From Candidatus Latescibacterota bacterium (GTDB lineage Bacteria; Latescibacterota; UBA2968; UBA8231), in contig OZ253462.1 of the NCBI GenBank assembly GCA_965261395.1, forward strand, positions 5,056,001 through 5,120,000: 64,000 nt of DNA, given 5' to 3'. Positions within the stretch are counted from its first letter, which is position 1; each line of letters opens with the position of its first letter. Made by a program: the position numbers and the translations under genes. Positions 1 to 64,000 of this stretch are shown here, one piece after another. The notes below the pieces were generated by a model. It saw nothing but the letters and a program-made list of their open reading frames with translations. It ran no database searches and was not told where the DNA came from.

Positions 1-304
1 GAAGAGGCCGAAGAGGCGATCGGCACGGCCTTGACGTACCTGCAAAAGCGATTGCATCAAGTCGATTTCGGCAGCCATCGCAAGGGCGGATACCCGATCG
101 GGTCGGGTGCGATCGAATCGGCGCATCGCTTCATCGGCCATGTTCGTCTGAAACGCTCGGGCGCTTGGTGGTATAAGGAAAACAGCAACGCCATTCTTGC
201 CCTGCGTTGCGCCTTGTACAATGGAACGCTTGACCGGGTCTTTCAGCAGTACCGAGACAACCTAAAAACAACCACCAAAACCGTAACAATCACCTAATGC
301 ACCC
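1..304 (+). mobile_element. 3' end of an ISKra4-family insertion sequence (transposase C-terminus, stop at 295-297; candidate right terminal repeat ending TGCACCC at 298-304)
   Basis: Frame is open from base 1. GYPIGSGAIESAHR...RLKRSGAWW...AILALR is the conserved ISKra4 transposase C-terminal block. Truncated by the window edge. Confidence 0.8.
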
Positions 305-988
305 ACCGAGTGGTGGCAGGAACAGGAGGATCAGCGCGGCCTGTGGAGGCGGGCACACCAAGAACCGCGTCTAGTGCTAAGCGAGGCCGAGATGCGCTAT
401 GTCGCGGATATACAAGGGGTCGAGGTCTGCGTGTTGGGGAGCGGCGACAACGAGGTAGCCTTTGCATTGGCCGGTCTCGGCGGGCGCGTCACCTCCGTCG
501 ATATTTCCGCGCGTCGCCTAGCCGTAGTCGCAGACCGGGCGCGCACCCTCAATTTCTCCGTGCGGTTTGTGCAAGCGGATGTGACGGACCTATCCGTCCT
601 CGCGGACGATTCCTTCGGCTTGGTGTACACCGGCGGACACGTGTCCGTGTGGGTTGCAAACATCCAACAGTACTATGAGGAAGCCGGGCGCATCCTCGCA
701 CCGGGAGGCCTTTTCGTCGCGCACGAGTACCACCCCATGCGGCGGATGTGGGAAGATGCCGACAGCTACGAGCCCCGCTATCGCTATCTAGATCGCGGTC
801 CCCATCGCAGCTCTTCGACATTCGAATACCACTGGACGGTTGCCGATCACGTGCAGGCCGCTATCGATGGTGGCTGCCGCATCGTCGAGGTCGTCGAATA
901 CGGAGAGCAAATCGAGGAAGAACAGTGGCTGGAGAAAATGCCCGCGCATTTGTTGATCGTCGGGCGGAAGGAAGGGAGCGCAGGATAG
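305..988 (+). pseudogene. Class I SAM-dependent methyltransferase, probably 5'-truncated by the IS (ORF track start GTG at 374)
   Basis: VLGSGD motif-I-like segment, VDIS, QADV, LAPGG. The frame stays open upstream of 374 (TEWWQEQEDQRGLWRRAHQEPRLV) up to the IS end, with no ATG. Confidence 0.65.
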
Positions 989-1025
989 AAGGATATGCCG
1001 GCGGCACTAGACGGGATTACTTAGC

Positions 1026-1630
1026 CTATTTTCTAATTTGATAGTCATTCCATTTTTTAGATTTTCCATAAAATGTTTTTAATGCTCTCTTCAATTGAGG
1101 GTCATTGATTGCGTCTATCCAGACTTCATAGCTCGCCGACCAAACATCACATTCGTTTGCTTTCGCTAGTACACCATCCATATCTTTATCTTTTTTAAAT
1201 TTTTCCTCATACTGATTAAATCTATCTCTGATTTGTTGCGTCATAAATTTTTTATTAATTTGCTCATCAATTTTGTACTTCTCAAGTGTCTCTTCAGGTG
1301 CAACAACTGCGAAGAAAATTTTACAGGATGTGTCTTTTGTTACATAAGCAATACAAGCCAAACTGCGGCTTGCCTGATTATAATTTTTAGCATGTGTTAC
1401 ACCTTGTCCCAAATTACTCCCCATCTTCGCTTCAACGAGGCCAAATAGGTTAGGATTGTTTTTTAACTTGATTTCCGAGTTATATTCAAATTATCTTCAA
1501 TTGAAAACTTAACTAACAACCGAGTCATCCATCCCTCATTGTATATTTGAGTAGGATTTAAATTCGACTGTTTCTGATCTATACTATCAATAATTCCGTT
1601 TATACCGCACAATTCCGTGCGAGTTTCCAT
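1026..1630 (-). pseudogene. Low-GC hypothetical PD-(D/E)xK-like nuclease split across two frames
   Basis: ATG at 1630 gives METRTE...PTQIYNEGWMTRLL...KSS* (stop 1463). A second frame carries EIKLKNNPNLFGLVEAKMGS...YNQASR to stop 1026. Much more AT-rich than the flanks. Confidence 0.55.
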
Positions 1631-1661
1631 AATATTTATCTTTCGATTAAATGAAGTCGGA

Positions 1662-3716
1662 TTACTCCAATAACGCCTTGAGCAACGCATCTGGCACATC
1701 GGAATAAAACAGGATATTGATTCGCGTCGCCATGTCATCCGACAGTTCGAATAGCTGCTTTCGCGCCAACACCGGCATCAGCAGGGTATCTACCCCCCTA
1801 TCAATTGCGATATCAACGACGCTGACCGCATTGGCCAACGGTTCTACCGACCCTCCGAGATTGAGAGCACCGACAACAACTAGGCCACCTTTCGTACCCT
1901 TCTCAAGCAACCCACTACAAAGCGCCATTAGTGCCGGCAGCCCCAGCGCGGTGCCCCTATGATCATTATCCATTGCACGAAGCTGCACGGAAAACTCGTG
2001 TAAATGCGGGTCCCGGTCTCCAACGAGTTCTGCTGCCCGAGTATACAAATTCTGTTCCGCGTACCTGACGCTTTCACGGAAAGCAGGCGGGGCTGGGGTA
2101 TTCAGTATCCTGACACCGTCCCCTCTCCCGACCGTTACTTCAATACGATAGAGACTCGGGCCTGTTTCAGGCTCGCCAGGGCTAATGCCCCAAACTTGGC
2201 CGGGCGGCAAGGGATCCAAGTCAATGGCTTCGTCGCTGTGGAGTTCCGGCGTCGAGACGAACTGTTCGATGCCGTCCTCACCAATCGAGTAACTGAAATG
2301 AGTGTTCCGGAACTCGCTTTTGAATACCCGTTTCTGTTGTTCCTTGACCCGACGACGGGCTTCCAAAGCCATGCGAACCATATCTTCTAGCTCATCGTCT
2401 GGCACCTCCATTTCCGGATCTGGATAGAGCAGTTTCAACAGTCCGCTTACAGTCTTGTTGACGGCGGTAATGTCTCGTCCGCTCAGAGCACCACCATAAT
2501 TTACGCGCCCTTGCAGCACTGAAATGCGGCTGCCATCACGGAGTCGGCTCCAGCATTCGGACAGAAAATCAGAGACCAAGCCGAAGTGATCCGTGAAATG
2601 TTCGTTCGGGTTAAGTTTTGGGAAATCCCATCCCGGCACGTAGGCATGGATGCGATCCATGAACGCCGTATCTTCCCTCATCTCGGACGGCAGCGGGCTC
2701 AGGAGATGGCCGACGCGCTGTTGATGTTCGACATCGACATTCAGATTGCCAACCATCACGATGCCGCCGTCCGCGCGTATGCTCTCCTTGCCGCGAGAAA
2801 ATTCACCGGACTCCATGTAGCCTTTCAGGATGTTCACGCCATCCTTCTGATCGAAGGACACGCCAGAGATCTCATCGAAGCAAACCACGTCGTACTGACA
2901 CACCAGACCGCGTTGGCCAGAGGCATTGTTGACGAACATCTTGGCGACGGTCGCCTTGCCACCGGAGACTAGGTGTGCGTATGGGGAAATTTGCTGGAAC
3001 AGATGGCTCTTGCCGGTACCACGCGGTCCTAGCTCGACGAGGTTGTAGTTGCGCTCCACGAACGGAACCATCCGTATCAGAGCGACCAATTGGGCGCGCT
3101 CCGACAAGGCGGCCGGCTCTAAGCCTATACTGCGAAGCAAAAGATCCGTCCATTCCTCCTTGGTAAACTCGCGTCGGGCACGTTGAAGTGCATCGAGCAC
3201 ATCGGCTTTCGATAACTGAATTGCCCGGAGGCCGTCGATGGCAAATGGACGACCTCCCTGTTCCAGCGCGATCACCGCGTCATAGCCCAACGTCACTTCC
3301 GCATAGAAACCATCGGTCAACATGCGTTCATGCTGCTTGACCAAGTCGTCGTCTATCCGTACGCCCCTGATAGCAAGACTTGGCAGTTCGGCAATAAATG
3401 AGTCCGTTTTCGCGTCTAGCTTCGCCTTGATGATATCTATTAGCTTGATGGAGCCCTGTTCCCGAGATCTAGCTTTGAACAGTTCCTCTTCGCCCGTTCT
3501 GACGGTGCGATCCGCTAATTGACGCTCGACGATCTCCAGCCCTTCGGCGATTTCCTGCTCGTCCGTACTCGCGCAGTAACGCCCTAGAAGGAACTCAACC
3601 ACATAGGTCGGCACCGGATATTGGCGGCTGTACTTGCGCACTAGATCCTTGCGGACCAAGTAGCCGTCAAACGCCGATGCAGCTAAACGATCCAACTTGT
3701 CGAGTTCTACACTCAT
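1662..3716 (-). CDS. brxL: BREX Lon-related AAA+ protein BrxL
   Basis: 684 aa; VPTYVVEFLLGRYC N-terminus, Walker A GPRGTGKS, VCFDE, AFMDRIH, C-terminal Lon-like domain; ATGA overlap with pglZ. Confidence 0.93.
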   Translation of the reverse strand: MSVELDKLDRLAASAFDGYLVRKDLVRKYSRQYPVPTYVVEFLLGRYCASTDEQEIAEGLEIVERQLADRTVRTGEEELFKARSREQGSIKLIDIIKAKLDAKTDSFIAELPSLAIRGVRIDDDLVKQHERMLTDGFYAEVTLGYDAVIALEQGGRPFAIDGLRAIQLSKADVLDALQRARREFTKEEWTDLLLRSIGLEPAALSERAQLVALIRMVPFVERNYNLVELGPRGTGKSHLFQQISPYAHLVSGGKATVAKMFVNNASGQRGLVCQYDVVCFDEISGVSFDQKDGVNILKGYMESGEFSRGKESIRADGGIVMVGNLNVDVEHQQRVGHLLSPLPSEMREDTAFMDRIHAYVPGWDFPKLNPNEHFTDHFGLVSDFLSECWSRLRDGSRISVLQGRVNYGGALSGRDITAVNKTVSGLLKLLYPDPEMEVPDDELEDMVRMALEARRRVKEQQKRVFKSEFRNTHFSYSIGEDGIEQFVSTPELHSDEAIDLDPLPPGQVWGISPGEPETGPSLYRIEVTVGRGDGVRILNTPAPPAFRESVRYAEQNLYTRAAELVGDRDPHLHEFSVQLRAMDNDHRGTALGLPALMALCSGLLEKGTKGGLVVVGALNLGGSVEPLANAVSVVDIAIDRGVDTLLMPVLARKQLFELSDDMATRINILFYSDVPDALLKALLE

Positions 3717-6058
3717 GAATAACCCCCTACGATTACAGCCTGTTTTGCCAGCACATTACCGCCATCATCCAGTACGACGACCACAGCCGATTTGCCCTCC
3801 AAATCGTCGTCTTCCACTAGCAGGCTTGTCGAGCCTTCGGCATTCACTGTGCGCACACCAGTGATGCTAGAATCGGCATTGTTGACCTCGGTACGCACAT
3901 CAACGGACCACCCTAGCTGAGCCGGCTCGATCCGCACTCGACAGCGGAACCCAACCCAAGACACCTCTGCGATCTGTGGAGCCGTTGCTTCTGGTGCCGT
4001 TCCGCCTGTCACGCTGATGACCGGAATCAAGCCCTCTTGCAGACTCAAGCCGCCGTGTGCGTACTTGTGGCCTTCTGAGAAGCAGGCAATGCCAGGCGCA
4101 ACCGCGACCCGTTCCTCGACATTCCAGTTCCAGGGGACGGTGGGAACTTCGACATTGGAGCCCCCCTTTATCACGGCGCACCGAGCCCAGCGGCTCTCGG
4201 TCAGGTACCTCGGCAGCTCAACCTTCGGCAATCCGCCGGGTAGCCAGAGCCAACCATGATCCGTTACCACCCGAACCTCATCCCAACCCGCTTTGAGGAG
4301 GGACTCGATACGTTCAAGAAGCAACTCAATCTGACCGTGGACTTGCCCCGCGAGTTTGTCTTGCAGCGAGTGTCCCTGCGTGTCCAGATTGCCGCTCTCG
4401 GTCCAACCACGGCTTGATGGATCGCCTGTTTCATCCGCGCTCAGGTATTGGTAGCCAGCGGCGGTCAATAGCTTGCGGAACTGATGTGTAGTCAATGGCT
4501 GCCCTGCATCCGCGATCGCGGGAGAGAAGTCCTCTCCGAGCGAGAGGCCCTTGACACTCTGGGAGATGGGCGAAACCGCTGGCTTGGCGGTCGCGGTTAC
4601 GCTCGGTAGCCCCGCCCATCTAGTCTGCAGAGTCACTGACCAACCCTTGATGTGCATCCGTTCTACAAGTCGCTGGGAGATATCGAATCGAAGGCCATCT
4701 GCAAAAAGAATTACTCCACCTAACTCTACCACGACATCTTTTAGCCCCTGAGCTTCCTGCCCCGGCAGGGGGTCTCTTTCAGCCAGTTTCTGTAGGTGCT
4801 CGGCGGCAGACTCCAGCCAAGACTTGTAGATGACATCCAAGGTCTTGCTCACGGCCTGCATGTCAGCAGCCGTCTTCACCGTGGCCATCGCAGACAGCGC
4901 GGCAGCATCAACCTTCCAAGCTGTATCGACGTACTGATCCGCCATCTCCGCCGTGGATGCACCGCCAAGCCCCGTAGCCGTGTGCTCGGCCAGTACCGCC
5001 AAGTGCGCGAGCGCACGGGCAAGCGGAGCTTGCTCCAGCTTGGCCCAAACCCAATCTCGCCTAGGGCCATGCTGTGTCTCAAGTTGCCGTACTAACTCAC
5101 GTGCTTTGGCAGGCGTCGAATGTTCCAAGGCGAGCAACGCTTGCCGCAACTCCTGCTCTTCCTTCTCGTTCACTTGGGGCCAGGAAGAACGCTCTACGAA
5201 CAATTCACTCGGCATGGCCTTCCGCAAGAGTGCGGGAATTCCCGGATAGAGCACAGGAGACTCCGCGAACCGCCCCCACACCACTGCCCACGGGTCTTCC
5301 CGCTTGCCCAGCAGTTCAGCACCGACCAACGCGCCGTCCCTGTCTGGGTCGAACTTGTAATCATCTTGGCAGCACGATTTGAAGGCACTCCAGCGGCTAT
5401 CGCTCCATTGGGACTTAACCGTTTCCGGCTCATTCAGCCAGCGCAGCAGATCCCTGACTATATCGTCGGAAAAGAGCCGGTTGAAGTCCTCCGCCTCAAG
5501 ATGCTTGCCGGTTAGATGCTCTACTGCCGTCGTAGCTAACTCCTCCAACGCGCCGAGCATTGCCTGTCGAGTGGCATCATCGCGCGCGAGGTCCAGGCCA
5601 AGCCCTCCGTCCTCGGACACAAGAAATGCCTCGACCGTCCAGTCCTTGCCGTTCTTTTGAGTCCAACAGACCCCGCGATACTGAAGCTCGACCAGCGGCT
5701 TCAGGTTGTCTGGGCACTCCTGGACCGCCCGGAGCTTCTGCCGGCTAACGTGGGGGAGGTATAGAATCGGAGGATTCTCTTCGAGCCATTCAATGTTTGG
5801 CAACGCCCGGTCCACTGCACTTCGCAGCCAGATCGCCGGGCCGGTGCGTTGATCTGGCTGGTATTCCCCGAGCGTCAGGAGGTGCGGCAGCAGTTGCCGG
5901 AGTAGAGGAATAATAGGCTGCCACTGAGCCTCCTGATCCGTCCACAGGATGGCGCACGGACGCACGGCGTCATTTGGGTTGTACCTGACCGCATCCTCAA
6001 GGGAACGAATCAATGCCTCAGTTACCGTTAATCTCGAGTGGTCGGCCTGAATCTCCAT
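3713..6058 (-). CDS. pglZ: BREX-1 phosphatase/nuclease PglZ (type B)
   Basis: ILWTD and GPAIWLR near the N-terminus; alkaline-phosphatase-fold motifs ADGLRFD, LPSVTATAK, VTDHGW, HGGLSLQE. Start moved to ATG 6058. Confidence 0.92.
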   Translation of the reverse strand: MEIQADHSRLTVTEALIRSLEDAVRYNPNDAVRPCAILWTDQEAQWQPIIPLLRQLLPHLLTLGEYQPDQRTGPAIWLRSAVDRALPNIEWLEENPPILYLPHVSRQKLRAVQECPDNLKPLVELQYRGVCWTQKNGKDWTVEAFLVSEDGGLGLDLARDDATRQAMLGALEELATTAVEHLTGKHLEAEDFNRLFSDDIVRDLLRWLNEPETVKSQWSDSRWSAFKSCCQDDYKFDPDRDGALVGAELLGKREDPWAVVWGRFAESPVLYPGIPALLRKAMPSELFVERSSWPQVNEKEEQELRQALLALEHSTPAKARELVRQLETQHGPRRDWVWAKLEQAPLARALAHLAVLAEHTATGLGGASTAEMADQYVDTAWKVDAAALSAMATVKTAADMQAVSKTLDVIYKSWLESAAEHLQKLAERDPLPGQEAQGLKDVVVELGGVILFADGLRFDISQRLVERMHIKGWSVTLQTRWAGLPSVTATAKPAVSPISQSVKGLSLGEDFSPAIADAGQPLTTHQFRKLLTAAGYQYLSADETGDPSSRGWTESGNLDTQGHSLQDKLAGQVHGQIELLLERIESLLKAGWDEVRVVTDHGWLWLPGGLPKVELPRYLTESRWARCAVIKGGSNVEVPTVPWNWNVEERVAVAPGIACFSEGHKYAHGGLSLQEGLIPVISVTGGTAPEATAPQIAEVSWVGFRCRVRIEPAQLGWSVDVRTEVNNADSSITGVRTVNAEGSTSLLVEDDDLEGKSAVVVVLDDGGNVLAKQAVIVGGYS

Positions 6059-6063
6059 GGTGT

Positions 6064-7329
6064 TCACGATATATCCGCGGCCCAAATCGTCAGCATGAGC
6101 TCCGACTCGCCGATCGGGCGGTGCTCTGGAAGTTTACCGGATAGTCTTTCGCTGTTGTCCATGATGATGCGCACGCCTTCTCCACGTGTGTCCATCATGG
6201 TTCGACGATCCGTCGTCAGCCATGCCTTGTCAGTCGGAACTAGACATTTGGCGAGCAGACTAGTGATGATTTCATTTCGAGCCGATTGCAGGTAGGCAAG
6301 GTCCTCAACTGTCATCGCATTCGGGAGCGAGCCCGGGGAATAAAGCTCTAAACGGTCGCTGAACAGCCGTAACCGGATCTTTGAGCCGTGAATGGAATAG
6401 TCTCGGTGGGCGACCGCGTTGACCATAGCTTCGAAGACAGCCGTCATGTCAAATTGCGGTCGGTCCAGACGCCCCTGATCCTTAAAGGCGGCTGTCTTCA
6501 TGTTATTTGCCACGAACCGACAGGCTTCCACGACCTGTAAATCGAGTGGGCCAGAGATATCCGCGGCGTCGAGTTGATAGGGATCGGTGGATTCGTCGGT
6601 TCGAATATCAACTCCCCGATAGGAAACGGCCTGTACATAGGCATTGGGGAGCCATTCCCGGGGGTCTTCGGAGGCCATCAACACGCCAGCGACCGTTGGC
6701 CTCAGCGTCCCGTCGTCATCGGTACGTGCCATGTGGAGCTTGGACAGGAAATTCTCTCGCTCGTCTCGGGATCGAGAAGTCAGGAATCGCTCCCAAAGGT
6801 CTGGCTGCAAGTCGTGCAATTCAGCGGGATGAACGATTTGCTCGTCGAACCGGATGATACGGGTCTGACTGCGCTGCTGGAACAATCGAGCAAGGTATTC
6901 GGATGACATAACGCGCTTGGTGCTGCCGACGCGGTGCAGAAAACCCCCAGGGCTTCGATGTACGAAAAGACTGCGAGGCACATCAATCCTAATAACGGCC
7001 ACATCCTCGCCGGTGGTCGCGGGCAGCCGCAAGGGGTCAATGATGGGGGCTATGGGCGGATCGATGGAGTCGTGGCAAAGCTCGTGGACGAAACGCTCTA
7101 CCACGTCGAGATGCTGTTCCGGAATCCCCAGAATCTCACGTGTCTTGTCATGTACGCCGAGCACCAGCACCCCGCCGTGGCTGTTGGCGAAGGACGCTAG
7201 CTCATCGGCGAGGTCGCTTTGCCTTGGACCACGAATCTTGCTGCCGGCAAAGCGCACCTCCTTCAGTTCGAGAAAGCTGCCTTCGCCTAGGTGGATCTTC
7301 TCCAGCAGTTCTCCGCGTGTTGCAAACAT
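6064..7329 (-). CDS. Schlafen/AlbA_2 domain + HATPase_c_4 (RecG C-terminal-like) protein
   Basis: GEGSFLELK and ASFANSHGGVLVLGVHD (AlbA_2); EAMVNAVAHRDYS and RGEGV (HATPase_c_4). ATG 7329 lies 1 nt after the upstream stop. Confidence 0.85.
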   Translation of the reverse strand: MFATRGELLEKIHLGEGSFLELKEVRFAGSKIRGPRQSDLADELASFANSHGGVLVLGVHDKTREILGIPEQHLDVVERFVHELCHDSIDPPIAPIIDPLRLPATTGEDVAVIRIDVPRSLFVHRSPGGFLHRVGSTKRVMSSEYLARLFQQRSQTRIIRFDEQIVHPAELHDLQPDLWERFLTSRSRDERENFLSKLHMARTDDDGTLRPTVAGVLMASEDPREWLPNAYVQAVSYRGVDIRTDESTDPYQLDAADISGPLDLQVVEACRFVANNMKTAAFKDQGRLDRPQFDMTAVFEAMVNAVAHRDYSIHGSKIRLRLFSDRLELYSPGSLPNAMTVEDLAYLQSARNEIITSLLAKCLVPTDKAWLTTDRRTMMDTRGEGVRIIMDNSERLSGKLPEHRPIGESELMLTIWAADIS

Positions 7330-7330
7330 C

Positions 7331-10150
7331 TCAGATCTCTCGCCCCAAGCGTTCCCAGCGCCGAGCGAACGCCTCCCGTCCGCCCTCCATGACCCGACAG
7401 ACTTCTTCGCGGACTGCTCCTTCCTGTAGGGCACCGTGCTCAATGACTCTGCATTGGCCGCCGCTAAAATCGAAAGCATATACCATTTCCGCGTCTCCGT
7501 TGATCATCACATTGGGGTTATGGGTGACTATGATCAGTTGTCGCCGCAATTTGTTCTCGCGAATCTGTCGTACGACCAAGTCGTAAATCAGGTGGTTGTC
7601 CAGATCGTCCTCGGGCTGATCCAATACAAGGGGCTCATCGCCAAATGCAAGCAGGAACGCCAGCAGTGCCGCTGAACGCTGTCCTTGCGAGCCTTGGGTG
7701 ATGGACGTCCAATCACTGCCGTCCCCCTGGCGGCTGTACTCAATCCGCAGGTCGTCCTCTGGAAACCAGCACTGGATGTGATCGGCGAACTCCAGCTTCC
7801 CGTGCTTACGTTCAAGGTAGTTGCGAAATTGGCCGTGGAAATCAGTGCAAGTTTCTATCAGTCGCCGTTTAGCAGCATCTAGCGCCACTTCGCGATCTTC
7901 GTCCTGAGCGATGTCAAAGGCCAAGCCGCCAACGGGTTCGCCTCCTTCCTCCCGCAGAATGTCGTGTTCAAAACGACCATCTGTCACCTCGGTAATTCTA
8001 CGTAGGCTGTGCTCGATATGACGAGGATCAAAGCCGAATCCGACGACCTCAATTTTCACGAAGGTGTTGGTCTCCAGCGTTTTCGCAACGAACTCAGCGC
8101 GTGCCCGTGTGATGGCCTTGCGCGCTTCAAGCACTCGTTGCCACTGTTCTTTGTTGTCTTCGTTAAGGCGATCCCAATCCTGACGCAACTGATCGAGCTG
8201 CTTTAGTCGCGCTTCGAGATTCTGACGCTCCTGTACCAAACGCCCAAAGGCTTGCGGATCGGTCACTCCCTGAGCGGCGAGTGTCGTTTGAAGAGCCTTG
8301 TAGTCCGATCCGGCCTTCTCGGCACGCTGCTGCCACAGGCTAAGTCTTTCGTCCTTTCGCAGCTTCTGCACCTTGTCCGTAAATGTGTCGGCGCTACGAG
8401 TGAGTGCCCCCCGCATTTCTGCCACGAGCTGCTCGGTTTCGCTCCGCCAAGCGAGGGCGTCGCCATCCTGTGCGGCATCGAAGACGCCATCTGGCCAGTC
8501 GTCGAGCAGCAAATCCTCCGCCAACGCCGTAATACGTCCAAGCATTTCTCGCAATTGTTCCGAAGTCGTATCTATCTCCCGGCGTTGACGCAGTGCCTGT
8601 TGGTGAGCTTTCAGTACTTCAGCGTGATGTGATTGTGTGAACGCTGCGAGCTTGCGGGTCAAGTCCGTGAGCCTGCGTTCCAATTCCGGTCGCTCACCTA
8701 GTTTTCCACCCAGTTCACGCAGCCTAGCTCGCTGTGCTAAATAGGTGGTTTTCATCTCGTCGAAGGCGCGATGTAAACCGGCGACGTCAGCCGAGTCGTC
8801 GATGACATCGAGCAAAGCCTGCCGACTCTCGCCCGCCATGGCCGCAATCTGGCCCTGCGAAAGCAGCCGGATTGGGAAACGCTCGGAGTTCACCTCTTGG
8901 CTCGCAGCGGGCTGCCATTGGCAGTCCGTGTCTCGTTCTTCAACAACGGCCTCTTGACCATCTTGTCGCCAACGCAAGATGTGCTCTACACCGTCGCGCA
9001 TCAGCTCCACGCGAATCTCCGTAGCATCGCGCAACCCACCATGCCCATTGCGTCCCTTGACAGGTTGGGAAAAACTTTTGAACTGGCGATAGGCTTCTGT
9101 TTCTTCGCCCAAATGCTGTAACTCTTTATCGCGCCGATACGCGAGACGCAACGCATGGACAATCGTGGACTTGCCAGTACCGCGCCCACCAATCAGCGCG
9201 TTGTAGTACGGTGTGGGGGCAAGCCGTGTCGTGGTGTCTATACCCATAAATCGAGCAGATTCGACCTCAATGCCGGTGATGAAGTGAGTGGGCTTCCGGA
9301 ACGGATCGAACTCCCCCTCGTCATCGCTCCTTCGAATCGAAATTTCGTTGCCATCTAGGAGTGCGAGACGTAGCCCTTCTAATGTGGGCTTTGCCATCTT
9401 GACCCAAGCGTAACGAGATCCGGGAATACGCTTGCCTTGGAAGCTGTGGCAGTCACTACCGAGCACCCGCGCCAACTTTTTGACCCGTTTCTCGAAGTGC
9501 CTAGGGAATGGATGCCCCATGTCTTCCCACTCCATTGCCAGCAAACATTCAGTATCAAGTACTTGGCGAACCGTGTTGGCGTCGAGTTGGCACTGACAGG
9601 TGCCTGCACGTACAGCGAGAAGGCCCTTGCCGTTGCCATTTTCACCTTGCCGGTCAGCGTGAGCTGGGATCGGAATGCCTCCGGCGTCCCTAATTTCACA
9701 AACCACATCGGCTGCGCCCTTGCGCGTCACCCCGGCGCTGTCTCCCTTGGTTCCGTCATAATCCACCTGCCCCAGTAGAGTGTCGATGTGGCTGGTGGTG
9801 GCATTGGGGGCTAGGATGGCGAGCAGGTGGAATCCCCCCTGTACCGAAATCTCGACCCCTGGGAACAGCGTCAGTTCTCGAAACCCTTCCGGTGGCGATC
9901 CCCCATCGGCTTGCCTTTTCATCGCCTCATAAGCGGCTTTAAGGAGATCAACCCAGGCACCGCTGTTGTGGTCAGTGATCGCCACACAGTCGATTTCGGC
10001 GGCCATGTATCGGAGCAGCCATTTTTCCGGTGCTAGGTCGATACCCTGTTGAGCCCAGTAGGTGTCGGCGGAAGCCGGCGTATGCGTGTGGAAGTCGAAC
10101 TTCCACCAGCGCGATCCGGGGTAGGGCCAATCTTGCTGTGTGCTTGTCAT
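7331..10150 (-). CDS. PHP phosphoesterase + SMC/ABC-type ATPase fusion (TrlF family / Ppl-like)
   Basis: PHP motifs DFHTHTPAS, ITDHN, GVEI, HAD, GSDCH; Walker A GGRGTGKS; coiled coil; signature SQGQ; Walker B LVLDQPEDDLD; H-loop VTHN. ATG 10150 overlaps the pglX stop. Confidence 0.88.
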   Translation of the reverse strand: MTSTQQDWPYPGSRWWKFDFHTHTPASADTYWAQQGIDLAPEKWLLRYMAAEIDCVAITDHNSGAWVDLLKAAYEAMKRQADGGSPPEGFRELTLFPGVEISVQGGFHLLAILAPNATTSHIDTLLGQVDYDGTKGDSAGVTRKGAADVVCEIRDAGGIPIPAHADRQGENGNGKGLLAVRAGTCQCQLDANTVRQVLDTECLLAMEWEDMGHPFPRHFEKRVKKLARVLGSDCHSFQGKRIPGSRYAWVKMAKPTLEGLRLALLDGNEISIRRSDDEGEFDPFRKPTHFITGIEVESARFMGIDTTTRLAPTPYYNALIGGRGTGKSTIVHALRLAYRRDKELQHLGEETEAYRQFKSFSQPVKGRNGHGGLRDATEIRVELMRDGVEHILRWRQDGQEAVVEERDTDCQWQPAASQEVNSERFPIRLLSQGQIAAMAGESRQALLDVIDDSADVAGLHRAFDEMKTTYLAQRARLRELGGKLGERPELERRLTDLTRKLAAFTQSHHAEVLKAHQQALRQRREIDTTSEQLREMLGRITALAEDLLLDDWPDGVFDAAQDGDALAWRSETEQLVAEMRGALTRSADTFTDKVQKLRKDERLSLWQQRAEKAGSDYKALQTTLAAQGVTDPQAFGRLVQERQNLEARLKQLDQLRQDWDRLNEDNKEQWQRVLEARKAITRARAEFVAKTLETNTFVKIEVVGFGFDPRHIEHSLRRITEVTDGRFEHDILREEGGEPVGGLAFDIAQDEDREVALDAAKRRLIETCTDFHGQFRNYLERKHGKLEFADHIQCWFPEDDLRIEYSRQGDGSDWTSITQGSQGQRSAALLAFLLAFGDEPLVLDQPEDDLDNHLIYDLVVRQIRENKLRRQLIIVTHNPNVMINGDAEMVYAFDFSGGQCRVIEHGALQEGAVREEVCRVMEGGREAFARRWERLGREI

Positions 10151-13100
10151 CGTCCCTCGTCCTCCGCCCGGTCCCGGGCCGCGTGTTTCTCTGCTTTGGT
10201 CCAATCGTCGTTGACTCGTTCTCCGGTGAAGTTGCCGTTGTTCCAGAACCAGGGGAACTGCTCCTTGTCGCGCATCGGTTCCTTGCCGCGGTCCTTTTTC
10301 CAATGGATTTTCGGCGCGGTGCGGAGGACGCCGGCACCTTTCTTGCCGTCGGGAAGGTCTTTGGCCATGAAGGGGCGGATATTGAGGCGCACGCCGTCGT
10401 TGATGTCCGGCTCCCAGCCGATGGGTTGTTCCCTGATCGGCTTCCAGCGGATGAAAAGATCGCAGGGCGGCTCGCCTGCGAGGATGGCGACGAGCCGCTT
10501 CTGTAATTCCAGCGCTGCGGCCAAGCGGTCTTCGGCACCGCCCTCGCCACGCTTTACGCCATCCTGCTGGCGGGTGATCCAGTCGCCGAGATAGCTGTAG
10601 GTCAGCGACTCCAGCAGGCGACGACCCTTGCCTCCGCCCTCGGCCAGCTTGTGATAGTTGATCAAGGCGTGGAAACCGTCGCGTCTACGGCCGTCCCAGA
10701 TATGCCAGACGAAGGGACGCTGGTGGAACAGCTTGCAGTGTTCCTCAAAGAAACGGTTGTGCAGCCAGTCGTCTAGGCTGGGACTCTCTGTTGCGGTGAG
10801 CAACTTAGCAAGGATGTCATCGCTCCAGTCATCGCCCCAAGCGGCCTGCAACAGTTCCAACAGGCGTTCGTGGGCGGGACGCTCGCGCGCTACGGAGGGG
10901 ATGCAGACGATGCCGTCCTTGTCCTCAAATGGGTGCAATGCCGTTGTCTCCTCAACCCAGGCACGAGCCTCGTCGGCGAGTTCCATGTCCGGGTCGTTCT
11001 CCGCCGGCCAGCGGTAGCCGAGCAGGCGGGCGACAGCGACTTGCAGGACGGTCGGATCTGTGCGGCGCGGGCCGTGAGTGGTCCACTTTGTGCCTTCGTC
11101 CCAGATCACTGAGCCGCAGGGGTGGCCGTGGAAGATCCATTGGGTGGGATCGTCGGAATAAGGCTTGGGCAACCCGTTGGGATAGCGTTCTGCGGCGACC
11201 TGGGTCCAGCGTTTGAGGTCGAAGGGGACCTTGACCAGAGTGGCATTTGTGACGTTCAGCTTCTGATCAATCCGCCGCACTGCTTCGTTGTATTCGGGCG
11301 AGGAGCAGAAGCACCAGATGGCAGGGACGTGGCATTCATCATAGGGAATGATGGTTGCCACATTTTGGTGAAACCTCTCCTTGCCATAGTGATAGGGAAA
11401 TAGAACCCCCATCCTGTGTACAGCAATACCGGGTTTACCGAGAGCTTTAAGTCCTTTAGTTGGAAGAGCTGTTGGTAATGACAACAGTAGGCCTTTCCCT
11501 TGTTCCCAACGCACCATCCGCGACTGTCCTGCATACTCCTCCGTATAGACATCAGGAGTAGCCTGCATAAACTCCCATGTCTTTCTATTGATCTGAGCCA
11601 CTTCCCAAAAAGCCGCAACAAACATGGGATCGTCGCTAGTCTGAAGTCCAACTAGTCCATCAGCATACTGACTAAGTAGGGAAAAGGTCGTTTCATCATA
11701 TAGCGTCACTCTTGCATCAGGGTTCTCTAACTGCCTTCTCTGAATGACCACCACAAACTCACCACTCCGCAAAACATCCGCCTTTTCCGCCGCCGTGCGT
11801 GGAGTGCTCGCGTCAATACCGGACAGTTGATCTTCAGTCTGTGGGCGGGCGCGGGTCAGGGTGAGCAGTTGAACATTGAAATCCCACATAGGAGTCTGAA
11901 AAGCCTTCGCTCCGAGGCGAACGAGGAGATTCCAACGCACCTGCTTCAGTAATCGCCCGCGCTGCGCCTTGTAGCTGGTCAGGAACAGCCAGTTTTGTGG
12001 CATGACTATCTGGGTGACACCAACTCCAGCTTCCAAGCAGAACTCCAGACACCTTTCCAAGAATACATTCGCCAAATCCTGCTTCGCCCTCGCATATCGC
12101 CTCTCAGCGAAATTTCGCAGGCGTTCACTCTGCTTACCGCGAGCGAGATATGGCACGTTGGTGATGACGAGGTGATATTGCTGGCTCAGCAGCCGGGTCG
12201 CCTCGGTCAGCCCCAAGGCCGCGATGGTCGTCTCTTCCCATTCCTCCTCGCCAGCGTGTTTATTCAGCGCTCGCTCAAGCGATGGCTGTAGCTCGCTGAA
12301 TCCGGCCGTCAGCATATCCTCGGACACGGAAGTGGGATCAATCAGGCTGCCGAGCAGAGGCGCATCCTGAAAAGTGTCGTAGAGCAGCCCCATCCCATTT
12401 TCAATCCGACCATCACCCCCGGACAAAGCAGTCCATTGTTCCCGCTTACCGCCGACCGGCTGACCACACCAAGCAAGGTTGAATCGGGGCAGCGGCCGGT
12501 GATCGCCCGCATTGGGATAACGCCATGCTTCCATCGCCAGCGCAAAGGCGGCAATAGCCACGCAGCGCTGGTCCAGTTCCAGCCCATGCAGGTTGTCTCG
12601 CAATACGGCGTCAGCGGCCTCTGCCGCACTCAAGTCTTCCAACGCCATCCGCATCGGCACCAGCATCAGGAACGCCGCCACCAGAAAGTGCCCAGAACCG
12701 CAGCACGGGTCGAGCAGACGGAACTCCGAGAGATCGTCGGGCCAGCCCTCGAAACCGCCCGCGACGGGTGCGCCGTCCTCTGTCTGGCGCAGATAGGTGA
12801 GATCAACCGGACACCGCTCGTTGGGATGACGAGTCTGCCACCAAGCACCGAGCGAGTTATGCAGCAGAAACTGCACCATGTAGGGCTCGGTGAAGAGCTG
12901 GGTCACCGCCGGCAATTCGTCCGCCCCGATCTTATCTTCGGATTGGTTAACCTCATTCTTCCTCTCCGTCTGCCAGAACTGATACACCCAACCGAGCGAA
13001 TCGGTCGCCATGAATACCGCTGCCGGCAGACCTTCAACCAAGCCCTCCAGCTTTAACCGGTACTCCCGCGCCAACCGGACTTCCAACCCCGGATGCTCCG

Positions 13101-13536
13101 TCCTAAAAACCTGCGGCAACATGGAGTGAGCATACTGCGCCGCCAACTCCCACTTGTCGCTGCCTTTGTCCCTAGCCAAATCCTCGCATTCATCGAGCGT
13201 TACTGCGACATTGATCTCTGGTTCAATCAGCAGATCGTTCTCCGCGAGGAAGCGGGCAAACAACATGCTGTGCCAGTGTTCATACGCAGTCTCCTGCACC
13301 AAATGCTCAATGGTATGCTCTCCCGTGCGTGCGTTGGGACGGTCCCCAAGCTGGCGAGCATGCGCCCGCAGCCGCCGGCGCAATGTGCGCTGCTCCGTGT
13401 CCATGTGCTCGTAGAACTCGCGGTGATGCACGGCAAGCTCCTTCAATGCCGCGCGGGCACCGGCCTCCGCCACTTTGCGAGCCTCAATGACGGCGCGTTC
13501 GAGTTGTTGCCGAAGGTCTGTCGGAAGTGTCTGCAT
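10147..13536 (-). CDS. pglX: BREX N6-adenine DNA methyltransferase PglX/BrxX
   Basis: 1129 aa; TQLFTEPYMV, motif I LDPCCGSGHF, motif IV variant TNVPY, C-terminal RPFVWHIWDG and DINDGVRLNIRPF; lies between brxC and pglZ. Confidence 0.92.
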   Translation of the reverse strand: MQTLPTDLRQQLERAVIEARKVAEAGARAALKELAVHHREFYEHMDTEQRTLRRRLRAHARQLGDRPNARTGEHTIEHLVQETAYEHWHSMLFARFLAENDLLIEPEINVAVTLDECEDLARDKGSDKWELAAQYAHSMLPQVFRTEHPGLEVRLAREYRLKLEGLVEGLPAAVFMATDSLGWVYQFWQTERKNEVNQSEDKIGADELPAVTQLFTEPYMVQFLLHNSLGAWWQTRHPNERCPVDLTYLRQTEDGAPVAGGFEGWPDDLSEFRLLDPCCGSGHFLVAAFLMLVPMRMALEDLSAAEAADAVLRDNLHGLELDQRCVAIAAFALAMEAWRYPNAGDHRPLPRFNLAWCGQPVGGKREQWTALSGGDGRIENGMGLLYDTFQDAPLLGSLIDPTSVSEDMLTAGFSELQPSLERALNKHAGEEEWEETTIAALGLTEATRLLSQQYHLVITNVPYLARGKQSERLRNFAERRYARAKQDLANVFLERCLEFCLEAGVGVTQIVMPQNWLFLTSYKAQRGRLLKQVRWNLLVRLGAKAFQTPMWDFNVQLLTLTRARPQTEDQLSGIDASTPRTAAEKADVLRSGEFVVVIQRRQLENPDARVTLYDETTFSLLSQYADGLVGLQTSDDPMFVAAFWEVAQINRKTWEFMQATPDVYTEEYAGQSRMVRWEQGKGLLLSLPTALPTKGLKALGKPGIAVHRMGVLFPYHYGKERFHQNVATIIPYDECHVPAIWCFCSSPEYNEAVRRIDQKLNVTNATLVKVPFDLKRWTQVAAERYPNGLPKPYSDDPTQWIFHGHPCGSVIWDEGTKWTTHGPRRTDPTVLQVAVARLLGYRWPAENDPDMELADEARAWVEETTALHPFEDKDGIVCIPSVARERPAHERLLELLQAAWGDDWSDDILAKLLTATESPSLDDWLHNRFFEEHCKLFHQRPFVWHIWDGRRRDGFHALINYHKLAEGGGKGRRLLESLTYSYLGDWITRQQDGVKRGEGGAEDRLAAALELQKRLVAILAGEPPCDLFIRWKPIREQPIGWEPDINDGVRLNIRPFMAKDLPDGKKGAGVLRTAPKIHWKKDRGKEPMRDKEQFPWFWNNGNFTGERVNDDWTKAEKHAARDRAEDEGR

Positions 13537-13554
13537 GGGATCGGTCTATTCTCC

Positions 13555-16500
13555 TTAGCTTACCACGATGGGGCCTTGCTCGACCTGTTTGAGCAACTCC
13601 CGTTCAGTCTCGCCGAGCCAATCCTTGACGTCTTCCGGCGTGCGCAGCGTGGTTCTGCGGGGCTTGAAATGATGGGTTTTCGGCTCGACCAGTTTGTCGG
13701 CTCTGATGCGAGCGTCCGCAAAAAGCTGCGGCAAGGCCGCCGTGCGGGTTCGCCAATCATAGAGCGAGATCCGCCCGAGGGATTCCAGCACTTCCTGTTC
13801 GGTGCCGGTTGCGCCCTTGGTGACCTTCTCGATACGCAAATCCTCAAGAATTCGGTCGCGCTCGGCCTGCTCAATCTCCCGCCAACTCTCGGCGGATTCC
13901 AGTTGTTCCAGTTCCTCGTCATAGGTCGTGGAGAAGCCTGTCTCAGCCTCTACTAGGGCAGTACGTAGCGCGTCCACTAGCATCCTAGTGAGATCAGGTA
14001 CGGGGTCCGAATCGGCGAGCAAACTGCGGTTGACCGCGATAGCTCCGATCTGCGGCTGCGTCTCCGACGCCACATCCATCTCTTTTGCAGCATGGCTGGC
14101 TAAGGACAGCAGACGCTCGTACGAAGGGAGGCGCTTCTCGGCCAGATTCCCTGCCTTGGTCCAATCCTCAATGTTCTTTTGTAGTTCGTCGTACCGATCC
14201 AAGATGCCGACCAGTTGCTCATTGCCGGCAAGGGATTGAAGGTCTCGCAGATGGCTGGTGTCAGGGCGTTCGGGCAAAGGCGCATCTCCACCGGCACTCT
14301 GGGCGAGTCTGTCGAGCTTGGCCAAGAATTCCGCAGCAGCCATGGCTTCTTCGTTGGGCTTGCAGGTGACCCCAACGCTCCGGAACAACCCGCGTACCTT
14401 GATGCGCTGGCGGGTATCAATGATGGCGCTCTCGACCCGAAAATCGGAGACCGACACTTTCGCCTGATCGAGCTCCCTAGGCTTGAGCGGCGTGCCGTTG
14501 GCGGTCGCCCGCAAATGACCGGCTCCAAACAGGCTGATGAGGGCGGCGTCAATCGCATCGCGGGGCCAGCCGTAAGGCGGGGCCGAGAAATGGTCGCGTA
14601 CCTCTTTGCCCTTCTTTCCGGAACCTACGAAAGACAGGACCTCGGAGCAGACCCGGTAGTCTTCGGTCTTACCGTCGTAATCCAGTACTTCTAGAGGGTG
14701 CTCATCGCCTCTTCGGGCGCGCTCGATCACCCTAGACCAACGACCATCGTCGGCATCCCTGAAGTCGTGGAAGAGGCGGTCCAAGGAGGCGTTGGCTGCC
14801 TCCCTAATCTTGTCCTGCAAGGTGGCACCTAACCGTTCGGAGCCGCCACCCTGATAGACTTTCGCCTCGCCGACGATTGCAGCCACCAAGCTCCGCTGGT
14901 TGTTGGCGGCCTCGGTCCGCCGGGTCTCCATGCCTTGGCGGGCCTCAATACCTTCCGCAGTCGAAGGCACACCTTTGTATTCAAGCGTCTCATTCGCCGC
15001 AGCTTGGGCGGCGACCACGCGGGCCAAGTCATCAGCGCGCGACTTGGGCAGGAATACGTGGATGACTGGGCTGTCGGAACCATCGGCACGTGCATCAGCG
15101 ACGACGCTTCCCTCGTCCGCTCCCCAACCATCGCGAATCCAGACGGGTATCTCATGGGTTGCGCCCAGCGGCGGTTCCGCCCCTAAGTGCAAGGCGAGCT
15201 TTCTGGGCTCCTTGCACGTTCCATGCAGTAGCCTCACCGATCCGATCTCCTCCTGAACCGCCGCCCCCAACAACTGGGCGCGCTTACTGCTCATTTGCGT
15301 GAGATCGTTGACAAGCCTTGTCTGCCGGTTGCGAAATTCGTTCTCCCACTCGCTGCTCTCGCGCGTCTGCAAACTGTACTCGTCTTCAAGCTTCATCAGC
15401 GTACTGTCGGAGGTCAGTTCATCCAGCAATGCAGGAAGCCGCCCCCGCAGCGTCGCGCCGTCCTGGGCCAGATCCTTGACCAGCAGATCTGCCAAGGTTT
15501 CCTCGGTTGCGCGAACACCGATGTCGATACCGGCTTCCCGGGGCAGCTTGCGGATGAGGAAGACCAAAGCGCACAGACGCAATTTGAGACGCCCATCGGG
15601 GGTGCCGTCGTCCTGCTTGAAGATGGTCTCGTTTACCTCGCGTAGCAGTACGCCACTTCGCAGCAGGTTGGGAGAGATTTCCTCAAATAGGAAGTCGGCC
15701 GGAACGACCGTGCCGACCGGATCGTCGGCGGTGTATCGGATCGCGTCATATACGATGCGCAGTTGCGTACGAAGCTGTCCGGCGGTGCCCGCCCGATCGA
15801 CCGCACGCAGGGTATGCTCCCAGAAGCGTCGCCGCACTGGGAGCAGCGGGTAATCCTCCACGAGTACCGCCTCGTCCTCGCTACGAGGGCCGATCCGAGT
15901 GCTAACCAAGTGGCGATTGATCTCGCCGGTGTTGTCGTCCAGAGTCGATTTGACAGCGTTGGTGCGGTCCGGGCGTTTCGCCAGCACGACTCGCCGGGTG
16001 ACCACTTCGACATCGATGTCTGAAAGCTCGACGTTGACCGTGAACCGGCCCTGGAGACGTTGCAGGGCCGGCGTACTGGAGAGCGCCGTTTGCCCGGTGC
16101 CAAGAAGCAGTAGGCGGTCGCCGAAGCGTTTGCTACAATCCTCCACTACCCCCTGCACCTCATAGGAACGGCTGCTATCCTCACCGATGTACTGCTGCAC
16201 CTCGTCTAGGATTATAACGGTGCAGGGCAACTCGCCCTCGGGTGCCAGGGTGTCCTGTAAAGCGGTGACGAATTCGTGGGTAGTGATGTCCTCCGGTTTC
16301 GGAAACTGGTCGCGCAGCGCGGCCCTAGCGTCCCTCTCGCTACCCGCAAAATCGGGATCAGTCGCGAGCAGGGCTCTGGCGATGAGCGGACTCACGTAGA
16401 GATCGTTCAACTCGCGCCGAAAGTCACGGCCTTCCGCCTCGACCGCGATGCGGACCGGGTCGTAAATGTCGTTTTTTCTAAGCCAGAGGCAGAATTGCGC

Positions 16501-17001
16501 CTGTGGGAAGCTCTCGGGAAGGCCTGCGGATTTAAATACAATGCCGAGCAAGGCAAGCCGTACGCTGTCGCCGGCCCCAGCACCGAGCGTACCTGCGGCA
16601 GCGTGAAGCCCATAGGAACGCCGACCGAGAGTCACGAGCTCCGTAAGCAGTTCAGTCACGTCATCCGGCAGCCGTGCAAGACCCCGGGCACTGGCACCAT
16701 CTTCCGGAAAATGGTAGTCAATCCACAGAAAGCGTAGCATCTTCGCCAAGTGCGATTTGCCGCTGCCAAAGAATCCGCTCACCCAAGCCGCTGGCTGCTC
16801 GGGCTGGCCCTGGTTGCTGAGGTAGGAATCGAGGATGCGGACGAGACCCCTCCGGTATTCCCCTTCGCAGACGAAATGCTCAAGTTCGAAACGCAAGGTG
16901 CGGCGTTCGTCCTCGTCTAAGGCGTCTGTCATCGTGGCAACGCCGTTGTTCAGCAGCGTGATCTCGCTGGGGTCCCGTTGGTAGATTTCCCGATTTTTCA
17001 T
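13555..17001 (-). CDS. brxC: BREX P-loop ATPase BrxC
   Basis: WVSGFFGSGKSH Walker A, IILDEVQQY Walker B, PPYGWP motif; ATG 17001 overlaps the brxB stop (ATGA). Confidence 0.92.
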   Translation of the reverse strand: MKNREIYQRDPSEITLLNNGVATMTDALDEDERRTLRFELEHFVCEGEYRRGLVRILDSYLSNQGQPEQPAAWVSGFFGSGKSHLAKMLRFLWIDYHFPEDGASARGLARLPDDVTELLTELVTLGRRSYGLHAAAGTLGAGAGDSVRLALLGIVFKSAGLPESFPQAQFCLWLRKNDIYDPVRIAVEAEGRDFRRELNDLYVSPLIARALLATDPDFAGSERDARAALRDQFPKPEDITTHEFVTALQDTLAPEGELPCTVIILDEVQQYIGEDSSRSYEVQGVVEDCSKRFGDRLLLLGTGQTALSSTPALQRLQGRFTVNVELSDIDVEVVTRRVVLAKRPDRTNAVKSTLDDNTGEINRHLVSTRIGPRSEDEAVLVEDYPLLPVRRRFWEHTLRAVDRAGTAGQLRTQLRIVYDAIRYTADDPVGTVVPADFLFEEISPNLLRSGVLLREVNETIFKQDDGTPDGRLKLRLCALVFLIRKLPREAGIDIGVRATEETLADLLVKDLAQDGATLRGRLPALLDELTSDSTLMKLEDEYSLQTRESSEWENEFRNRQTRLVNDLTQMSSKRAQLLGAAVQEEIGSVRLLHGTCKEPRKLALHLGAEPPLGATHEIPVWIRDGWGADEGSVVADARADGSDSPVIHVFLPKSRADDLARVVAAQAAANETLEYKGVPSTAEGIEARQGMETRRTEAANNQRSLVAAIVGEAKVYQGGGSERLGATLQDKIREAANASLDRLFHDFRDADDGRWSRVIERARRGDEHPLEVLDYDGKTEDYRVCSEVLSFVGSGKKGKEVRDHFSAPPYGWPRDAIDAALISLFGAGHLRATANGTPLKPRELDQAKVSVSDFRVESAIIDTRQRIKVRGLFRSVGVTCKPNEEAMAAAEFLAKLDRLAQSAGGDAPLPERPDTSHLRDLQSLAGNEQLVGILDRYDELQKNIEDWTKAGNLAEKRLPSYERLLSLASHAAKEMDVASETQPQIGAIAVNRSLLADSDPVPDLTRMLVDALRTALVEAETGFSTTYDEELEQLESAESWREIEQAERDRILEDLRIEKVTKGATGTEQEVLESLGRISLYDWRTRTAALPQLFADARIRADKLVEPKTHHFKPRRTTLRTPEDVKDWLGETERELLKQVEQGPIVVS

Positions 17002-17567
17002 ACCGCGTATGCCTCTCGATCCTCGTGCAAAGTGATCGGAACCGCGAGGTAGTTCCACCCGTCCCGAGCATCCATCAATCGATAGTTGTTGTTCTCGTAT
17101 TCTCCGGGGAAAAACACCACCACGCGCCCTCGGATATCCCGCTCGATCGCCTCCATGAGCTCCGATACGCGAACAAAACCAAACAGCGAGGCCACGCCGT
17201 AGATACTGACCACCGCGTTTTCATCGGCCTCGGGGACTTCCAGGACATCCTTTACGCGCCCGGCCACATGCTCCAGAAAATCGGATTCCAGCTTGAGCTC
17301 CAGATCCTCCGGTGATTCGAAATAGCTGTCGCGATACTCGGTATTGGCCATCCACTGAGCAAAGACGTCGGTTAGATCACATTCAATCCAGCCGTGGCCT
17401 GCTTCCTTGGTCGCCATCTCGAATAATCCCTTACGTACCCGTAGGCGTTTTTCATCTGTCTTGTCATAGACTACGAAGATAACCCGCTGGGCACCGGATA
17501 GGTGCTTTTGCCAAGGCAACGCAATATAGCGCTTGTACCGCTCCGCCAGTGTATCAATGTGACTCAT
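16998..17567 (-). CDS. brxB: BREX protein BrxB (DUF1788)
   Basis: 189 aa with VVFFPGEY...YRLMDARDGWNYLA C-terminus; immediately upstream of brxC. Confidence 0.85.
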   Translation of the reverse strand: MSHIDTLAERYKRYIALPWQKHLSGAQRVIFVVYDKTDEKRLRVRKGLFEMATKEAGHGWIECDLTDVFAQWMANTEYRDSYFESPEDLELKLESDFLEHVAGRVKDVLEVPEADENAVVSIYGVASLFGFVRVSELMEAIERDIRGRVVVFFPGEYENNNYRLMDARDGWNYLAVPITLHEDREAYAV

Positions 17568-18387
17568 GGATCACCTTCTGTTCTTGTTGAGTGAAGCTGG
17601 CAAAGAATGCCGGAAATGAGACTTCGACGATTGACCCCGCTTGCTTGAGTTCGAGTAGCCCCCGGCTCCGGGCAGCAGAGGCGGACTCCAGAAGTTCGTC
17701 CGGCGCGGCATCCATAATGGCGACCCAAGGGGACTCAAACAGCCGCAGGCCCCGCCGGCCTACGGCAAACCCTAACAACAGGGCGTAGGCGGTTGCCGCT
17801 GGCGTTGTTTCCACCGGCAGCCTTACCTTGCGGCCTCGTCCGCGAAAGTGGCCGGCCTGTGTCCACGAGGAAGAAGCGTTGCGCACCACCTTGTCCAGAG
17901 TGGCAGCGCCGAAGCGATCACCAACTACTGCAGAAACGGCGTCCAGCATAGACTGCCGAGCGAACTCGTGGCTGTGGGGGGTATTAATGACGGCCAATAC
18001 GGTCGAACGAAGCAGCGGGTCTCGAGCGAGGGCCAGCAACATGGCCATTAGTGGGCGGCTGCTCTCGTGACTGCTCCAGAGGTCTTTCAGTATCCGAAAC
18101 AGAATCACTCGGGGGTCAAGGCCGTAGAGCTCGATCAGATGTTGCAGAGAGTGCTTGCGGTTTGCCGTCGTCCGCTTGCCCAAGCAGTTTTCTTCCATCA
18201 CGGCAGCCGTGTAGTCCGCACGGCTAGCATTACCTCGAACTACATCTAGCAGCAGAGATAGCTCTTCGAGCATGATCGTGCGACTGCTGTGGGTACCTCT
18301 GGCTCCCCGACGGAACCCCCAAGCCGTAGCCTGAGTATCTGTCAGCCGATCAATTTCGACTTCAAAATTCAAGTAAGATATGTCCAT
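17554..18387 (-). CDS. brxA: BrxA-like first gene of the BREX operon
   Basis: 277 aa, predicted mostly helical; RNASSSWTQAGH segment; canonical position, overlapping brxB by 14 nt. Assignment rests mainly on synteny. Confidence 0.65.
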   Translation of the reverse strand: MDISYLNFEVEIDRLTDTQATAWGFRRGARGTHSSRTIMLEELSLLLDVVRGNASRADYTAAVMEENCLGKRTTANRKHSLQHLIELYGLDPRVILFRILKDLWSSHESSRPLMAMLLALARDPLLRSTVLAVINTPHSHEFARQSMLDAVSAVVGDRFGAATLDKVVRNASSSWTQAGHFRGRGRKVRLPVETTPAATAYALLLGFAVGRRGLRLFESPWVAIMDAAPDELLESASAARSRGLLELKQAGSIVEVSFPAFFASFTQQEQKVIHESH

Positions 18388-18395
18388 GGTGGCAT

Positions 18396-18424
18396 ATAAT
18401 AATGAAAACCAATTTTCTTGTCAA
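18396..18424 (-). promoter_or_regulatory. Sigma-70-type promoter of the BREX operon, near-leaderless
   Basis: TTGACA-N17-TATTAT on the minus strand; the brxA ATG is 8 nt after the -10 box and there is no SD. Confidence 0.7.
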
Positions 18425-18428
18425 TATC

Positions 18429-18468
18429 TCTTATTTTTCACCGGCAAACTGGCCGGTGAAAAATAAGA
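18429..18468. repeat. Perfect 17-bp inverted repeat with 6-nt spacer, just upstream of the BREX -35 box
   Basis: TCTTATTTTTCACCGGC-aaactg-GCCGGTGAAAAATAAGA. Confidence 0.9.
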
Positions 18469-18778
18469 CAGCCTAATAGAACTTCTACAAGTAATCCTAC
18501 CGACGCCGCTCCAACAGCGAGACCTAGATATAATCCGGCCCCCTCCCGGTGAATGACACCCCCGAAATCGGAGTGCCGTCGCCCATTACCCTAACACAGT
18601 ACTGGCCGTCCGAAGGGCGGAATCTGTCAGATGTTTACGAGGGAACTCACGGCAAGCGACAACAACTAGGGGCAGAAACGTACCCGCGATGACTGTTCGG
18701 CACTACGCGTGTTATAGTTGAAGGAGAAGATCGATACGAGTCGGGGTAACGCGAGTCTTTAGTTCGGCTCTTTACAGC

Positions 18779-20251
18779 CTACAACTCCTTGCGGTAGCGC
18801 TGCGAAGGAATTTTTAGTTGATCGCGGTATTTGGCCACGGTCCGCCGCGCAATTCTCAAGCCACCCTTGCTCAGCTCCTCGACAATCTGTTGGTCCGAAA
18901 GCGGCCGGACCTTGTCCTCGTCGGCGACGAGCTGCGAAATTTTCTCCTTCACCGAGCGCACGGACACGTCTTCGCCCTCGTCCGTGCTGAGCTTGTTGTT
19001 GAAGAAGTACTTCAGTTCAAAGACCCCGTGCGGCGTCTGCATGTACTTGCCGTTGCTAACGCGGCTAATAGTCGATACGTGCATCCCCACAGCGTCGGCC
19101 ACATCCTGCAAGACCAAGGGCCGCAGACGCGCCGGCCCTTCCTCGAAGAAAGGCAACTGCGCCTGCAAAAGGTAGCCGGCTACCTTGAGCATGGTCGTGC
19201 GGCGCTGGTGGATGGCGTTGATGAGCCAGCGGGCGTCGTTGAGATTCTTGGACACGTAGTCCTTGACGGCGTCCTTGCTGTTGCCGCGGAAGTTGCTGAG
19301 CTGCTGCTGGTACGCAGAATTGATCTTTAAGGACGGCATGGATCCGTCGGCCAGCGACGCGACCCACTCCCCGCCAACCTGCTCGACGACCAAGTCCGGC
19401 GTGATGTACGCGACCTCGGTATCTAGCGTCAAGAGCTTGTTGTAGTCCCTGCTCGCAGACAGGCCCGGATGCGGCTGTAAGCGCTCGATCACCTGCAAAA
19501 CTTCTTTGAGCTTCTCGTTGGAGATATCCAAGGAGCGGGTGATGCGCTGCAGACGCCGCCGCGTCAGGTCCTCTAGGTGATCGCACACCACCTGTAAGGC
19601 CAGCGCGCTGAGCGGGTCGTCGCGCTGACTCAACTGGATCATCAGACACTCGCGCAGGTCGCGCGCGCCGACCCCTGGCGGGTCAAAGGTCTGAATGACG
19701 CGCAGTACCTTTTCCACGGCCGCGACTTCGACCGCTAGGTCGGCGGCGATCTCGGCGAGCGAGCAGCCAACGTAACCGCGCTCGTCGATATTGCCGATGA
19801 TGTACTCGGCGATAGCCCGCTCTTCCGGCCCCAAATCGCCAAGCTCGCCTAGCTGATTGTACAGGTGCTCTAAGAGGGGCGGCATGGCGGTGATGCGGTT
19901 TGCCTGTGGCTCGCGGTCGGTCTCCCAATTGGGATCGTATTCCGTGCGTTCGCTGTTGTACGCGCCCGCGTCGAACTGGTCGTCCAACAGCGCATCCCAA
20001 TCGACCTTCTCCATGTCCTCGGGCAGTTCCTCCTCTTCCTTGATCCCCTCCTCCTCCCGCTCAAGCAACTCTTCTTCCCCTTCTTCGCGCAACTCGACCG
20101 CCTCTTCGAGCAAGGGATTGAGTTCGAGTTGCTGCTTGACCTCCAGCGTCAAATCCAAGGTGGACATCTGCAACAGCCGCAGCGATTGGATGAGCTGCGG
20201 TGCCATCTTTTGCTGGAGGCGTAAGCTGGTATTTTGCTCGGGACGAAGCAT
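18779..20251 (-). CDS. rpoN: RNA polymerase sigma-54 factor
   Basis: Gln/Leu-rich region I (PQLIQSLRLLQM), HVSTISRV HTH, RpoN box ARRTVAKYR; downstream of lptB. Confidence 0.97.
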   Translation of the reverse strand: MLRPEQNTSLRLQQKMAPQLIQSLRLLQMSTLDLTLEVKQQLELNPLLEEAVELREEGEEELLEREEEGIKEEEELPEDMEKVDWDALLDDQFDAGAYNSERTEYDPNWETDREPQANRITAMPPLLEHLYNQLGELGDLGPEERAIAEYIIGNIDERGYVGCSLAEIAADLAVEVAAVEKVLRVIQTFDPPGVGARDLRECLMIQLSQRDDPLSALALQVVCDHLEDLTRRRLQRITRSLDISNEKLKEVLQVIERLQPHPGLSASRDYNKLLTLDTEVAYITPDLVVEQVGGEWVASLADGSMPSLKINSAYQQQLSNFRGNSKDAVKDYVSKNLNDARWLINAIHQRRTTMLKVAGYLLQAQLPFFEEGPARLRPLVLQDVADAVGMHVSTISRVSNGKYMQTPHGVFELKYFFNNKLSTDEGEDVSVRSVKEKISQLVADEDKVRPLSDQQIVEELSKGGLRIARRTVAKYRDQLKIPSQRYRKEL

Positions 20252-20354
20252 TGAATAAGTTGTTGTGAATTAATTACTTAATAAAAATTACCCGTCCTGC
20301 TAGTAGCTGTACAAACAAGCCCGTGCAGTGAGAAAAGTCAAGGTGCAAGCGCAC

Positions 20355-21086
20355 CTACCTATCTACCCGCCGACTAAAACGCTCGCCGAGATAGATCCGC
20401 CGCACCTGCTCGTCGGCAATTAGCTCCTCTGCCGTGCCCGCCGTTAAAATTTTGCCGTCTACTAAGATGTAGGCGCGCGCGGCGATTGCCAAGGTCTCGC
20501 GCACGTTGTGATCGGTAATCAGCACGCCCAAGCCCCGGCCTCTTAGTTCGGCGATGATGTTCTGGATGTCTTCGACCGTGCGCGGATCAATGCCGGCAAA
20601 AGGCTCGTCGAGGAGCATGTAGTGAGGCTCGCAAGCCAAGGCCCGCGCGATCTCAACTCGGCGCGTCTCGCCGCCCGAAAGCGTGTCGGCGCGCTGGTCG
20701 GCGCGCGCTAGCAAGTCCAGCTCGGTCAATAGCTGCCGTTGGCGCGCAACGATGCGCGCCTTGTTGAGCCCCTGCGCCTCCAAGACCGCGCGGATGTTGT
20801 CGGCCACGCTCAGCTTGCGAAAAATGGAGGTCTCCTGCGGCAGGTAGCCAATGCCCATCTGCGCGCGGCGATACATCGGCAGCCCGGTGATGTCCGCACC
20901 GTTGAGCAAGATGCTGCCCCCGTCCGGCGCGGCAAAGCCAACGATGCTGTGAAAGGTCGTGGTCTTGCCCGCGCCATTGGGACCCAACAGACCGACGACC
21001 TCCCCTGGCTCGACGCGAATGCTGACCCCATCGACGACCGCCCGGCCCCCGTAGTGCTTGCTCAATGCGCGCGTTTCCAATGCCAT
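20355..21086 (-). CDS. lptB: LPS export ABC transporter ATPase LptB
   Basis: GPNGAGKTT, YLPQETSIFRKL, LSGGE, LLDEPFAGIDP, ITDHNVRETL; start moved to ATG 21086. Confidence 0.95.
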   Translation of the reverse strand: MALETRALSKHYGGRAVVDGVSIRVEPGEVVGLLGPNGAGKTTTFHSIVGFAAPDGGSILLNGADITGLPMYRRAQMGIGYLPQETSIFRKLSVADNIRAVLEAQGLNKARIVARQRQLLTELDLLARADQRADTLSGGETRRVEIARALACEPHYMLLDEPFAGIDPRTVEDIQNIIAELRGRGLGVLITDHNVRETLAIAARAYILVDGKILTAGTAEELIADEQVRRIYLGERFSRRVDR

Positions 21087-21087
21087 C

Positions 21088-22840
21088 TTACGGCTCTTCC
21101 GCGGGTGGATAGTAACGGCCTTCGATCTCCGGCCCGACTCGCACCTCGGCCAGCGACCCAGCGTCAAAGCGGATATCCAACTCTTCGCCGCTAACCTCGT
21201 TGACGGCAATCTCTTCGTCCTCTTGGAGCCGCGTGACCAACTCGGCCGCGCCCTTCACCAAGGCACGGCGCAATCCCGTCGCGTCAAAGTACAGGGTCAT
21301 CTGCTGCCCGCGAAAGCGATTTATTTCTTCGTTCTCGGCCCGGCGGTGCGTCACGTCGGCTGCGGAACTCACTTCGACCCGTTCCAAATCCCCGTCGGCC
21401 ATAAAGACTTGCCCACCTAGGCCCTCGATCCAGCTATGGCGGTCGCCCACCTCAATTTGGCCGCTCACTTGGCCGGGTATGGCGATCCACTCGACTCGGT
21501 TGTCCGCCAATGCGACGACCATGGAATCGGCCATCAATCGGCTGTGGTAGTCGCGCTCGCCGTCTTGCTCTTCCAACACCACGCCCTCGGCCACCAGCAC
21601 CCGCATGGAATCCGCTTCGTATGCACCGCGCTCGGCCGCAACCTCCAGCCCTTCGGTATGCAGTGCAAAACCACCGGCCCCGACCAACTGTCCCCGCACG
21701 AGATCGAAGCGCAATACAGGGGCGGCGAGTACAAGCTCGTGCTGGCGCAGCGAGGGCGCCCCCCGCACCCACCCAGTCTCCTGCTCCAAGTCAAAAAAGA
21801 GCGAATCGCCGGCCAGTGAGCCATCCAACTCGGGTGCCGTTAGGACAATCGCGCCCTCGGCATAGACTTGGCCATCGCGCAAATAGCGGAGAGTTTGCGC
21901 CGTCAACTCGCGCGCTCCTGCACGCAAGACCGCCCCACCCTGTGCCGTCAGTTCGCGCTTGGAGCGCGAATACGCCAACTGGCGTGCCTCAATCTGCCGC
22001 TCGCCCTGCACAAAGGTCGCTGGCTCCCCGCGGGCCTGCAACAGCTTTGCGCTGCGGTCGTCCTCGACTTCTTCTGCCCGCAGCTCGGCCCCCTCCTCTC
22101 GGTAGCGGACCGCGCCGTGCGCCACTAGCCGCTGCTTTTCTGCATCCACCGAGACCTCGCCGGCCGTAAATTGCGCCAGCGAGTCGGCCCCCTCGACCCC
22201 CCCACTGATATCGAAGCGGCGGGCCTGCGGTAGGAACGTGGCGCGCGGCCCGGTCAATCGTACTCCGTCGTAGCGCACCTCGACGCTATCGTAGGCGATC
22301 TTTTGCACGCCCTCGACGCGGCGGCTTTCCTCGCGCTGGGCGCGCACCTCCACGACCACTCCGTCCCGGCCACGCCAGAGGCCCTCGACGGCTTCCAAGG
22401 ACCACGCATCCACGGCGAAATTGCTCGTGAGATTGCGCCCCCACTCCCGTCCCTCGCGGACCTCCACCCGCAACGCGCCCGGAATGCGCAATTGCTCGTG
22501 CGCGCTTTCCCACAGCAGGGTGTCGGCTTGCACCTCTAGGCTGTCCCCGGCGCGCAAGACTACGCCACCGGCCAAGCCAAAGCGATCTCGCTTATGGTCT
22601 ATAACCAAGCGCTCGGCCCGCAGCGTCGAAACGGCCTCGTCTCCGCGGAACGCGACCTCTACGCCGCCGGTGGCGATGACCTGCTCGGACTTAGAAAATT
22701 CGCGCAAATAAGCGGCGCGGATCTGGATGCGGTGGCCGGGGCGTCCCATCTCGATGTGCGCGTCCCATGCTTCCCCATCGACCTCGGGAATCTGCAGCGG
22801 CTCTTCGGGCACTTCTCCCGCGCCGCAGGCCCAGAGCATG
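21088..22840 (-). CDS. Long LptC/LptA (OstA-like beta-jellyroll) protein; start uncertain
   Basis: About 580 aa of repeated beta-strand units (LRAERL, VQADTLLW, IEARQL, LAGDSL, LMADSM, FRGQQM); LWAC lipobox-like motif; directly upstream of lptB. Confidence 0.7.
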
Positions 22841-22860
22841 GCCCCGCAGCAACCAGCGCG

Positions 22861-22892
22861 AAAAAGCCGCGCTCCCCTTGGGAAAGCGCGGC
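22861..22892 (-). terminator. Intrinsic terminator-like hairpin after pyrG
   Basis: GCCGCGCT-ttcccaagggg-AGCGCGGC followed by TTTTT on the minus strand. Confidence 0.6.
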
Positions 22893-22921
22893 CCTCTGAG
22901 ACAATTGTCCCGCCCACCGAA

Positions 22922-24709
22922 CTAGGAGGCCGCCGCCTGCCGCTCCTCATGGCTTGCGACCTCCTGCTGGTAGGCCAGCGCGGCCTCGACAAACCCGGCA
23001 AACAAGGGTGAGGGATTGTCCATCCGCGACTTGAACTCGGGATGGGCTTGGGTGGCGATGAAGAAGCGGTGATCCGGCAACTCGATAAACTCCATCAAGC
23101 GGGTGCCGTCCACGCGGCGATGATACCCCGAAAAGACCAGCCCCTCCTCTTCGAGCAGCTCGACGAAGCGGGGTGAGACCTCGTAGCGATGGCGGTGGCG
23201 CTCTAGGGCGACTTTGTCGCGTTCCAGCATGACCAAGCCAACGCGGAACGCCTGGTCGGGCTTGGCCAGCAGTTGTTCTATGCGAAGAGCATCTTCGTCG
23301 AGGCGGCCTGTCGCCTCGTAAACCTGGAGGACACGGCTGTCGTTTTTGAACACCGCGGCGTACGCGCCCAAGCGCATGCTGCCGCCGTAGCGGTTTTGCT
23401 CTAGCGCGCTCTTCTGCGCCTCTTGGACGCAGATGACCTGCCACTCGGAATCCGCGTCGAACTCTTCGGAGGTGGCCCCGGCGATCCCGGCGACATTGCG
23501 GGCGTATTCGATCACGGCAAGCTGCAAGCCGTAGCACAGGCCCAAATAGGGAATGTTGTGCTCGCGGGCGTAGCGAATGGCCGCAATCACGCCTTCGGCC
23601 CCTCCCGCGCCAAAGGCCCCGGGGACGATAATGCCGTCGAAGGCGTCGAGTTCTGACAGCTCCATTTCGCCGCGCTCAAACTGGTGGCCGTCAATCCAGG
23701 TGATCTCGACCCGCGCATCCGATGCCACGCCAGCGTGTATCAGCGACTGGTTGACCGAGATATACGAGTCCGTGAGCTGAAAGTCGCCCGTGACCACGTA
23801 TTTGCCGACCATGGCCACGCGGACGCACCGGCTCGGATGCCGGCTGCGTTTGACTAACTCCCGCCAAGGCCGCCAGTCCGGGGTCTTCTTGGGCGCGCAG
23901 CCGAGCCGGCTGAGGATCTTCTCGCCGAGTCCCTCTTCTTCCAAAACCAGCGGAATGTTGTAGATCGTCTCCGAGTCCGGGGCCGAAATGATGTGGTCGT
24001 TGGGTACGTTGGCACCGATCTGGATCTTTTTCTTGCGCACCTCGTCGGTGGCCGTCTCGGCGCGACAGACGATGAAATCGGGAAAAATGCCGTGTTCGCT
24101 GAGCATGCGAATGGCCTGCTGCGTGGGCTTGGTCTTCATCTCGCCGACGTGCGGCGGTATGGGAAGATAGGTAATCAGCGCGTACGCAAAGTGCTCCTTG
24201 CCCAAGTCGCGCTCCAAGGTCTTCATGGCGAAGAGGAACGGCTCGTTCTCATAGTCGCCGACAATGCCACCGATCTCGACCAGCACGATGTCGTAGCCCG
24301 CGCCCGCCTCCTGCAAGCGACGGGTGATCTCATCCGTAATGTGGGGGATCGGCTGCACGGTCTCGCCGAGGTACTCGCCGCGGCGCTCGCGCTCGATGAC
24401 CGTGAGGTAAATCTGCCCGGTAGTCAGGTTGTTGGAGCGCGGCAAATCCAACCCCAAGAAGCGCTCGTAATTGCCCAAATCCTGATCTATTTCGCCGCCG
24501 TCGTCCGTCACCCATACCTCGCCGTGCTCGGTGGGCCGCATGGTGCCGGCGTCGTAGTTTATATACGGATCAATCTTGACGGCTGTGGTGCTGTAGCCGT
24601 ATTGCTGCAGGATCTTGCCCATGGAAGCTGTGGTCAAGCCCTTGCCCACACCGCTTATCACGCCGCCGGTCACGACGACGTATTTGGGGCCTTTGTATTC
24701 TCTGGCCAC
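22922..24709 (-). CDS. pyrG: CTP synthase
   Basis: TGGVISGVGKG, KIDPYIN, HGEV, KTKPTQ, GLCYG (catalytic Cys), RHRHRYEV, QAHPEF. Confidence 0.97.
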   Translation of the reverse strand: MAREYKGPKYVVVTGGVISGVGKGLTTASMGKILQQYGYSTTAVKIDPYINYDAGTMRPTEHGEVWVTDDGGEIDQDLGNYERFLGLDLPRSNNLTTGQIYLTVIERERRGEYLGETVQPIPHITDEITRRLQEAGAGYDIVLVEIGGIVGDYENEPFLFAMKTLERDLGKEHFAYALITYLPIPPHVGEMKTKPTQQAIRMLSEHGIFPDFIVCRAETATDEVRKKKIQIGANVPNDHIISAPDSETIYNIPLVLEEEGLGEKILSRLGCAPKKTPDWRPWRELVKRSRHPSRCVRVAMVGKYVVTGDFQLTDSYISVNQSLIHAGVASDARVEITWIDGHQFERGEMELSELDAFDGIIVPGAFGAGGAEGVIAAIRYAREHNIPYLGLCYGLQLAVIEYARNVAGIAGATSEEFDADSEWQVICVQEAQKSALEQNRYGGSMRLGAYAAVFKNDSRVLQVYEATGRLDEDALRIEQLLAKPDQAFRVGLVMLERDKVALERHRHRYEVSPRFVELLEEEGLVFSGYHRRVDGTRLMEFIELPDHRFFIATQAHPEFKSRMDNPSPLFAGFVEAALAYQQEVASHEERQAAAS

Positions 24710-24733
24710 GTTGCGCGCTCCTCCGTGCTACCC

Positions 24734-24771
24734 AAAAAAAGAAGCGGAGACAGGGCCCTGTCTCCGCTTCT
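24734..24771 (-). terminator. Perfect 32-bp palindrome plus T-run between gatC and pyrG
   Basis: AGAAGCGGAGACAGGG/CCCTGTCTCCGCTTCT (24740-24771), running into a T7 tract on the minus strand. Confidence 0.75.
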
Positions 24772-24775
24772 CTAT

Positions 24776-25063
24776 TCACTCGATAATTCTCGGAACCTTG
24801 AAGTAACCCTCCTGGCGCTGCGGAGCCGCCGCTGCAATCTCGGCCGTCGCGGGAAAGGGCGTTGCCTCGTCGCGACGAAACGCGTTGGCGAGGGGCAGTA
24901 CGTGAGACGTTGGCTCTACGCCAGTGGTGTCTAGCTCGTTGAGCTTGTCCATGTAGCGCAAGATGCGGTTGAGTTCCTCCACCAGCCTTTCCTCCTCTGC
25001 GGGCGAAAAGCGCAACCGAGCCAACTCGGCGACCCCGTGGACCTCTGCTGTAGTAACCGCCAT
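24776..25063 (-). CDS. gatC: Asp-tRNA(Asn)/Glu-tRNA(Gln) amidotransferase subunit C
   Basis: VAELARL, LNELDTTGVEPTSH, YFKVPRII. Confidence 0.93.
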   Translation of the reverse strand: MAVTTAEVHGVAELARLRFSPAEEERLVEELNRILRYMDKLNELDTTGVEPTSHVLPLANAFRRDEATPFPATAEIAAAAPQRQEGYFKVPRIIE

Positions 25064-25172
25064 AGGTGAACTTTGAACTTAGCTCAAAAAAAGACGGGGC
25101 TGGCTGCGCCGACCCCTTCCTCTTCGCAAAACAGTGTTAAATATCACGCATCGCCAAAGGTAGCGCAAGGGC

Positions 25173-25201
25173 TTGTAGCGCGGCACCTCAATGCCTATAC
25201 T
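25173..25201 (+). promoter_or_regulatory. Sigma-70-type promoter
   Basis: TTGTAG-N17-TATACT, 42 nt upstream of ATG 25244. Confidence 0.55.
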
Positions 25202-25243
25202 TTGCCGCACGGCAAGCAAAAGACTCTCATCCCATAAAGTCCC

Positions 25244-25732
25244 ATGACGCGCAAGGCATTTACCATCGAAGAGGCCAACGCTACACTGCCTCAGCTAGAG
25301 GACGCTCTCCAGCGCATCGAGGTCAAGAAGGGAGCCGCCCGCTACCACGACCAACAGTTGCAAATTCTCGACGCGCTCTGGGGCCAAGCGGTCGCTCGCA
25401 GCACCAACCCCGATCGCGATGCCTTCGACCAGCACCGCCAGCGCATCAACGACCTAATCATCGACATCAAGCACATCGTCGCCGAGGAAATTATCGCCGA
25501 GGGCATCCGCTTCCCGGTCGGCGGCCTCGAACGCGGCCTCCTCGACTTCCCCACGACCTACCAAGGCCGCTGGGTGCTGTTGTGCTGGCAGCGCAGCGAA
25601 CACCAAGTCGCCTATTGGCACGAACTGAACACCGGATACGCAGGTCGCCAAGAGATCACCGCCGAGCACATCATCGCCATGGGCAAGGAAGACGACCCCG
25701 CCACGGTCGATGACTCGGCACTGGACTTCTGA
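25244..25732 (+). CDS. DUF2203 family protein
   Basis: FTIEEANATLP, GLLDFP, LCWQRSE, YWHELNTGYAGRQ. Confidence 0.85.
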   Translation: MTRKAFTIEEANATLPQLEDALQRIEVKKGAARYHDQQLQILDALWGQAVARSTNPDRDAFDQHRQRINDLIIDIKHIVAEEIIAEGIRFPVGGLERGLLDFPTTYQGRWVLLCWQRSEHQVAYWHELNTGYAGRQEITAEHIIAMGKEDDPATVDDSALDF

Positions 25733-25882
25733 TAGCGGCAATTGCCTTGACAGCGTTTCTCGTTTTTGAGTACTTAAAGGATGGCCTTCCCCTAGGCCAT
25801 CGCCTGCTCCCCTAGCATCGCCCGCCCCTCACCTTCTCCCCAGCGGAGCGCCCCCTCCCCAGCGCCCGGCAGGAGCTAGACC

Positions 25883-28800
25883 GTGCGCCTCAATCAACTC
25901 GAAATTTTCGGTTTTAAGTCCTTCGCCCAAAAGATCGTCATTCCCTTTGAGCCGGGCATTACGGCCATCGTCGGCCCCAACGGCTGCGGCAAGTCCAACG
26001 TGGTAGAGGCTATCCGCTGGGTCTTGGGCGAACAGCGCGCTGGCACGTTCCGCAGCCAGCGCATGGAGGACGTGATCTTTGCTGGCACCCGCCAGCGCAA
26101 GGCCCTCGGGATAGCCGAAGTCGCGCTGTCGATTGACAACCGCGATAACGCGCTGTCCGTCGAATTTGCCGAGGTCGTGCTGACCCGGCGTCTCTTCCGC
26201 TCCGGCGAAAGCGATTATCTCCTCAACAAAATCCCCTGCCGCCTCTTGGACATCACTAATCTGCTCATGGATACCGGCCTCGGCCAAGGCACTTATGCGG
26301 TGATGGAGCAGGGTATGGTCGATGAAATCATCAGCGATAAGACCGAAAACCGCCGCCGCATCCTCGAAGAGGCCGCCGGCATCACCAAGTACAAAGTTCG
26401 GCGGCGCTCCACGAGGAACCGCCTAGAGGCCACCCAAGCCGATCTCCAGCGGATTGAAGACATCATCGCCGAGGTCAAACGCCAAGTTGACCATCTCGGC
26501 CGCCAAGTGGGTCGGGCGCGCCGCTACCGCGAACTCAAAGAAGAGTTGGACCAACTCGAAGTGCGCTTGGGGCGCCAGCGCTTCTTCTCCCTAAGTACCC
26601 AAATCTCCCCGCAGCAAGACGAATTCGCAGCACTCAGCAAGGCGGCCGAAGAAGGCTATACCCGCTTCACCAGCCGCGAGGCCGAGCTAGAAAAGGCGCG
26701 CCTCGCGCTGACTGAGGCCGAGAAGGCTATGCAGGAGGCGGGCCTTGAACTCAATCGCCGCATTGAGGCCATCCACGAGCGGGAACAGCTCCTCGTAGCC
26801 GTCCGTGAGCGTCGCGACGCCGCCGAACAAATCCGCGAGCGCACGGCCCGCGAGCGCGCGGATTACAGCAATCAGCTCGAAGCTGTGCAGCAGCAGCGCC
26901 GCGACAATGCCGCGCATCTCGACGAAGCGCGCACGGCCTTTGTGCACATAGAGCGAGAATTGCAGGTTCACCAGCAGCGTGCCGCCCAAGCCGAAGAGGA
27001 ATATGCCAGCTACCGAGCGGAGCTGGACCAACGCCAGCGCGGGCGCATGGAACACCTGCGCCAAGGAGGCGAAATAAGCCGAGCGCTCGAGCGCCAACAG
27101 GCCGAGCGCGACGCCCTCGACGAGCGCGCGGTTGCCATGCGCAGCGAAGAGGAGACAGCCGCGGCCGAGCGCGATCAAGCCCTGCAAGCGGCCGCCGCAG
27201 CCGAAGTCGCCCTCGCGGAAACTCGGCAGCAGCTATCCACTTGCCAGCAACAGCGCGCCGCAGCCCTCGCCGCCCGCGACCAAACCGGGAAAGACCTCCG
27301 CGACCTCGGCGAACAACGCGATGCGGCCCGGCGTGCCGCTGAGGCCAACCAAGCGCGGCTCCAAGTCCTCGAAAAAGTCCGCGCCGGCTACCAAGGCTAT
27401 CAAAGCGGAGTCCGCACCCTGATGCTCGAATCGCCCCACGCCGCCCTCTTCCGCGGCGTACTCGGCGACCTAGTCGAAGTCGAAGCAGAATGCGCCCGCG
27501 CGGTCGAGGTCGCCCTCGGCGAGTCGCTCCAAGCATTGATCGCCCACTCGGATAACGGCTTGCTCAAAGGCATTGCCCATCTCCGGGAGCGGTCCGGGCG
27601 CGTCGGCATTCTCTCGCTAGAGGCCCCCCCTCGCACCCTCGGCCCGCTCTTGGACCCAGATCCCATGCCCGGGCTGCGTGGCCCGCTCTTGGATTACGTG
27701 CGGCCCGAAGCCTCCATCGCCCCCCTGATCGCCGGCCTCTTGCACAACACCTTTCTAGTGGACGACCTGCAAACCGCATTGGCCCTGACGCGCCGCTATC
27801 CGAGCGCCTACGTGCGCTGTGTCACGGCCGATGGCGACGCCGTCGATCTCTTTGGCCTCGCATCGGGCGGCCAGAGCCAAGCCGAGGATTCGGGCGTCCT
27901 CGGCCGCGGGCGGGAAATCCGCACCCTGCGCTCGCTCGTCGCCCACCAAAACGCTCGCTACGCAGCCCTCATCCCCCGACTCGACGCACTCGCAGAGCAA
28001 CTCGACGCGCTCACGCAACGCCTAGAAAACCTAGCTGCCGAGAGCGAAACTTGGCGCGCCAAGGAGCGCGAGCTGGTCCACCAGCACCAGCGTGCACGCG
28101 CTGACGCCGAGCGGCTCACAGCGCGCCTAACGCAACTCCACAGCGAAAGCACCAGCTTGGCCAAGCGCCGCCAAGCCCTCGACCAAAGCATCGCCGAACA
28201 AGCCGAGCACCTGCGCCACAACGAGACCGAGAGCACCCGCCTCAGCGAGGAAAGCAGCGCCTTGGAAGAGGATCTCAAACAGAGCGAAACCCGCCGGCGC
28301 GAGCGGCGCGAAGCACTAGGCACCCTCCAAGTGGAGCACGCCCGCACCGCCGAAATAGTCCAAGGGCTAGACCGCGACGCCAACCGCCTAAAAAACATCG
28401 ACGCCAACCTGCACAATAACATCGAGCGCCTAGAAGCTGAAGGGACCGAGGCCGAGCGCCAGCAGGCCGAGTGCAGTGCGCGCAGCACCGCCTTGACAGA
28501 CGAGCTCAAGGGGCTGCACCAAGGCCGCGAGACCTTGGTCGCGGAGCAAGACCAGCGCCGTCAGCACTGGGCCGCAGCCAATACCCAAAACCGCGAGTTG
28601 CAGGAAAACATTAGCCACTTGCAGCGACAGCTCAACGACCAGCGCGAGCGCCGCACGAGCCTCGAAGTGCGCATCTCCGAGCTGCAGCTACAGACCCAGC
28701 ACATTCGCACGCGCTTGCAGGAGGAGCATCACTGCGATGTCGAGACCATGGGGCCCCTCGACGAACCTATCGACGAGGAAGCTGTGCAACAGCGCATTGA

Positions 28801-29446
28801 TCAACTGCGTCAGTCCCTACATCGCTTGGGCTCGGTACACCTAGGTGTATTGGAAGAACACCAGGAACAAAAGGAGCGCTACGACTTTCTCCGCCAACAG
28901 CGCGACGATCTAGTGATCGCCGCCGAGGATCTGAAGAAAACCCTCGGCCTGATTGACCGCACGGCGCGGCGGATGTTCCTCAAGTCCTTCGAGCAGATCC
29001 GCGAGAAGTTCAAAGGTACCTTTACCCGTTTCTTCCCCGGGGGCGAAGCCGATCTCCGCCTCGAGGAAAACATCGACGCTCTAGAGGCCCACATCGACAT
29101 CATCGCCCGCCCCCGTGGCAAGCGCCTGCAAAACATTGCCCTGCTGTCGGGCGGCGAGCGGGCGCTGACGGCCATCTCCCTGCTCTTTGCCATCTACCAA
29201 GTCAAGCCCAGCCCGTTCTGCATCCTCGACGAGGTCGATGCCCCGCTCGACGACGCCAACATCAACCGCTTCGTGCGCGTGCTCAAGGAATTTGCCAGAG
29301 AGACGCAATTCGTCGTCGTGACGCACAACAAGATCACCATGGCGGCGGCCGACGCTCTGCACGGCGTCACCATGCCCGAGGAAGGGGTTTCTCAGCTCGT
29401 TTCGGTGCGGGTCGAGGGCGAGGAATTAGAAGCCGCGGCGGGCTAG
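25883..29446 (+). CDS. smc: Chromosome segregation protein SMC
   Basis: GFKSF, GPNGCGKSN, coiled coils around a hinge, LSGGE, ILDEVDAPLD, VTHN; 1187 aa. Confidence 0.97.
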   Translation: MRLNQLEIFGFKSFAQKIVIPFEPGITAIVGPNGCGKSNVVEAIRWVLGEQRAGTFRSQRMEDVIFAGTRQRKALGIAEVALSIDNRDNALSVEFAEVVLTRRLFRSGESDYLLNKIPCRLLDITNLLMDTGLGQGTYAVMEQGMVDEIISDKTENRRRILEEAAGITKYKVRRRSTRNRLEATQADLQRIEDIIAEVKRQVDHLGRQVGRARRYRELKEELDQLEVRLGRQRFFSLSTQISPQQDEFAALSKAAEEGYTRFTSREAELEKARLALTEAEKAMQEAGLELNRRIEAIHEREQLLVAVRERRDAAEQIRERTARERADYSNQLEAVQQQRRDNAAHLDEARTAFVHIERELQVHQQRAAQAEEEYASYRAELDQRQRGRMEHLRQGGEISRALERQQAERDALDERAVAMRSEEETAAAERDQALQAAAAAEVALAETRQQLSTCQQQRAAALAARDQTGKDLRDLGEQRDAARRAAEANQARLQVLEKVRAGYQGYQSGVRTLMLESPHAALFRGVLGDLVEVEAECARAVEVALGESLQALIAHSDNGLLKGIAHLRERSGRVGILSLEAPPRTLGPLLDPDPMPGLRGPLLDYVRPEASIAPLIAGLLHNTFLVDDLQTALALTRRYPSAYVRCVTADGDAVDLFGLASGGQSQAEDSGVLGRGREIRTLRSLVAHQNARYAALIPRLDALAEQLDALTQRLENLAAESETWRAKERELVHQHQRARADAERLTARLTQLHSESTSLAKRRQALDQSIAEQAEHLRHNETESTRLSEESSALEEDLKQSETRRRERREALGTLQVEHARTAEIVQGLDRDANRLKNIDANLHNNIERLEAEGTEAERQQAECSARSTALTDELKGLHQGRETLVAEQDQRRQHWAAANTQNRELQENISHLQRQLNDQRERRTSLEVRISELQLQTQHIRTRLQEEHHCDVETMGPLDEPIDEEAVQQRIDQLRQSLHRLGSVHLGVLEEHQEQKERYDFLRQQRDDLVIAAEDLKKTLGLIDRTARRMFLKSFEQIREKFKGTFTRFFPGGEADLRLEENIDALEAHIDIIARPRGKRLQNIALLSGGERALTAISLLFAIYQVKPSPFCILDEVDAPLDDANINRFVRVLKEFARETQFVVVTHNKITMAAADALHGVTMPEEGVSQLVSVRVEGEELEAAAG

Positions 29447-29447
29447 C

Positions 29448-30311
29448 TCAATCCCGCCACAGCGACTCGTCGAGCGCGTAGGGATTTTCGGCAATCAATA
29501 AGCGCGCGCGTGCAGCGGTCCTTGCATCGTCCCCGTTGAGGGCCGTCCGCACGATTTGGGGATGCCTCTGGAGAAAGGCACGCATGGCTGCGTGCGGATC
29601 GCGGCGATAATGGGTGAGCAAGGCATGGCGCGCTTCGTCGATCTGCCCCATCGCGCGCAGGCGGTCAAATAGAGCGTCGTCAATCCGCATGAGCGCCCCG
29701 GCCGCAAGGCCCTGTTTTGCGAGTATCTCAAGGCCGCCTTGGCCTCGGTCGATGACATTGGCTGCATACGCTATCCGCCCCCCGCCTGCGGCCACGGCCG
29801 GGATCCAATCGCGCACGTAACTCGACGCCTCGGTCACCAAGTCGGCCACATGCAGCACGTCCATGTCGTTTGCCCGTGGTGTTCGCAGCCTTTGGCCATC
29901 CAACACCACGGTGCGGCCATCCTTGTAAATCAATAGCGACGGCTTCCCCAATCGCTCGGCTACGGTGAGAGAAAAGAACCAGTCTCGGCGCTCGCCACCG
30001 GATACGCCGTTAAAGTGCGCGCCGCTTTCTCGCGCCAGCGCGACCAACCCATCGACAATTTGGCGATACACGGCATTTCCCGCGTATTGCTGCTCCACGC
30101 GCTCCTGCAAGCGCTGCGGAAAGTCCGCGTCCTCTTTGTGCTCGTCAATGAAGGCGAGTACCTGCTGTGCCTGCTCCGACCCTCCATAGAGGTATTCGGT
30201 ATTAATGTAATAGGGGCCTACCGTGCCCGAGGTGTACCAAAACACCTCGCCCGGTGGGGCAAGACGCAACGCTTGCGTATCTAAGAGAGCCGCTATAAGG
30301 TCAAAGGTCAT
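29448..30311 (-). CDS. Orotate phosphoribosyltransferase-like type I PRTase
   Basis: FWYTSGTVGPYYIN, SGGERRDWFFS, PRPP-loop-like HVADLVTEASS, IDRGQGG. Confidence 0.7.
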   Translation of the reverse strand: MTFDLIAALLDTQALRLAPPGEVFWYTSGTVGPYYINTEYLYGGSEQAQQVLAFIDEHKEDADFPQRLQERVEQQYAGNAVYRQIVDGLVALARESGAHFNGVSGGERRDWFFSLTVAERLGKPSLLIYKDGRTVVLDGQRLRTPRANDMDVLHVADLVTEASSYVRDWIPAVAAGGGRIAYAANVIDRGQGGLEILAKQGLAAGALMRIDDALFDRLRAMGQIDEARHALLTHYRRDPHAAMRAFLQRHPQIVRTALNGDDARTAARARLLIAENPYALDESLWRD

Positions 30312-30313
30312 TT

Positions 30314-30856
30314 TTAGTTAGGCAGGTCCTCGGCGGGAATGTCTCGTAACTGCGGGTTATTTCGGTCTCGCGGTGAAAGGATCGGCACCCCCTCAATGCC
30401 CCAGTCCAACCCCACATCGGGATCATCCCAAGCCACGCCCCACTCGTCCGTGCCGTCGTAGTAGGCATCGACCAAGTAGAAAAGCAGCACGTCGGTGACA
30501 GCGTAAAAGCCATGCGCTACCCCCGCCGGAATAAAGACGCCCCGCAATACCTCTTGGTCTAACTCGATAACCTGCCCCTGCCCGCGAGTCGGCGAACTGC
30601 GGCGCAGATCGAGTAGCCCCACGCGTAGCGTGCCCATGCCGCAGTGCCAGTAGTCAACTTGGCGATGGTGATAGTGCAGGCCGCGCAGCACCCCCTGTTG
30701 CGACTCCGAGCGGCTCCACTGCACAGCGTCCCAGCCGCGCTGGGGAAACCACTCCTTGCGATACAGCTCGGTAAAGCGGCCCCGCTCGTCGCCGTGCGAC
30801 TGCAATTCGGCGATATAGACACCTTCAATGGCCGTAGAGGGGTGGATCTGGGCCAT
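30314..30856 (-). CDS. rfbC: dTDP-4-dehydrorhamnose 3,5-epimerase family protein
   Basis: DERGRFTE, GVLRGLH, DLRRSSPT, GVAHGF, WDDPDVGLDW, LSPRD. Confidence 0.88.
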   Translation of the reverse strand: MAQIHPSTAIEGVYIAELQSHGDERGRFTELYRKEWFPQRGWDAVQWSRSESQQGVLRGLHYHHRQVDYWHCGMGTLRVGLLDLRRSSPTRGQGQVIELDQEVLRGVFIPAGVAHGFYAVTDVLLFYLVDAYYDGTDEWGVAWDDPDVGLDWGIEGVPILSPRDRNNPQLRDIPAEDLPN

Positions 30857-30857
30857 C

Positions 30858-31481
30858 TCAAGCTGCCTTGCCACAGCATCTTTTGAATTTCTTACCGCTG
30901 CCGCAGGGACACGGGTCGTTGCGACCGACCTTGGGGGCTTCGCGGCGGAAGGTTTCTACCTTGCCGGGAAAGAGCCGACCGCCGTCTAGCATGGTGGCCG
31001 GTTTTTCGCCTTCTAGCGCGGGCCGCGGCGTCTGCAACCACTCCTCGTGCAATTCTTTCATTGCCTCGCTCATCTCCGCTTCACCCAACTCGCCATCGAA
31101 CCCGCGCTCTTGGCAAAAGGCGCTAAAATCGGCCAGCAAGGCCCCCCGTGGCGAGCGCAGCATTTCCTCGACTTGCTGCATGTCAACCCCGGGCGGCAGA
31201 GACTGCTGGAGTTGGTCCAAGTCCAACTCCTCCACCGCGGCAGGTTCTTCGTCGCCTGTATCCGCAGCGGGAGCAGGTGCCACCGCATTGGCGATTTCGG
31301 CCAGTACTTGGCCCATTTCACTGCGATCGGCCTCAGCCTCAGCCGGCAGCACTTGATCGACGATCCAATCTACCTCTTCGCCATCTGTCAACAGCTCGAC
31401 TATCTCTTCAGCCGAGAATTTCTCTACCCCCTTGGCTTGGCACAATGCCTCCAAGCGCGTGACCAACTCTTGCACGAGCAC
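30858..31481 (-). CDS. SEC-C motif-containing protein
   Basis: C-terminal [21 protein letters not shown]; acidic helical N-terminal part. Confidence 0.85.
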
Positions 31482-31523
31482 ACTCCATTTTCATTGAGAA
31501 ACTAGGCGAATTTACCGGTGCGA

Positions 31524-31552
31524 AATCTACCGCTTGCCCCTGTACCTGTCAA
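31524..31552 (-). promoter_or_regulatory. Sigma-70-type promoter for the SEC-C/rfbC/PRTase unit
   Basis: TTGACA-N17-TAGATT on the minus strand. Confidence 0.6.
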
Positions 31553-31668
31553 AAGACGCGCCTCAGAAATCTGAGGATAATCAAATATCTGAGTGGTCCA
31601 TTCGGCTTTTTGTTGCCAAAAACCCCTAAAAACGGCGATAAGAGCCACATTTTCGCCTTAGTGAGGAA

Positions 31669-31684
31669 TGGCACGATTCTTGCT
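31669..31684 (+). promoter_or_regulatory. Sigma-54 (-24/-12) promoter upstream of the ECF sigma gene
   Basis: TGGCACGATTCTTGCT matches the TGGCAC-N5-TTGCW consensus; intergenic and co-oriented with the gene. Confidence 0.8.
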
Positions 31685-31766
31685 ATATACATCGTAGAGA
31701 TAATCGCTTGAGTTGCGTCGCCTTGCCCTCAGCGAGCGGCGCACCCCATCAGAAAGGATCGCAATC

Positions 31767-32375
31767 ATGGAAGCGATGAATGCACTCACGGATAGGGAAA
31801 TTTTGCTGCGGGCCACCGAAGACCAAGGCCATCTCGGCGTGCTGGTCAAACGCTACCGCACCCCCTTGTACAACTTCGTCTATCGCTTTGTCGGCGACCG
31901 AGAAACGGCCGAGGATATCGTCCAAGAGACTTTTCTCCGCTGCCTGCGCCACAGCCACCAGTATCCAGCCATCGAACAGGTTTCCACATGGCTCTACACC
32001 ATTGCAGGCAACCTAGCCAAGACCGAATTGCGCCGTCGCAAGCGCTGGAATTGGATTCCGATCAGTCCCAGCGACGACGAACAGCCCACCGCCTTTTACG
32101 AGCCGGAGGCCAAGGACCCACTCCCCGGCGAACAGACCGACGGCAACCGCGTCGAGTCCGTCGTCGTCCATGCCATCGAGGACCTGCCCACAGAATTTCG
32201 CGCCGCCGTGCTCCTCCGCGATTTGAAAGGGCTCTCGTACGAGGAAATCGCCAAGATCATCAACTGCCCCGTAGGCACGGTCAAGTCGCGCGTCAATCGA
32301 GGCCGCCTGCGGCTACAAAAGAGCCTGCGCGGACTGGCTGAAGAAGTTATTGGGTCGCTTGCCGCTCCGGCCTGA
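31767..32375 (+). CDS. ECF sigma-70 factor (RpoE-like)
   Basis: AEDIVQETF, STWLYTIAGN, LSYEEIA...GTVKSRVNRGR; ATG 31767 follows AAGGA. Confidence 0.93.
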   Translation: MEAMNALTDREILLRATEDQGHLGVLVKRYRTPLYNFVYRFVGDRETAEDIVQETFLRCLRHSHQYPAIEQVSTWLYTIAGNLAKTELRRRKRWNWIPISPSDDEQPTAFYEPEAKDPLPGEQTDGNRVESVVVHAIEDLPTEFRAAVLLRDLKGLSYEEIAKIINCPVGTVKSRVNRGRLRLQKSLRGLAEEVIGSLAAPA

Positions 32376-32463
32376 CCCTTTTGCCGGCTGACCGCAGCGG
32401 CGTTTTCATTGCCCAGCGACGTGCTCCTAATTATTTTCGTTCACCTCCCATTAGGAGCACTCC

Positions 32464-33519
32464 ATGACCATTGATGCCCAACGCCTCTACGGCTTTGTCG
32501 AGCAACTGCTCGCCGCGCACGCGCCCTCGGGCGCAGAATCCGCTATGGACGCCCTCGTCACCGAGCTCGCCGCTCCCATCGGCGACGCCGTTTGGCAGGA
32601 CGCGGCCGACAACATCATCATCCACATCAAGGGCCAAAGCCACGACCAACCCGTGGCAGCAGTCGCCCACAAGGACGAGATCGCCCTCATCGTCAAGCGC
32701 ATTGAAGCCGATGGCAAAATCAGGGTGCAGCCCTTAGGCGGCTTGCACCCTTGGGCACTAGGTGAAAGCCCGGTAGAGATCATGGCGCGGGACGGCCTCT
32801 GCCCAGGCGTGCTCTCCACCGGCGCTAAGCACGTCTCCACCGAGAGTCCGGCGGGGCGGCTCAAAGACGGCCAGCCTCTCAAGTGGGAACAGATGTGGAT
32901 CGAAACGAGGCTCGCGGCCGCAGAACTGACCCAGCGCGGCATTCGCGCTGGCACTCGGGTCGTCATCGCCGGCAAACACAAGACGCTCTGGCGTTTGGGC
33001 GATTGCGTCTGCGGCTACAACCTCGATTGCCGCGCCGGCTTGGCGGCCATGCTCGAAGTGGGCCTGCACTTGCGGGAGAACCGGCCAGCCCAAGACGTAT
33101 ATCTCGTGGCCAGCTCCAGCGAGGAAATCGGCGGTCACGGTGCGATCTACGCGCTCGGGCGGCTGCCGGTTGACGCGGCTGTTGCCGTTGACATCGCGCC
33201 CGCGGCCGCCGAGTACGGAACGGTAAACAGCGGCGACCCCATCATCGGCGTCCGGGATAGTCGCGGCCTGTACGATGCGCGCATAATCAACCGCTTGGAC
33301 ACCCTGGCCACCGCCTGCGGGTTCGGCATCCAAACGGCCGTCCTCACTTCGTACTCCAGCGACTCGTCGATTGCCAAAACGTCTGGTGCCATTGCGCGCG
33401 CTGCGTTGATTGGCTATCCGGGCGACAACACGCACGGGTACGAAATCTGCGCCTGGGACGGCATCGTCAACACAGCGCGGTTGCTCTTGGCTTATTTGGA
33501 AAATCCAGCGGTGAGTTAA
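32464..33519 (+). CDS. M42 family metallopeptidase
   Basis: APSGAE, AHKDEI, NLDCR, SEEIG, AVD, THG metal-ligand motifs. Confidence 0.85.
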   Translation: MTIDAQRLYGFVEQLLAAHAPSGAESAMDALVTELAAPIGDAVWQDAADNIIIHIKGQSHDQPVAAVAHKDEIALIVKRIEADGKIRVQPLGGLHPWALGESPVEIMARDGLCPGVLSTGAKHVSTESPAGRLKDGQPLKWEQMWIETRLAAAELTQRGIRAGTRVVIAGKHKTLWRLGDCVCGYNLDCRAGLAAMLEVGLHLRENRPAQDVYLVASSSEEIGGHGAIYALGRLPVDAAVAVDIAPAAAEYGTVNSGDPIIGVRDSRGLYDARIINRLDTLATACGFGIQTAVLTSYSSDSSIAKTSGAIARAALIGYPGDNTHGYEICAWDGIVNTARLLLAYLENPAVS

Positions 33520-34568
33520 AAAGCGCGCCGAACCAGAAAGTCCAGCATTTCTCCCAACATATCGCGCGCGGGGTTGGCCGGGAGTTTCTCTAGGTGCGCC
33601 AAGCTCTCTTCGACCTTTTGCTGGCACACGCCCTCGACATAGCGGTCGCATTCGTAGTGCTCGACCAAGGCGATGACTCGCTCGATTTCGGCGGCCGTAT
33701 TGCGCTGGCGCTCTTGGTGCAAGATCGCCAGCACTTCCTCGCGCTCCGCCGCCGTGCATTTGCCCAATAGGTCGATGATAATCAAGGTCCGCTTCCCTTC
33801 CGCGATATCCCCGCCCCGCTCCTTGCCGTAGGCTCCAGAAGTGACCCCGGGCGCAGAAGCAGCATCTTGTTCGGAAGAACTCAAGTTCAGTAGATCGTCG
33901 CGGAGTTGGAACGCGATGGCCATGGACTCGCCGAAGTCGCCGATACAAGTTCTCAACTCCATCTCGGTACCCGCGATAATCGCCCCGGCGGTACACGGCC
34001 CTCGGCCCGTGTACCACCCGGTCTTTTTGCGCAACATGGTCATAAACTCGTCCTCGCTGGGAATATAGCGCTGGCGAATCCAGCCCACGTCGTATGCCTG
34101 TCCCTCAAATGTCTCGCACGCGCCGCGGATCATCTCGTCCATCAAATCGAGCGCGACATCCGCCCCCAATAGTTCGCGGTTCGCACTGAGGATCTCAAAG
34201 ACCTTGGCGTACAGGGCATCGCCGACGTTGATGGTCAATGGGATCCCGTGCAGCTTGTGCAAACAGGGCTTGCCGCGCCGCATCTCCGAATCGTCTTCAA
34301 TATCGTCGTGGACCACGGCAAACGACTGGAACATCTCAAAGGCCACCGCAGTCCGCATGGCTTTCTTTGGATCGCCGCCGCAGACTTGGCAAGCCAGCAG
34401 CACCAACGCCGGGCGGAATCGCTTGCCGCCGCGCTCCGGGTAGTCGCGCATCAGCCGATATAGAAACTCCTCGGGTTCGCGCACGACGAGGAACGAGAAC
34501 ATCTCCTCTTCTATTTGCGGAATGTAGCGATGCAAAAACTGGCGCAAGCCTCGGGGTACCGCAGACAT
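33516..34568 (-). CDS. Polyprenyl (GGPP-type) diphosphate synthase
   Basis: GGKRFRP, FARM HDDIED..RRG, GQAYD, KT, AFQLRDD, DIAEGK; start moved to ATG 34568. Confidence 0.9.
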   Translation of the reverse strand: MSAVPRGLRQFLHRYIPQIEEEMFSFLVVREPEEFLYRLMRDYPERGGKRFRPALVLLACQVCGGDPKKAMRTAVAFEMFQSFAVVHDDIEDDSEMRRGKPCLHKLHGIPLTINVGDALYAKVFEILSANRELLGADVALDLMDEMIRGACETFEGQAYDVGWIRQRYIPSEDEFMTMLRKKTGWYTGRGPCTAGAIIAGTEMELRTCIGDFGESMAIAFQLRDDLLNLSSSEQDAASAPGVTSGAYGKERGGDIAEGKRTLIIIDLLGKCTAAEREEVLAILHQERQRNTAAEIERVIALVEHYECDRYVEGVCQQKVEESLAHLEKLPANPARDMLGEMLDFLVRRAF

Positions 34569-34602
34569 ATTTAACCTTTCGTTGCAAATAGTACGAGCAC
34601 AT

Positions 34603-35187
34603 CTACCATCTGGTGCGCCCCACTTGTACCTCGGGGTGCGAGACAATTAAATGCCATATGACGGCTTGGAAGGATTCCGTCAGCGGCGTGACCGCATCCG
34701 GGGCGACCGTCGGCACAATCGCGCAGGCATCGGCGACTTGGGCTGTAAAGCCGCCATCCCGCCCCACGATGCCGCAGATTTTGGCTCCGACCTCTTTGGC
34801 GTACTCCAGTGCTGCAACCAAGTTGACGCTCGTATTCAGCGGGCGATTGCCGCCGCCGACGGAAAGGACCAAGATCAGATCCTTTTCGTTTAAGCGGCTG
34901 CCCTCCAGCCAGTTGGCGAAGGCCGTATCCCAGCCCTCGTCGTTGATGCGCGCCGTCAGCTCCGAGACGTTGTCCGTGGGTGCGTAGGACTCAATACCAG
35001 CGATCTTGCGAAAGTCATTGACCGCGTGGCTCGCATTGCCCGCGCTGCCCCCCACGCCGAGGATAAAGAGCCGTCCCTCGCGCTGACGGGTCTCGACAAA
35101 GAGCCGCACCATCGCGTCGATCGCACTGCGATCTAGCTGCTCAATGACCTGAGCCGCTGCCGCCAAGTACTGTTGGGTATAACTCAT
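34603..35187 (-). CDS. gmhA: SIS-domain phosphoheptose isomerase (GmhA-like)
   Basis: GVGGSAGNASH, TARINDEGW, SVGGG, ESFQAVIWH. Confidence 0.75.
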   Translation of the reverse strand: MSYTQQYLAAAAQVIEQLDRSAIDAMVRLFVETRQREGRLFILGVGGSAGNASHAVNDFRKIAGIESYAPTDNVSELTARINDEGWDTAFANWLEGSRLNEKDLILVLSVGGGNRPLNTSVNLVAALEYAKEVGAKICGIVGRDGGFTAQVADACAIVPTVAPDAVTPLTESFQAVIWHLIVSHPEVQVGRTRW

Positions 35188-35196
35188 CCGCCGTGC

Positions 35197-35946
35197 TTAC
35201 AGGCTATAGCCGGCAGCCGTGGCATCCGCGTAAAAGATCTGCACCGTCTCTAGCGAGAACTGCCCCAACTCCTTGCCCAAGGTCGGCAGCTTTTTGATGA
35301 TGTCGCTGGTGCAGGTGATGATGTGGCAGCCGATGCTGTCGGCTTGGACGACATTGTACACCTCGCGGGGGCTGGCCCAGATGAGTTCGGCTTGGGGGTT
35401 GGGCGCGAGCAGTTCGACCGACTCGGCCATGACTGGCATGTAGTCTAGCCCAGCGTCGGCGATACGACCGGCAAAGACCGACACGCAGCACGGTGCCCCG
35501 CCCTCGACCGCGGCCGCTACTTCTCGCACTTGGTCGAGCAGAAAGATCGCCGTGACATTGACCTTGACTCCGTCTTGAGACAGCCGATGGACCAAGTCGT
35601 AGCTTACCTCGCCCTTAGTGTTGCTGACGGGGATCTTGGCATACACGTTTTCGCCCCAAGTGGCGATCTCGCGGGCTTGGCTCTCCATGTCGTCGAACTC
35701 GTCTGAAAAGACCTCAAAAGAAATGTGGCGATCTGGAATGGCTGCGACGATGTCGTGGGCAAAGGTTCGGTAGTCGGTGACGCCCGCTTGGCGCATCAAG
35801 GTGGGATTGGTCGTAAACCCAGAGACTAGTGGGTTGGCATAGCTCGCCAGCATGCTCTCGCGGTCGGCCCCGTCGGCAAAGACCTTAACCGCGAGGTCGG
35901 CGGCGGATTTTTCGTACGCGAGCACTTGGGAAGTGAGGGTGGTCAT
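35197..35946 (-). CDS. tal: Transaldolase (short TalC/FSA-type)
   Basis: FADGA, GFTTNPT, SFEV, Schiff-base YAKIP, NVTAIF, SVFAGRIAD, WASPRE. Confidence 0.88.
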   Translation of the reverse strand: MTTLTSQVLAYEKSAADLAVKVFADGADRESMLASYANPLVSGFTTNPTLMRQAGVTDYRTFAHDIVAAIPDRHISFEVFSDEFDDMESQAREIATWGENVYAKIPVSNTKGEVSYDLVHRLSQDGVKVNVTAIFLLDQVREVAAAVEGGAPCCVSVFAGRIADAGLDYMPVMAESVELLAPNPQAELIWASPREVYNVVQADSIGCHIITCTSDIIKKLPTLGKELGQFSLETVQIFYADATAAGYSL

Positions 35947-36050
35947 GGCATTGCTCCTTTAGATTACGCGATAGGCTTAAGTCTATTAATATTAAACACT
36001 AAATATAAAACTCGCTGCCGAAAAATAGCCGTGGGGCCCGCGGGGCGCGG

Positions 36051-36079
36051 TTGGCGTTGTAAAACGCGTATCGTATAAT
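36051..36079 (+). promoter_or_regulatory. Sigma-70-type promoter for the TolC gene
   Basis: TTGGCG-N17-TATAAT. Confidence 0.6.
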
Positions 36080-36130
36080 TACAAGCAACTGCTGTATCTC
36101 GCTCGCCATCCAATAAGAAGGGATTTTGCG

Positions 36131-37570
36131 ATGAAATACCAATGGGCACTGGTCGGTTTGCTGATTGCCACCACCTGCTCCACGGCCGAAGTCCTCTCGC
36201 TGCAAGAGTGCATCGACTTGGCCATGCAAAACAACTTGCAACACCAAATGGACCAACACACCCTAGCCAGCAACCGCACCCAACTGACGGCGGCGCGCGC
36301 GCCTTTTGGCTTCAACATGAACGCCAACGTCATCGCGCCCAGCTTCACCGGGCTGCGCGATATCCAAGAAAACATCGCCCTCGAAACCCGAGTTCGAGAA
36401 GAGAGTACCGATAGCTCTTACAGGGGCAACTTGCGCATGACCCAGCGCCTGCGCCACCTCGGTCAATTCACGCTGACCACTACGGCCCTGCGCCGCGACT
36501 TCTCGTCCAATCGCCGCGCCGACTTCCTCGACTATGACGGTTCGACGCTCCTCGCGTTTGAGCGCAACATACTCGGCCAGCCCAGCGAGGAGATCGCGCT
36601 CAAGCGGGCCGAGCACAGCCTGCAAAGCGCACGCCTCAACTTCGACCGCCAGCGGCTCCAGCTAGAGGGCCAAGTCATCGACGATTACTACGACTTGGTG
36701 CAGAGCGTCCGCGAGCTCGAAATAGAGGAACAGCGCCTAGCGCAGTCGCGCGCCAATTTGGAACTGGCCCAACGAAAATTTGAGGTCGGCCTCATCGCCG
36801 AAGTGGAAGCCCTGCGCCTACAGGTGGAGATGCTGCAGGCCGAAGCCACGTACGACCAAGCCCAAACCAATATCGAATCGAGTCGCGACATTCTCCGCGA
36901 AACCCTCGGACTCGATGTGTGGGCACCGCTCGAAATCGACACCGAGGTCCAGTACGAGATCCACCCCATCGACGCCCAACGCGCCCTTGAAATCGGCTTG
37001 GCGCGCCGCACCGACATGAAACGAGCCGAAATTTTCGAGGAAATCCGCGCGTTGGACCTAGAAGACACCCGCCGCCGCAACGGCATTAACGCAACCTTCG
37101 GTGCCAATGTCAGCATGCGGGGGCACGGCGATGAAATCGGCGCTGTCAGCGACAATTTCGAGCGCAATCGGTGGGGAGTTGACCTGCAGATAACCCTGCC
37201 GCTGATCGACAGCGGCCAGCGGCGCGCCAACGTCAGCCAAGCGCGCATTGCCTTGGAGCAAAGCCGCCTCACCCGCGAGCAGCAGCGCCGCCAAATCATC
37301 CAACAGATCCGCGACGCCACGCGCCGCGTCCACGAAGCCGAGCGCCAGATCGACCTGCGCCAAGCCACCCTCCAGTTCGCCCAGCGCACCTACGACGTCG
37401 AGCAGAGTCGCTTTGAACTCGGCTTAGCCGACAGCCAGCAATTGCTCCAGGCCCAAGGCAATTTGACGCAGGCCCAGATCAACGCTTTAGGCGCGGTCAT
37501 AGGCTACCAGCGCCAGCTCAAAAACGCACGGCTCGCCACCATGGCCGAACTCAAAGAGCTAGCGCCTTAG
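36131..37570 (+). CDS. TolC family outer-membrane efflux protein
   Basis: Signal peptide, LSLQECIDLAMQNN, two OEP repeats (RKFEVGL, SRFELGL). Confidence 0.9.
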   Translation: MKYQWALVGLLIATTCSTAEVLSLQECIDLAMQNNLQHQMDQHTLASNRTQLTAARAPFGFNMNANVIAPSFTGLRDIQENIALETRVREESTDSSYRGNLRMTQRLRHLGQFTLTTTALRRDFSSNRRADFLDYDGSTLLAFERNILGQPSEEIALKRAEHSLQSARLNFDRQRLQLEGQVIDDYYDLVQSVRELEIEEQRLAQSRANLELAQRKFEVGLIAEVEALRLQVEMLQAEATYDQAQTNIESSRDILRETLGLDVWAPLEIDTEVQYEIHPIDAQRALEIGLARRTDMKRAEIFEEIRALDLEDTRRRNGINATFGANVSMRGHGDEIGAVSDNFERNRWGVDLQITLPLIDSGQRRANVSQARIALEQSRLTREQQRRQIIQQIRDATRRVHEAERQIDLRQATLQFAQRTYDVEQSRFELGLADSQQLLQAQGNLTQAQINALGAVIGYQRQLKNARLATMAELKELAP

Positions 37571-37593
37571 CTTCCCAATCCCAATTCAAACAC

Positions 37594-37633
37594 AAAGGCG
37601 GCCTAAGTTTTTCAAAAAACTTAGGCCGCCTTT
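37594..37633. terminator. Bidirectional terminator between convergent tolC and dksA
   Basis: 19-bp arms AAAGGCGGCCTAAGTTTTT / AAAAACTTAGGCCGCCTTT. Confidence 0.8.
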
Positions 37634-37665
37634 AGTTAAGCTCGAATAACGCGCGGATTAAGCGC

Positions 37666-38154
37666 CTATTTATCGTCTTCTGAATCCATCAGCGGATGCG
37701 AGAATGCTTCTATGTCCTCGCCAAACATTCGCCGCGGGCGCAGCCGGGTATAGGATGGGATCTGATTCTGCTCTTCCGCCTCCTGACAAGACACGCACAG
37801 CCGCGCCGTAGGCAGGGCCTCCAAGCGCGGCTTGGGAATAAACGGGCAGGTCGGGCACATGTTTAAGGGCTTTTCGAGACAGGCTTCGCACTTGCCATAC
37901 GTTGTGCTGTCCAGCTTCTCGAGTGCCAGCATGACTTCCTCCAACTCGCGGCGCTCGGTATCCCCTAGGGCTACCAAAAGCTCCATGGCCCCGGCCTCGA
38001 CAGCTCGGTCGAGGTCGTCTGCCTTGGGATCTTGCAGTTCGTCAATCTCGTGCTCGGTGCCGTCCAGATCGCTGAGCAATTCAGCGCGGCGCACCAGGAG
38101 TATCTTCTTTATTCGCTCTCGATCTCGCTTATTGAGGGCCACCTTTTTGGCCAT
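37666..38154 (-). CDS. dksA: DksA/TraR C4 zinc-finger transcription factor
   Basis: Coiled coil with DDLDRA tip, TYGKCEAC, RLEALPTARLCVSC. Confidence 0.82.
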   Translation of the reverse strand: MAKKVALNKRDRERIKKILLVRRAELLSDLDGTEHEIDELQDPKADDLDRAVEAGAMELLVALGDTERRELEEVMLALEKLDSTTYGKCEACLEKPLNMCPTCPFIPKPRLEALPTARLCVSCQEAEEQNQIPSYTRLRPRRMFGEDIEAFSHPLMDSEDDK

Positions 38155-38200
38155 AGTTCCCTTCTCCTTTAACCGGCTCCCAAGCCAGTGGATTACCTGT

Positions 38201-39967
38201 TCAAATGCCCGCTGTCTGCAAGCGAAAAACCGCCGTCCCCAGCGGCCCTAACTCTGCGGCGAGCCGCCCTTTGGCCAGCGTTGGGACGGCCTGCCCGTGC
38301 AGCACTTCGGCCCGCCCCATAGGCGGCAAGCCTGCTAGGCGCAAATCGAGCCGTCGCGGCTCTTGGGCGACATTGACAGCAAATACGTAAAAATCGCGTT
38401 TGTATTCTTTGATCGCCACTTCTACCCCGTCACCAGCCGGTTGAACCTCCAAGCTGTACTCCTCCTGCAAGAGCACCGGCCCTAATTCGGTAAGCTCGGC
38501 CGCGAGGCGCTGCACTTCTTGCCACAAGGCCAGGGGCTGGATGTGGCGTTCGTTCTCCTGGCAATAGCGGTAAAACAACACTCCCTTAGCCCCTCCGACT
38601 AGCCCTTGGTAGATCATGTTCCGCAACTCGCCCGCCGTCGGCGAGCGCGCCCAGTGCTCCACGCCGCCAAAGGCCTGGGCGATCAACCAGACTGGCTTTC
38701 GCTCCAGCGAGGTCCAACGCGCCTGCTGCATATAGTCACCCACTTGGGTGATGGGGTAATTCGGAATCGGATAGACGTCGATGGCCAGAATATCGCTGGC
38801 GTCCGAGTATGCTGCGTATGTGCGCGACCGGTTATTGACTAAATAGACTGGATGATATGGATCGAGTTCCCGGATCAGCTCGTATATCGCCAAGGCAGAC
38901 GCAGGGGCCATCTTGGTCTCGGCTGGCTCGTCAACCAGATACCATGCCAAGAGCGCCGGATGCCGGCGATAGCGTTTGACGAGGGCGGCAATAGCCCGAT
39001 AATCCGGTTCGGGCTGCCGCCGGGCGTACTCGGTCAGTTCCAGAAGTATCTGCATCCCCTCTACGGCTGCCGCGTCCATGAGCGAGGCGACCTCTTCCCC
39101 GCGCAGCTTGTAGAAGTAATCTCCAGAATTGAAGTGCAGGCGCCGCATCGGGCCGAGGTCCTCGGCCCGCAGCCAGTATAGCCCAATGGGAAAGAACGGC
39201 TCGCCATCGACGAGCAAAGACTGGCTGAACAGGTCTATTTTCACCTCCCGTGCGGCCGGCGCTAACTTCTCGCAGGCCACGGCCAGCGAATCCGCACCGC
39301 CGACCGGGTCCAGCCACCGCGCTGCTAGCCAATAGCGCCCCTCGGGCAAGGCGTAAGCGGCAAAGGCCCCAGAGACCTCCTGCCCGACCATGTTTACATC
39401 CAAGCGATCCAAGACCTCGACGCCGCGCCGCAACTCGACCGTCACGGGGATGGCCATATCGCCGCGGCGATTGCGCCGCAGCCGGAAGCGAATCTCATCC
39501 TCTACGGTATAATACGAGAGATCGCCTGAAAGCTCCCAAGCAGGCCGAGCAAAGAGACGCAACTCTTCGACAACATGGATTGGTGTGCCGAGCTCCTGAT
39601 CGTACAGCCGCAAGGCCGCCCGGTGTATGCCGGCCTCTTCCAACCGATACGGCAGCTCATAGCGCACGAGACGCCCCTGTGGCACCTGCAACCGGTGCTC
39701 GACCTCGCGCTGCTCGCCCGCAGGGGTTTCCCACTCCAGCCGAGCTATTAGGAGGCGCGAACCAGAACCCGGCCTGAACAACTGCAGATCGAGCAGGTTA
39801 TCGCCTACTATGGGTAACTGTTCTTGGATAATCTGGACCGTCGGCACCTCGGGCGTCGTCTTGGGGGCCATTTGCCCGCAAGCACTTAACAGTGCGAACA
39901 GGGCAAAGTAAAAGGGCCGGGAGACAGCACCCCTCGGCCCACTCCTCGGCACCAATCGCCCTTTCAA
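38201..39967 (-). CDS. Lipoprotein with a glycoside-hydrolase-like TIM-barrel domain
   Basis: LLSAC lipobox; VDGEPFFPIGLY, HPALLAWYLVDEP, DPYHP, DVYP, WLIAQAF, GAKGVLFY. Confidence 0.65.
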   Translation of the reverse strand: MKGRLVPRSGPRGAVSRPFYFALFALLSACGQMAPKTTPEVPTVQIIQEQLPIVGDNLLDLQLFRPGSGSRLLIARLEWETPAGEQREVEHRLQVPQGRLVRYELPYRLEEAGIHRAALRLYDQELGTPIHVVEELRLFARPAWELSGDLSYYTVEDEIRFRLRRNRRGDMAIPVTVELRRGVEVLDRLDVNMVGQEVSGAFAAYALPEGRYWLAARWLDPVGGADSLAVACEKLAPAAREVKIDLFSQSLLVDGEPFFPIGLYWLRAEDLGPMRRLHFNSGDYFYKLRGEEVASLMDAAAVEGMQILLELTEYARRQPEPDYRAIAALVKRYRRHPALLAWYLVDEPAETKMAPASALAIYELIRELDPYHPVYLVNNRSRTYAAYSDASDILAIDVYPIPNYPITQVGDYMQQARWTSLERKPVWLIAQAFGGVEHWARSPTAGELRNMIYQGLVGGAKGVLFYRYCQENERHIQPLALWQEVQRLAAELTELGPVLLQEEYSLEVQPAGDGVEVAIKEYKRDFYVFAVNVAQEPRRLDLRLAGLPPMGRAEVLHGQAVPTLAKGRLAAELGPLGTAVFRLQTAGI

Positions 39968-40734
39968 GGCGACCTACCGGCTTGCTCGGTCTCAAGCGAA
40001 CGCAAGCGGTCCCTGAGCGAAGCGGCCAACTCGAACCGATCCGCCTCGACTGCGGCCTGTAAATCGGCCATCAACCGCTCTCGCGGTGTGCGCGGCCGGG
40101 TGCTCTCCACTTCGCCTTCCCACTCGCGCAAAAAGAGCAGTTCAGGGCACTCGTCGAGCTGGTCCAATTGACCAATCTTGGCGAGGAACTCCTCAATCTC
40201 GGCGATGCCCCGACGGATCTCGGTTAGGGCCTCGGTGTGGGCCTCGGCCTCTAGACAGGCCAGCGCTCGCGCCTGTACCCGATGCGCTGTGACAAAGACG
40301 CGGTATTGTTCGGCTAGTTGGCGGTCTTCGTCCTCTTCGGCGTATTCGTAGCACAAGTCGAGGATGGCGAGGTTGTGCACGGCGTCCTCTTCGGCCCGCT
40401 CGTATTCCTTCAGTTCGAAGAAACCAATCCGCCGCCAATAGTATTTCATGGCCTCTTGGGCTAGCTCGGAACAATCCTCGTGCGAGAGGCTAAAGGTACC
40501 CGGGCCGTGAGCTTCCTCCCACTCGCGTCGCTTTTGGCAGTAGTAATCCAACAGCGATACATAGCCGTGCGGGCGGAGCGCGTCGGGACGCCCCCGCCAC
40601 TCTAGCTGCATCAAGCCCAGGTCCATGCGGATTTGGAGCTTGGCGCTGCCATTACCACCTCGTATTTTGCGCACGCTCAACTCGCCTGGGGCATATTTCC
40701 ACTCGCCGAGGATCGGGCCAATATCGCTTTCCAT
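39964..40734 (-). CDS. UvrB/UvrC (UVR) motif-containing protein
   Basis: C-terminal LQAAVEADRFELAASLRDRL; N-terminal QIRMDLGLMQLEWRGRPD. Confidence 0.8.
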   Translation of the reverse strand: MESDIGPILGEWKYAPGELSVRKIRGGNGSAKLQIRMDLGLMQLEWRGRPDALRPHGYVSLLDYYCQKRREWEEAHGPGTFSLSHEDCSELAQEAMKYYWRRIGFFELKEYERAEEDAVHNLAILDLCYEYAEEDEDRQLAEQYRVFVTAHRVQARALACLEAEAHTEALTEIRRGIAEIEEFLAKIGQLDQLDECPELLFLREWEGEVESTRPRTPRERLMADLQAAVEADRFELAASLRDRLRSLETEQAGRSP

Positions 40735-40867
40735 AATGGGTAAAACCTCGAACTATACTTGGCCTTCAGGCCAGGGGTAGGGATCGCTTTTCACAGGCAA
40801 ACCAAGCGTCTGCGGGCCTCTCCCTCAACGGGTAGGCATCGCGTATCTCGGTGATTTTTCGGGTTTT

Positions 40868-40896
40868 ATTATATGCGCTGGGCGTACCCTTGTCAA
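40868..40896 (-). promoter_or_regulatory. Perfect-consensus sigma-70 promoter
   Basis: TTGACA-agggtacgcccagcgca(17)-TATAAT on the minus strand. Confidence 0.8.
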
Positions 40897-40897
40897 C

Positions 40898-41743
40898 TCA
40901 CAGGCGGGAGGCCGTGGAATCGGCTTTTACCGCCGGAGCGACACCTGTGATTTCGCCTATTATGGCCAGCAGTTCCTTCTGCAGAGTCGGGCTTACGCGC
41001 AGGCTATCTAGGTAGTTTTCAATCACCGGAATGGCGTCCGTTCCCACCGCTGTAATAGCCTGATGGGTTAGGGTGCGCTCTTCGGGGGTGGGGTCGTATT
41101 CCATCTGCGTGGGTTCGATGGGTGTGCCGAACATGCTCACTCGGGGCTGCCCTCCCTCCCCAAAGGGATCCAGCCCCACGTTTGGATAGCGCCGTGGGCC
41201 GCCCGTGGAGTCGGCGAGCTGTCCATAGGGCCCGTAGGGAAAGGATTGCTCCTCGCCGGTGAACACCCCCCGACGGGTTCGCTGCTCAGCGCGCAGGGTA
41301 AGTATGTCGTAGTAGCCAAGGGCATTGACCAAAATCTCAGCCGCCTTGGTCCCCCCCATTTGCCCGAGCGCTTCAACGGCGGCCATCCGCAACTCGGCGT
41401 CGGCTGTATTGAGCGAGAAATCGAGTAGCCTCCCTATAGCCGGAGTCGCGCTCTGGTCGCCAATGGCACCCAAGGCGCGGAGCGCATCCTGCTTGAGGGT
41501 GGTGCGCTGGTCGTAGTCTTGGAGCGCCATCTTAAGCACCGGCACGGCGCGCGGGTCGCCTATCTCGCCGAGAATACGCGCGGCCTTGCGCCGCGTGGCA
41601 TAGGGGTAGTCCTGACGGGAGACGATCTCCATAATCCGATCTAATTGCCCGTGGTCTCCCTCCTGATAGAGCTTGTGCATCTGATTGACATTCGTGCAAC
41701 CCAAGGGGGCCAAAACGACCACTAAAAGCGCGATCCTATACAT
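40898..41743 (-). CDS. HEAT-repeat lipoprotein
   Basis: PLGC lipobox; repeats AARILGEIGDPRAVPVL, ALRALGAIGD, AVEALGQMG. Confidence 0.8.
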   Translation of the reverse strand: MYRIALLVVVLAPLGCTNVNQMHKLYQEGDHGQLDRIMEIVSRQDYPYATRRKAARILGEIGDPRAVPVLKMALQDYDQRTTLKQDALRALGAIGDQSATPAIGRLLDFSLNTADAELRMAAVEALGQMGGTKAAEILVNALGYYDILTLRAEQRTRRGVFTGEEQSFPYGPYGQLADSTGGPRRYPNVGLDPFGEGGQPRVSMFGTPIEPTQMEYDPTPEERTLTHQAITAVGTDAIPVIENYLDSLRVSPTLQKELLAIIGEITGVAPAVKADSTASRL

Positions 41744-41826
41744 GGCTAGCTCCTTTGTCGCTCCCCTTGCCGCGCCGAAGTCTTTCCTCTATACTTCAAA
41801 CTTTCCACAACGCAGCAGGAACTCCA

Positions 41827-42618
41827 GTGAACGCTCCACAAACCCACAACCGCCAACCCATTCCCGGCATTAAAGATACACTAGCCATAGCCAGCGGCAA
41901 GGGCGGCGTCGGCAAGTCCACGCTCTGCGCCAACTTAGCCGTGAGCTTGGCCCGTCAAGGGCTACAGGTCGGCTTGCTCGACGCCGACATCTACGGCCCC
42001 AATATCCCGGGCCTGCTCGGCCTAGAGGGCCGACCAACCGCAGATGACGGCCGCATCCAGCCCTTGTCCGCGCACGGCCTCAAAGCCATTTCCATGGGGA
42101 TGCTAATCGACCCGGGGATCCCGGTCGTGTGGCGCGGCCCCATGCTGGCCAAGATGATGCACCAATTTCTCTTCAACGTCACTTGGGGTGAGCTCGACCT
42201 CCTGCTCATAGACCTGCCTCCCGGGACTGGAGACGTACAAATCACGCTGACTCAAGTGGCACCCTTGACTGCGGCCTTGATTGTCACCACGCCCTCAGCC
42301 ATTGCCCTCGAAGACGTGCGCCGCGGCGTCGAGATGTTCCGCCAGACCGAGGTGCCCATCGTCGGCTTGGTCGAGAACATGAGCTATTTCCGCTGCGACA
42401 ACTGCGGCCATACCGACCCCATCTTCGGCACCGGAGGAGGCCGCGCCACGGCCAGTCGCTTGGACATTCCCTATCTAGGCGAAATTCCGCTCGACCCGCT
42501 CGTCCGCAGCCAAGCCGACGCGGGGGAGCCGGTCGTAAGGACACATCCCGATGCCGAGGGCAGTCAAGCCCTCGCGCACCTAGCCGCCGCCATCGGCGCT
42601 TATTTTCAGCCCGCATGA
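41827..42618 (+). CDS. mrp: Mrp/NBP35 (ApbC) Fe-S carrier ATPase
   Basis: SGKGGVGKST, DADIYGP, WRGPM, DLPPGTGD, ENMSYFRCDNC. GTG 41827 follows AGGA; TTGCCG-N17-TATACT promoter at 41767-41795. Confidence 0.92.
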   Translation: MNAPQTHNRQPIPGIKDTLAIASGKGGVGKSTLCANLAVSLARQGLQVGLLDADIYGPNIPGLLGLEGRPTADDGRIQPLSAHGLKAISMGMLIDPGIPVVWRGPMLAKMMHQFLFNVTWGELDLLLIDLPPGTGDVQITLTQVAPLTAALIVTTPSAIALEDVRRGVEMFRQTEVPIVGLVENMSYFRCDNCGHTDPIFGTGGGRATASRLDIPYLGEIPLDPLVRSQADAGEPVVRTHPDAEGSQALAHLAAAIGAYFQPA

Positions 42619-43625
42619 GCCGCGTCCAAATCGCCTGCGTCGGCGCGGGGTATTGGGGCAGAAACCTAGTCCGCGTCTTCCACGACTTGCCCGATGTACA
42701 TCTGCGCCAAGTCTGCGACGCCAGCCTGGAAATCCGCAGCGACATCCAGCGCCAGTACCCGGAAGTCCCTATCACCGCTAGCTACGACGAGGTGCTCGGC
42801 GACGACGCGCTCGACGCCGTAGTATTGGCCGTCCCAGCCGCCGACCACTACGAATTGGCCCGCCGTGCCCTAGAGCGGGGCAAGCACGTGTACGTCGAAA
42901 AGCCCATGACCCTCAACGCCACCACGTCGGCTCACTTAGTCGAATTAGCCGCAGAGCGGGACCGGGTGCTGATGGTTGGGCACCTGCTGAAGTACCACCC
43001 GGCCGTGCAAATGCTACATGATTTAGTACGGGAAGGCGCGCTAGGCGACTTGTATTATCTGTACTCCCAGCGCGTCAACTTGGGCATCGTCCGCCGCGAT
43101 GAAAACGCCTTGTGGAGTTTGGCGCCACACGACATATCGGTCATCCTGTACCTGCTCGGCCAAGAGCCGGACGCCGTCAGCGCCCGCGGCGAGTGCTATC
43201 TGCAACCCGACATCGAAGACGTGGTTTTTGCCAATTTGCACTTTGCCGATGGCAAGATGGCGCAGATGCAGCTCTCTTGGCTCGACCCGCACCGCATCCG
43301 CCGCCTGACCGTGGTCGGCAGCCGCAAGATGGCGGTATTTGACGATGTGGAAAGCACGGAAAAGGTGCGCATCTACGACAAATCGGCCGAGCGACCGCAA
43401 TACGACTCTTATGGCGACTCCATCGCGCTGCGCTTTGGCGATGTCGTCATTCCGCGGCTGCAAATGGCCGAGCCACTAAAACTAGAATGCCAGCACTTCG
43501 CCGAGTGCGTGCGCAGCGGCCAAACGCCCCGCAGCGATGGCCGCGATGGGCTGCGCGTCGTGCGGGTCTTAGAGGCCGCGCAGGCGTCGCTGCGTCAAGC
43601 CGGTGCCCCAGTGCCGCTGCGCTAG
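42615..43625 (+). CDS. Gfo/Idh/MocA family oxidoreductase
   Basis: VGAGYWG Rossmann motif, VEKPM, LAPHD. Confidence 0.9.
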   Translation: MSRVQIACVGAGYWGRNLVRVFHDLPDVHLRQVCDASLEIRSDIQRQYPEVPITASYDEVLGDDALDAVVLAVPAADHYELARRALERGKHVYVEKPMTLNATTSAHLVELAAERDRVLMVGHLLKYHPAVQMLHDLVREGALGDLYYLYSQRVNLGIVRRDENALWSLAPHDISVILYLLGQEPDAVSARGECYLQPDIEDVVFANLHFADGKMAQMQLSWLDPHRIRRLTVVGSRKMAVFDDVESTEKVRIYDKSAERPQYDSYGDSIALRFGDVVIPRLQMAEPLKLECQHFAECVRSGQTPRSDGRDGLRVVRVLEAAQASLRQAGAPVPLR

Positions 43626-45829
43626 CGCACGGTAAATTCCGCGTGGGTCTCGGCTTGGTTGCCGCTCATATCCCGCACCCTCAGCACTAGGCGGTGCGCG
43701 CCCGGCGATAAATCTTCCGCCAAATGCCCGTACACGCGCCCGGCTTCTGGATCGTATTCAGCGATCAGCGGACGTCCGTCGAGCTCAAACTCAAGGTCTG
43801 CTTCCCGCCCAATGCCCGCGCCTTGGTCGCGCACCGCGCCGCGAATTTCCGGACGCGAGCCAACGACGGCCCCTTCAGCGGGCTGCAAGCTGCTGATCTC
43901 AGGGGCTGCAAGGTCGGCCAACAGCGCATAGCGGCCAAAGCGACGCACCCGTGCCACGACCTGTCGGCCCAGAGCATCCCATTCGTTGCTCACCAGCGAC
44001 CACTTTTCAGCGGCGATCTCTCGGTAGATGCCCAGCTTCTCCGGCGGCAGTGTTCCCCGGTGGTCGTAGCGCAAGCGCAGCGCAACCTTGCGGTCAAAAC
44101 TAACATCAGGCCCCAAGGCAAAAGCCGGCCCGGCTGCCATTAGCGCAGCGGGCACTTGCGGTTCAAAGGTTTCGACTTGCGGGAAAAACGGCGCGTACGC
44201 GCTCGCCGCGGCAAAACCCAATTCGACCGCGCCGCCAGCATAGGTCAACTCAGCCGCAGCTCCCGGCTGCACGAGCTGCCGGTCGAGGACGACCTTTTGC
44301 ACGGCTGCCTTTGGCGTCCGCAGCAAAACCGATCCCGCTGCCGAGCCGTTCGGACCGAGCGGCACGGTGACTCGGAATTCGCGCAAACCGGTCTGACGGG
44401 GGCTGATATTAGCGGTATCAGCGCGGACTAAGGGCGTAGCGCTGGGCACTTGTGAGTATCGCATCACGAGCTCCACGAAATCCGCGTGGGAACGGCGCTC
44501 CAAGGAAAAGGGCGGCGCAGCGGCCCCGGCGTCGGGCAGGCGACAAATGGCAAAGGCCGTAGCGCCCGCTGGATCCCGCGCCTGGATTCGCCAATAGGAA
44601 GCGTTGCGGTGGATCTGCCACTTGAGCGGACCGGGGCGGCTCTGCCGCCGATCTACGCGCCGCCACGTCTCGCCATCGCGCGAGCTGGCCAATGCTACTT
44701 CCACGAGCGGGTCGTCCGCATCGGTCAGCCGTGCCTCGATAAAGGCTCCGTCCCCTTTCTCCACGATCCGCGCCCCGGCAATGACCGGCGGTTCATCAAC
44801 CACCAACCCAAAGCGCGCCCGGCTCTCATTGCCGTTGACATCCGCAACAACGACGACGGCCTCGTGCCGCCCCTTGGCCAAGTTTAGCATTCCATCGTCA
44901 GGCCCCTCGTAGAATTCGAGCCGATTGCCCGGCAGGCGGCACAAATTGTAAAAGCGACCCACCCCGCCCTTAAAAGCAGCCAGTGGCCGGTCCAAATACA
45001 TCTGGTGCATATCGCCGTACCCGACCCGCTCGTAGCGCGCCGCGAAAACCGGCTCGCCGTCGATGTGCAAGGACGCGCGATAGGGGGCTAGTTTGTTGGG
45101 GGCTGCATCGGCGCGATCGTACATCAACGCGCTGATGCTCACCGGGCCGAGTACCTGCACGGGCCGCGCCCCGGCGAATTCCCCCCGGCCCGGCTGCCAG
45201 CGCAAATTCAGCACATAGGGATCGTGCCCGCCCTCGACTTGGGCATTGTGGCCATGCGGCGTAATGGCCACTCGTTGCAAGGTCGGCGCAATCGTATCGG
45301 CGATGGCGAACCCGTGCAAGAGGGGATTGATCGCCACGTTATTTGCGTCGCGCAGTTCTAGGTGCAAATGGGGAGGACCGGCTCCGCTCTCGCCGCTCCA
45401 AGCGATGACCGAGCCACCTAGCACTGGAATCTCCCCCTCCTTGAAGTACAAATCCACGCTGTAGCGTCCGCGCTGCTGCTGTGCTTGCTGCACGTGCTCG
45501 GCCACGGGCGCGGCAAAGCCCTCTAGATGGGCATATACCACGATGCGACCATCGGCCAGTTTCTGGTACAAGGCCCGACCATAGCCCCAAGGTGAGGTGC
45601 GCACCCGCCAGATATAGCCGTCGGCTAGGGCTTGTACAGGGTGGCCGGTCTCGCCCCAAGTCTTGAGGTCTATGCCGGCGTGGAAGGCTCGGGAACGCGA
45701 TTCGCCGAAGGTGGAAGACAAAGCTGGCGCAAGGCGCAGCGGCCAGACGAGACCCCCCTCTTGCGCGCTAGCCGGCAGCCACGCGGCCACCATTAACAAG
45801 AGCATCCATTTAATCACAGTCGTCCTCAT
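43622..45829 (-). CDS. Exported M23 family metallopeptidase with C-terminal beta-rich domains
   Basis: Signal peptide; HAGID (HxxxD), YAHL, PHLHLE. Confidence 0.88.
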   Translation of the reverse strand: MRTTVIKWMLLLMVAAWLPASAQEGGLVWPLRLAPALSSTFGESRSRAFHAGIDLKTWGETGHPVQALADGYIWRVRTSPWGYGRALYQKLADGRIVVYAHLEGFAAPVAEHVQQAQQQRGRYSVDLYFKEGEIPVLGGSVIAWSGESGAGPPHLHLELRDANNVAINPLLHGFAIADTIAPTLQRVAITPHGHNAQVEGGHDPYVLNLRWQPGRGEFAGARPVQVLGPVSISALMYDRADAAPNKLAPYRASLHIDGEPVFAARYERVGYGDMHQMYLDRPLAAFKGGVGRFYNLCRLPGNRLEFYEGPDDGMLNLAKGRHEAVVVVADVNGNESRARFGLVVDEPPVIAGARIVEKGDGAFIEARLTDADDPLVEVALASSRDGETWRRVDRRQSRPGPLKWQIHRNASYWRIQARDPAGATAFAICRLPDAGAAAPPFSLERRSHADFVELVMRYSQVPSATPLVRADTANISPRQTGLREFRVTVPLGPNGSAAGSVLLRTPKAAVQKVVLDRQLVQPGAAAELTYAGGAVELGFAAASAYAPFFPQVETFEPQVPAALMAAGPAFALGPDVSFDRKVALRLRYDHRGTLPPEKLGIYREIAAEKWSLVSNEWDALGRQVVARVRRFGRYALLADLAAPEISSLQPAEGAVVGSRPEIRGAVRDQGAGIGREADLEFELDGRPLIAEYDPEAGRVYGHLAEDLSPGAHRLVLRVRDMSGNQAETHAEFTVR

Positions 45830-46484
45830 ATGTATGTAGAGCCATGCGGTCCGGGGCTACTTCGAGAAAGTGGAGGGGTTTTTCGGTCCAAGCACCGGTG
45901 TTGAAGTAGCACCGGCCCTGCCGCTCAATCGCCATGGCCGCGTGCGTGTGCCCGCAGACTATGGCTTCAACTCCCTCATGCCGTGCCACGCGCAGGGCGT
46001 TGCGCGCCACGTGTTCGTTGAGCACCCGGTAGAGCAAAGACCATTTCTTGGCGTACTCGGCCACGTGGGCATCGCGCCCGCCGAGCCAGATGCGGCAACG
46101 GTGCAAGCAGCGGAAAACCCACTTGAACGCCGAGTGCCGAGGCATTAGCTGGTCGAGCCTATGACCATGGATTACGAGCAGCCGCTGATCGAGCCGCCAG
46201 CTATCGACAAAGCGGATCCGCCCCGGCTCGGCCAGCTTGAATTCGGCATCGTGATTGCCGTACACCCAGATTACGGGCCGGTATTGCGACTCGCTCACGA
46301 GGCGCTCCAGCACGGCCCGATGGGCGTCGGGCAGGGCTTGGCCCGGCTCATCTATGACGTCGCCGTTGAGCACGAGCGGCACCCCTTTGGGCAAAGCATC
46401 CAGCCAAGAAGAAAAGTTTCGATGGCAAAAGTAAGCCGATCCTAGGTGCAGATCGCTGACGATGAAGCAGCGTGCGACGCCCAT
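45810..46484 (-). CDS. Calcineurin-like metallophosphoesterase (UDP-2,3-diacylglucosamine hydrolase-like)
   Basis: SDLHLG, NGDVID, GNHD, HGH, GHTH, NTGAW; start moved to ATG 46484. Confidence 0.8.
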   Translation of the reverse strand: MGVARCFIVSDLHLGSAYFCHRNFSSWLDALPKGVPLVLNGDVIDEPGQALPDAHRAVLERLVSESQYRPVIWVYGNHDAEFKLAEPGRIRFVDSWRLDQRLLVIHGHRLDQLMPRHSAFKWVFRCLHRCRIWLGGRDAHVAEYAKKWSLLYRVLNEHVARNALRVARHEGVEAIVCGHTHAAMAIERQGRCYFNTGAWTEKPLHFLEVAPDRMALHTYEDDCD

Positions 46485-46524
46485 GCCCCTTGCTGTATGG
46501 GTTATATTATTGAATAATTGCCCG

Positions 46525-47988
46525 ATGAATAAACAGAGAACCCCATCTGCGCGCAAAGCGTACGACCCGGATAAATTACAGGCCCTGCTCCAGTACATTG
46601 GCCATCTGCTGCCCAACGACCAAGAGCGCGCGGCCTTTGATCGGTGCTCGCGCACGCCCCCCCCCGCTTCGCTGCGCTTGAACGCGCTCCAAGCCCAAAC
46701 GCGACACGTACGGCCCCACTTGCTCCAACGCGGCCAAAGCGTGCCATGGTGCAGCGATGGCTTCGCCTTGCCAGAGAGCGACGCAAGCTTCGGCCAGACC
46801 CTTGAACACGCCATGGGCGCATATTACGTCCAAGCCAAGGCCCCCATGCTAGCCGTCGAGGTGCTGGCCCCCCAGCCCGGCGAGCGCGTCCTCGACCTGT
46901 GTGCCGCCCCGGGCGGTAAGGCCACCCAGATTGCCGCGCGCATGCAAAACAGCGGCCTGCTGCTGGCCAACGAACTCCAGCGCAAGCGCATGCCCGCCCT
47001 CGTGGGCAATTTAGAGCGCTGTGGAGTGGCCAATCACGTCTTGACCCAAGCCCCTGGAACTATGCTGGCGCGTTACTTTCCCAACTTTTTCGACCGCATC
47101 TTAGTAGATGCCCCCTGCTCGGGCGACGGCATCGTGCGCAAAGACCAGAGCATGCTCACCTACTGGTCGCCGCAAGACGCCCAGCGCCTCGCGCAGCAAC
47201 AGAAGGGCCTCTTGCGCGCCGCCTATGCAATGCTCCGCCCCGGCGGCACCTTGGTGTATTCGACGTGCTCGCTCTCGCTGGAGGAAAACGAAGAAGTGCT
47301 CCTCGGGCTGTTGCGCCGCTATGGAGAAGACGTCGCTATCCTCCCCATCGCAGAGTTCGAAGGACCGCCGCTGCCGGATGCACTGGCCGCCCAATTCCCG
47401 ACCGAGTTCGCCCGCTGCGTCCGCGTCTGGCCCCACCACCACGACACCGAAGGGGCTTTTGTCGCTCGTCTTTCCAAACGCGCGCCGACGCCAAGCCCCG
47501 AAGACGCCCCTGCTTGGGCTGTCTCGACGACCGATCCCGCCGCCGCCGAGTCCCGGCACGCCATCGAAGGCCGGTGGAGCGGCACCCTGCCCTGCCCCCC
47601 GGACCAGATATTCACCCTCGGCAGCCGCCACCTGTGCCAGCAGCCGGCGCTCGGCCCGGCTATCCAAGAGCATCTGCCCTACTTCGTCCGCAGTGGCATG
47701 AGGGTCGCCCGTCCCCACAAAGGGTACTACTACCTGTCCCAGCAAACCGTCTCCCTATGGGGGCATCTCATGCAGGGACCTAGCATCGAACTAGACTGGC
47801 CCCAACTACAAGACCTGTTCGCGGGGCGTCCAATCCACTGCGACCCGCCCACGGGCCTCAAAGGCGAAGTGTTCTGCCGCTTTGGGCCGTGGACCGTCTG
47901 CCGCGCCATAGCCAGAGAGGAAGGCCACCTGCTCGAAGGCATGCTGCCGCGCGCGTTGTTCCGCGCCAATTTGGATCGGCTAGTGTAA
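46525..47988 (+). CDS. rsmF: RsmF/NOL1/NOP2 family RNA m5C methyltransferase
   Basis: LDLCAAPGGK, LVDAPCSGDG, VYSTCSL..EENE, EGAFVARL. Confidence 0.85.
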   Translation: MNKQRTPSARKAYDPDKLQALLQYIGHLLPNDQERAAFDRCSRTPPPASLRLNALQAQTRHVRPHLLQRGQSVPWCSDGFALPESDASFGQTLEHAMGAYYVQAKAPMLAVEVLAPQPGERVLDLCAAPGGKATQIAARMQNSGLLLANELQRKRMPALVGNLERCGVANHVLTQAPGTMLARYFPNFFDRILVDAPCSGDGIVRKDQSMLTYWSPQDAQRLAQQQKGLLRAAYAMLRPGGTLVYSTCSLSLEENEEVLLGLLRRYGEDVAILPIAEFEGPPLPDALAAQFPTEFARCVRVWPHHHDTEGAFVARLSKRAPTPSPEDAPAWAVSTTDPAAAESRHAIEGRWSGTLPCPPDQIFTLGSRHLCQQPALGPAIQEHLPYFVRSGMRVARPHKGYYYLSQQTVSLWGHLMQGPSIELDWPQLQDLFAGRPIHCDPPTGLKGEVFCRFGPWTVCRAIAREEGHLLEGMLPRALFRANLDRLV

Positions 47989-47995
47989 GGGAGAA

Positions 47996-48610
47996 TTATC
48001 GCGCAGGCCCCGGCCAAGGCGGGAAGAGCTGGTGCTCGATCCGCAGCACGTTGCAGATGCGGCCAGCGATAAAATCGCCCAAATCGTCAAAGGTCTGCGG
48101 CTTTTGGTAAAAGGCTGGCATGGCTGGCAGAATGACCGCTCCGGCTTCGGCCGCCGCCGTCATATTGCGCAACTGAATCAGATTGAGCGGGGTCTCGCGC
48201 ACCACCAGCACCAGCGGCCGCTGCTCCTTGAGGCTGACATCGGCGGCCCGCTCCATTAGGCTCGCAGACGCCCCGCGAGCGATGCTCGACAGCGTCTTGG
48301 CCGAACAAGGCACCACCACCATGCCGTCGATAGGCACCGAACCGCTGGCGATGGGGGCCGATAGGTCGCCGGCATTGTATTCGCACAGGTCGCCAGCTTG
48401 GGTCTCCTCCCCATAGCACCGCGTTATAAATGCGCGCAAGCTCTCCTTGTCGGGGCGGAAGCCCAACTCCTCGACGAGCAGGTAGCGCCCGTATTTTGAC
48501 AGGACCAGATGCACTTGGTGTCCGCCGATCAGCAGGGCGCGCAGCAGGCGACCAGCGTAGAGCGCGCCACTGGCCCCGGTGATGCCGACGACGATTTGCT
48601 TGCCGCTCAC
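47996..48610 (-). CDS. ubiX: Flavin prenyltransferase UbiX
   Basis: [34 protein letters not shown]. Confidence 0.93.
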
Positions 48611-50589
48611 GACGTCCCCTTTAGCGCCTCGCGGCCCGCTTCGAGCGTGGCGACAATCGCATCCACGTCATAGACGCAACCACCCCAAGTGCCGCCGCCG
48701 ACGTTTTGCAACGCCGCCCACAGCTTAGTGTCGTCGGGTAGCTCCGCTTCGGGCGCAAGGTCTGAGCGCAAGGTGCGTTCGGCTAGCACCCGCTGGCCTT
48801 CCTCTGCGCCGAACTCCTCGCCTTCGCAGCCGACCAAGTCGATGCACCCGCGCAGATTGTGGCAGTCGATTTCAATGGCGATCAAGTCGCCGTCCCGCAG
48901 CTTGCCAATCGGTCCGCCAGCCAGGGCCTCCGGGCCGATGTGCCCGATGCACGGGCCGGAGGAAAACCCCGAAAATCGCGCGTCCGTAAGCAGGGCCACT
49001 CGCTTGCCGATATCCGTGTACTTGAGCGCGATCGTAACCTGCGCCACTTCCTCCATCCCCGTGCCCATCGGCCCGCAGCTAATCATCACCAGCACGTCGC
49101 CTTGCTCAATCTCGCCGGCCTTGATCGCGGCGATGGTGTCGCGTTCGGTGGTAAAAACCTTCGCCGGCCCCGTGTGCCGATAGACCCCCTGCGCGTCCAG
49201 CAATGAAGAGTCAATGGCCGTGCTTTTGACGACCGCGCCCTCGGGCGAGATGTTGCCGACCGGGAAGCAGGTGGTGCTGGTCAGGCCCTTGGCGCGAGCG
49301 CGATCGGCGTCCATAATCACGTCGTCCGGGTCCACCCCGTCTAGCTTTTGCAATTCCTCGCGGAAGCGGTGACGGCGCGGCGCATTCTCCCACCAGTCGA
49401 GGTTTTCGCCCAGCGTGCGGCCCGTAACCGTCATCACCCTCTCCTCCAACAGCCCTAGGCGGCGCAGGTGCAACATGACCTCCGGCACCCCGCCAGCCAA
49501 AAAGGCGCGCACAGTAACGTGGAACTCTGGGCCATTGGGCAGCACATCGACCAAGCGCGGCACCTCGCGATTGATCCGGTCCCAATCCCCTACCTCTGGC
49601 CGCTTCCGCCCGGCCGCATGGGCAATAGCCGGCACGTGCAATATCAAATTGGTCGAGCCGCCAAAGGCCGCGTGGACGACCATAGCGTTGTGCAGCGCCT
49701 GATCGGTGACCAACTCCTGCGAGCGAATGTCCGCGGCCTCCAGCGCCATCAGCGCCCGCGCCGAGCGCACGGCCATATCGCGCCAAACCGCTTCTCCCGA
49801 AGGAGCCAGCGCCGAATGCGGCAGCGACAGCCCCATCGCCTCGCCCACCACTTGAGCCGTGGCCGCGGTCCCCAAAAACTGGCAGCCGCCTCCCGCTGTG
49901 GCGCAAGCCCGGCAGCCGAGCACCTGAAAGTCGTCAATGTCCATCTCGCCCCGTGCCAGCCGCGAACCCGCCGACTGGATCTTGCCCGCGTCCTCGCCTT
50001 CTTCCGGCGGCAGGGTCACCCCGCCGGGCACGACAATAACCGGCAAGTCTGGCATACCAGCTAGGGCGATGAGGACCGCCGGCAATCCCTTGTCGCAGGT
50101 GCCCACGCCCATCACGCCGCGCCGCGTCGGCAACGAGCGGATCAAGCGGCGCAGAACCATGGCCGCGTCGTTGCGGTACGGCAGGCTATCGAACATGCCG
50201 GTCGTGCCCTGCGTGCGGCCATCGCACGGGTCCGAGCAATAGGCGGCAAAGGGAATGCCGCCCCGGCGGTGGATTTCCTCGGCCGCGGCCTCCATCAACA
50301 GGCCGATTTCCCAGTGGCCAGTGTGGTAGCCCAGCGCGATCGGCCGGCCATCCGGGGCGCGGATGCCGCCCTGCGTGCTGATGATGAGGAACTCTCCCCG
50401 GCCCAGCTCGTCGGGGTTCCAGCCCATCCCCGCGTTCTGGCTGTAGCCAAAGATGTGGCCGCTCGGCGCTTCGACGACCTGCTCTATGGTCAGCGGCAGC
50501 TTGCCGCTGGGTCCGGGAGCGCGGGTGCGGATCTGGTAGATCGCATCATCGGTCTCGCCGACGATTTCTGCAAAGGAATCAGTACTCAT
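48607..50589 (-). CDS. YjhG/YagF-type D-xylonate dehydratase (IlvD/Edd family)
   Basis: [47 protein letters not shown]. Confidence 0.88.
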
Positions 50590-50616
50590 GCTACCTCGTT
50601 ATTTTTTGGTTCAGTC

Positions 50617-51627
50617 CTACCAGCCCTCTTCGCGGACTTGGATTTTCTTTAGCAGGGGACGCCACCAAGCTTCGTTGTCGCGGTACCAGTGGACCGTATC
50701 GCGGAAGCTCTGAGCAAAATCAACTTGCGGTTCCCAACCCAATTGGATGCGGATTTTGCTTGAATCAAGTAGGTAGCGCCGGTCGTGGCCAGGCCGGTCA
50801 TCGACGTAGGTTTTGTGCGCAGCGTCCATCCCCAAGGCGTCGAGGATCAGGTCGGCGATGGTTTCGATGTCTTTTTCAATGCCGCTGCCAACGTTGTACG
50901 TCTGCCCGATCTCGCCTTTTTTCAGCACTAGGTCTATGGCCCGGCAGTGATCATCAACGTGAAGCCACTCGCGGCGGTTCTGGCTCGATTTGTACAGCGG
51001 CATCTTCTGGCCGGTGAGCAGGCGGACGACGAAGAAGGGGATGACTTTTTCCGGGAATTGATAGGGGCCGAAGTTGTTGGAGCAGTTCGACAGCGTCACG
51101 GGCAAGCCAAAGGTGTGGCCATAAGCGCGCACGGCCAAGTCGGCCGCAGCCTTGGCCGCGTTGTACGGAGTGCGCGGCCGATAGGGCGATTCCTCGCTGA
51201 AGGTCTCGTCCGCGTCGAGGGCCAGATCGCCGTACACTTCGCAGGTGGAAATGTGGTGGAAGCGCGGCACTTGGGCATCGGCCGCGGCCTGCAACAGCTT
51301 TTGCGTCCCCACGACATTGGTCTGGAAAAAGGCCGAGGGATTGACAATGGCCAAGCTGTTGTGCGATTCCGCGGCAAAGTTGACCACGTAGTCGGGGCGG
51401 TGGACCTCGAAGAGATGACGGGTCAGATCGGCATTCTGAATATCGCCGCGGACAAAGGTGTAGCGGTCGCCATAGCTTGCTTCCACGTCCTGCAGGCTGG
51501 CCAAGTTGCCGGCGTAGGTGAGCAGGTCGTAGTTGACAATGCAGTCGTCGGGATAGGTCGATAGCCAGTAGCGAATGAAATTGGAGCCGATGAAGCCAGC
51601 GCCGCCGGTGACGAACAGGGTAGTCAT
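50617..51627 (-). CDS. rfbB: dTDP-glucose 4,6-dehydratase
   Basis: TGGAGFIGSN, LTYAGN, FAAESH, YNAAK, DRPGHDRRY. Confidence 0.93.
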   Translation of the reverse strand: MTTLFVTGGAGFIGSNFIRYWLSTYPDDCIVNYDLLTYAGNLASLQDVEASYGDRYTFVRGDIQNADLTRHLFEVHRPDYVVNFAAESHNSLAIVNPSAFFQTNVVGTQKLLQAAADAQVPRFHHISTCEVYGDLALDADETFSEESPYRPRTPYNAAKAAADLAVRAYGHTFGLPVTLSNCSNNFGPYQFPEKVIPFFVVRLLTGQKMPLYKSSQNRREWLHVDDHCRAIDLVLKKGEIGQTYNVGSGIEKDIETIADLILDALGMDAAHKTYVDDRPGHDRRYLLDSSKIRIQLGWEPQVDFAQSFRDTVHWYRDNEAWWRPLLKKIQVREEGW

Positions 51628-51716
51628 GGATTCTTTTGGTTAGGGATTGGGTACGTGGTCCGTTATTTAATCAATTGTTTAACATTTGGGCAACTCGCAG
51701 CCGGGATTTCAGTAAA

Positions 51717-51758
51717 TACCCTTATTACTACCCTTATTCAAGCATTACTACCCTTATT
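51717..51758. repeat. Short direct repeats spanning the fic stop codon
   Basis: TACCCTTATT at 51717, 51729 and 51749; ATTACTACCCTTATT occurs twice. Confidence 0.85.
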
Positions 51759-52799
51759 CCCGATAAAACGCCAGCGCGCACCCGGGCCTCGACCGCTGCA
51801 AGTTACATCGCCGGATTTCTTTAGCTCCGCCAAGAGGGTGCGAATCCATTCGCGGCCGACGCCGGGGCAATCGCGTTCTAGGTCGCTCAGGCGGAATTCG
51901 CCCGGTTGGGCGCGGATGGCGGCGAGCACCCGCTCAGACTTGGCACCCCGTGGGGCCTTGATCTGACCAGCGCGTTCCTCCAATTCGACGTAAGCACGGC
52001 GGATGATCGCGAAGAGGAAATTGAACCAAGGCGTCAGTTCGTGTTTGCCATCGTGCCAGCGCTGTGAACTGAGCCGGAGGCATTCGTAGTAGGACTCCCG
52101 GGATTCCTCAATGAGGCGTTCCAAGCTGATGTAGCGACCGACCTCATAGCCGTGCTGGTAGAGCGCCAACAGGGTGAGCAGCCGAGACACGCGGCCGTTG
52201 CCGTCCCGGAAAGGATGGATGCAAAGGAAATCCAAGACGAGGGCGGCGATGGCGATGAGCGGCGGGATATTCTCCTGGTCGAGGGCGTACTGGTAATGCT
52301 GGCAGAGTTCTTCTACAGCCGCCGGGGCCTCCGCGGCCTTCACGCAGCGGAACCGGACCACCGGGGCCTGTCCGGGCAGGAATTCCACGATGTCGTTATC
52401 AACTCGTTTTAATTGGCCCGCGTCGCCGCTGGCGGATTGGCAAAGGGCATGTAGGCGTTGCAAGGTATCTGGCGTGATAGAAAGCGCGGCGTAGTCGGAG
52501 TGAATCTCGTTCAAGGCGCGGCGATAGTCCTGAATCTCCTGCTCGGAGCGGTCACGGGGTTTCGCTTGGCCGAGCACCAGCGGGTAAAGGCGAGCCGGGG
52601 CGACCGTCACCCCCTCAATGCGGTTGGAGGACTCAGCGCTTTGAACGACAGCCGTGTCGCGGAGCGCTTTGAGGGCTTGCGGCGACTGGCGTGTGAATAG
52701 CTCCTGTTTGCCCCTCGACTCGGCGATATCGTTGAGCAGCCACACTGTGCTCAGAGGCGTTTCATGGTCGCGTAGGCGGTTGTTGCGGAAAGAATTCAT
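51738..52799 (-). CDS. Fic family protein with C-terminal winged HTH
   Basis: Intact HPFRDGNGRVSR motif; N-terminal autoinhibitory SNRIEG. Confidence 0.93.
   Translation of the reverse strand: MNSFRNNRLRDHETPLSTVWLLNDIAESRGKQELFTRQSPQALKALRDTAVVQSAESSNRIEGVTVAPARLYPLVLGQAKPRDRSEQEIQDYRRALNEIHSDYAALSITPDTLQRLHALCQSASGDAGQLKRVDNDIVEFLPGQAPVVRFRCVKAAEAPAAVEELCQHYQYALDQENIPPLIAIAALVLDFLCIHPFRDGNGRVSRLLTLLALYQHGYEVGRYISLERLIEESRESYYECLRLSSQRWHDGKHELTPWFNFLFAIIRRAYVELEERAGQIKAPRGAKSERVLAAIRAQPGEFRLSDLERDCPGVGREWIRTLLAELKKSGDVTCSGRGPGARWRFIGNKGSNA
52443..52578. repeat. 136-bp direct repeat, copy 1 (inside fic)
   Basis: Matches 56701-56836 at 130 of 136 positions. Confidence 0.92.
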
Positions 52800-52869
52800 G
52801 GTTTGAGAAGATTTTAGTCTGGAGGGGATTCAGCAATCTGCACATAGCTATAAAAGAAGATGCAATACC

Positions 52870-54855
52870 TTACTGGCTCTCAGTATCAATGTCTTTGATG
52901 AGCTGATAAACGCGACCTGCTTCTTTATTCTTCTCCAGAAATGCCTGATAAGTCCGATAGGCGTCTTCAATAAGTTCACCATACAGAACAACCCGTACAT
53001 TTTTGGCTGCCAGCGATCTCTTGGATTCCTCCTCCTGCTCGGAAGTTTCCCACTGCTTGAGTCGCTCGCCTACGATGCAGATAACTTCAATCGGTTCGTT
53101 CTTTCCTGTTTCCTGAATCAGCTTTCTCAGTGCATTTCTGTATTTATCGACCTGTCCCTGCAGTTCAAAGTCCTCTAGTTTCCTCCTAGCGCGTTTGAGC
53201 TCGATTATAACGTGTTTCCCCGATGTCATTTTGTATTTGATGTCAAATCTCCCCCTCTGCTCTTCTTCGGTCAATTTTGCATCGAGTTTATTGAATTCGA
53301 TTTTGACATTTTGCTCCATCAACGGTGTTTCAGTCGCCCTATCCCATGAAGGGTCAAGCAACCAAAGGTGTTTGTAGAGATGTTCTTGAACTACCTTTTC
53401 AAGGACATTGTCCTTATTCTGCTCACGTAAGGCATCAATTACCTGTAGCCGCTCTCGAACAATCTGGTAATAGAGCGAAGCTTCAATATCATCCAGATCT
53501 GCGAAAACTTTAGCAAACTCTTGGATATTTTCGGGAGATACGTTATCAAGGGCAGAGAGATAATCCTTGTATCTAAGCTTTTCAAACGCTAACACGCTAT
53601 GCCGGTAGAGTTCTGTTCGCTCATTTTCTTCTAGAGTGAGTTGACCGATTTTCCCCAACATTGATTTCGCCTGTTTCTGCTTGTCTTTGCCCAATCCCTT
53701 CACCCATTCGTCAATCGCAGGAATCTGTCTAGCTTCTTTTTCTCCTTCCTGGGTACGCAGATCTGTCCACTGATTCTTGATATTTCTCAGTTCGTCTTTA
53801 ACCCAGTTCCTAAGTGCCTGGTATCTTGGATCGTCTTTGATGATTTCTTGTCGGTTGCTGGTCGCAATATCTTCTTGGCCATCAAGGTCCAAAAAATCAG
53901 CGTGGATTTCGCCGATAAGGTACTTTGTGTACAGTCCACCTTCGGGAAAGTCTTCAAGGATGTCTTCCTGAGCAAGTTTTCCGCGAACCATGATGACGAT
54001 CTTGTTGAGGTTGTCTTCACCGTCTTTGAGGTCGCCCGATCCAACGGCAGTGCCAATCCAACCTGTTACCTGATAGCCAACCGCTCCAATATCTCCTTCA
54101 CTTTCTACTTCAATTTTTCCCTCCCTTTCTTCTTCGTGTTCGAGCTTTTCCGAATTACAGAATGCAGTATACCTCTCACCTTCTCTGCCGTAATACCATA
54201 AATGCTGGAGCTTGTGGAAGTAATCACGGTCTGTGATTTCAACAGGGTTTTCATTGATGCGAACCGTGAAATTATATTCAGTTCCGATGATGCTGAATCT
54301 CCTTGCCAGTCGCTTCCTCAGGGCGGCGGGTGCTTGGGAAACCCGCTTTTTTAGTTCCGTGAGAACAATCCGCGTTCCATCTTTATCAAGGGTAAATTTG
54401 TCGTCTGGCAGAGGATCAGGGTAGTAGGTACTACCATCCTGCTTACTAATTTGGTCTTCAATCTCCTGCGCTGACATCACAAAACCGTTCTTTTTTCCGT
54501 CTTTGACCGTCTGAATCTCAGCAATGCCAGCAATCGAAAAGAGCGATAGCTTGCCGATGCCCTTGCGTCCCATGACAGGTCGCTCGTACCTAGGCGTTTG
54601 CTTGGCCTCTCTTTTTCTTCTCTCATAACCGACAGTGAGATACTTTTCGTTTATATCTGCCTCGGTCATACCGTGTCCATCGTCGGTAATTATGATTTGG
54701 TCGGATTTAATTTCTATGTCCACGTTTTCAGCATCAGCATCCCAAGAATTAGCGACCACTTCTGACAGAACGGCTGGGACATTACTGTAGAGCTTGAGAC
54801 CGAGATGATTGAGGACATTGAGGTCAATGCTCATCTGATATTTGGGATCAGGCAC
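52870..54855 (-). CDS. GHKL(MORC)-ATPase + PD-(D/E)xK restriction endonuclease, HgiDII/BbrUII-like
   Basis: EVVANSWDADA, DDGHGM, GRKGIGK (GHKL motifs); C-terminal RFDI...IIELKR; overlaps a C5 methyltransferase gene; lower GC than the core genes. Confidence 0.8.
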   Translation of the reverse strand: MPDPKYQMSIDLNVLNHLGLKLYSNVPAVLSEVVANSWDADAENVDIEIKSDQIIITDDGHGMTEADINEKYLTVGYERRKREAKQTPRYERPVMGRKGIGKLSLFSIAGIAEIQTVKDGKKNGFVMSAQEIEDQISKQDGSTYYPDPLPDDKFTLDKDGTRIVLTELKKRVSQAPAALRKRLARRFSIIGTEYNFTVRINENPVEITDRDYFHKLQHLWYYGREGERYTAFCNSEKLEHEEEREGKIEVESEGDIGAVGYQVTGWIGTAVGSGDLKDGEDNLNKIVIMVRGKLAQEDILEDFPEGGLYTKYLIGEIHADFLDLDGQEDIATSNRQEIIKDDPRYQALRNWVKDELRNIKNQWTDLRTQEGEKEARQIPAIDEWVKGLGKDKQKQAKSMLGKIGQLTLEENERTELYRHSVLAFEKLRYKDYLSALDNVSPENIQEFAKVFADLDDIEASLYYQIVRERLQVIDALREQNKDNVLEKVVQEHLYKHLWLLDPSWDRATETPLMEQNVKIEFNKLDAKLTEEEQRGRFDIKYKMTSGKHVIIELKRARRKLEDFELQGQVDKYRNALRKLIQETGKNEPIEVICIVGERLKQWETSEQEEESKRSLAAKNVRVVLYGELIEDAYRTYQAFLEKNKEAGRVYQLIKDIDTESQ

Positions 54856-55951
54856 GGCAAATCTCCTCCAGATGCGTTTGAATGCTTTGGCCGATAACGG
54901 CTGCGAGTTGGACAGGTACGGCGTTTCCGACGTGAATTCCTAAGCGCACGAATGAGATCGGGAGATTCGGATCTACAAAGTCGTACTCTTTCGGAAATGT
55001 TTGTAGAAGTGCCCCCTCGCGGAGCGAAAGTGCCCGATCTTGTTCTGGGTGTCCGAAGCGTCCAGTGCCGAAGTTGTAAAATTGAGTCGTGATGGTCGGT
55101 GCGGGTTCATTCCACTCCATACGTGCATAAACCGACTTGTACGTCTGGCCTGACTTTTTTTTGTGGCATGGGGCACGTAGGGCAACATCCCAATCTAACC
55201 AAGTGCCGCCCGGAGTTGACTGTTTCATCCGTTCCTTATTAAGAGAAGAAAGTTTCCGCGACCTATGCAGCGGGTCTTCGTCAGATATTTGACCATCGGC
55301 GATTGCAGGAAGGTCTCCAATAGTAGCCTGTACTGTTGGGAGAGGATTCAACTCTGCCTGTGGGGAACATGCATGCGTTTGGGGTAGCAGAGAGACTTCC
55401 CCGAAGAGAGAGGCCATGAGAACGAGGCGGCGACGCTTTTGCGGAATGCCATAGTTGGGGCAGTATATCGACTTTTGATAGACGTAATATCCAAGAGAGT
55501 CGAGTTTCTCGACAAAGTCTGTAAAGACCTGCTGATTTCTGAGTGGCGTGACGTTCTCTATGGCGATCATTTCAGGCTTAACTCCCTCGGCTAGCCTCCC
55601 GAAGTGGGCGAGTAATCCCCACCGTTCGTCTTTGTCTCTATCTCTGTTTTTTCGCGTATGAGACGAAAACGGCTGACAGGGGGCGCACCCGACGAGCAGT
55701 CTGATAGCACCTTGTGGGTACAGGGCGGCAAGCTCGGCATTGGTGACAGAGCGAATATCTTTTTCAATAAATTGCGTCTGATTATTCTTCTCGTAGGTGT
55801 ACCTGCATGTCTTGTCAATATCAATCCCCGCGCTCACGTTTATATTGGCCTGCTGGAGACCGTGCGTCATGCCGCCAATGCCGCAGAACAGATCAACGGC
55901 GGATATAGGCACTTGGGTTATCTCTTTTGATAATATGTTCATGGCGATCAC
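54848..55951 (-). CDS. DNA (cytosine-5) methyltransferase, M.HgiDII-like
   Basis: DLFCGIGG, GCAPCQPFS, IENV, PQKRRR, GRFGHP, GNAVP. Confidence 0.92.
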   Translation of the reverse strand: MIAMNILSKEITQVPISAVDLFCGIGGMTHGLQQANINVSAGIDIDKTCRYTYEKNNQTQFIEKDIRSVTNAELAALYPQGAIRLLVGCAPCQPFSSHTRKNRDRDKDERWGLLAHFGRLAEGVKPEMIAIENVTPLRNQQVFTDFVEKLDSLGYYVYQKSIYCPNYGIPQKRRRLVLMASLFGEVSLLPQTHACSPQAELNPLPTVQATIGDLPAIADGQISDEDPLHRSRKLSSLNKERMKQSTPGGTWLDWDVALRAPCHKKKSGQTYKSVYARMEWNEPAPTITTQFYNFGTGRFGHPEQDRALSLREGALLQTFPKEYDFVDPNLPISFVRLGIHVGNAVPVQLAAVIGQSIQTHLEEICRA

Positions 55952-55962
55952 CGTTTGAACTG

Positions 55963-56358
55963 CTAGAGTTTGATATCCTCAAATCGGTCAAAGTCTTTAT
56001 CAAATGTTGCCACATGGTCGCCGGATGCCGCAGCTAGGGCAGCCAAGTAGCAATCCAGAAAATCGCATTTTGTCGTCGCAAAGCGATACAAAGCATCGAG
56101 CATTTCATCTTGCTTCATACAGCGCACACCGGCACTAATGATGACCTTACGCAGCCATTCTGCAATCTGTTCGCGCTCGGTCTGGTAGAAGGAATTGAGC
56201 ACCCACACCGCTTCGGCAACAGCCACTTCGGTTAATATCAGCACACATTTTCCATCGCAAGCGTCCGAAAATAGTGCCCGAGCAGCCGGGGAGTGCTGAG
56301 CATCGTCGCCGCGCAGAAAACGAAGGAGGACGTTGGCGTCTAAAAGATACTTGATCAT
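55963..56358 (-). CDS. vapC: PIN-domain toxin (VapC-like)
   Basis: LLDANVLLR, VAEAVWVL, DFLDCY, ATFDKDF acidic tetrad. Confidence 0.88.
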   Translation of the reverse strand: MIKYLLDANVLLRFLRGDDAQHSPAARALFSDACDGKCVLILTEVAVAEAVWVLNSFYQTEREQIAEWLRKVIISAGVRCMKQDEMLDALYRFATTKCDFLDCYLAALAAASGDHVATFDKDFDRFEDIKL

Positions 56359-56597
56359 TCGTATCTTGCCGCTCTTGCTTTGCGTGCTGCCTCTCGTTCC
56401 TCGGATTTGGACGCAGAGGGCTTGTCGTCTGCAAGACAGCCATATAGATCCTTGAGCGTTTCGGGCTGGGGCTTCACCAAAACGGCACCGTCAGTCAACT
56501 CATAGATGAGCTGCTGCCGAGGCTTGAGGTGGAGTGCCTTGCGGACTTCGGCCGGGATGGTGGTTTGCCATTTATCGGTTAGAGTTGACTTGATCAC
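56355..56597 (-). CDS. vapB: AbrB/MazE/SpoVT-type antitoxin (VapB-like)
   Basis: STLTDKWQTTIPAEVRKALHL; ATGA overlap with the PIN gene; SD AGGAGA. Confidence 0.88.
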   Translation of the reverse strand: MIKSTLTDKWQTTIPAEVRKALHLKPRQQLIYELTDGAVLVKPQPETLKDLYGCLADDKPSASKSEEREAARKARAARYE

Positions 56598-56630
56598 GGG
56601 TCCATCTCCTTTTCATTGTTTTTATGAATC

Positions 56631-56652
56631 CATTGTATTAAATATAACAATG
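56631..56652. promoter_or_regulatory. Candidate VapBC autoregulatory operator
   Basis: CATTGT-N10-ACAATG inverted repeat in the AT-rich region upstream of vapB. Confidence 0.5.
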
Positions 56653-56700
56653 CAAATCCAGTCCGCAAGCATCGGGTCCCAGCGGCGTCAATCAAGCAAT

Positions 56701-56836
56701 AAGGGCATGTAGGCGTTGCAAGGTGTCCGGCGTGATAGAAAGAGCGGCGTAGTCGGAGTGAATCTCGTTCAAGGCGCGGTGATAGTCCTGAACCTCTTGC
56801 TCGGAGCGGTCACGGGGTTTCGCTTGGCCGAGCACC
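56701..56836 (-). pseudogene. Internal fic fragment (direct repeat copy 2)
   Basis: Encodes VLGQAKPRDRSEQEVQDYHRALNEIHSDYAALSITPDTLQRLHAL; no start codon and no Fic motif. Confidence 0.9.
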
Positions 56837-56877
56837 TAAGGCGTTCATCATTTTCCCCGTATCACCGTTCGGGCAGA

Positions 56878-57900
56878 TCACGGATCCCCGAGATTGATTC
56901 TCTGTATGATCTTCTTTGCCAAATCCCTAAAATCCCGGTGTGCGTCTTTTGCCGCGGCGGCATGGCTGCCAATGGCACCATCGGCCGTGGTGAGGTGAAA
57001 AATGGGCTTGCGTGCTTCCTGAGCCATCGGCACCAAGCTCCGGTAGTGCTTGACGGTGGCAAGGGCGTGTTCCTCATCCTGTGTCGGTGTCTCGGGGTAC
57101 GGTCCTTCGTTATCATCGCACAGGTTGCGGGCGTATTCTTCCGGCATTCTATTGACCCATTTGTCATACGCCCTGACGGGGCGGTTCAGACGGACGCCGT
57201 GCTGTTGCACTACATAGCCGACGGGTTGCATGGCCCCATCCGGCAGTGGAAAGTCCGGTTGCGCCCAGTGGTCCCTTCGCCGCTGCCAGTCTTGTCGCCA
57301 CCGATTCAGCGTCGGGCCGAGATTGCGCAGACCTTGGAGCGAAAACAGGTCAGCACCCAGCGGAACGACGATGTAATCGGTGGCAATCAGCGCGGAACGA
57401 TTAATCGCACCAAGATTGGGGCCGACGGCGGCTAGGATGACCGAGGCGTCCATCTGTGCGGCTCCAGACTGCATGACGGTCGAGAAGGAAGTCAAAATGC
57501 GGAAGGGGCGGTATAGCTCGCTAGAACCCAATGCGTTAGGCCATTCTGATGACAGAGTATCTTCAAATCCGGCCAGCGCCAAGTCTCCCGGAATCAGGCA
57601 CAGCCTAGATATAAGCGTAGATGTAATTTCAGCGAGCGTCGGGTCTTTGATATCGCCAACTTTCGTCAGAGGTCGGACGCATTGCAGTATGGTCTTAGCG
57701 GATGCCTCGTTGTCTTCATCCCACAGCATTTCCAACTGATCTTCATTTAGAAATGCAGCGGTGAGATTCGCCTGTGGATCGAGATCGCAGGCCAGCACCC
57801 GATAACCACTGTCGGACAGCATCCACGCCAGATGATAGACAAGCGAGGTCTTGCCGACCCCCCCCTTGTTATTGAAGAAAGTCAAAACGGGAACGGTCAT
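56878..57900 (-). CDS. ParA/Soj-like ATPase (defence-island type)
   Basis: NNKGGVGKT, DLDPQANLT, GPNLGAINR; no parB or parS nearby; the Walker B position reads VILAAVGP. Confidence 0.88.
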   Translation of the reverse strand: MTVPVLTFFNNKGGVGKTSLVYHLAWMLSDSGYRVLACDLDPQANLTAAFLNEDQLEMLWDEDNEASAKTILQCVRPLTKVGDIKDPTLAEITSTLISRLCLIPGDLALAGFEDTLSSEWPNALGSSELYRPFRILTSFSTVMQSGAAQMDASVILAAVGPNLGAINRSALIATDYIVVPLGADLFSLQGLRNLGPTLNRWRQDWQRRRDHWAQPDFPLPDGAMQPVGYVVQQHGVRLNRPVRAYDKWVNRMPEEYARNLCDDNEGPYPETPTQDEEHALATVKHYRSLVPMAQEARKPIFHLTTADGAIGSHAAAAKDAHRDFRDLAKKIIQRINLGDP

Positions 57901-57907
57901 TGTTATG

Positions 57908-59120
57908 CTATGCTCCCCTGGCCTTTACTGTTACCCGCGCAAAATTATTGGAAATATCAAATTCAGGTTCCGGATGTCCCGCCTCCGCCAATTGATTCTT
58001 AGCTATCGGTATTCCTACTCCAAAACGCTGGACAAATCCGAGTGTCCTCATCGCGTCCGCAAGATTTGGATTGCGATAATCAACCAACCCCGGCTCTCCA
58101 AAGCTCTCGATTGTCACTGCCCCAAATGCGCCGCCGGGACTCAAAATCTCAATGCGGTCATTGAACCAATAGACATGAACGGGTGCGTTGGTCGCCTCGT
58201 AAGTCCTGTGCATCACTGCATTGCGAGTGATCTGGTGCAATGCTTCCATGGGGTACAACTCTGTTCGTTGTTCAATGTAGCTCTTTGTAATATCCACAGC
58301 GACGCGATTGTGGGCCGTCAGTTTTTCTTCGAGCTGGTGCAGGAGTTCCGGGATGGCACCGCGTATCTCTTGGGCATCGATTATCTCATCGGCGTATCCG
58401 TTGCCATCGATTCTGAGGAATTGCACATAAGCACCTGGCAGAAAATCCTGCGGGTTTTTGCCGATCGCGAGTATGCCCAGCACGGTCGCGGTGGGTTGGT
58501 CGGCGGCGACGATCATTTTTGTCGCTGCCAGTTGCTCATTCAGGCTGCGGTCGTTTGCTGCTAGCACCTCATCCGAAAATGCTGCGGTTAAGTATTCGTT
58601 CTCAAACTGGGTCAGATTGAGGTCGGACAAGCCGGCGGTCGGGATCGGTTGAAGGTCAAAAGGGCGGTCTCCGTATCGCCTCTTTTCGTTGAGAATCCTT
58701 TCGTCCTGGGATGTGGCGGTACCACGGCGAGGGCCGGTACGGAACATGGATGGCACCCTTGAAGCGAACCGGAGGCGAGTTAGAAGGTTGCACTATGATC
58801 ACCGCAACTTCCTTGCCTTGCAGCCTACGCTTCTCCACCGTCAGCGAGGGTGGAGGTACAATATTGCCATCGGTTTTCATATCTGCCAATTGCTCAAGTA
58901 ACCGATCTGTGACCGCTATAGTACCTATCGTTCCATCGTCCTTCACACCGACGAAGACGAGGCCGGGTTCTTCGTGCCCAGCCAAATCATTGGCAAAAGC
59001 GCAGATAGTTTCCCTGATTCTAGTGGCGGCGTCGCCAGCCAAAGACTCCTTGAACTCGACGCGGGCAGTTTCGCCGGCTGCGATGATTTGCAGCAACTCT
59101 TGTTCTGTAAAATCTGGCAT
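57908..59120 (-). pseudogene. Schlafen/AlbA_2 + HATPase_c_4 protein with a 1-nt frameshift near 58741
   Basis: The 5' ORF has GETARVEFK and CAFAND..FVGVKDDG; the 3' ORF has RNAVMHRTYE, RNPNLAD, RFGVG. Removing one C from CAT GTT C CGT ACC gives the continuous HVRTGPRRG. Confidence 0.82.
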
Positions 59121-59365
59121 TGGATTGCTCCGCTCATGTTGACTTGGTATCAGCCTGTGCGTTCAAGCACAACGAGCCAAGTTACCAACTCAAATGTTCG
59201 GCTTGTCGGATTGCACAGGTAGCCTAAAATCGCGCTGACCATGAATGCCCAGTTGCTGGATCGGCATAGCTCTGTCCGCTCCGCCGATGTGGGCCATGAC
59301 CTCATTCAACAGGATGAGTTCGTATTCCGCCATGTCGCATAGGAAAAGAGGCGAACAGACTTTCA

Positions 59366-59390
59366 ATTACTTAGTGATTACTTAGTGATT
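59366..59390. repeat. 11-bp tandem repeat at the island/mqnP boundary
   Basis: ATTACTTAGTG ATTACTTAGTG ATT. Confidence 0.8.
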
Positions 59391-59427
59391 GTCTAGCACC
59401 TGAGCAACCCGCAGCCAGATTCTCCCG

Positions 59428-60315
59428 TCAAAGGCGCAGCAATTCCCCCTCGCCAAAGACGAGCAGATCGGCCAGGATCGCAGCAAAGTAGATCAGGCTG
59501 ACCGTGCTGTTGACCGTCATAAAGGCCGTGCTCATGCGGGACAGGTCGTCGGCCCGCACCAGCCGGTGCTCGTACACCAGCAAGCCAGCTACCACTACTA
59601 CCCCCAACCAGTACAAAAAGTTCAAGCCAGCCATGTGGCCCACGAGGATCAACAGCACCACAAACAACAGGTGTAAGGCGCGAGCAATGTACAAAGCGCG
59701 AGCAATGCCAAAGCGAACCGGGATGGAATGGAGTCCGGCCCGCACGTCAAAGGCGTGATCCTGGCAGGCGTAGATGATGTCAAAGCCAGCCACCCAAACC
59801 AGCACTCCCAAGCAGAGCAGCAGCGGTATGAGGTCAAAGCCGCCGGTGACCGCAATCCAGGCGCCCAGTGGTGCCCCGCCCAAACTCAGCCCCAAAATCA
59901 AGTGAGAGGCCCAAGTGAAGCGCTTGGTCAGCGAGTAAAACAAAAGCACGGCCAAAACCAACGGCGACAGATAAAAGCACAACGAGTTGAGCCGGTAAGC
60001 TGCCAAGACCAAAACCAAGACAGACAAAACCACGAACAACCCCACAGCTTGCGGCGAGACCACGCCTCGCGGCAATTCGCGGTTTTCGGTGCGGGGATTG
60101 GCCGCGTCGAGGTGGCGGTCAACGAGGCGATTAAAACCCATCGCCGCGCTGCGCGCCCCCACCATCGCCAGCGCAATCCAGCCGATCTGAGCCGGGGTAA
60201 TGCCCGTGTAAGTCGCGGCCAGCAAGGCACCGCTAAAAGCAAAGGGCAAAGCAAAGACGCTGTGGGAGAATTTGATCATGCGGCCGTACACCGCAATGGC
60301 CTGCAAGGGAGCCAT
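59428..60315 (-). CDS. mqnP: UbiA-family prenyltransferase (MqnP-like)
   Basis: IKFSHSVFALPF, NRLVDRHLDAANPRT, YSLTKRF, FDIIYACQD; multiple TM segments. Confidence 0.85.
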   Translation of the reverse strand: MAPLQAIAVYGRMIKFSHSVFALPFAFSGALLAATYTGITPAQIGWIALAMVGARSAAMGFNRLVDRHLDAANPRTENRELPRGVVSPQAVGLFVVLSVLVLVLAAYRLNSLCFYLSPLVLAVLLFYSLTKRFTWASHLILGLSLGGAPLGAWIAVTGGFDLIPLLLCLGVLVWVAGFDIIYACQDHAFDVRAGLHSIPVRFGIARALYIARALHLLFVVLLILVGHMAGLNFLYWLGVVVVAGLLVYEHRLVRADDLSRMSTAFMTVNSTVSLIYFAAILADLLVFGEGELLRL

Positions 60316-60327
60316 CTCGACCTTCCT

Positions 60328-61122
60328 TCAGGCTGCTGGATAAAAGCGCAGCGGAGGGACCGCGTCGATCAGGCCGTGGCGATGAGCCAGTTGGTAGAAC
60401 AACTGCAAACCAGCTTGGGCGGCCTCGTCCAAATCAAAGCGGATGTGGTGGGTCAGGTAGCGCTCGTAGAACTCGGGCGAGCCGCCGCATTCTCGGCTAT
60501 ACGCTGCGGCGATGGATGGCACTTGGCATACCCCTTGATCTTTGGCCCGCTGCAATTGTTGGACTTGGGCGGGTGTGAGCGCCTGCTGGCGGCCAGCCCA
60601 AAAGGCAAACACAAAAGGCAGATCGGTCATAGCCGTCCATTCCTGACCCAAATCCAAGCTCTCCACGTCCCTGTCCAAGTGCGGAAAGACCTGATCGCCG
60701 ATGAGCAGGGCCGCGTCGGCACACTCCAGCATGGCCTCCAAGTCGGGCGGAGCTTCAATCAATTGCGGAGTAAGAGCGAACCTTTCGCGCAGGAGAATGG
60801 ACAAGAGAGCCACTGAAGTGCGGGAACTGGTATCTAAGGCGATGCGCTCGATCCGCGACAACGGACGGCGGCAAAAGAGGCGCACCGTCAGCACCGATCC
60901 CTGCGAGCCAATGGCTATATCGGGGACGATCCAGTAGGGGTGAGGACTGCGGGCGTATTCGATCGCGGGAATGACCCCCACGTCGATCGTACCGGCCGCG
61001 AGTTCCCTCGCGCAGCGCGAAGGAACTGAATAACTCAAGGCGAAAGGTGCGGGGTCGCGTTCAAGGGCAAAGACGAGGGGCCGCGTGTTGAGGTACGGGA
61101 CCGCGCCCAAGCGCGGCTTCAT
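60328..61122 (-). CDS. mqnA: Chorismate dehydratase MqnA
   Basis: VPYLNTRP, SSRTSVAL, ALLIGD, DLGQEW...LPFVFAFW. Confidence 0.9.
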   Translation of the reverse strand: MKPRLGAVPYLNTRPLVFALERDPAPFALSYSVPSRCARELAAGTIDVGVIPAIEYARSPHPYWIVPDIAIGSQGSVLTVRLFCRRPLSRIERIALDTSSRTSVALLSILLRERFALTPQLIEAPPDLEAMLECADAALLIGDQVFPHLDRDVESLDLGQEWTAMTDLPFVFAFWAGRQQALTPAQVQQLQRAKDQGVCQVPSIAAAYSRECGGSPEFYERYLTHHIRFDLDEAAQAGLQLFYQLAHRHGLIDAVPPLRFYPAA

Positions 61123-62261
61123 GAATGGAGGGCCTCTTGCAAAGCGTCGATCCGACAGGGTGAAGCCACCAACTCGTAGCGGGTGTTGCGCCGTTGGGGC
61201 GCAAAGCCGGCGTCGCGAATTAGCCGTTCCATCGCATCCAAGCTCATCTCGTTGGTGTGGCTGGTGCCGGCGGCGCTGACGACGTTTTCTTCGAGCATGG
61301 TGCTGCCGAAGTCGTTGACTCCGTAGTGCAAGCTAACTTGGGCGATTTTAGGCCCTTGGGTCACCCACGAGGCCTGCAGGCTGGGGATATTGTCGAGGAA
61401 GAGCCGCGCTACCGCCACCGTGCGCAGGTGGTCGTACCCGGTTGCTTTGGCACCGTTCCAGCGGGTAGCGTCCGCGCCCAAGTCCGTGTGGTCGGGTTGG
61501 AAGTTCCAAGCGATAAAAGCGGTGAAGCCACCGCGCTCGTCCTGTAGCTGCCGCAGGTGGTCAAGGTGCTCTAGGCGGTGTTCGACCGTCTCCACATGGC
61601 CGTACATCATCGTCGCGGTGGTCGGCATCCCCAGTTTGTGCGCCACGCGATGCACTTCCAGCCACTCCTCGGTGCGATCCTTGCGAAAGCCGATAATATC
61701 GCGCACCTCGTCGTTGAGGATCTCGGCCCCGGCCCCCGGTATCGAATCCAGCCCAGCGTCGCGCAGGCGGCGAATGGTCTCATCCAGTGGCAGCCGCGAC
61801 AGGTGTGCGATGTAGATGATTTCCGTGGCCGAAAGACAGTGTAGCTGCACCTGCGGATAGCGGTCCCTAATCGCCGCAAGCAACTGTTCGTAGTAATCGA
61901 GACGCAGCTTGGGGTTGAGACCGCCCTGCATCAGGATTTCGCAGGACTTGAGCTCGTCGCCGCCAAAGGCCACCAGTTTATCGATTTTGGCAAATATCTG
62001 CTCTTGGGGCAGGACGTAGCCCTCGTTGGAACCCGGCGGCCGGTAGAAGGCGCAAAAGTCGCACTTGACCCAGCAGACATTGGTGTAGTTGATGTTGCGC
62101 CCGACATTGTAGGTGACCATCTGCTCGGGGTGTTTCTGCAGGCGCACCCAATGCGCCAACATCCCCAACTCGGCAAGGTTGTGGTGCGCGTAGAGGCGAC
62201 GGGCATCATCGAGCGCGAGGCGCTCCCCGGCATAGACTTTTTCGGCAATATCGGTAATCAC
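61119..62261 (-). CDS. mqnC: Cyclic dehypoxanthinyl futalosine synthase MqnC
   Basis: RNINYTNVCWVKCDFCAF radical SAM motif, LMQGG, QASWVTQG, DFGSTMLEENVV. Confidence 0.92.
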   Translation of the reverse strand: MITDIAEKVYAGERLALDDARRLYAHHNLAELGMLAHWVRLQKHPEQMVTYNVGRNINYTNVCWVKCDFCAFYRPPGSNEGYVLPQEQIFAKIDKLVAFGGDELKSCEILMQGGLNPKLRLDYYEQLLAAIRDRYPQVQLHCLSATEIIYIAHLSRLPLDETIRRLRDAGLDSIPGAGAEILNDEVRDIIGFRKDRTEEWLEVHRVAHKLGMPTTATMMYGHVETVEHRLEHLDHLRQLQDERGGFTAFIAWNFQPDHTDLGADATRWNGAKATGYDHLRTVAVARLFLDNIPSLQASWVTQGPKIAQVSLHYGVNDFGSTMLEENVVSAAGTSHTNEMSLDAMERLIRDAGFAPQRRNTRYELVASPCRIDALQEALHS

Positions 62262-62266
62262 GGGCG

Positions 62267-63391
62267 CTATCCAGCCGCCGCCAGCAGGGTCGAGGTATCG
62301 GCGACGATATTGTAGAGGGAATCGCGCTCCAAAGGCTGGCGCCCGGCCTCGACGATGCGCTGCAAGAGGTCGGCCTGCGTCAGCCGCTGCTGAGTGTCAG
62401 CAAAGCTCTTGCGGGTGATTTCGTAGTCCATGACGGTGCCGTCGATATCGTCGGCCCCGTACCAGAGCGCGGTCTGCGAAATCTCAATGGTGTTCATAAT
62501 CCAGAAGGTCTTGACGTGGGGGAAGTTGTCGAGCATCAGCCGCCCCACGGCGATTTCTTTGAGGTCTAAGCAACCCGTCGGCCCGGATAAGTGCTCCAGT
62601 TCGGTGCGCTCGGGATGAAAAGAAAGCGGGATATAGCAGAGGAAGCCGTCGGTCTCGTCCTGCACTTCGCGCAGTCGCACGAGGTGATAGACCTTCTCCT
62701 CAGTGTTTTCGATGTGGCCGTAGAGCATGGTGGCGTTGGAGGGCAAGCCGGCTCGATGCGCCGTCTGGGCGATTTCCAGCCATTCCTCAGAGTCCGCCTT
62801 GGTCCAGAACAGGTCGCCTTGGACCCGATCGCTAAATACCTCGGCCCCACCGCCGGGCAGCGACTCTAGCCCAGCCGCCTTTAGGTCGGCAAAGATCTCC
62901 TCCAGCGGCTTTTTGGCGATGCGCTGAATCTGGGCGATCTCGATCATGGTGAAGGCCTTCAGATGCGCGGCGGGGCGGGCTTGCTTCATCGCCCGCAAAA
63001 CGTCGAGATAGTATTGGTAAGGCAACTTGGGATTGACGCCGCCGACCATGTGGATCTCGGTGATCGGGGCTTGGTCGTACTCGGCGACCCGCGCGGCGAC
63101 CTGCTCGGGTGCCAACACGTAGCCGCGCTCGTCTTTGGGCTTGACGTAGAAGGAGCAGAACTTACAGAGCTTGTTGCAGATATTGGTATAATTGATGTGC
63201 TGATTGCGCACGTAGTACGCAGTGTCGCCGCTTTTGCGCTCGCGGACGATATTGGCCAGATAGCCCAAGATAGGCAGTTCATCGCAGGCGTACAGGCGCA
63301 GGCCGTCGTCCAAGCTCAAGCGCTGTCCGGCCAGCACTTTGTCGTGGATATCGCCGAGGCCGGCACGGCCGATAAGATCGTCGTAAATCAC
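62267..63391 (-). CDS. mqnE: Aminofutalosine synthase MqnE
   Basis: CNKLCKFC, EIHMVGG, LKAFT, SNATMLYGHIE, DNFPHVKTFWIM, DIDGTV. Confidence 0.92.
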   Translation of the reverse strand: MIYDDLIGRAGLGDIHDKVLAGQRLSLDDGLRLYACDELPILGYLANIVRERKSGDTAYYVRNQHINYTNICNKLCKFCSFYVKPKDERGYVLAPEQVAARVAEYDQAPITEIHMVGGVNPKLPYQYYLDVLRAMKQARPAAHLKAFTMIEIAQIQRIAKKPLEEIFADLKAAGLESLPGGGAEVFSDRVQGDLFWTKADSEEWLEIAQTAHRAGLPSNATMLYGHIENTEEKVYHLVRLREVQDETDGFLCYIPLSFHPERTELEHLSGPTGCLDLKEIAVGRLMLDNFPHVKTFWIMNTIEISQTALWYGADDIDGTVMDYEITRKSFADTQQRLTQADLLQRIVEAGRQPLERDSLYNIVADTSTLLAAAG

Positions 63392-63431
63392 TTATTTCTC
63401 CCGCGTTTAGTACATAATACCTATGGGTATC

Positions 63432-64000
63432 CTATTCGTCAACCGGCCTTTTGACGCCCTGGTACACCGCGGCAATCCCTAGGGTCATGGGCATGTAGCG
63501 CGTCTGGCTGAAACCAGCCTCGACCAGCAATTCGACAAAGGCCTGCCCTTGGGGAAAGGTCCCCACCGAACGAGGCAGATAGGCATAGGCCCGGCGCTGG
63601 CCGGAAATTAGGCCGCCGATTAGGGGCAGCACTTTGTGGAAATAGAACAAGTACAATTGCCGAAACAGCGGCGCAGTAGGCTCGCAGAAGTCGAGCACCA
63701 AGAGCTGGCCGCCGGGTTTGAGGACGCGGTAGGCCTCGGCCAAGCCGCTGGGAATGTGCCCAAAATTGCGCACCCCAAACGCCCCGGTCACCAAGTCGAA
63801 GGAGGCATCCTGGAACGGCAACTGCTCGGCGTCGCCGACCAATAGCTCCAGCGACATCGGCGGGCGTTTTGCCGCGGCTTTGGCAGCACCCAACCGCAGC
63901 ATCTCAACGGCCATATCGACGCCTACTACTTGCTGCGGCCTCAGCCGCGCCGCCGCTAGAGCAAAATCGCCGGTGCCGGTAGCTAAGTCCAAAACGCGCT
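63432..64000 (-). CDS. menG: Demethylmenaquinone methyltransferase UbiE/MenG (5' end outside the window)
   Basis: LDLATGTGD, GDAEQLPF, FGVRN, RVLKPGG, AYAYLPRS. Confidence 0.88.
   Translation of the reverse strand, partial: RVLDLATGTGDFALAAARLRPQQVVGVDMAVEMLRLGAAKAAAKRPPMSLELLVGDAEQLPFQDASFDLVTGAFGVRNFGHIPSGLAEAYRVLKPGGQLLVLDFCEPTAPLFRQLYLFYFHKVLPLIGGLISGQRRAYAYLPRSVGTFPQGQAFVELLVEAGFSQTRYMPMTLGIAAVYQGVKRPVDE

Follow-up and report, generated by a model that had tools for sequence, protein, structure and literature searches.

The trlF-trlG gene pair in a Candidatus Latescibacterota BREX operon is a cassette independent of BREX

Introduction

Why does a complete BREX operon carry two additional genes between pglX and pglZ, and do these genes depend on BREX? 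The operon lies in a 64,000-nucleotide stretch of DNA (the window) from a Candidatus Latescibacterota bacterium (GenBank assembly GCA_965261395.1, contig OZ253462.1, positions 5,056,001-5,120,000), and all coordinates given here are window positions. A sequence-only reading of the window had proposed that the two genes form a PARIS-like guard, in which a sensor and a tRNase trigger abortive infection when BREX is inhibited; it did not recognize the pair as a characterized system. It also drew on Ppl as a defense protein and on tRNA cleavage by Schlafen domains; Ppl and bacterial Schlafens are both published defense proteins.

Results

Organization of the BREX operon

The type 1 BREX system in the window is complete, with BrxA, BrxB, BrxC, PglX, PglZ, and BrxL each identified at full length by PADLOC models (Table 1); the type B PglZ, BrxC, and BrxL also exceeded their NCBIfam cutoffs. 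All genes of the operon are on the minus strand, with trlF (gene A) and trlG (gene B) added between pglX and pglZ. The tight packing of these two genes, claimed in the sequence-only reading, was confirmed by their coordinates. The pglX stop codon (10149..10147) and the trlF start codon (ATG at 10150) form an ATGA overlap; the trlF coding sequence (10150..7334) ends in a stop codon at 7333..7331, which is separated from the trlG start codon (ATG at 7329) by a 1-nt gap (position 7330); and the trlG coding sequence (7329..6067) ends in a stop codon at 6066..6064, 5 nt before the pglZ start codon (ATG at 6058). Elsewhere in the operon, the ATG of brxL overlaps the pglZ stop codon, and brxC, if started at 17001, overlaps the brxB stop codon. 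This brxC start, at residue 20 of the longest open reading frame, is likely because the PADLOC and NCBIfam matches open at residues 20-21. A mechanical list of open reading frames contains longer frames for trlF (TTG at 10303) and trlG (ATG at 7479); we preferred the shorter starts because homologues are 936-941 aa and 419-421 aa long, respectively, and aligned over 100% of the query. The sigma-70-like promoter match upstream of brxA is the only strong one on the minus strand within the operon, which suggests that it is the promoter of the whole operon, trlFG included, and trlFG is probably cotranscribed with the BREX genes.

Table 1. Positions of the BREX operon genes, the trlF-trlG pair, and the promoter match within the window
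Feature	Position	Strand	Evidence
brxA	17554..18387	-	PADLOC BrxA 1.3e-92
brxB	16998..17567	-	Pfam BrxB; PADLOC BrxB 2.5e-79
brxC (start likely)	13555..17001	-	PADLOC BrxC and NCBIfam BREX_BrxC
pglX, BREX-1 adenine methyltransferase	10147..13536	-	PADLOC PglX E=0, residues 1-1126; Pfam Eco57I/N6_Mtase
trlF, 939 aa	7331..10150	-	NCBIfam TrlF_fam_ATP; PADLOC Ppl; motifs; AF2/Foldseek
trlG, 421 aa	6064..7329	-	Pfam SLFN_AlbA_2 and HATPase_c_4; invariant residues; AF2/Foldseek
pglZ (type B)	3713..6058	-	NCBIfam BREX_PglZ_1_B 932.7 bits; PADLOC PglZ E=0
brxL, Lon-like protease/ATPase	1662..3716	-	Pfam, PADLOC, and NCBIfam matches
Sigma-70-like promoter match	18396..18424	-	TTGACA-17-TATTAT, 11/12

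TrlF and TrlG proteins

TrlF is a member of the TrlF family, in which a PHP nuclease is fused to an SMC/Rad50-like ABC ATPase. It scored 592.5 bits against NCBIfam TrlF_fam_ATP (NF045780; cutoff, 350 bits), with residues 12-936 aligned to model positions 2-944. The PADLOC Ppl model also matched over the full length (3.2e-127), and the score against the NCBIfam equivalog Ppl_antiphage (NF042955) was 517.9 bits, below the cutoff of 1000. Based on these scores, the TrlF family is a sister of the defense protein Ppl, and the Ppl mechanism can be carried over to TrlF by analogy only. The PADLOC model of the PARIS ATPase AriA matched weakly (7.8e-12) and only within the C-terminal ABC lobe (residues 641-882). 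Pfam identified AAA_21 and SMC_N only, with no match to its PHP model at E ≤ 0.01. The protein consists of a PHP nuclease domain (residues ~14-290) and an ABC head (~300-445 and ~790-939) that is interrupted by a long coiled-coil insert (~445-790). As the sequence-only reading had indicated, the motifs of both domains are complete: the PHP metal residues (H21, H23, D29, H61, E100, H108, H164, D233, and H235), Walker A (321-328), the signature (821-826), Walker B (841-848), and the H-loop histidine (H877) are invariant among 23 homologues. Foldseek aligned the AF2 model (pLDDT 76) with the PHP phosphoesterase 2anu (E 4e-7, TMt 0.62) and with the SMC-type heads of MukB, Smc, JetC, Rad50, and LmuB.

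TrlG belongs to the "Schlatpases," proteins in which a Schlafen nuclease domain is joined to a GHKL ATPase. Pfam identified SLFN_AlbA_2 (residues 16-141) and HATPase_c_4 (PF13749; residues 315-407; 1e-16). The motif E16-x4-E21-x-K23 is invariant in both sequence sets that we aligned (64/64 and 81/81), as are the GHKL residues E300 and N304 among TrlG sequences, and the Schlafen box reads A45-S-F-A48-N49. In characterized proteins, the counterparts of E16, E21, and K23 form the catalytic E-x4-(D/E)-x-K motif, and those of E300 and N304 are the GHKL residues E314/N318. The AF2 model (pLDDT 87.7) aligned over its full length with 3lmm (Foldseek, 1.5e-19); the N-terminal domain alone retrieved SLFN14, SLFN11, SLFN5, SLFN12, and SLFN13, and the C-terminal domain retrieved histidine kinases and PDK. 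A C-terminal HTH is absent, the GHKL fold being the last part of the model, and the description of gene B in the sequence-only reading holds. The PADLOC AriB (Toprim) model had no match in TrlG.

Linkage of trlF and trlG

The sequence-only reading had proposed that co-occurrence of the pair be measured inside and outside BREX, and we did so in a census, anchored on TrlF, that covered the 80 closest loci in species-representative genomes. A full-length TrlG is encoded directly downstream of TrlF on the same strand in 68/80 loci from many phyla, with the trlG start 3-31 nt past the TrlF match. Pairwise TrlF and TrlG distances are correlated (Mantel r=0.71, reached by 0/2000 permutations), as would be expected for adjacent genes transferred together even without functional coupling. 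TrlG-like open reading frames also occur on plasmids, and 8/11 of these have TrlF directly upstream, including a distant TRL-type pair from Yersinia ruckeri; the other three lack a nearby TrlF. In one protein cluster, TrlF residues 402-926 are fused to TrlG residues 1-419. The linkage, the correlated distances, and the loci of relatives support trlF-trlG as a widespread, portable, co-inherited two-gene module.

Genomic hosts of the pair

Only 11/80 TrlF loci lie within a full BREX system, with a twelfth on a short contig. Counting that contig, methyltransferase-containing defense operons house 37/80 loci: 12 BREX, 16 Hma, 2 DUF499/DUF3780/DUF1156, 4 type I R-M, 2 Hma-like, and 1 type IIG-like. 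More than half of the 80 loci lack such a host within 10 kb. In 27/80 loci, trlF is preceded on its own strand by a full or remnant methyltransferase gene whose 3' end is no more than 200 nt away, and trlF of an E. coli IncF plasmid likewise follows an N6-methylase. Loci also adjoin GmrSD, SoFic, and HEC-02, and the distribution of trlFG is patchy and horizontally mobile across phyla.

Two relatives show the cassette without BREX. Locus L001, from a close relative, occupies the same lptB-rpoN site as the window pair; BREX is gone except for the last 176 nt of pglX, and trlFG is intact. BREX has likewise been lost in L003, where trlG carries an internal deletion. In the TrlF tree, BREX, Hma, and no-host loci alternate within the same clades (7 and 10 label changes). 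The cassette is therefore independent of BREX, and the best reading of the BREX, Hma, and R-M operons is that they serve as landing sites that provide expression and layered defense. The remaining cargo of the BREX slot is variable and includes Fic, HerA+KTSC, and a second methylase.

Loss of trlG

TrlG has repeatedly been lost or broken and is dispensable. TrlF occurs on 472 plasmids, and TrlG-like open reading frames on only 11; TrlF was also found without TrlG in Hma operons, R-M operons, and plasmid methylase operons (L006, L034, L080, and L081). In addition to L003, an intact trlF is accompanied by a trlG that is truncated within an intact BREX (L064), interrupted by a transposase (L072), or frameshifted (L050). 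TrlF is solo in 7/79 assessable loci. Per 50-residue bin, seven solo TrlFs keep 79-99% (mostly 96-99%) of the positions that paired TrlFs conserve, and comparison of the two groups identified no position lost specifically in solo TrlFs; the TrlF sequence thus gives no sign of an interface with TrlG.

Discussion

Proposed function

With a probability of roughly 0.6, we interpret trlF-trlG as a portable defense module that here rides in BREX and consists of a Ppl-like nuclease acting on DNA ends and, subordinate to it, an abortive tRNase. By analogy with E. coli Ppl, TrlF would most likely recognize 3' ends of DNA that are exposed at infection, perhaps together with a drop in NTP levels, and would degrade phage DNA. 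If TrlG works as SLFN-pAgo, Cash, and RorSlfn5 do, it would most likely assemble with ATP into an active tRNA nuclease, halting translation and growth as an abortive second layer, and TrlF may gate TrlG through either activation or restraint. We infer the enzymatic activities, the trigger, and any TrlF-TrlG contact. TrlG is cast as the subordinate partner because it always lies behind trlF, is translationally packed against it, is dispensable, and is often lost. A role as the toxic effector is suggested for it by the temperature-tolerant Photorhabdus clones with trlG mutations and by the loci in which a broken trlG accompanies an intact trlF.

A guard that is PARIS-like and specific to BREX was not supported, given the partial AriA match, the lack of an AriB match, the 11/80 loci with full BREX, and the intact cassette of L001. 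What stands of the sensor/tRNase proposal is a conserved module with an intact Schlafen site; its firing on BREX inhibition is not supported, given those same loci and plasmid-borne solo TrlF. The idea can be generalized, with TrlF as an ABC-ATPase sensor of whichever methyltransferase complex is its neighbor (PglX, HmaB, or HsdM) and TrlG as a tRNase unleashed once that complex has been disabled by an anti-restriction protein, for instance Ocr, in the manner of PrrC/EcoprrI and PARIS. The 37 loci in methyltransferase-containing operons, the methyltransferase genes immediately upstream, including that of the IncF plasmid, and the PrrC logic of an ABC ATPase with a tRNA nuclease all suit this idea, and the available text of Payne et al. 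discusses embedded ABC-ATPase systems that are triggered by anti-defense proteins. We nevertheless regard it as unlikely: most loci have no such host nearby, L001 retains its cassette after BREX deletion, TrlF, which carries a conserved nuclease domain itself, is found in host operons without TrlG, and a specific protein-protein readout could hardly survive the switching, within clades, between very different methyltransferases.

The two genes could instead be independent defenses that are merely transmitted side by side. TrlF would then be a Ppl-like nuclease and TrlG a stand-alone Schlafen-histidine-kinase tRNase, and each would respond to a trigger of its own. Ppl functions as a single gene, solo TrlFs occur on plasmids and among the census loci, TrlF shows no TrlG-specific signature, some plasmid TrlG-like genes lack a nearby TrlF, and Schlafen-GHKL proteins are abundant without TrlF. 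Against this stand the order, strand, and spacing kept in 68/80 loci and in the distant Yersinia/Photorhabdus-type clade, the fused protein, and the BREX slot, where other cargo varies freely and trlFG stays together; we consider independence improbable, to the same degree as the generalized guard. Far less probable is a physiological growth-arrest switch without a role in immunity, as first proposed for Photorhabdus, even though the only genetics on the pair, in the portion of the study at hand, concern temperature-induced transcription and TrlG-dependent arrest at 36 C. The patchy, mobile distribution of the pair, its embedding in BREX, Hma, and R-M operons and beside GmrSD, SoFic, and HEC-02, its kinship with the proven defense proteins Ppl, SLFN-pAgo, and Cash, and the lack of trlR in the window all speak against such a switch. 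The trlFG pair sits in several methylation-based phage-defense operons yet also survives outside them.

Comparison with known systems

PARIS and PrrC/EcoprrI resemble trlFG in pairing an ABC ATPase with a tRNA-attacking nuclease; they, too, may lie within BREX or type I R-M operons, and they provide abortive backup that is set off by anti-restriction proteins. Unlike AriA, however, TrlF bears its own conserved nuclease domain, and unlike both systems, trlFG is often free-standing.

Ppl and TrlF share a PHP nuclease and a Rad50-like ABC ATPase, whereas Ppl acts alone and TrlF is usually followed by TrlG. The Ppl mechanism is reportedly due to Xu et al. (Mol Cell 2026). Ppl (Gao_Ppl), a single-gene PHP-ATPase defense of E. 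coli, is described in a review as a 3'-5' exonuclease on ssDNA that is controlled by NTPs and by 3'-OH ends (PMC12904381).

Schlatpases, or pSlfn-HisKinase proteins, include the SLFN-pAgo RzAgo (10.64898/2026.05.29.728809), Cash (PMC13462974), and RorSlfn5 (10.1101/2025.07.24.666596); ATP-driven oligomerization with tRNA cleavage is known for RzAgo only. Schlafen-GHKL proteins are found in very large numbers without TrlF (60,692 proteins, 34% of pSlfns), and their link to BREX has been noted before, with a catalogued position beside BREX cores in at least 1017 taxa. TrlG shares with Schlatpases the E-x4-(D/E)-x-K site, the Schlafen box, and the GHKL E/N pair, and the PADLOC SLFN-pAgo-type model covers its residues 43-356. 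It differs in being a stand-alone protein that lacks any sensor domain of the Argonaute, CARF-like, Ig-like, or HTH kind; the candidate for sensing or regulating is encoded separately, by trlF upstream. The searchable Schlatpase texts contain no mention that we found of a pairing with TrlF.

The pair matches the temperature restriction locus (TRL) of Photorhabdus laumondii, a trlR-trlF-trlG operon reported by Hapeshi et al. in 2020 (10.1101/2020.06.02.129163; PMC7554251), so the pair was not new, and NCBI had already named the TrlF family. According to the available portion of that report, TRL transcription is temperature-induced, growth arrest at 36 C depends on TrlG, no phage is involved, the operon can be deleted with retained viability, and independent temperature-tolerant clones carry mutations in trlG and none in trlF (PMC7554251). 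Within that portion, the lack of trlF suppressors speaks against a need for TrlF in the activation of TrlG; it would also suit two independent genes. No trlR precedes trlF in the window, where pglX overlaps the trlF start, and no conserved small open reading frame family was found upstream of trlF in the 80 loci and two plasmids. The Photorhabdus pair lies between polA and dsbA, whereas the window pair is inside BREX. With the syntenic Yersinia ruckeri plasmid pair standing in for the Photorhabdus proteins, TrlG aligned with 28% identity (E 5e-36) and TrlF with 25-32% identity in two segments (E 4e-23 and 6e-15); the Yersinia-type TrlG differs in having Q at the position of window E21. These alignments show a homologous but distant pair. 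Gene content and order are the same in TRL and in the window, with a PHP ("histidinol phosphatase") ATPase gene followed, in tight linkage, by one for an AlbA_2 and HATPase_c_4 protein, and the window pair corresponds in this to the trlF-trlG genes of TRL.

A trlF-trlG cassette within the BREX operon

On the minus strand of the window, nine features follow one another head to tail: a promoter match, brxA, brxB, brxC, pglX, trlF, trlG, pglZ and brxL. All 6 of the 6 BREX type 1 proteins gave end-to-end matches to PADLOC models. The pglX stop and the trlF start share an ATGA (10150..10147), a single base separates the trlF stop from the trlG ATG (7329), and five bases separate the trlG stop from the pglZ ATG (6058), as the sequence-only reading had described; further overlaps occur at brxB/brxC and pglZ/brxL. 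Based on this packing of junctions throughout the block, it looks like one translationally packed operon. For the window alone the result is modest, namely a BREX operon with a known type of embedded cargo.

Beyond brxL lies a low-GC stretch with two small ORFs, neither of which matched a model in Pfam or PADLOC. Homology to L002, the window's nearest relative (same BREX and TrlFG, 90-93% nucleotide identity), ends at 1655, the end of brxL.

Coordinates of features in the window and in loci of TrlF relatives (L numbers)
Feature	Location	Strand	Remarks
Sigma-70-like promoter match, strong	window 18424..18396	-	upstream of brxA
trlF (P0001)	window 10150..7331	-	939 aa
TrlF Walker B	window 7606..7620		residues 844-848
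trlG (P0002)	window 7329..6064	-	421 aa
Low-GC stretch	window 1001..1738		GC 0.41 vs about 0.58
Two small ORFs	window 1026..1424, 1463..1738	-	in low-GC stretch
Cassette at lptB-rpoN	L001:9868-14080		aligns to window at lptB-rpoN and 10323..6062 only
Cassette at lptB-rpoN	L003:9904-13940		compared with window 10323..1655
Internal trlG deletion	L003:13478		trlF intact
trlG frameshifts	L050:3952-4601		trlF intact
trlG truncated to 114 aa	L064:12828-13172		trlF intact; BREX otherwise intact
trlG with Mutator-family transposase insertion	L072:13094-15812		trlF intact
Second AlbA_2 + HATPase_c_4 gene	L017:8091-9320	-	about 680 nt upstream of trlF, opposite strand; regular trlG also present
Cassette between hmaB (DUF1156 methylase) and hmaC (DUF499 ATPase)	L031, L038, L039, L043, L047, L066, L074, about 7-17 kb in each
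Extra cargo beside trlFG, pglX-pglZ interval	L015:8778-9824, L070:8887-9968, L071:6129-9977, L078:14060-16198
GmrSD/BrxU-like gene	L079:5721-7544		after trlG, inside Hma
HEC-02-type ABC ATPase pair	L034:12956-14718		after solo trlF, inside Hma
DEAD-box helicase, N6-methylase, TrlF	L081:296-7844		E. coli IncF plasmid pVCSW7
trlG of Yersinia ruckeri plasmid	L084:6989-8134		E-x4-Q-x-K

Predicted products of trlF and trlG

The trlF product scored 592.5 bits against the NCBIfam TrlF_fam model (cutoff 350) and 517.9 against the Ppl equivalog model (cutoff 1000), and it matched the PADLOC Ppl model over its full length (3.2e-127); it is thus a sister of Ppl, the single-gene PHP-ATPase defence of E. 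coli, and not Ppl itself. Pfam recognised the ABC part alone (AAA_21, SMC_N). As the Pfam PHP model gave no match, it is NCBIfam, the motifs and the fold that support a PHP domain. The complete PHP metal and ABC-ATPase motifs that had been read from the sequence held up, as the metal-binding residues, H21 and H23 among them, and every ABC motif, including Walker A with K327, are invariant in 23 homologues with 63-90% identity. The AlphaFold2 model (mean pLDDT 76, with a poor C-terminal lobe) matched the heads and coiled coils of MukB, Smc, JetC, Rad50 and LmuB, and also the PHP phosphoesterase 2anu. Single-sequence searches of the PDB with TrlF returned no match, a profile search returned an SMC head at E 0.0094 and nothing else, and these sequence searches found no Ppl structure. 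Motifs and model together identify the protein as a predicted PHP nuclease joined in one chain to an SMC/Rad50-like ATPase.

Classical ABC ATPases carry the catalytic Glu immediately after the Walker B Asp. The TrlF Walker B reads hhhhD-Q-P-E-D-D, invariant in all relatives, and this native Gln after the Asp might impose slow hydrolysis or serve nucleotide sensing.

In the trlG product, Pfam identified SLFN_AlbA_2 and HATPase_c_4, and a helix-turn-helix was absent, in agreement with the initial reading. The AF2 model (pLDDT 87.7) matched 3lmm, an uncharacterised protein, from end to end (1.5e-19); its N-terminal domain matched mammalian SLFN14, 11, 5, 12 and 13 and the SAMD9 tRNase, and its C-terminal domain matched histidine kinases and PDKs. 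The E16-x4-E21-x-K23 motif, the Schlafen box (45-49) and the GHKL residues E300/N304 were invariant both in 64 and in 81 relatives. E16, E21 and K23 are equivalent to catalytic E17, D22 and K24 of CbCash (PMC13462974), and in RzAgo the E-x4-(D/E)-x-K motif and E314/N318 are the counterparts of the TrlG motif and E300/N304 (bioRxiv 10.64898/2026.05.29.728809). By sequence and predicted structure, the protein is a Schlatpase supradomain (Schlafen/AlbA_2 nuclease domain plus GHKL ATPase), the commonest architecture among bacterial Schlafens.

Co-occurrence of trlF and trlG

Using a TrlF alignment and the hhhhD-Q-P-E-D-D Walker B as search pattern, we scanned one genome per species and obtained 541 TrlF relatives; we retained the best 80 loci together with flanks of 10 kb. 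These best 80 of 541 span many phyla, including Latescibacterota, Acidobacteriota, Pseudomonadota, Bacillota, Chloroflexota, Bacteroidota, Spirochaetota and Nitrospirota. In most of them a full-length TrlG directly follows TrlF, which supports the two-gene module that had been proposed with co-occurrence as its check. Cultured organisms that carry the pair include Methylococcus capsulatus and Pseudomonas sp. PIC25.

State of trlG and host operon at the best 80 of 541 TrlF loci
Category	Loci	Details
TrlG full-length	68/80	same strand, 3-31 nt after TrlF match
TrlG absent	8/80	L006, L007, L013, L034, L036 (just 263 nt of contig left), L063, L076, L080
TrlG partial or decayed	3/80	L003, L050, L064
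TrlG split by Mutator transposase	1/80	L072
Full BREX, PglX upstream and PglZ downstream	11/80	plus short contig L008, where PglZ immediately follows TrlG
Hma, between HmaB methylase and HmaC ATPase	16/80	7 complete and tightly packed, 4 on contigs that are cut, 5 carrying additional cargo
DUF499-DUF3780-[TrlFG]-DUF1156 methylase	2/80	L009, L026
Type I R-M	4/80	HsdM-TrlF-HsdS without TrlG in Moorella (L006)
Hma-like	2/80
Type IIG-like	1/80

Pairwise distances of TrlF and TrlG were correlated (Mantel r=0.71, reached by 0 of 2000 permutations), a value that co-transfer alone could give. On a FastTree phylogeny of 71 TrlFs, the solo state (TrlF without TrlG) accounted for 6 changes over its 7 rows, indicating that TrlG was lost repeatedly. 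A comparison of 7 solo with 64 paired TrlFs for a TrlG-specific surface found no conserved position lost in the solo proteins. One protein, P0243 (985 aa; cluster of 32 members), joins TrlF 402-926 to TrlG 1-419 in one frame and is a plausible fusion; P0244, P0245 and P0250 resemble chimeras that deletions made from PglX, TrlF and TrlG, so the fusion evidence is weak. The complex predicted for TrlF 440-939 with full TrlG (score 0.01, mark 0.32) bears neither way on contact.

Host operons and independence from BREX

Among the best 80 of 541 loci, 37 lie inside methyltransferase-containing operons, and in 27 trlF is preceded, within 200 nt, by the 3' end of a full or remnant methylase gene. Housekeeping genes such as selA, infB-rbfA and ychF surround the remaining loci. 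On the tree of 71 TrlFs, the BREX label requires 7 changes, at least 4 of them imposed by branches with good support, and the Hma label 10, at least 8 of them so imposed; the cassette therefore moves often between hosts. Extra cargo beside trlFG in four pglX-pglZ intervals comprises a Fic/SoFic-like gene, a HerA fragment with a KTSC-domain gene, a second methylase resembling PglX, and some 2 kb of DNA.

Two Latescibacterota relatives share the lptB-rpoN site with the window. The cassette-bearing segment shared with L001 consists of the last 176 nt of pglX, trlF and trlG; both trlF (939 aa) and trlG (418 aa) are intact in L001, which lacks pglZ-brxL and everything from brxA through the greater part of pglX. 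The deletion in L003 is as in L001, with stubs of pglX, pglZ and brxL left, and similar BREX stubs occur in L004, L010 and L022. On this alignment, BREX was evidently deleted around the cassette in L001 and L003. The cassette thus persists after its host operon is lost, which speaks against a function dependent on BREX.

Plasmids and phages

TrlF was found on 472 plasmid records; most are conjugative plasmids of Escherichia and Klebsiella, where identity is about 52%, and no TrlG-like ORF (E<=1e-20) was found on these conjugative plasmids. In pVCSW7, the single plasmid of E. coli inspected, neither TrlG nor any ORF >103 aa lies downstream of TrlF. TrlG-like ORFs occurred on just 11 plasmid records, with TrlF directly upstream in 8 but not in 3; plasmids are therefore biased in the opposite direction to the best 80 of 541 loci. 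Phage genomes gave no full-length match to TrlF, and the Schlatpases found in them were just 25-28% identical.

The published pair and its possible function

The sequence-only reading did not know the pair as a characterised system. This stands as regards a defence role, but the pair itself already has a name and a phenotype from genetics: trlR-trlF-trlG is the temperature restriction locus of Photorhabdus laumondii (Hapeshi et al. 2020; bioRxiv 10.1101/2020.06.02.129163; PMC7554251). According to the available text of that source, TrlF is annotated there as "histidinol phosphatase", and TrlG is an Alba_2 and HATPase_c_4 protein mislabelled RecG. Temperature-tolerant clones carried mutations in trlG, including an IS66 insertion, and in none was trlF mutated; deletion of the trl operon was viable, and phage defence is not considered in that text (PMC7554251). 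The natural trlG inactivations in L072, L064, L003 and L050 parallel these laboratory suppressors. The same text names a syntenic trlF-trlG pair on Yersinia ruckeri plasmids, whose TrlG is 28% identical to that of the window (E 5e-36) and whose TrlF is 25-32% identical in two segments. Syntenic yet distant, this pair suggests that the TrlF-Schlatpase pairing is old and spans very divergent clades.

In the Yersinia ruckeri plasmid TrlG, a Gln aligns with the window's catalytic E21, and the N-terminus of its TrlF matched the PADLOC candidate PDC-M49A (1.7e-20) better than the window TrlF did. A search for a small upstream trlR-like ORF in the 80 loci and 2 plasmids found no clusters other than remnant or out-of-frame fragments of methylase genes lying upstream.

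Within the literature searched, whole-word TrlF or TrlG appeared in no microbial paper beyond Hapeshi et al., and no paper joined Schlafen with Ppl or PHP. One 2026 paper places a Schlafen-ATPase "Cluster 2" next to BREX; another 2026 paper reports Schlafen-ATPase proteins adjoining BREX in at least 1017 taxa and names them backup suicidal effectors, with 0 occurrences of PHP or Ppl in its main text.

According to a review passage (PMC12904381) and a citation of Xu et al. (Mol Cell 2026), E. coli Ppl is released by NTP depletion and 3'-OH ends and turns toxic on RecBCD loss, and phages escape it through inactivation of the homing endonucleases they encode. Bacterial Schlafen domains cleave tRNA, leading to abortive infection. 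By analogy, TrlF would be an autonomous DNA-end nuclease and TrlG an ATP-dependent tRNase that arrests growth; we put each assignment at roughly 0.7. We lean, somewhat less firmly, towards TrlG being functionally subordinate to TrlF. That the available account of Photorhabdus gives no suppressor in the larger trlF gene, and that TrlG is repeatedly lost or broken beside intact TrlF in nature, both fit restraint by TrlF, or independence from it, better than obligate activation.

The proposed PARIS-like guard of BREX (a sensor that fires when its host system is inhibited) found no support in distribution or homology, and survival of the cassette without BREX in L001 and L003 speaks against any guard specific to BREX. 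A broader version would make TrlFG a portable, host-agnostic guard of methylation-based immunity, in which TrlF reads the methyltransferase complex or its DNA ends and restrains the TrlG tRNase until a phage inhibitor, or heat in Photorhabdus, disables that complex. The typical position of TrlF, immediately after the methyltransferase gene in operons of BREX, Hma or type I R-M, favours this version, which we nonetheless consider improbable. If it were true, the Photorhabdus temperature restriction phenotype would be explained as misfiring immunity.

The pair is widespread, with at least 541 TrlF relatives in species-representative genomes, and current tools annotate it just as "Ppl" and "ATP-binding protein". 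Should the two proteins act as one system, with a DNA-end nuclease and translation shut-off, they would constitute a common two-layer defence. The cassette is also a clean natural example of hopping among BREX, Hma and R-M operons and of outliving them, which bears on how defence islands are assembled. The kinds behind the pair, namely Ppl, Schlatpase and embedded cargo, are already known; the finding links three threads that have been treated separately, Ppl, the recently characterised Schlafen tRNases of bacteria and the "temperature restriction" operon of Photorhabdus, an insect pathogen. Under the host-agnostic guard reading, TrlFG would be a two-gene, transferable analogue of PrrC/EcoprrI.
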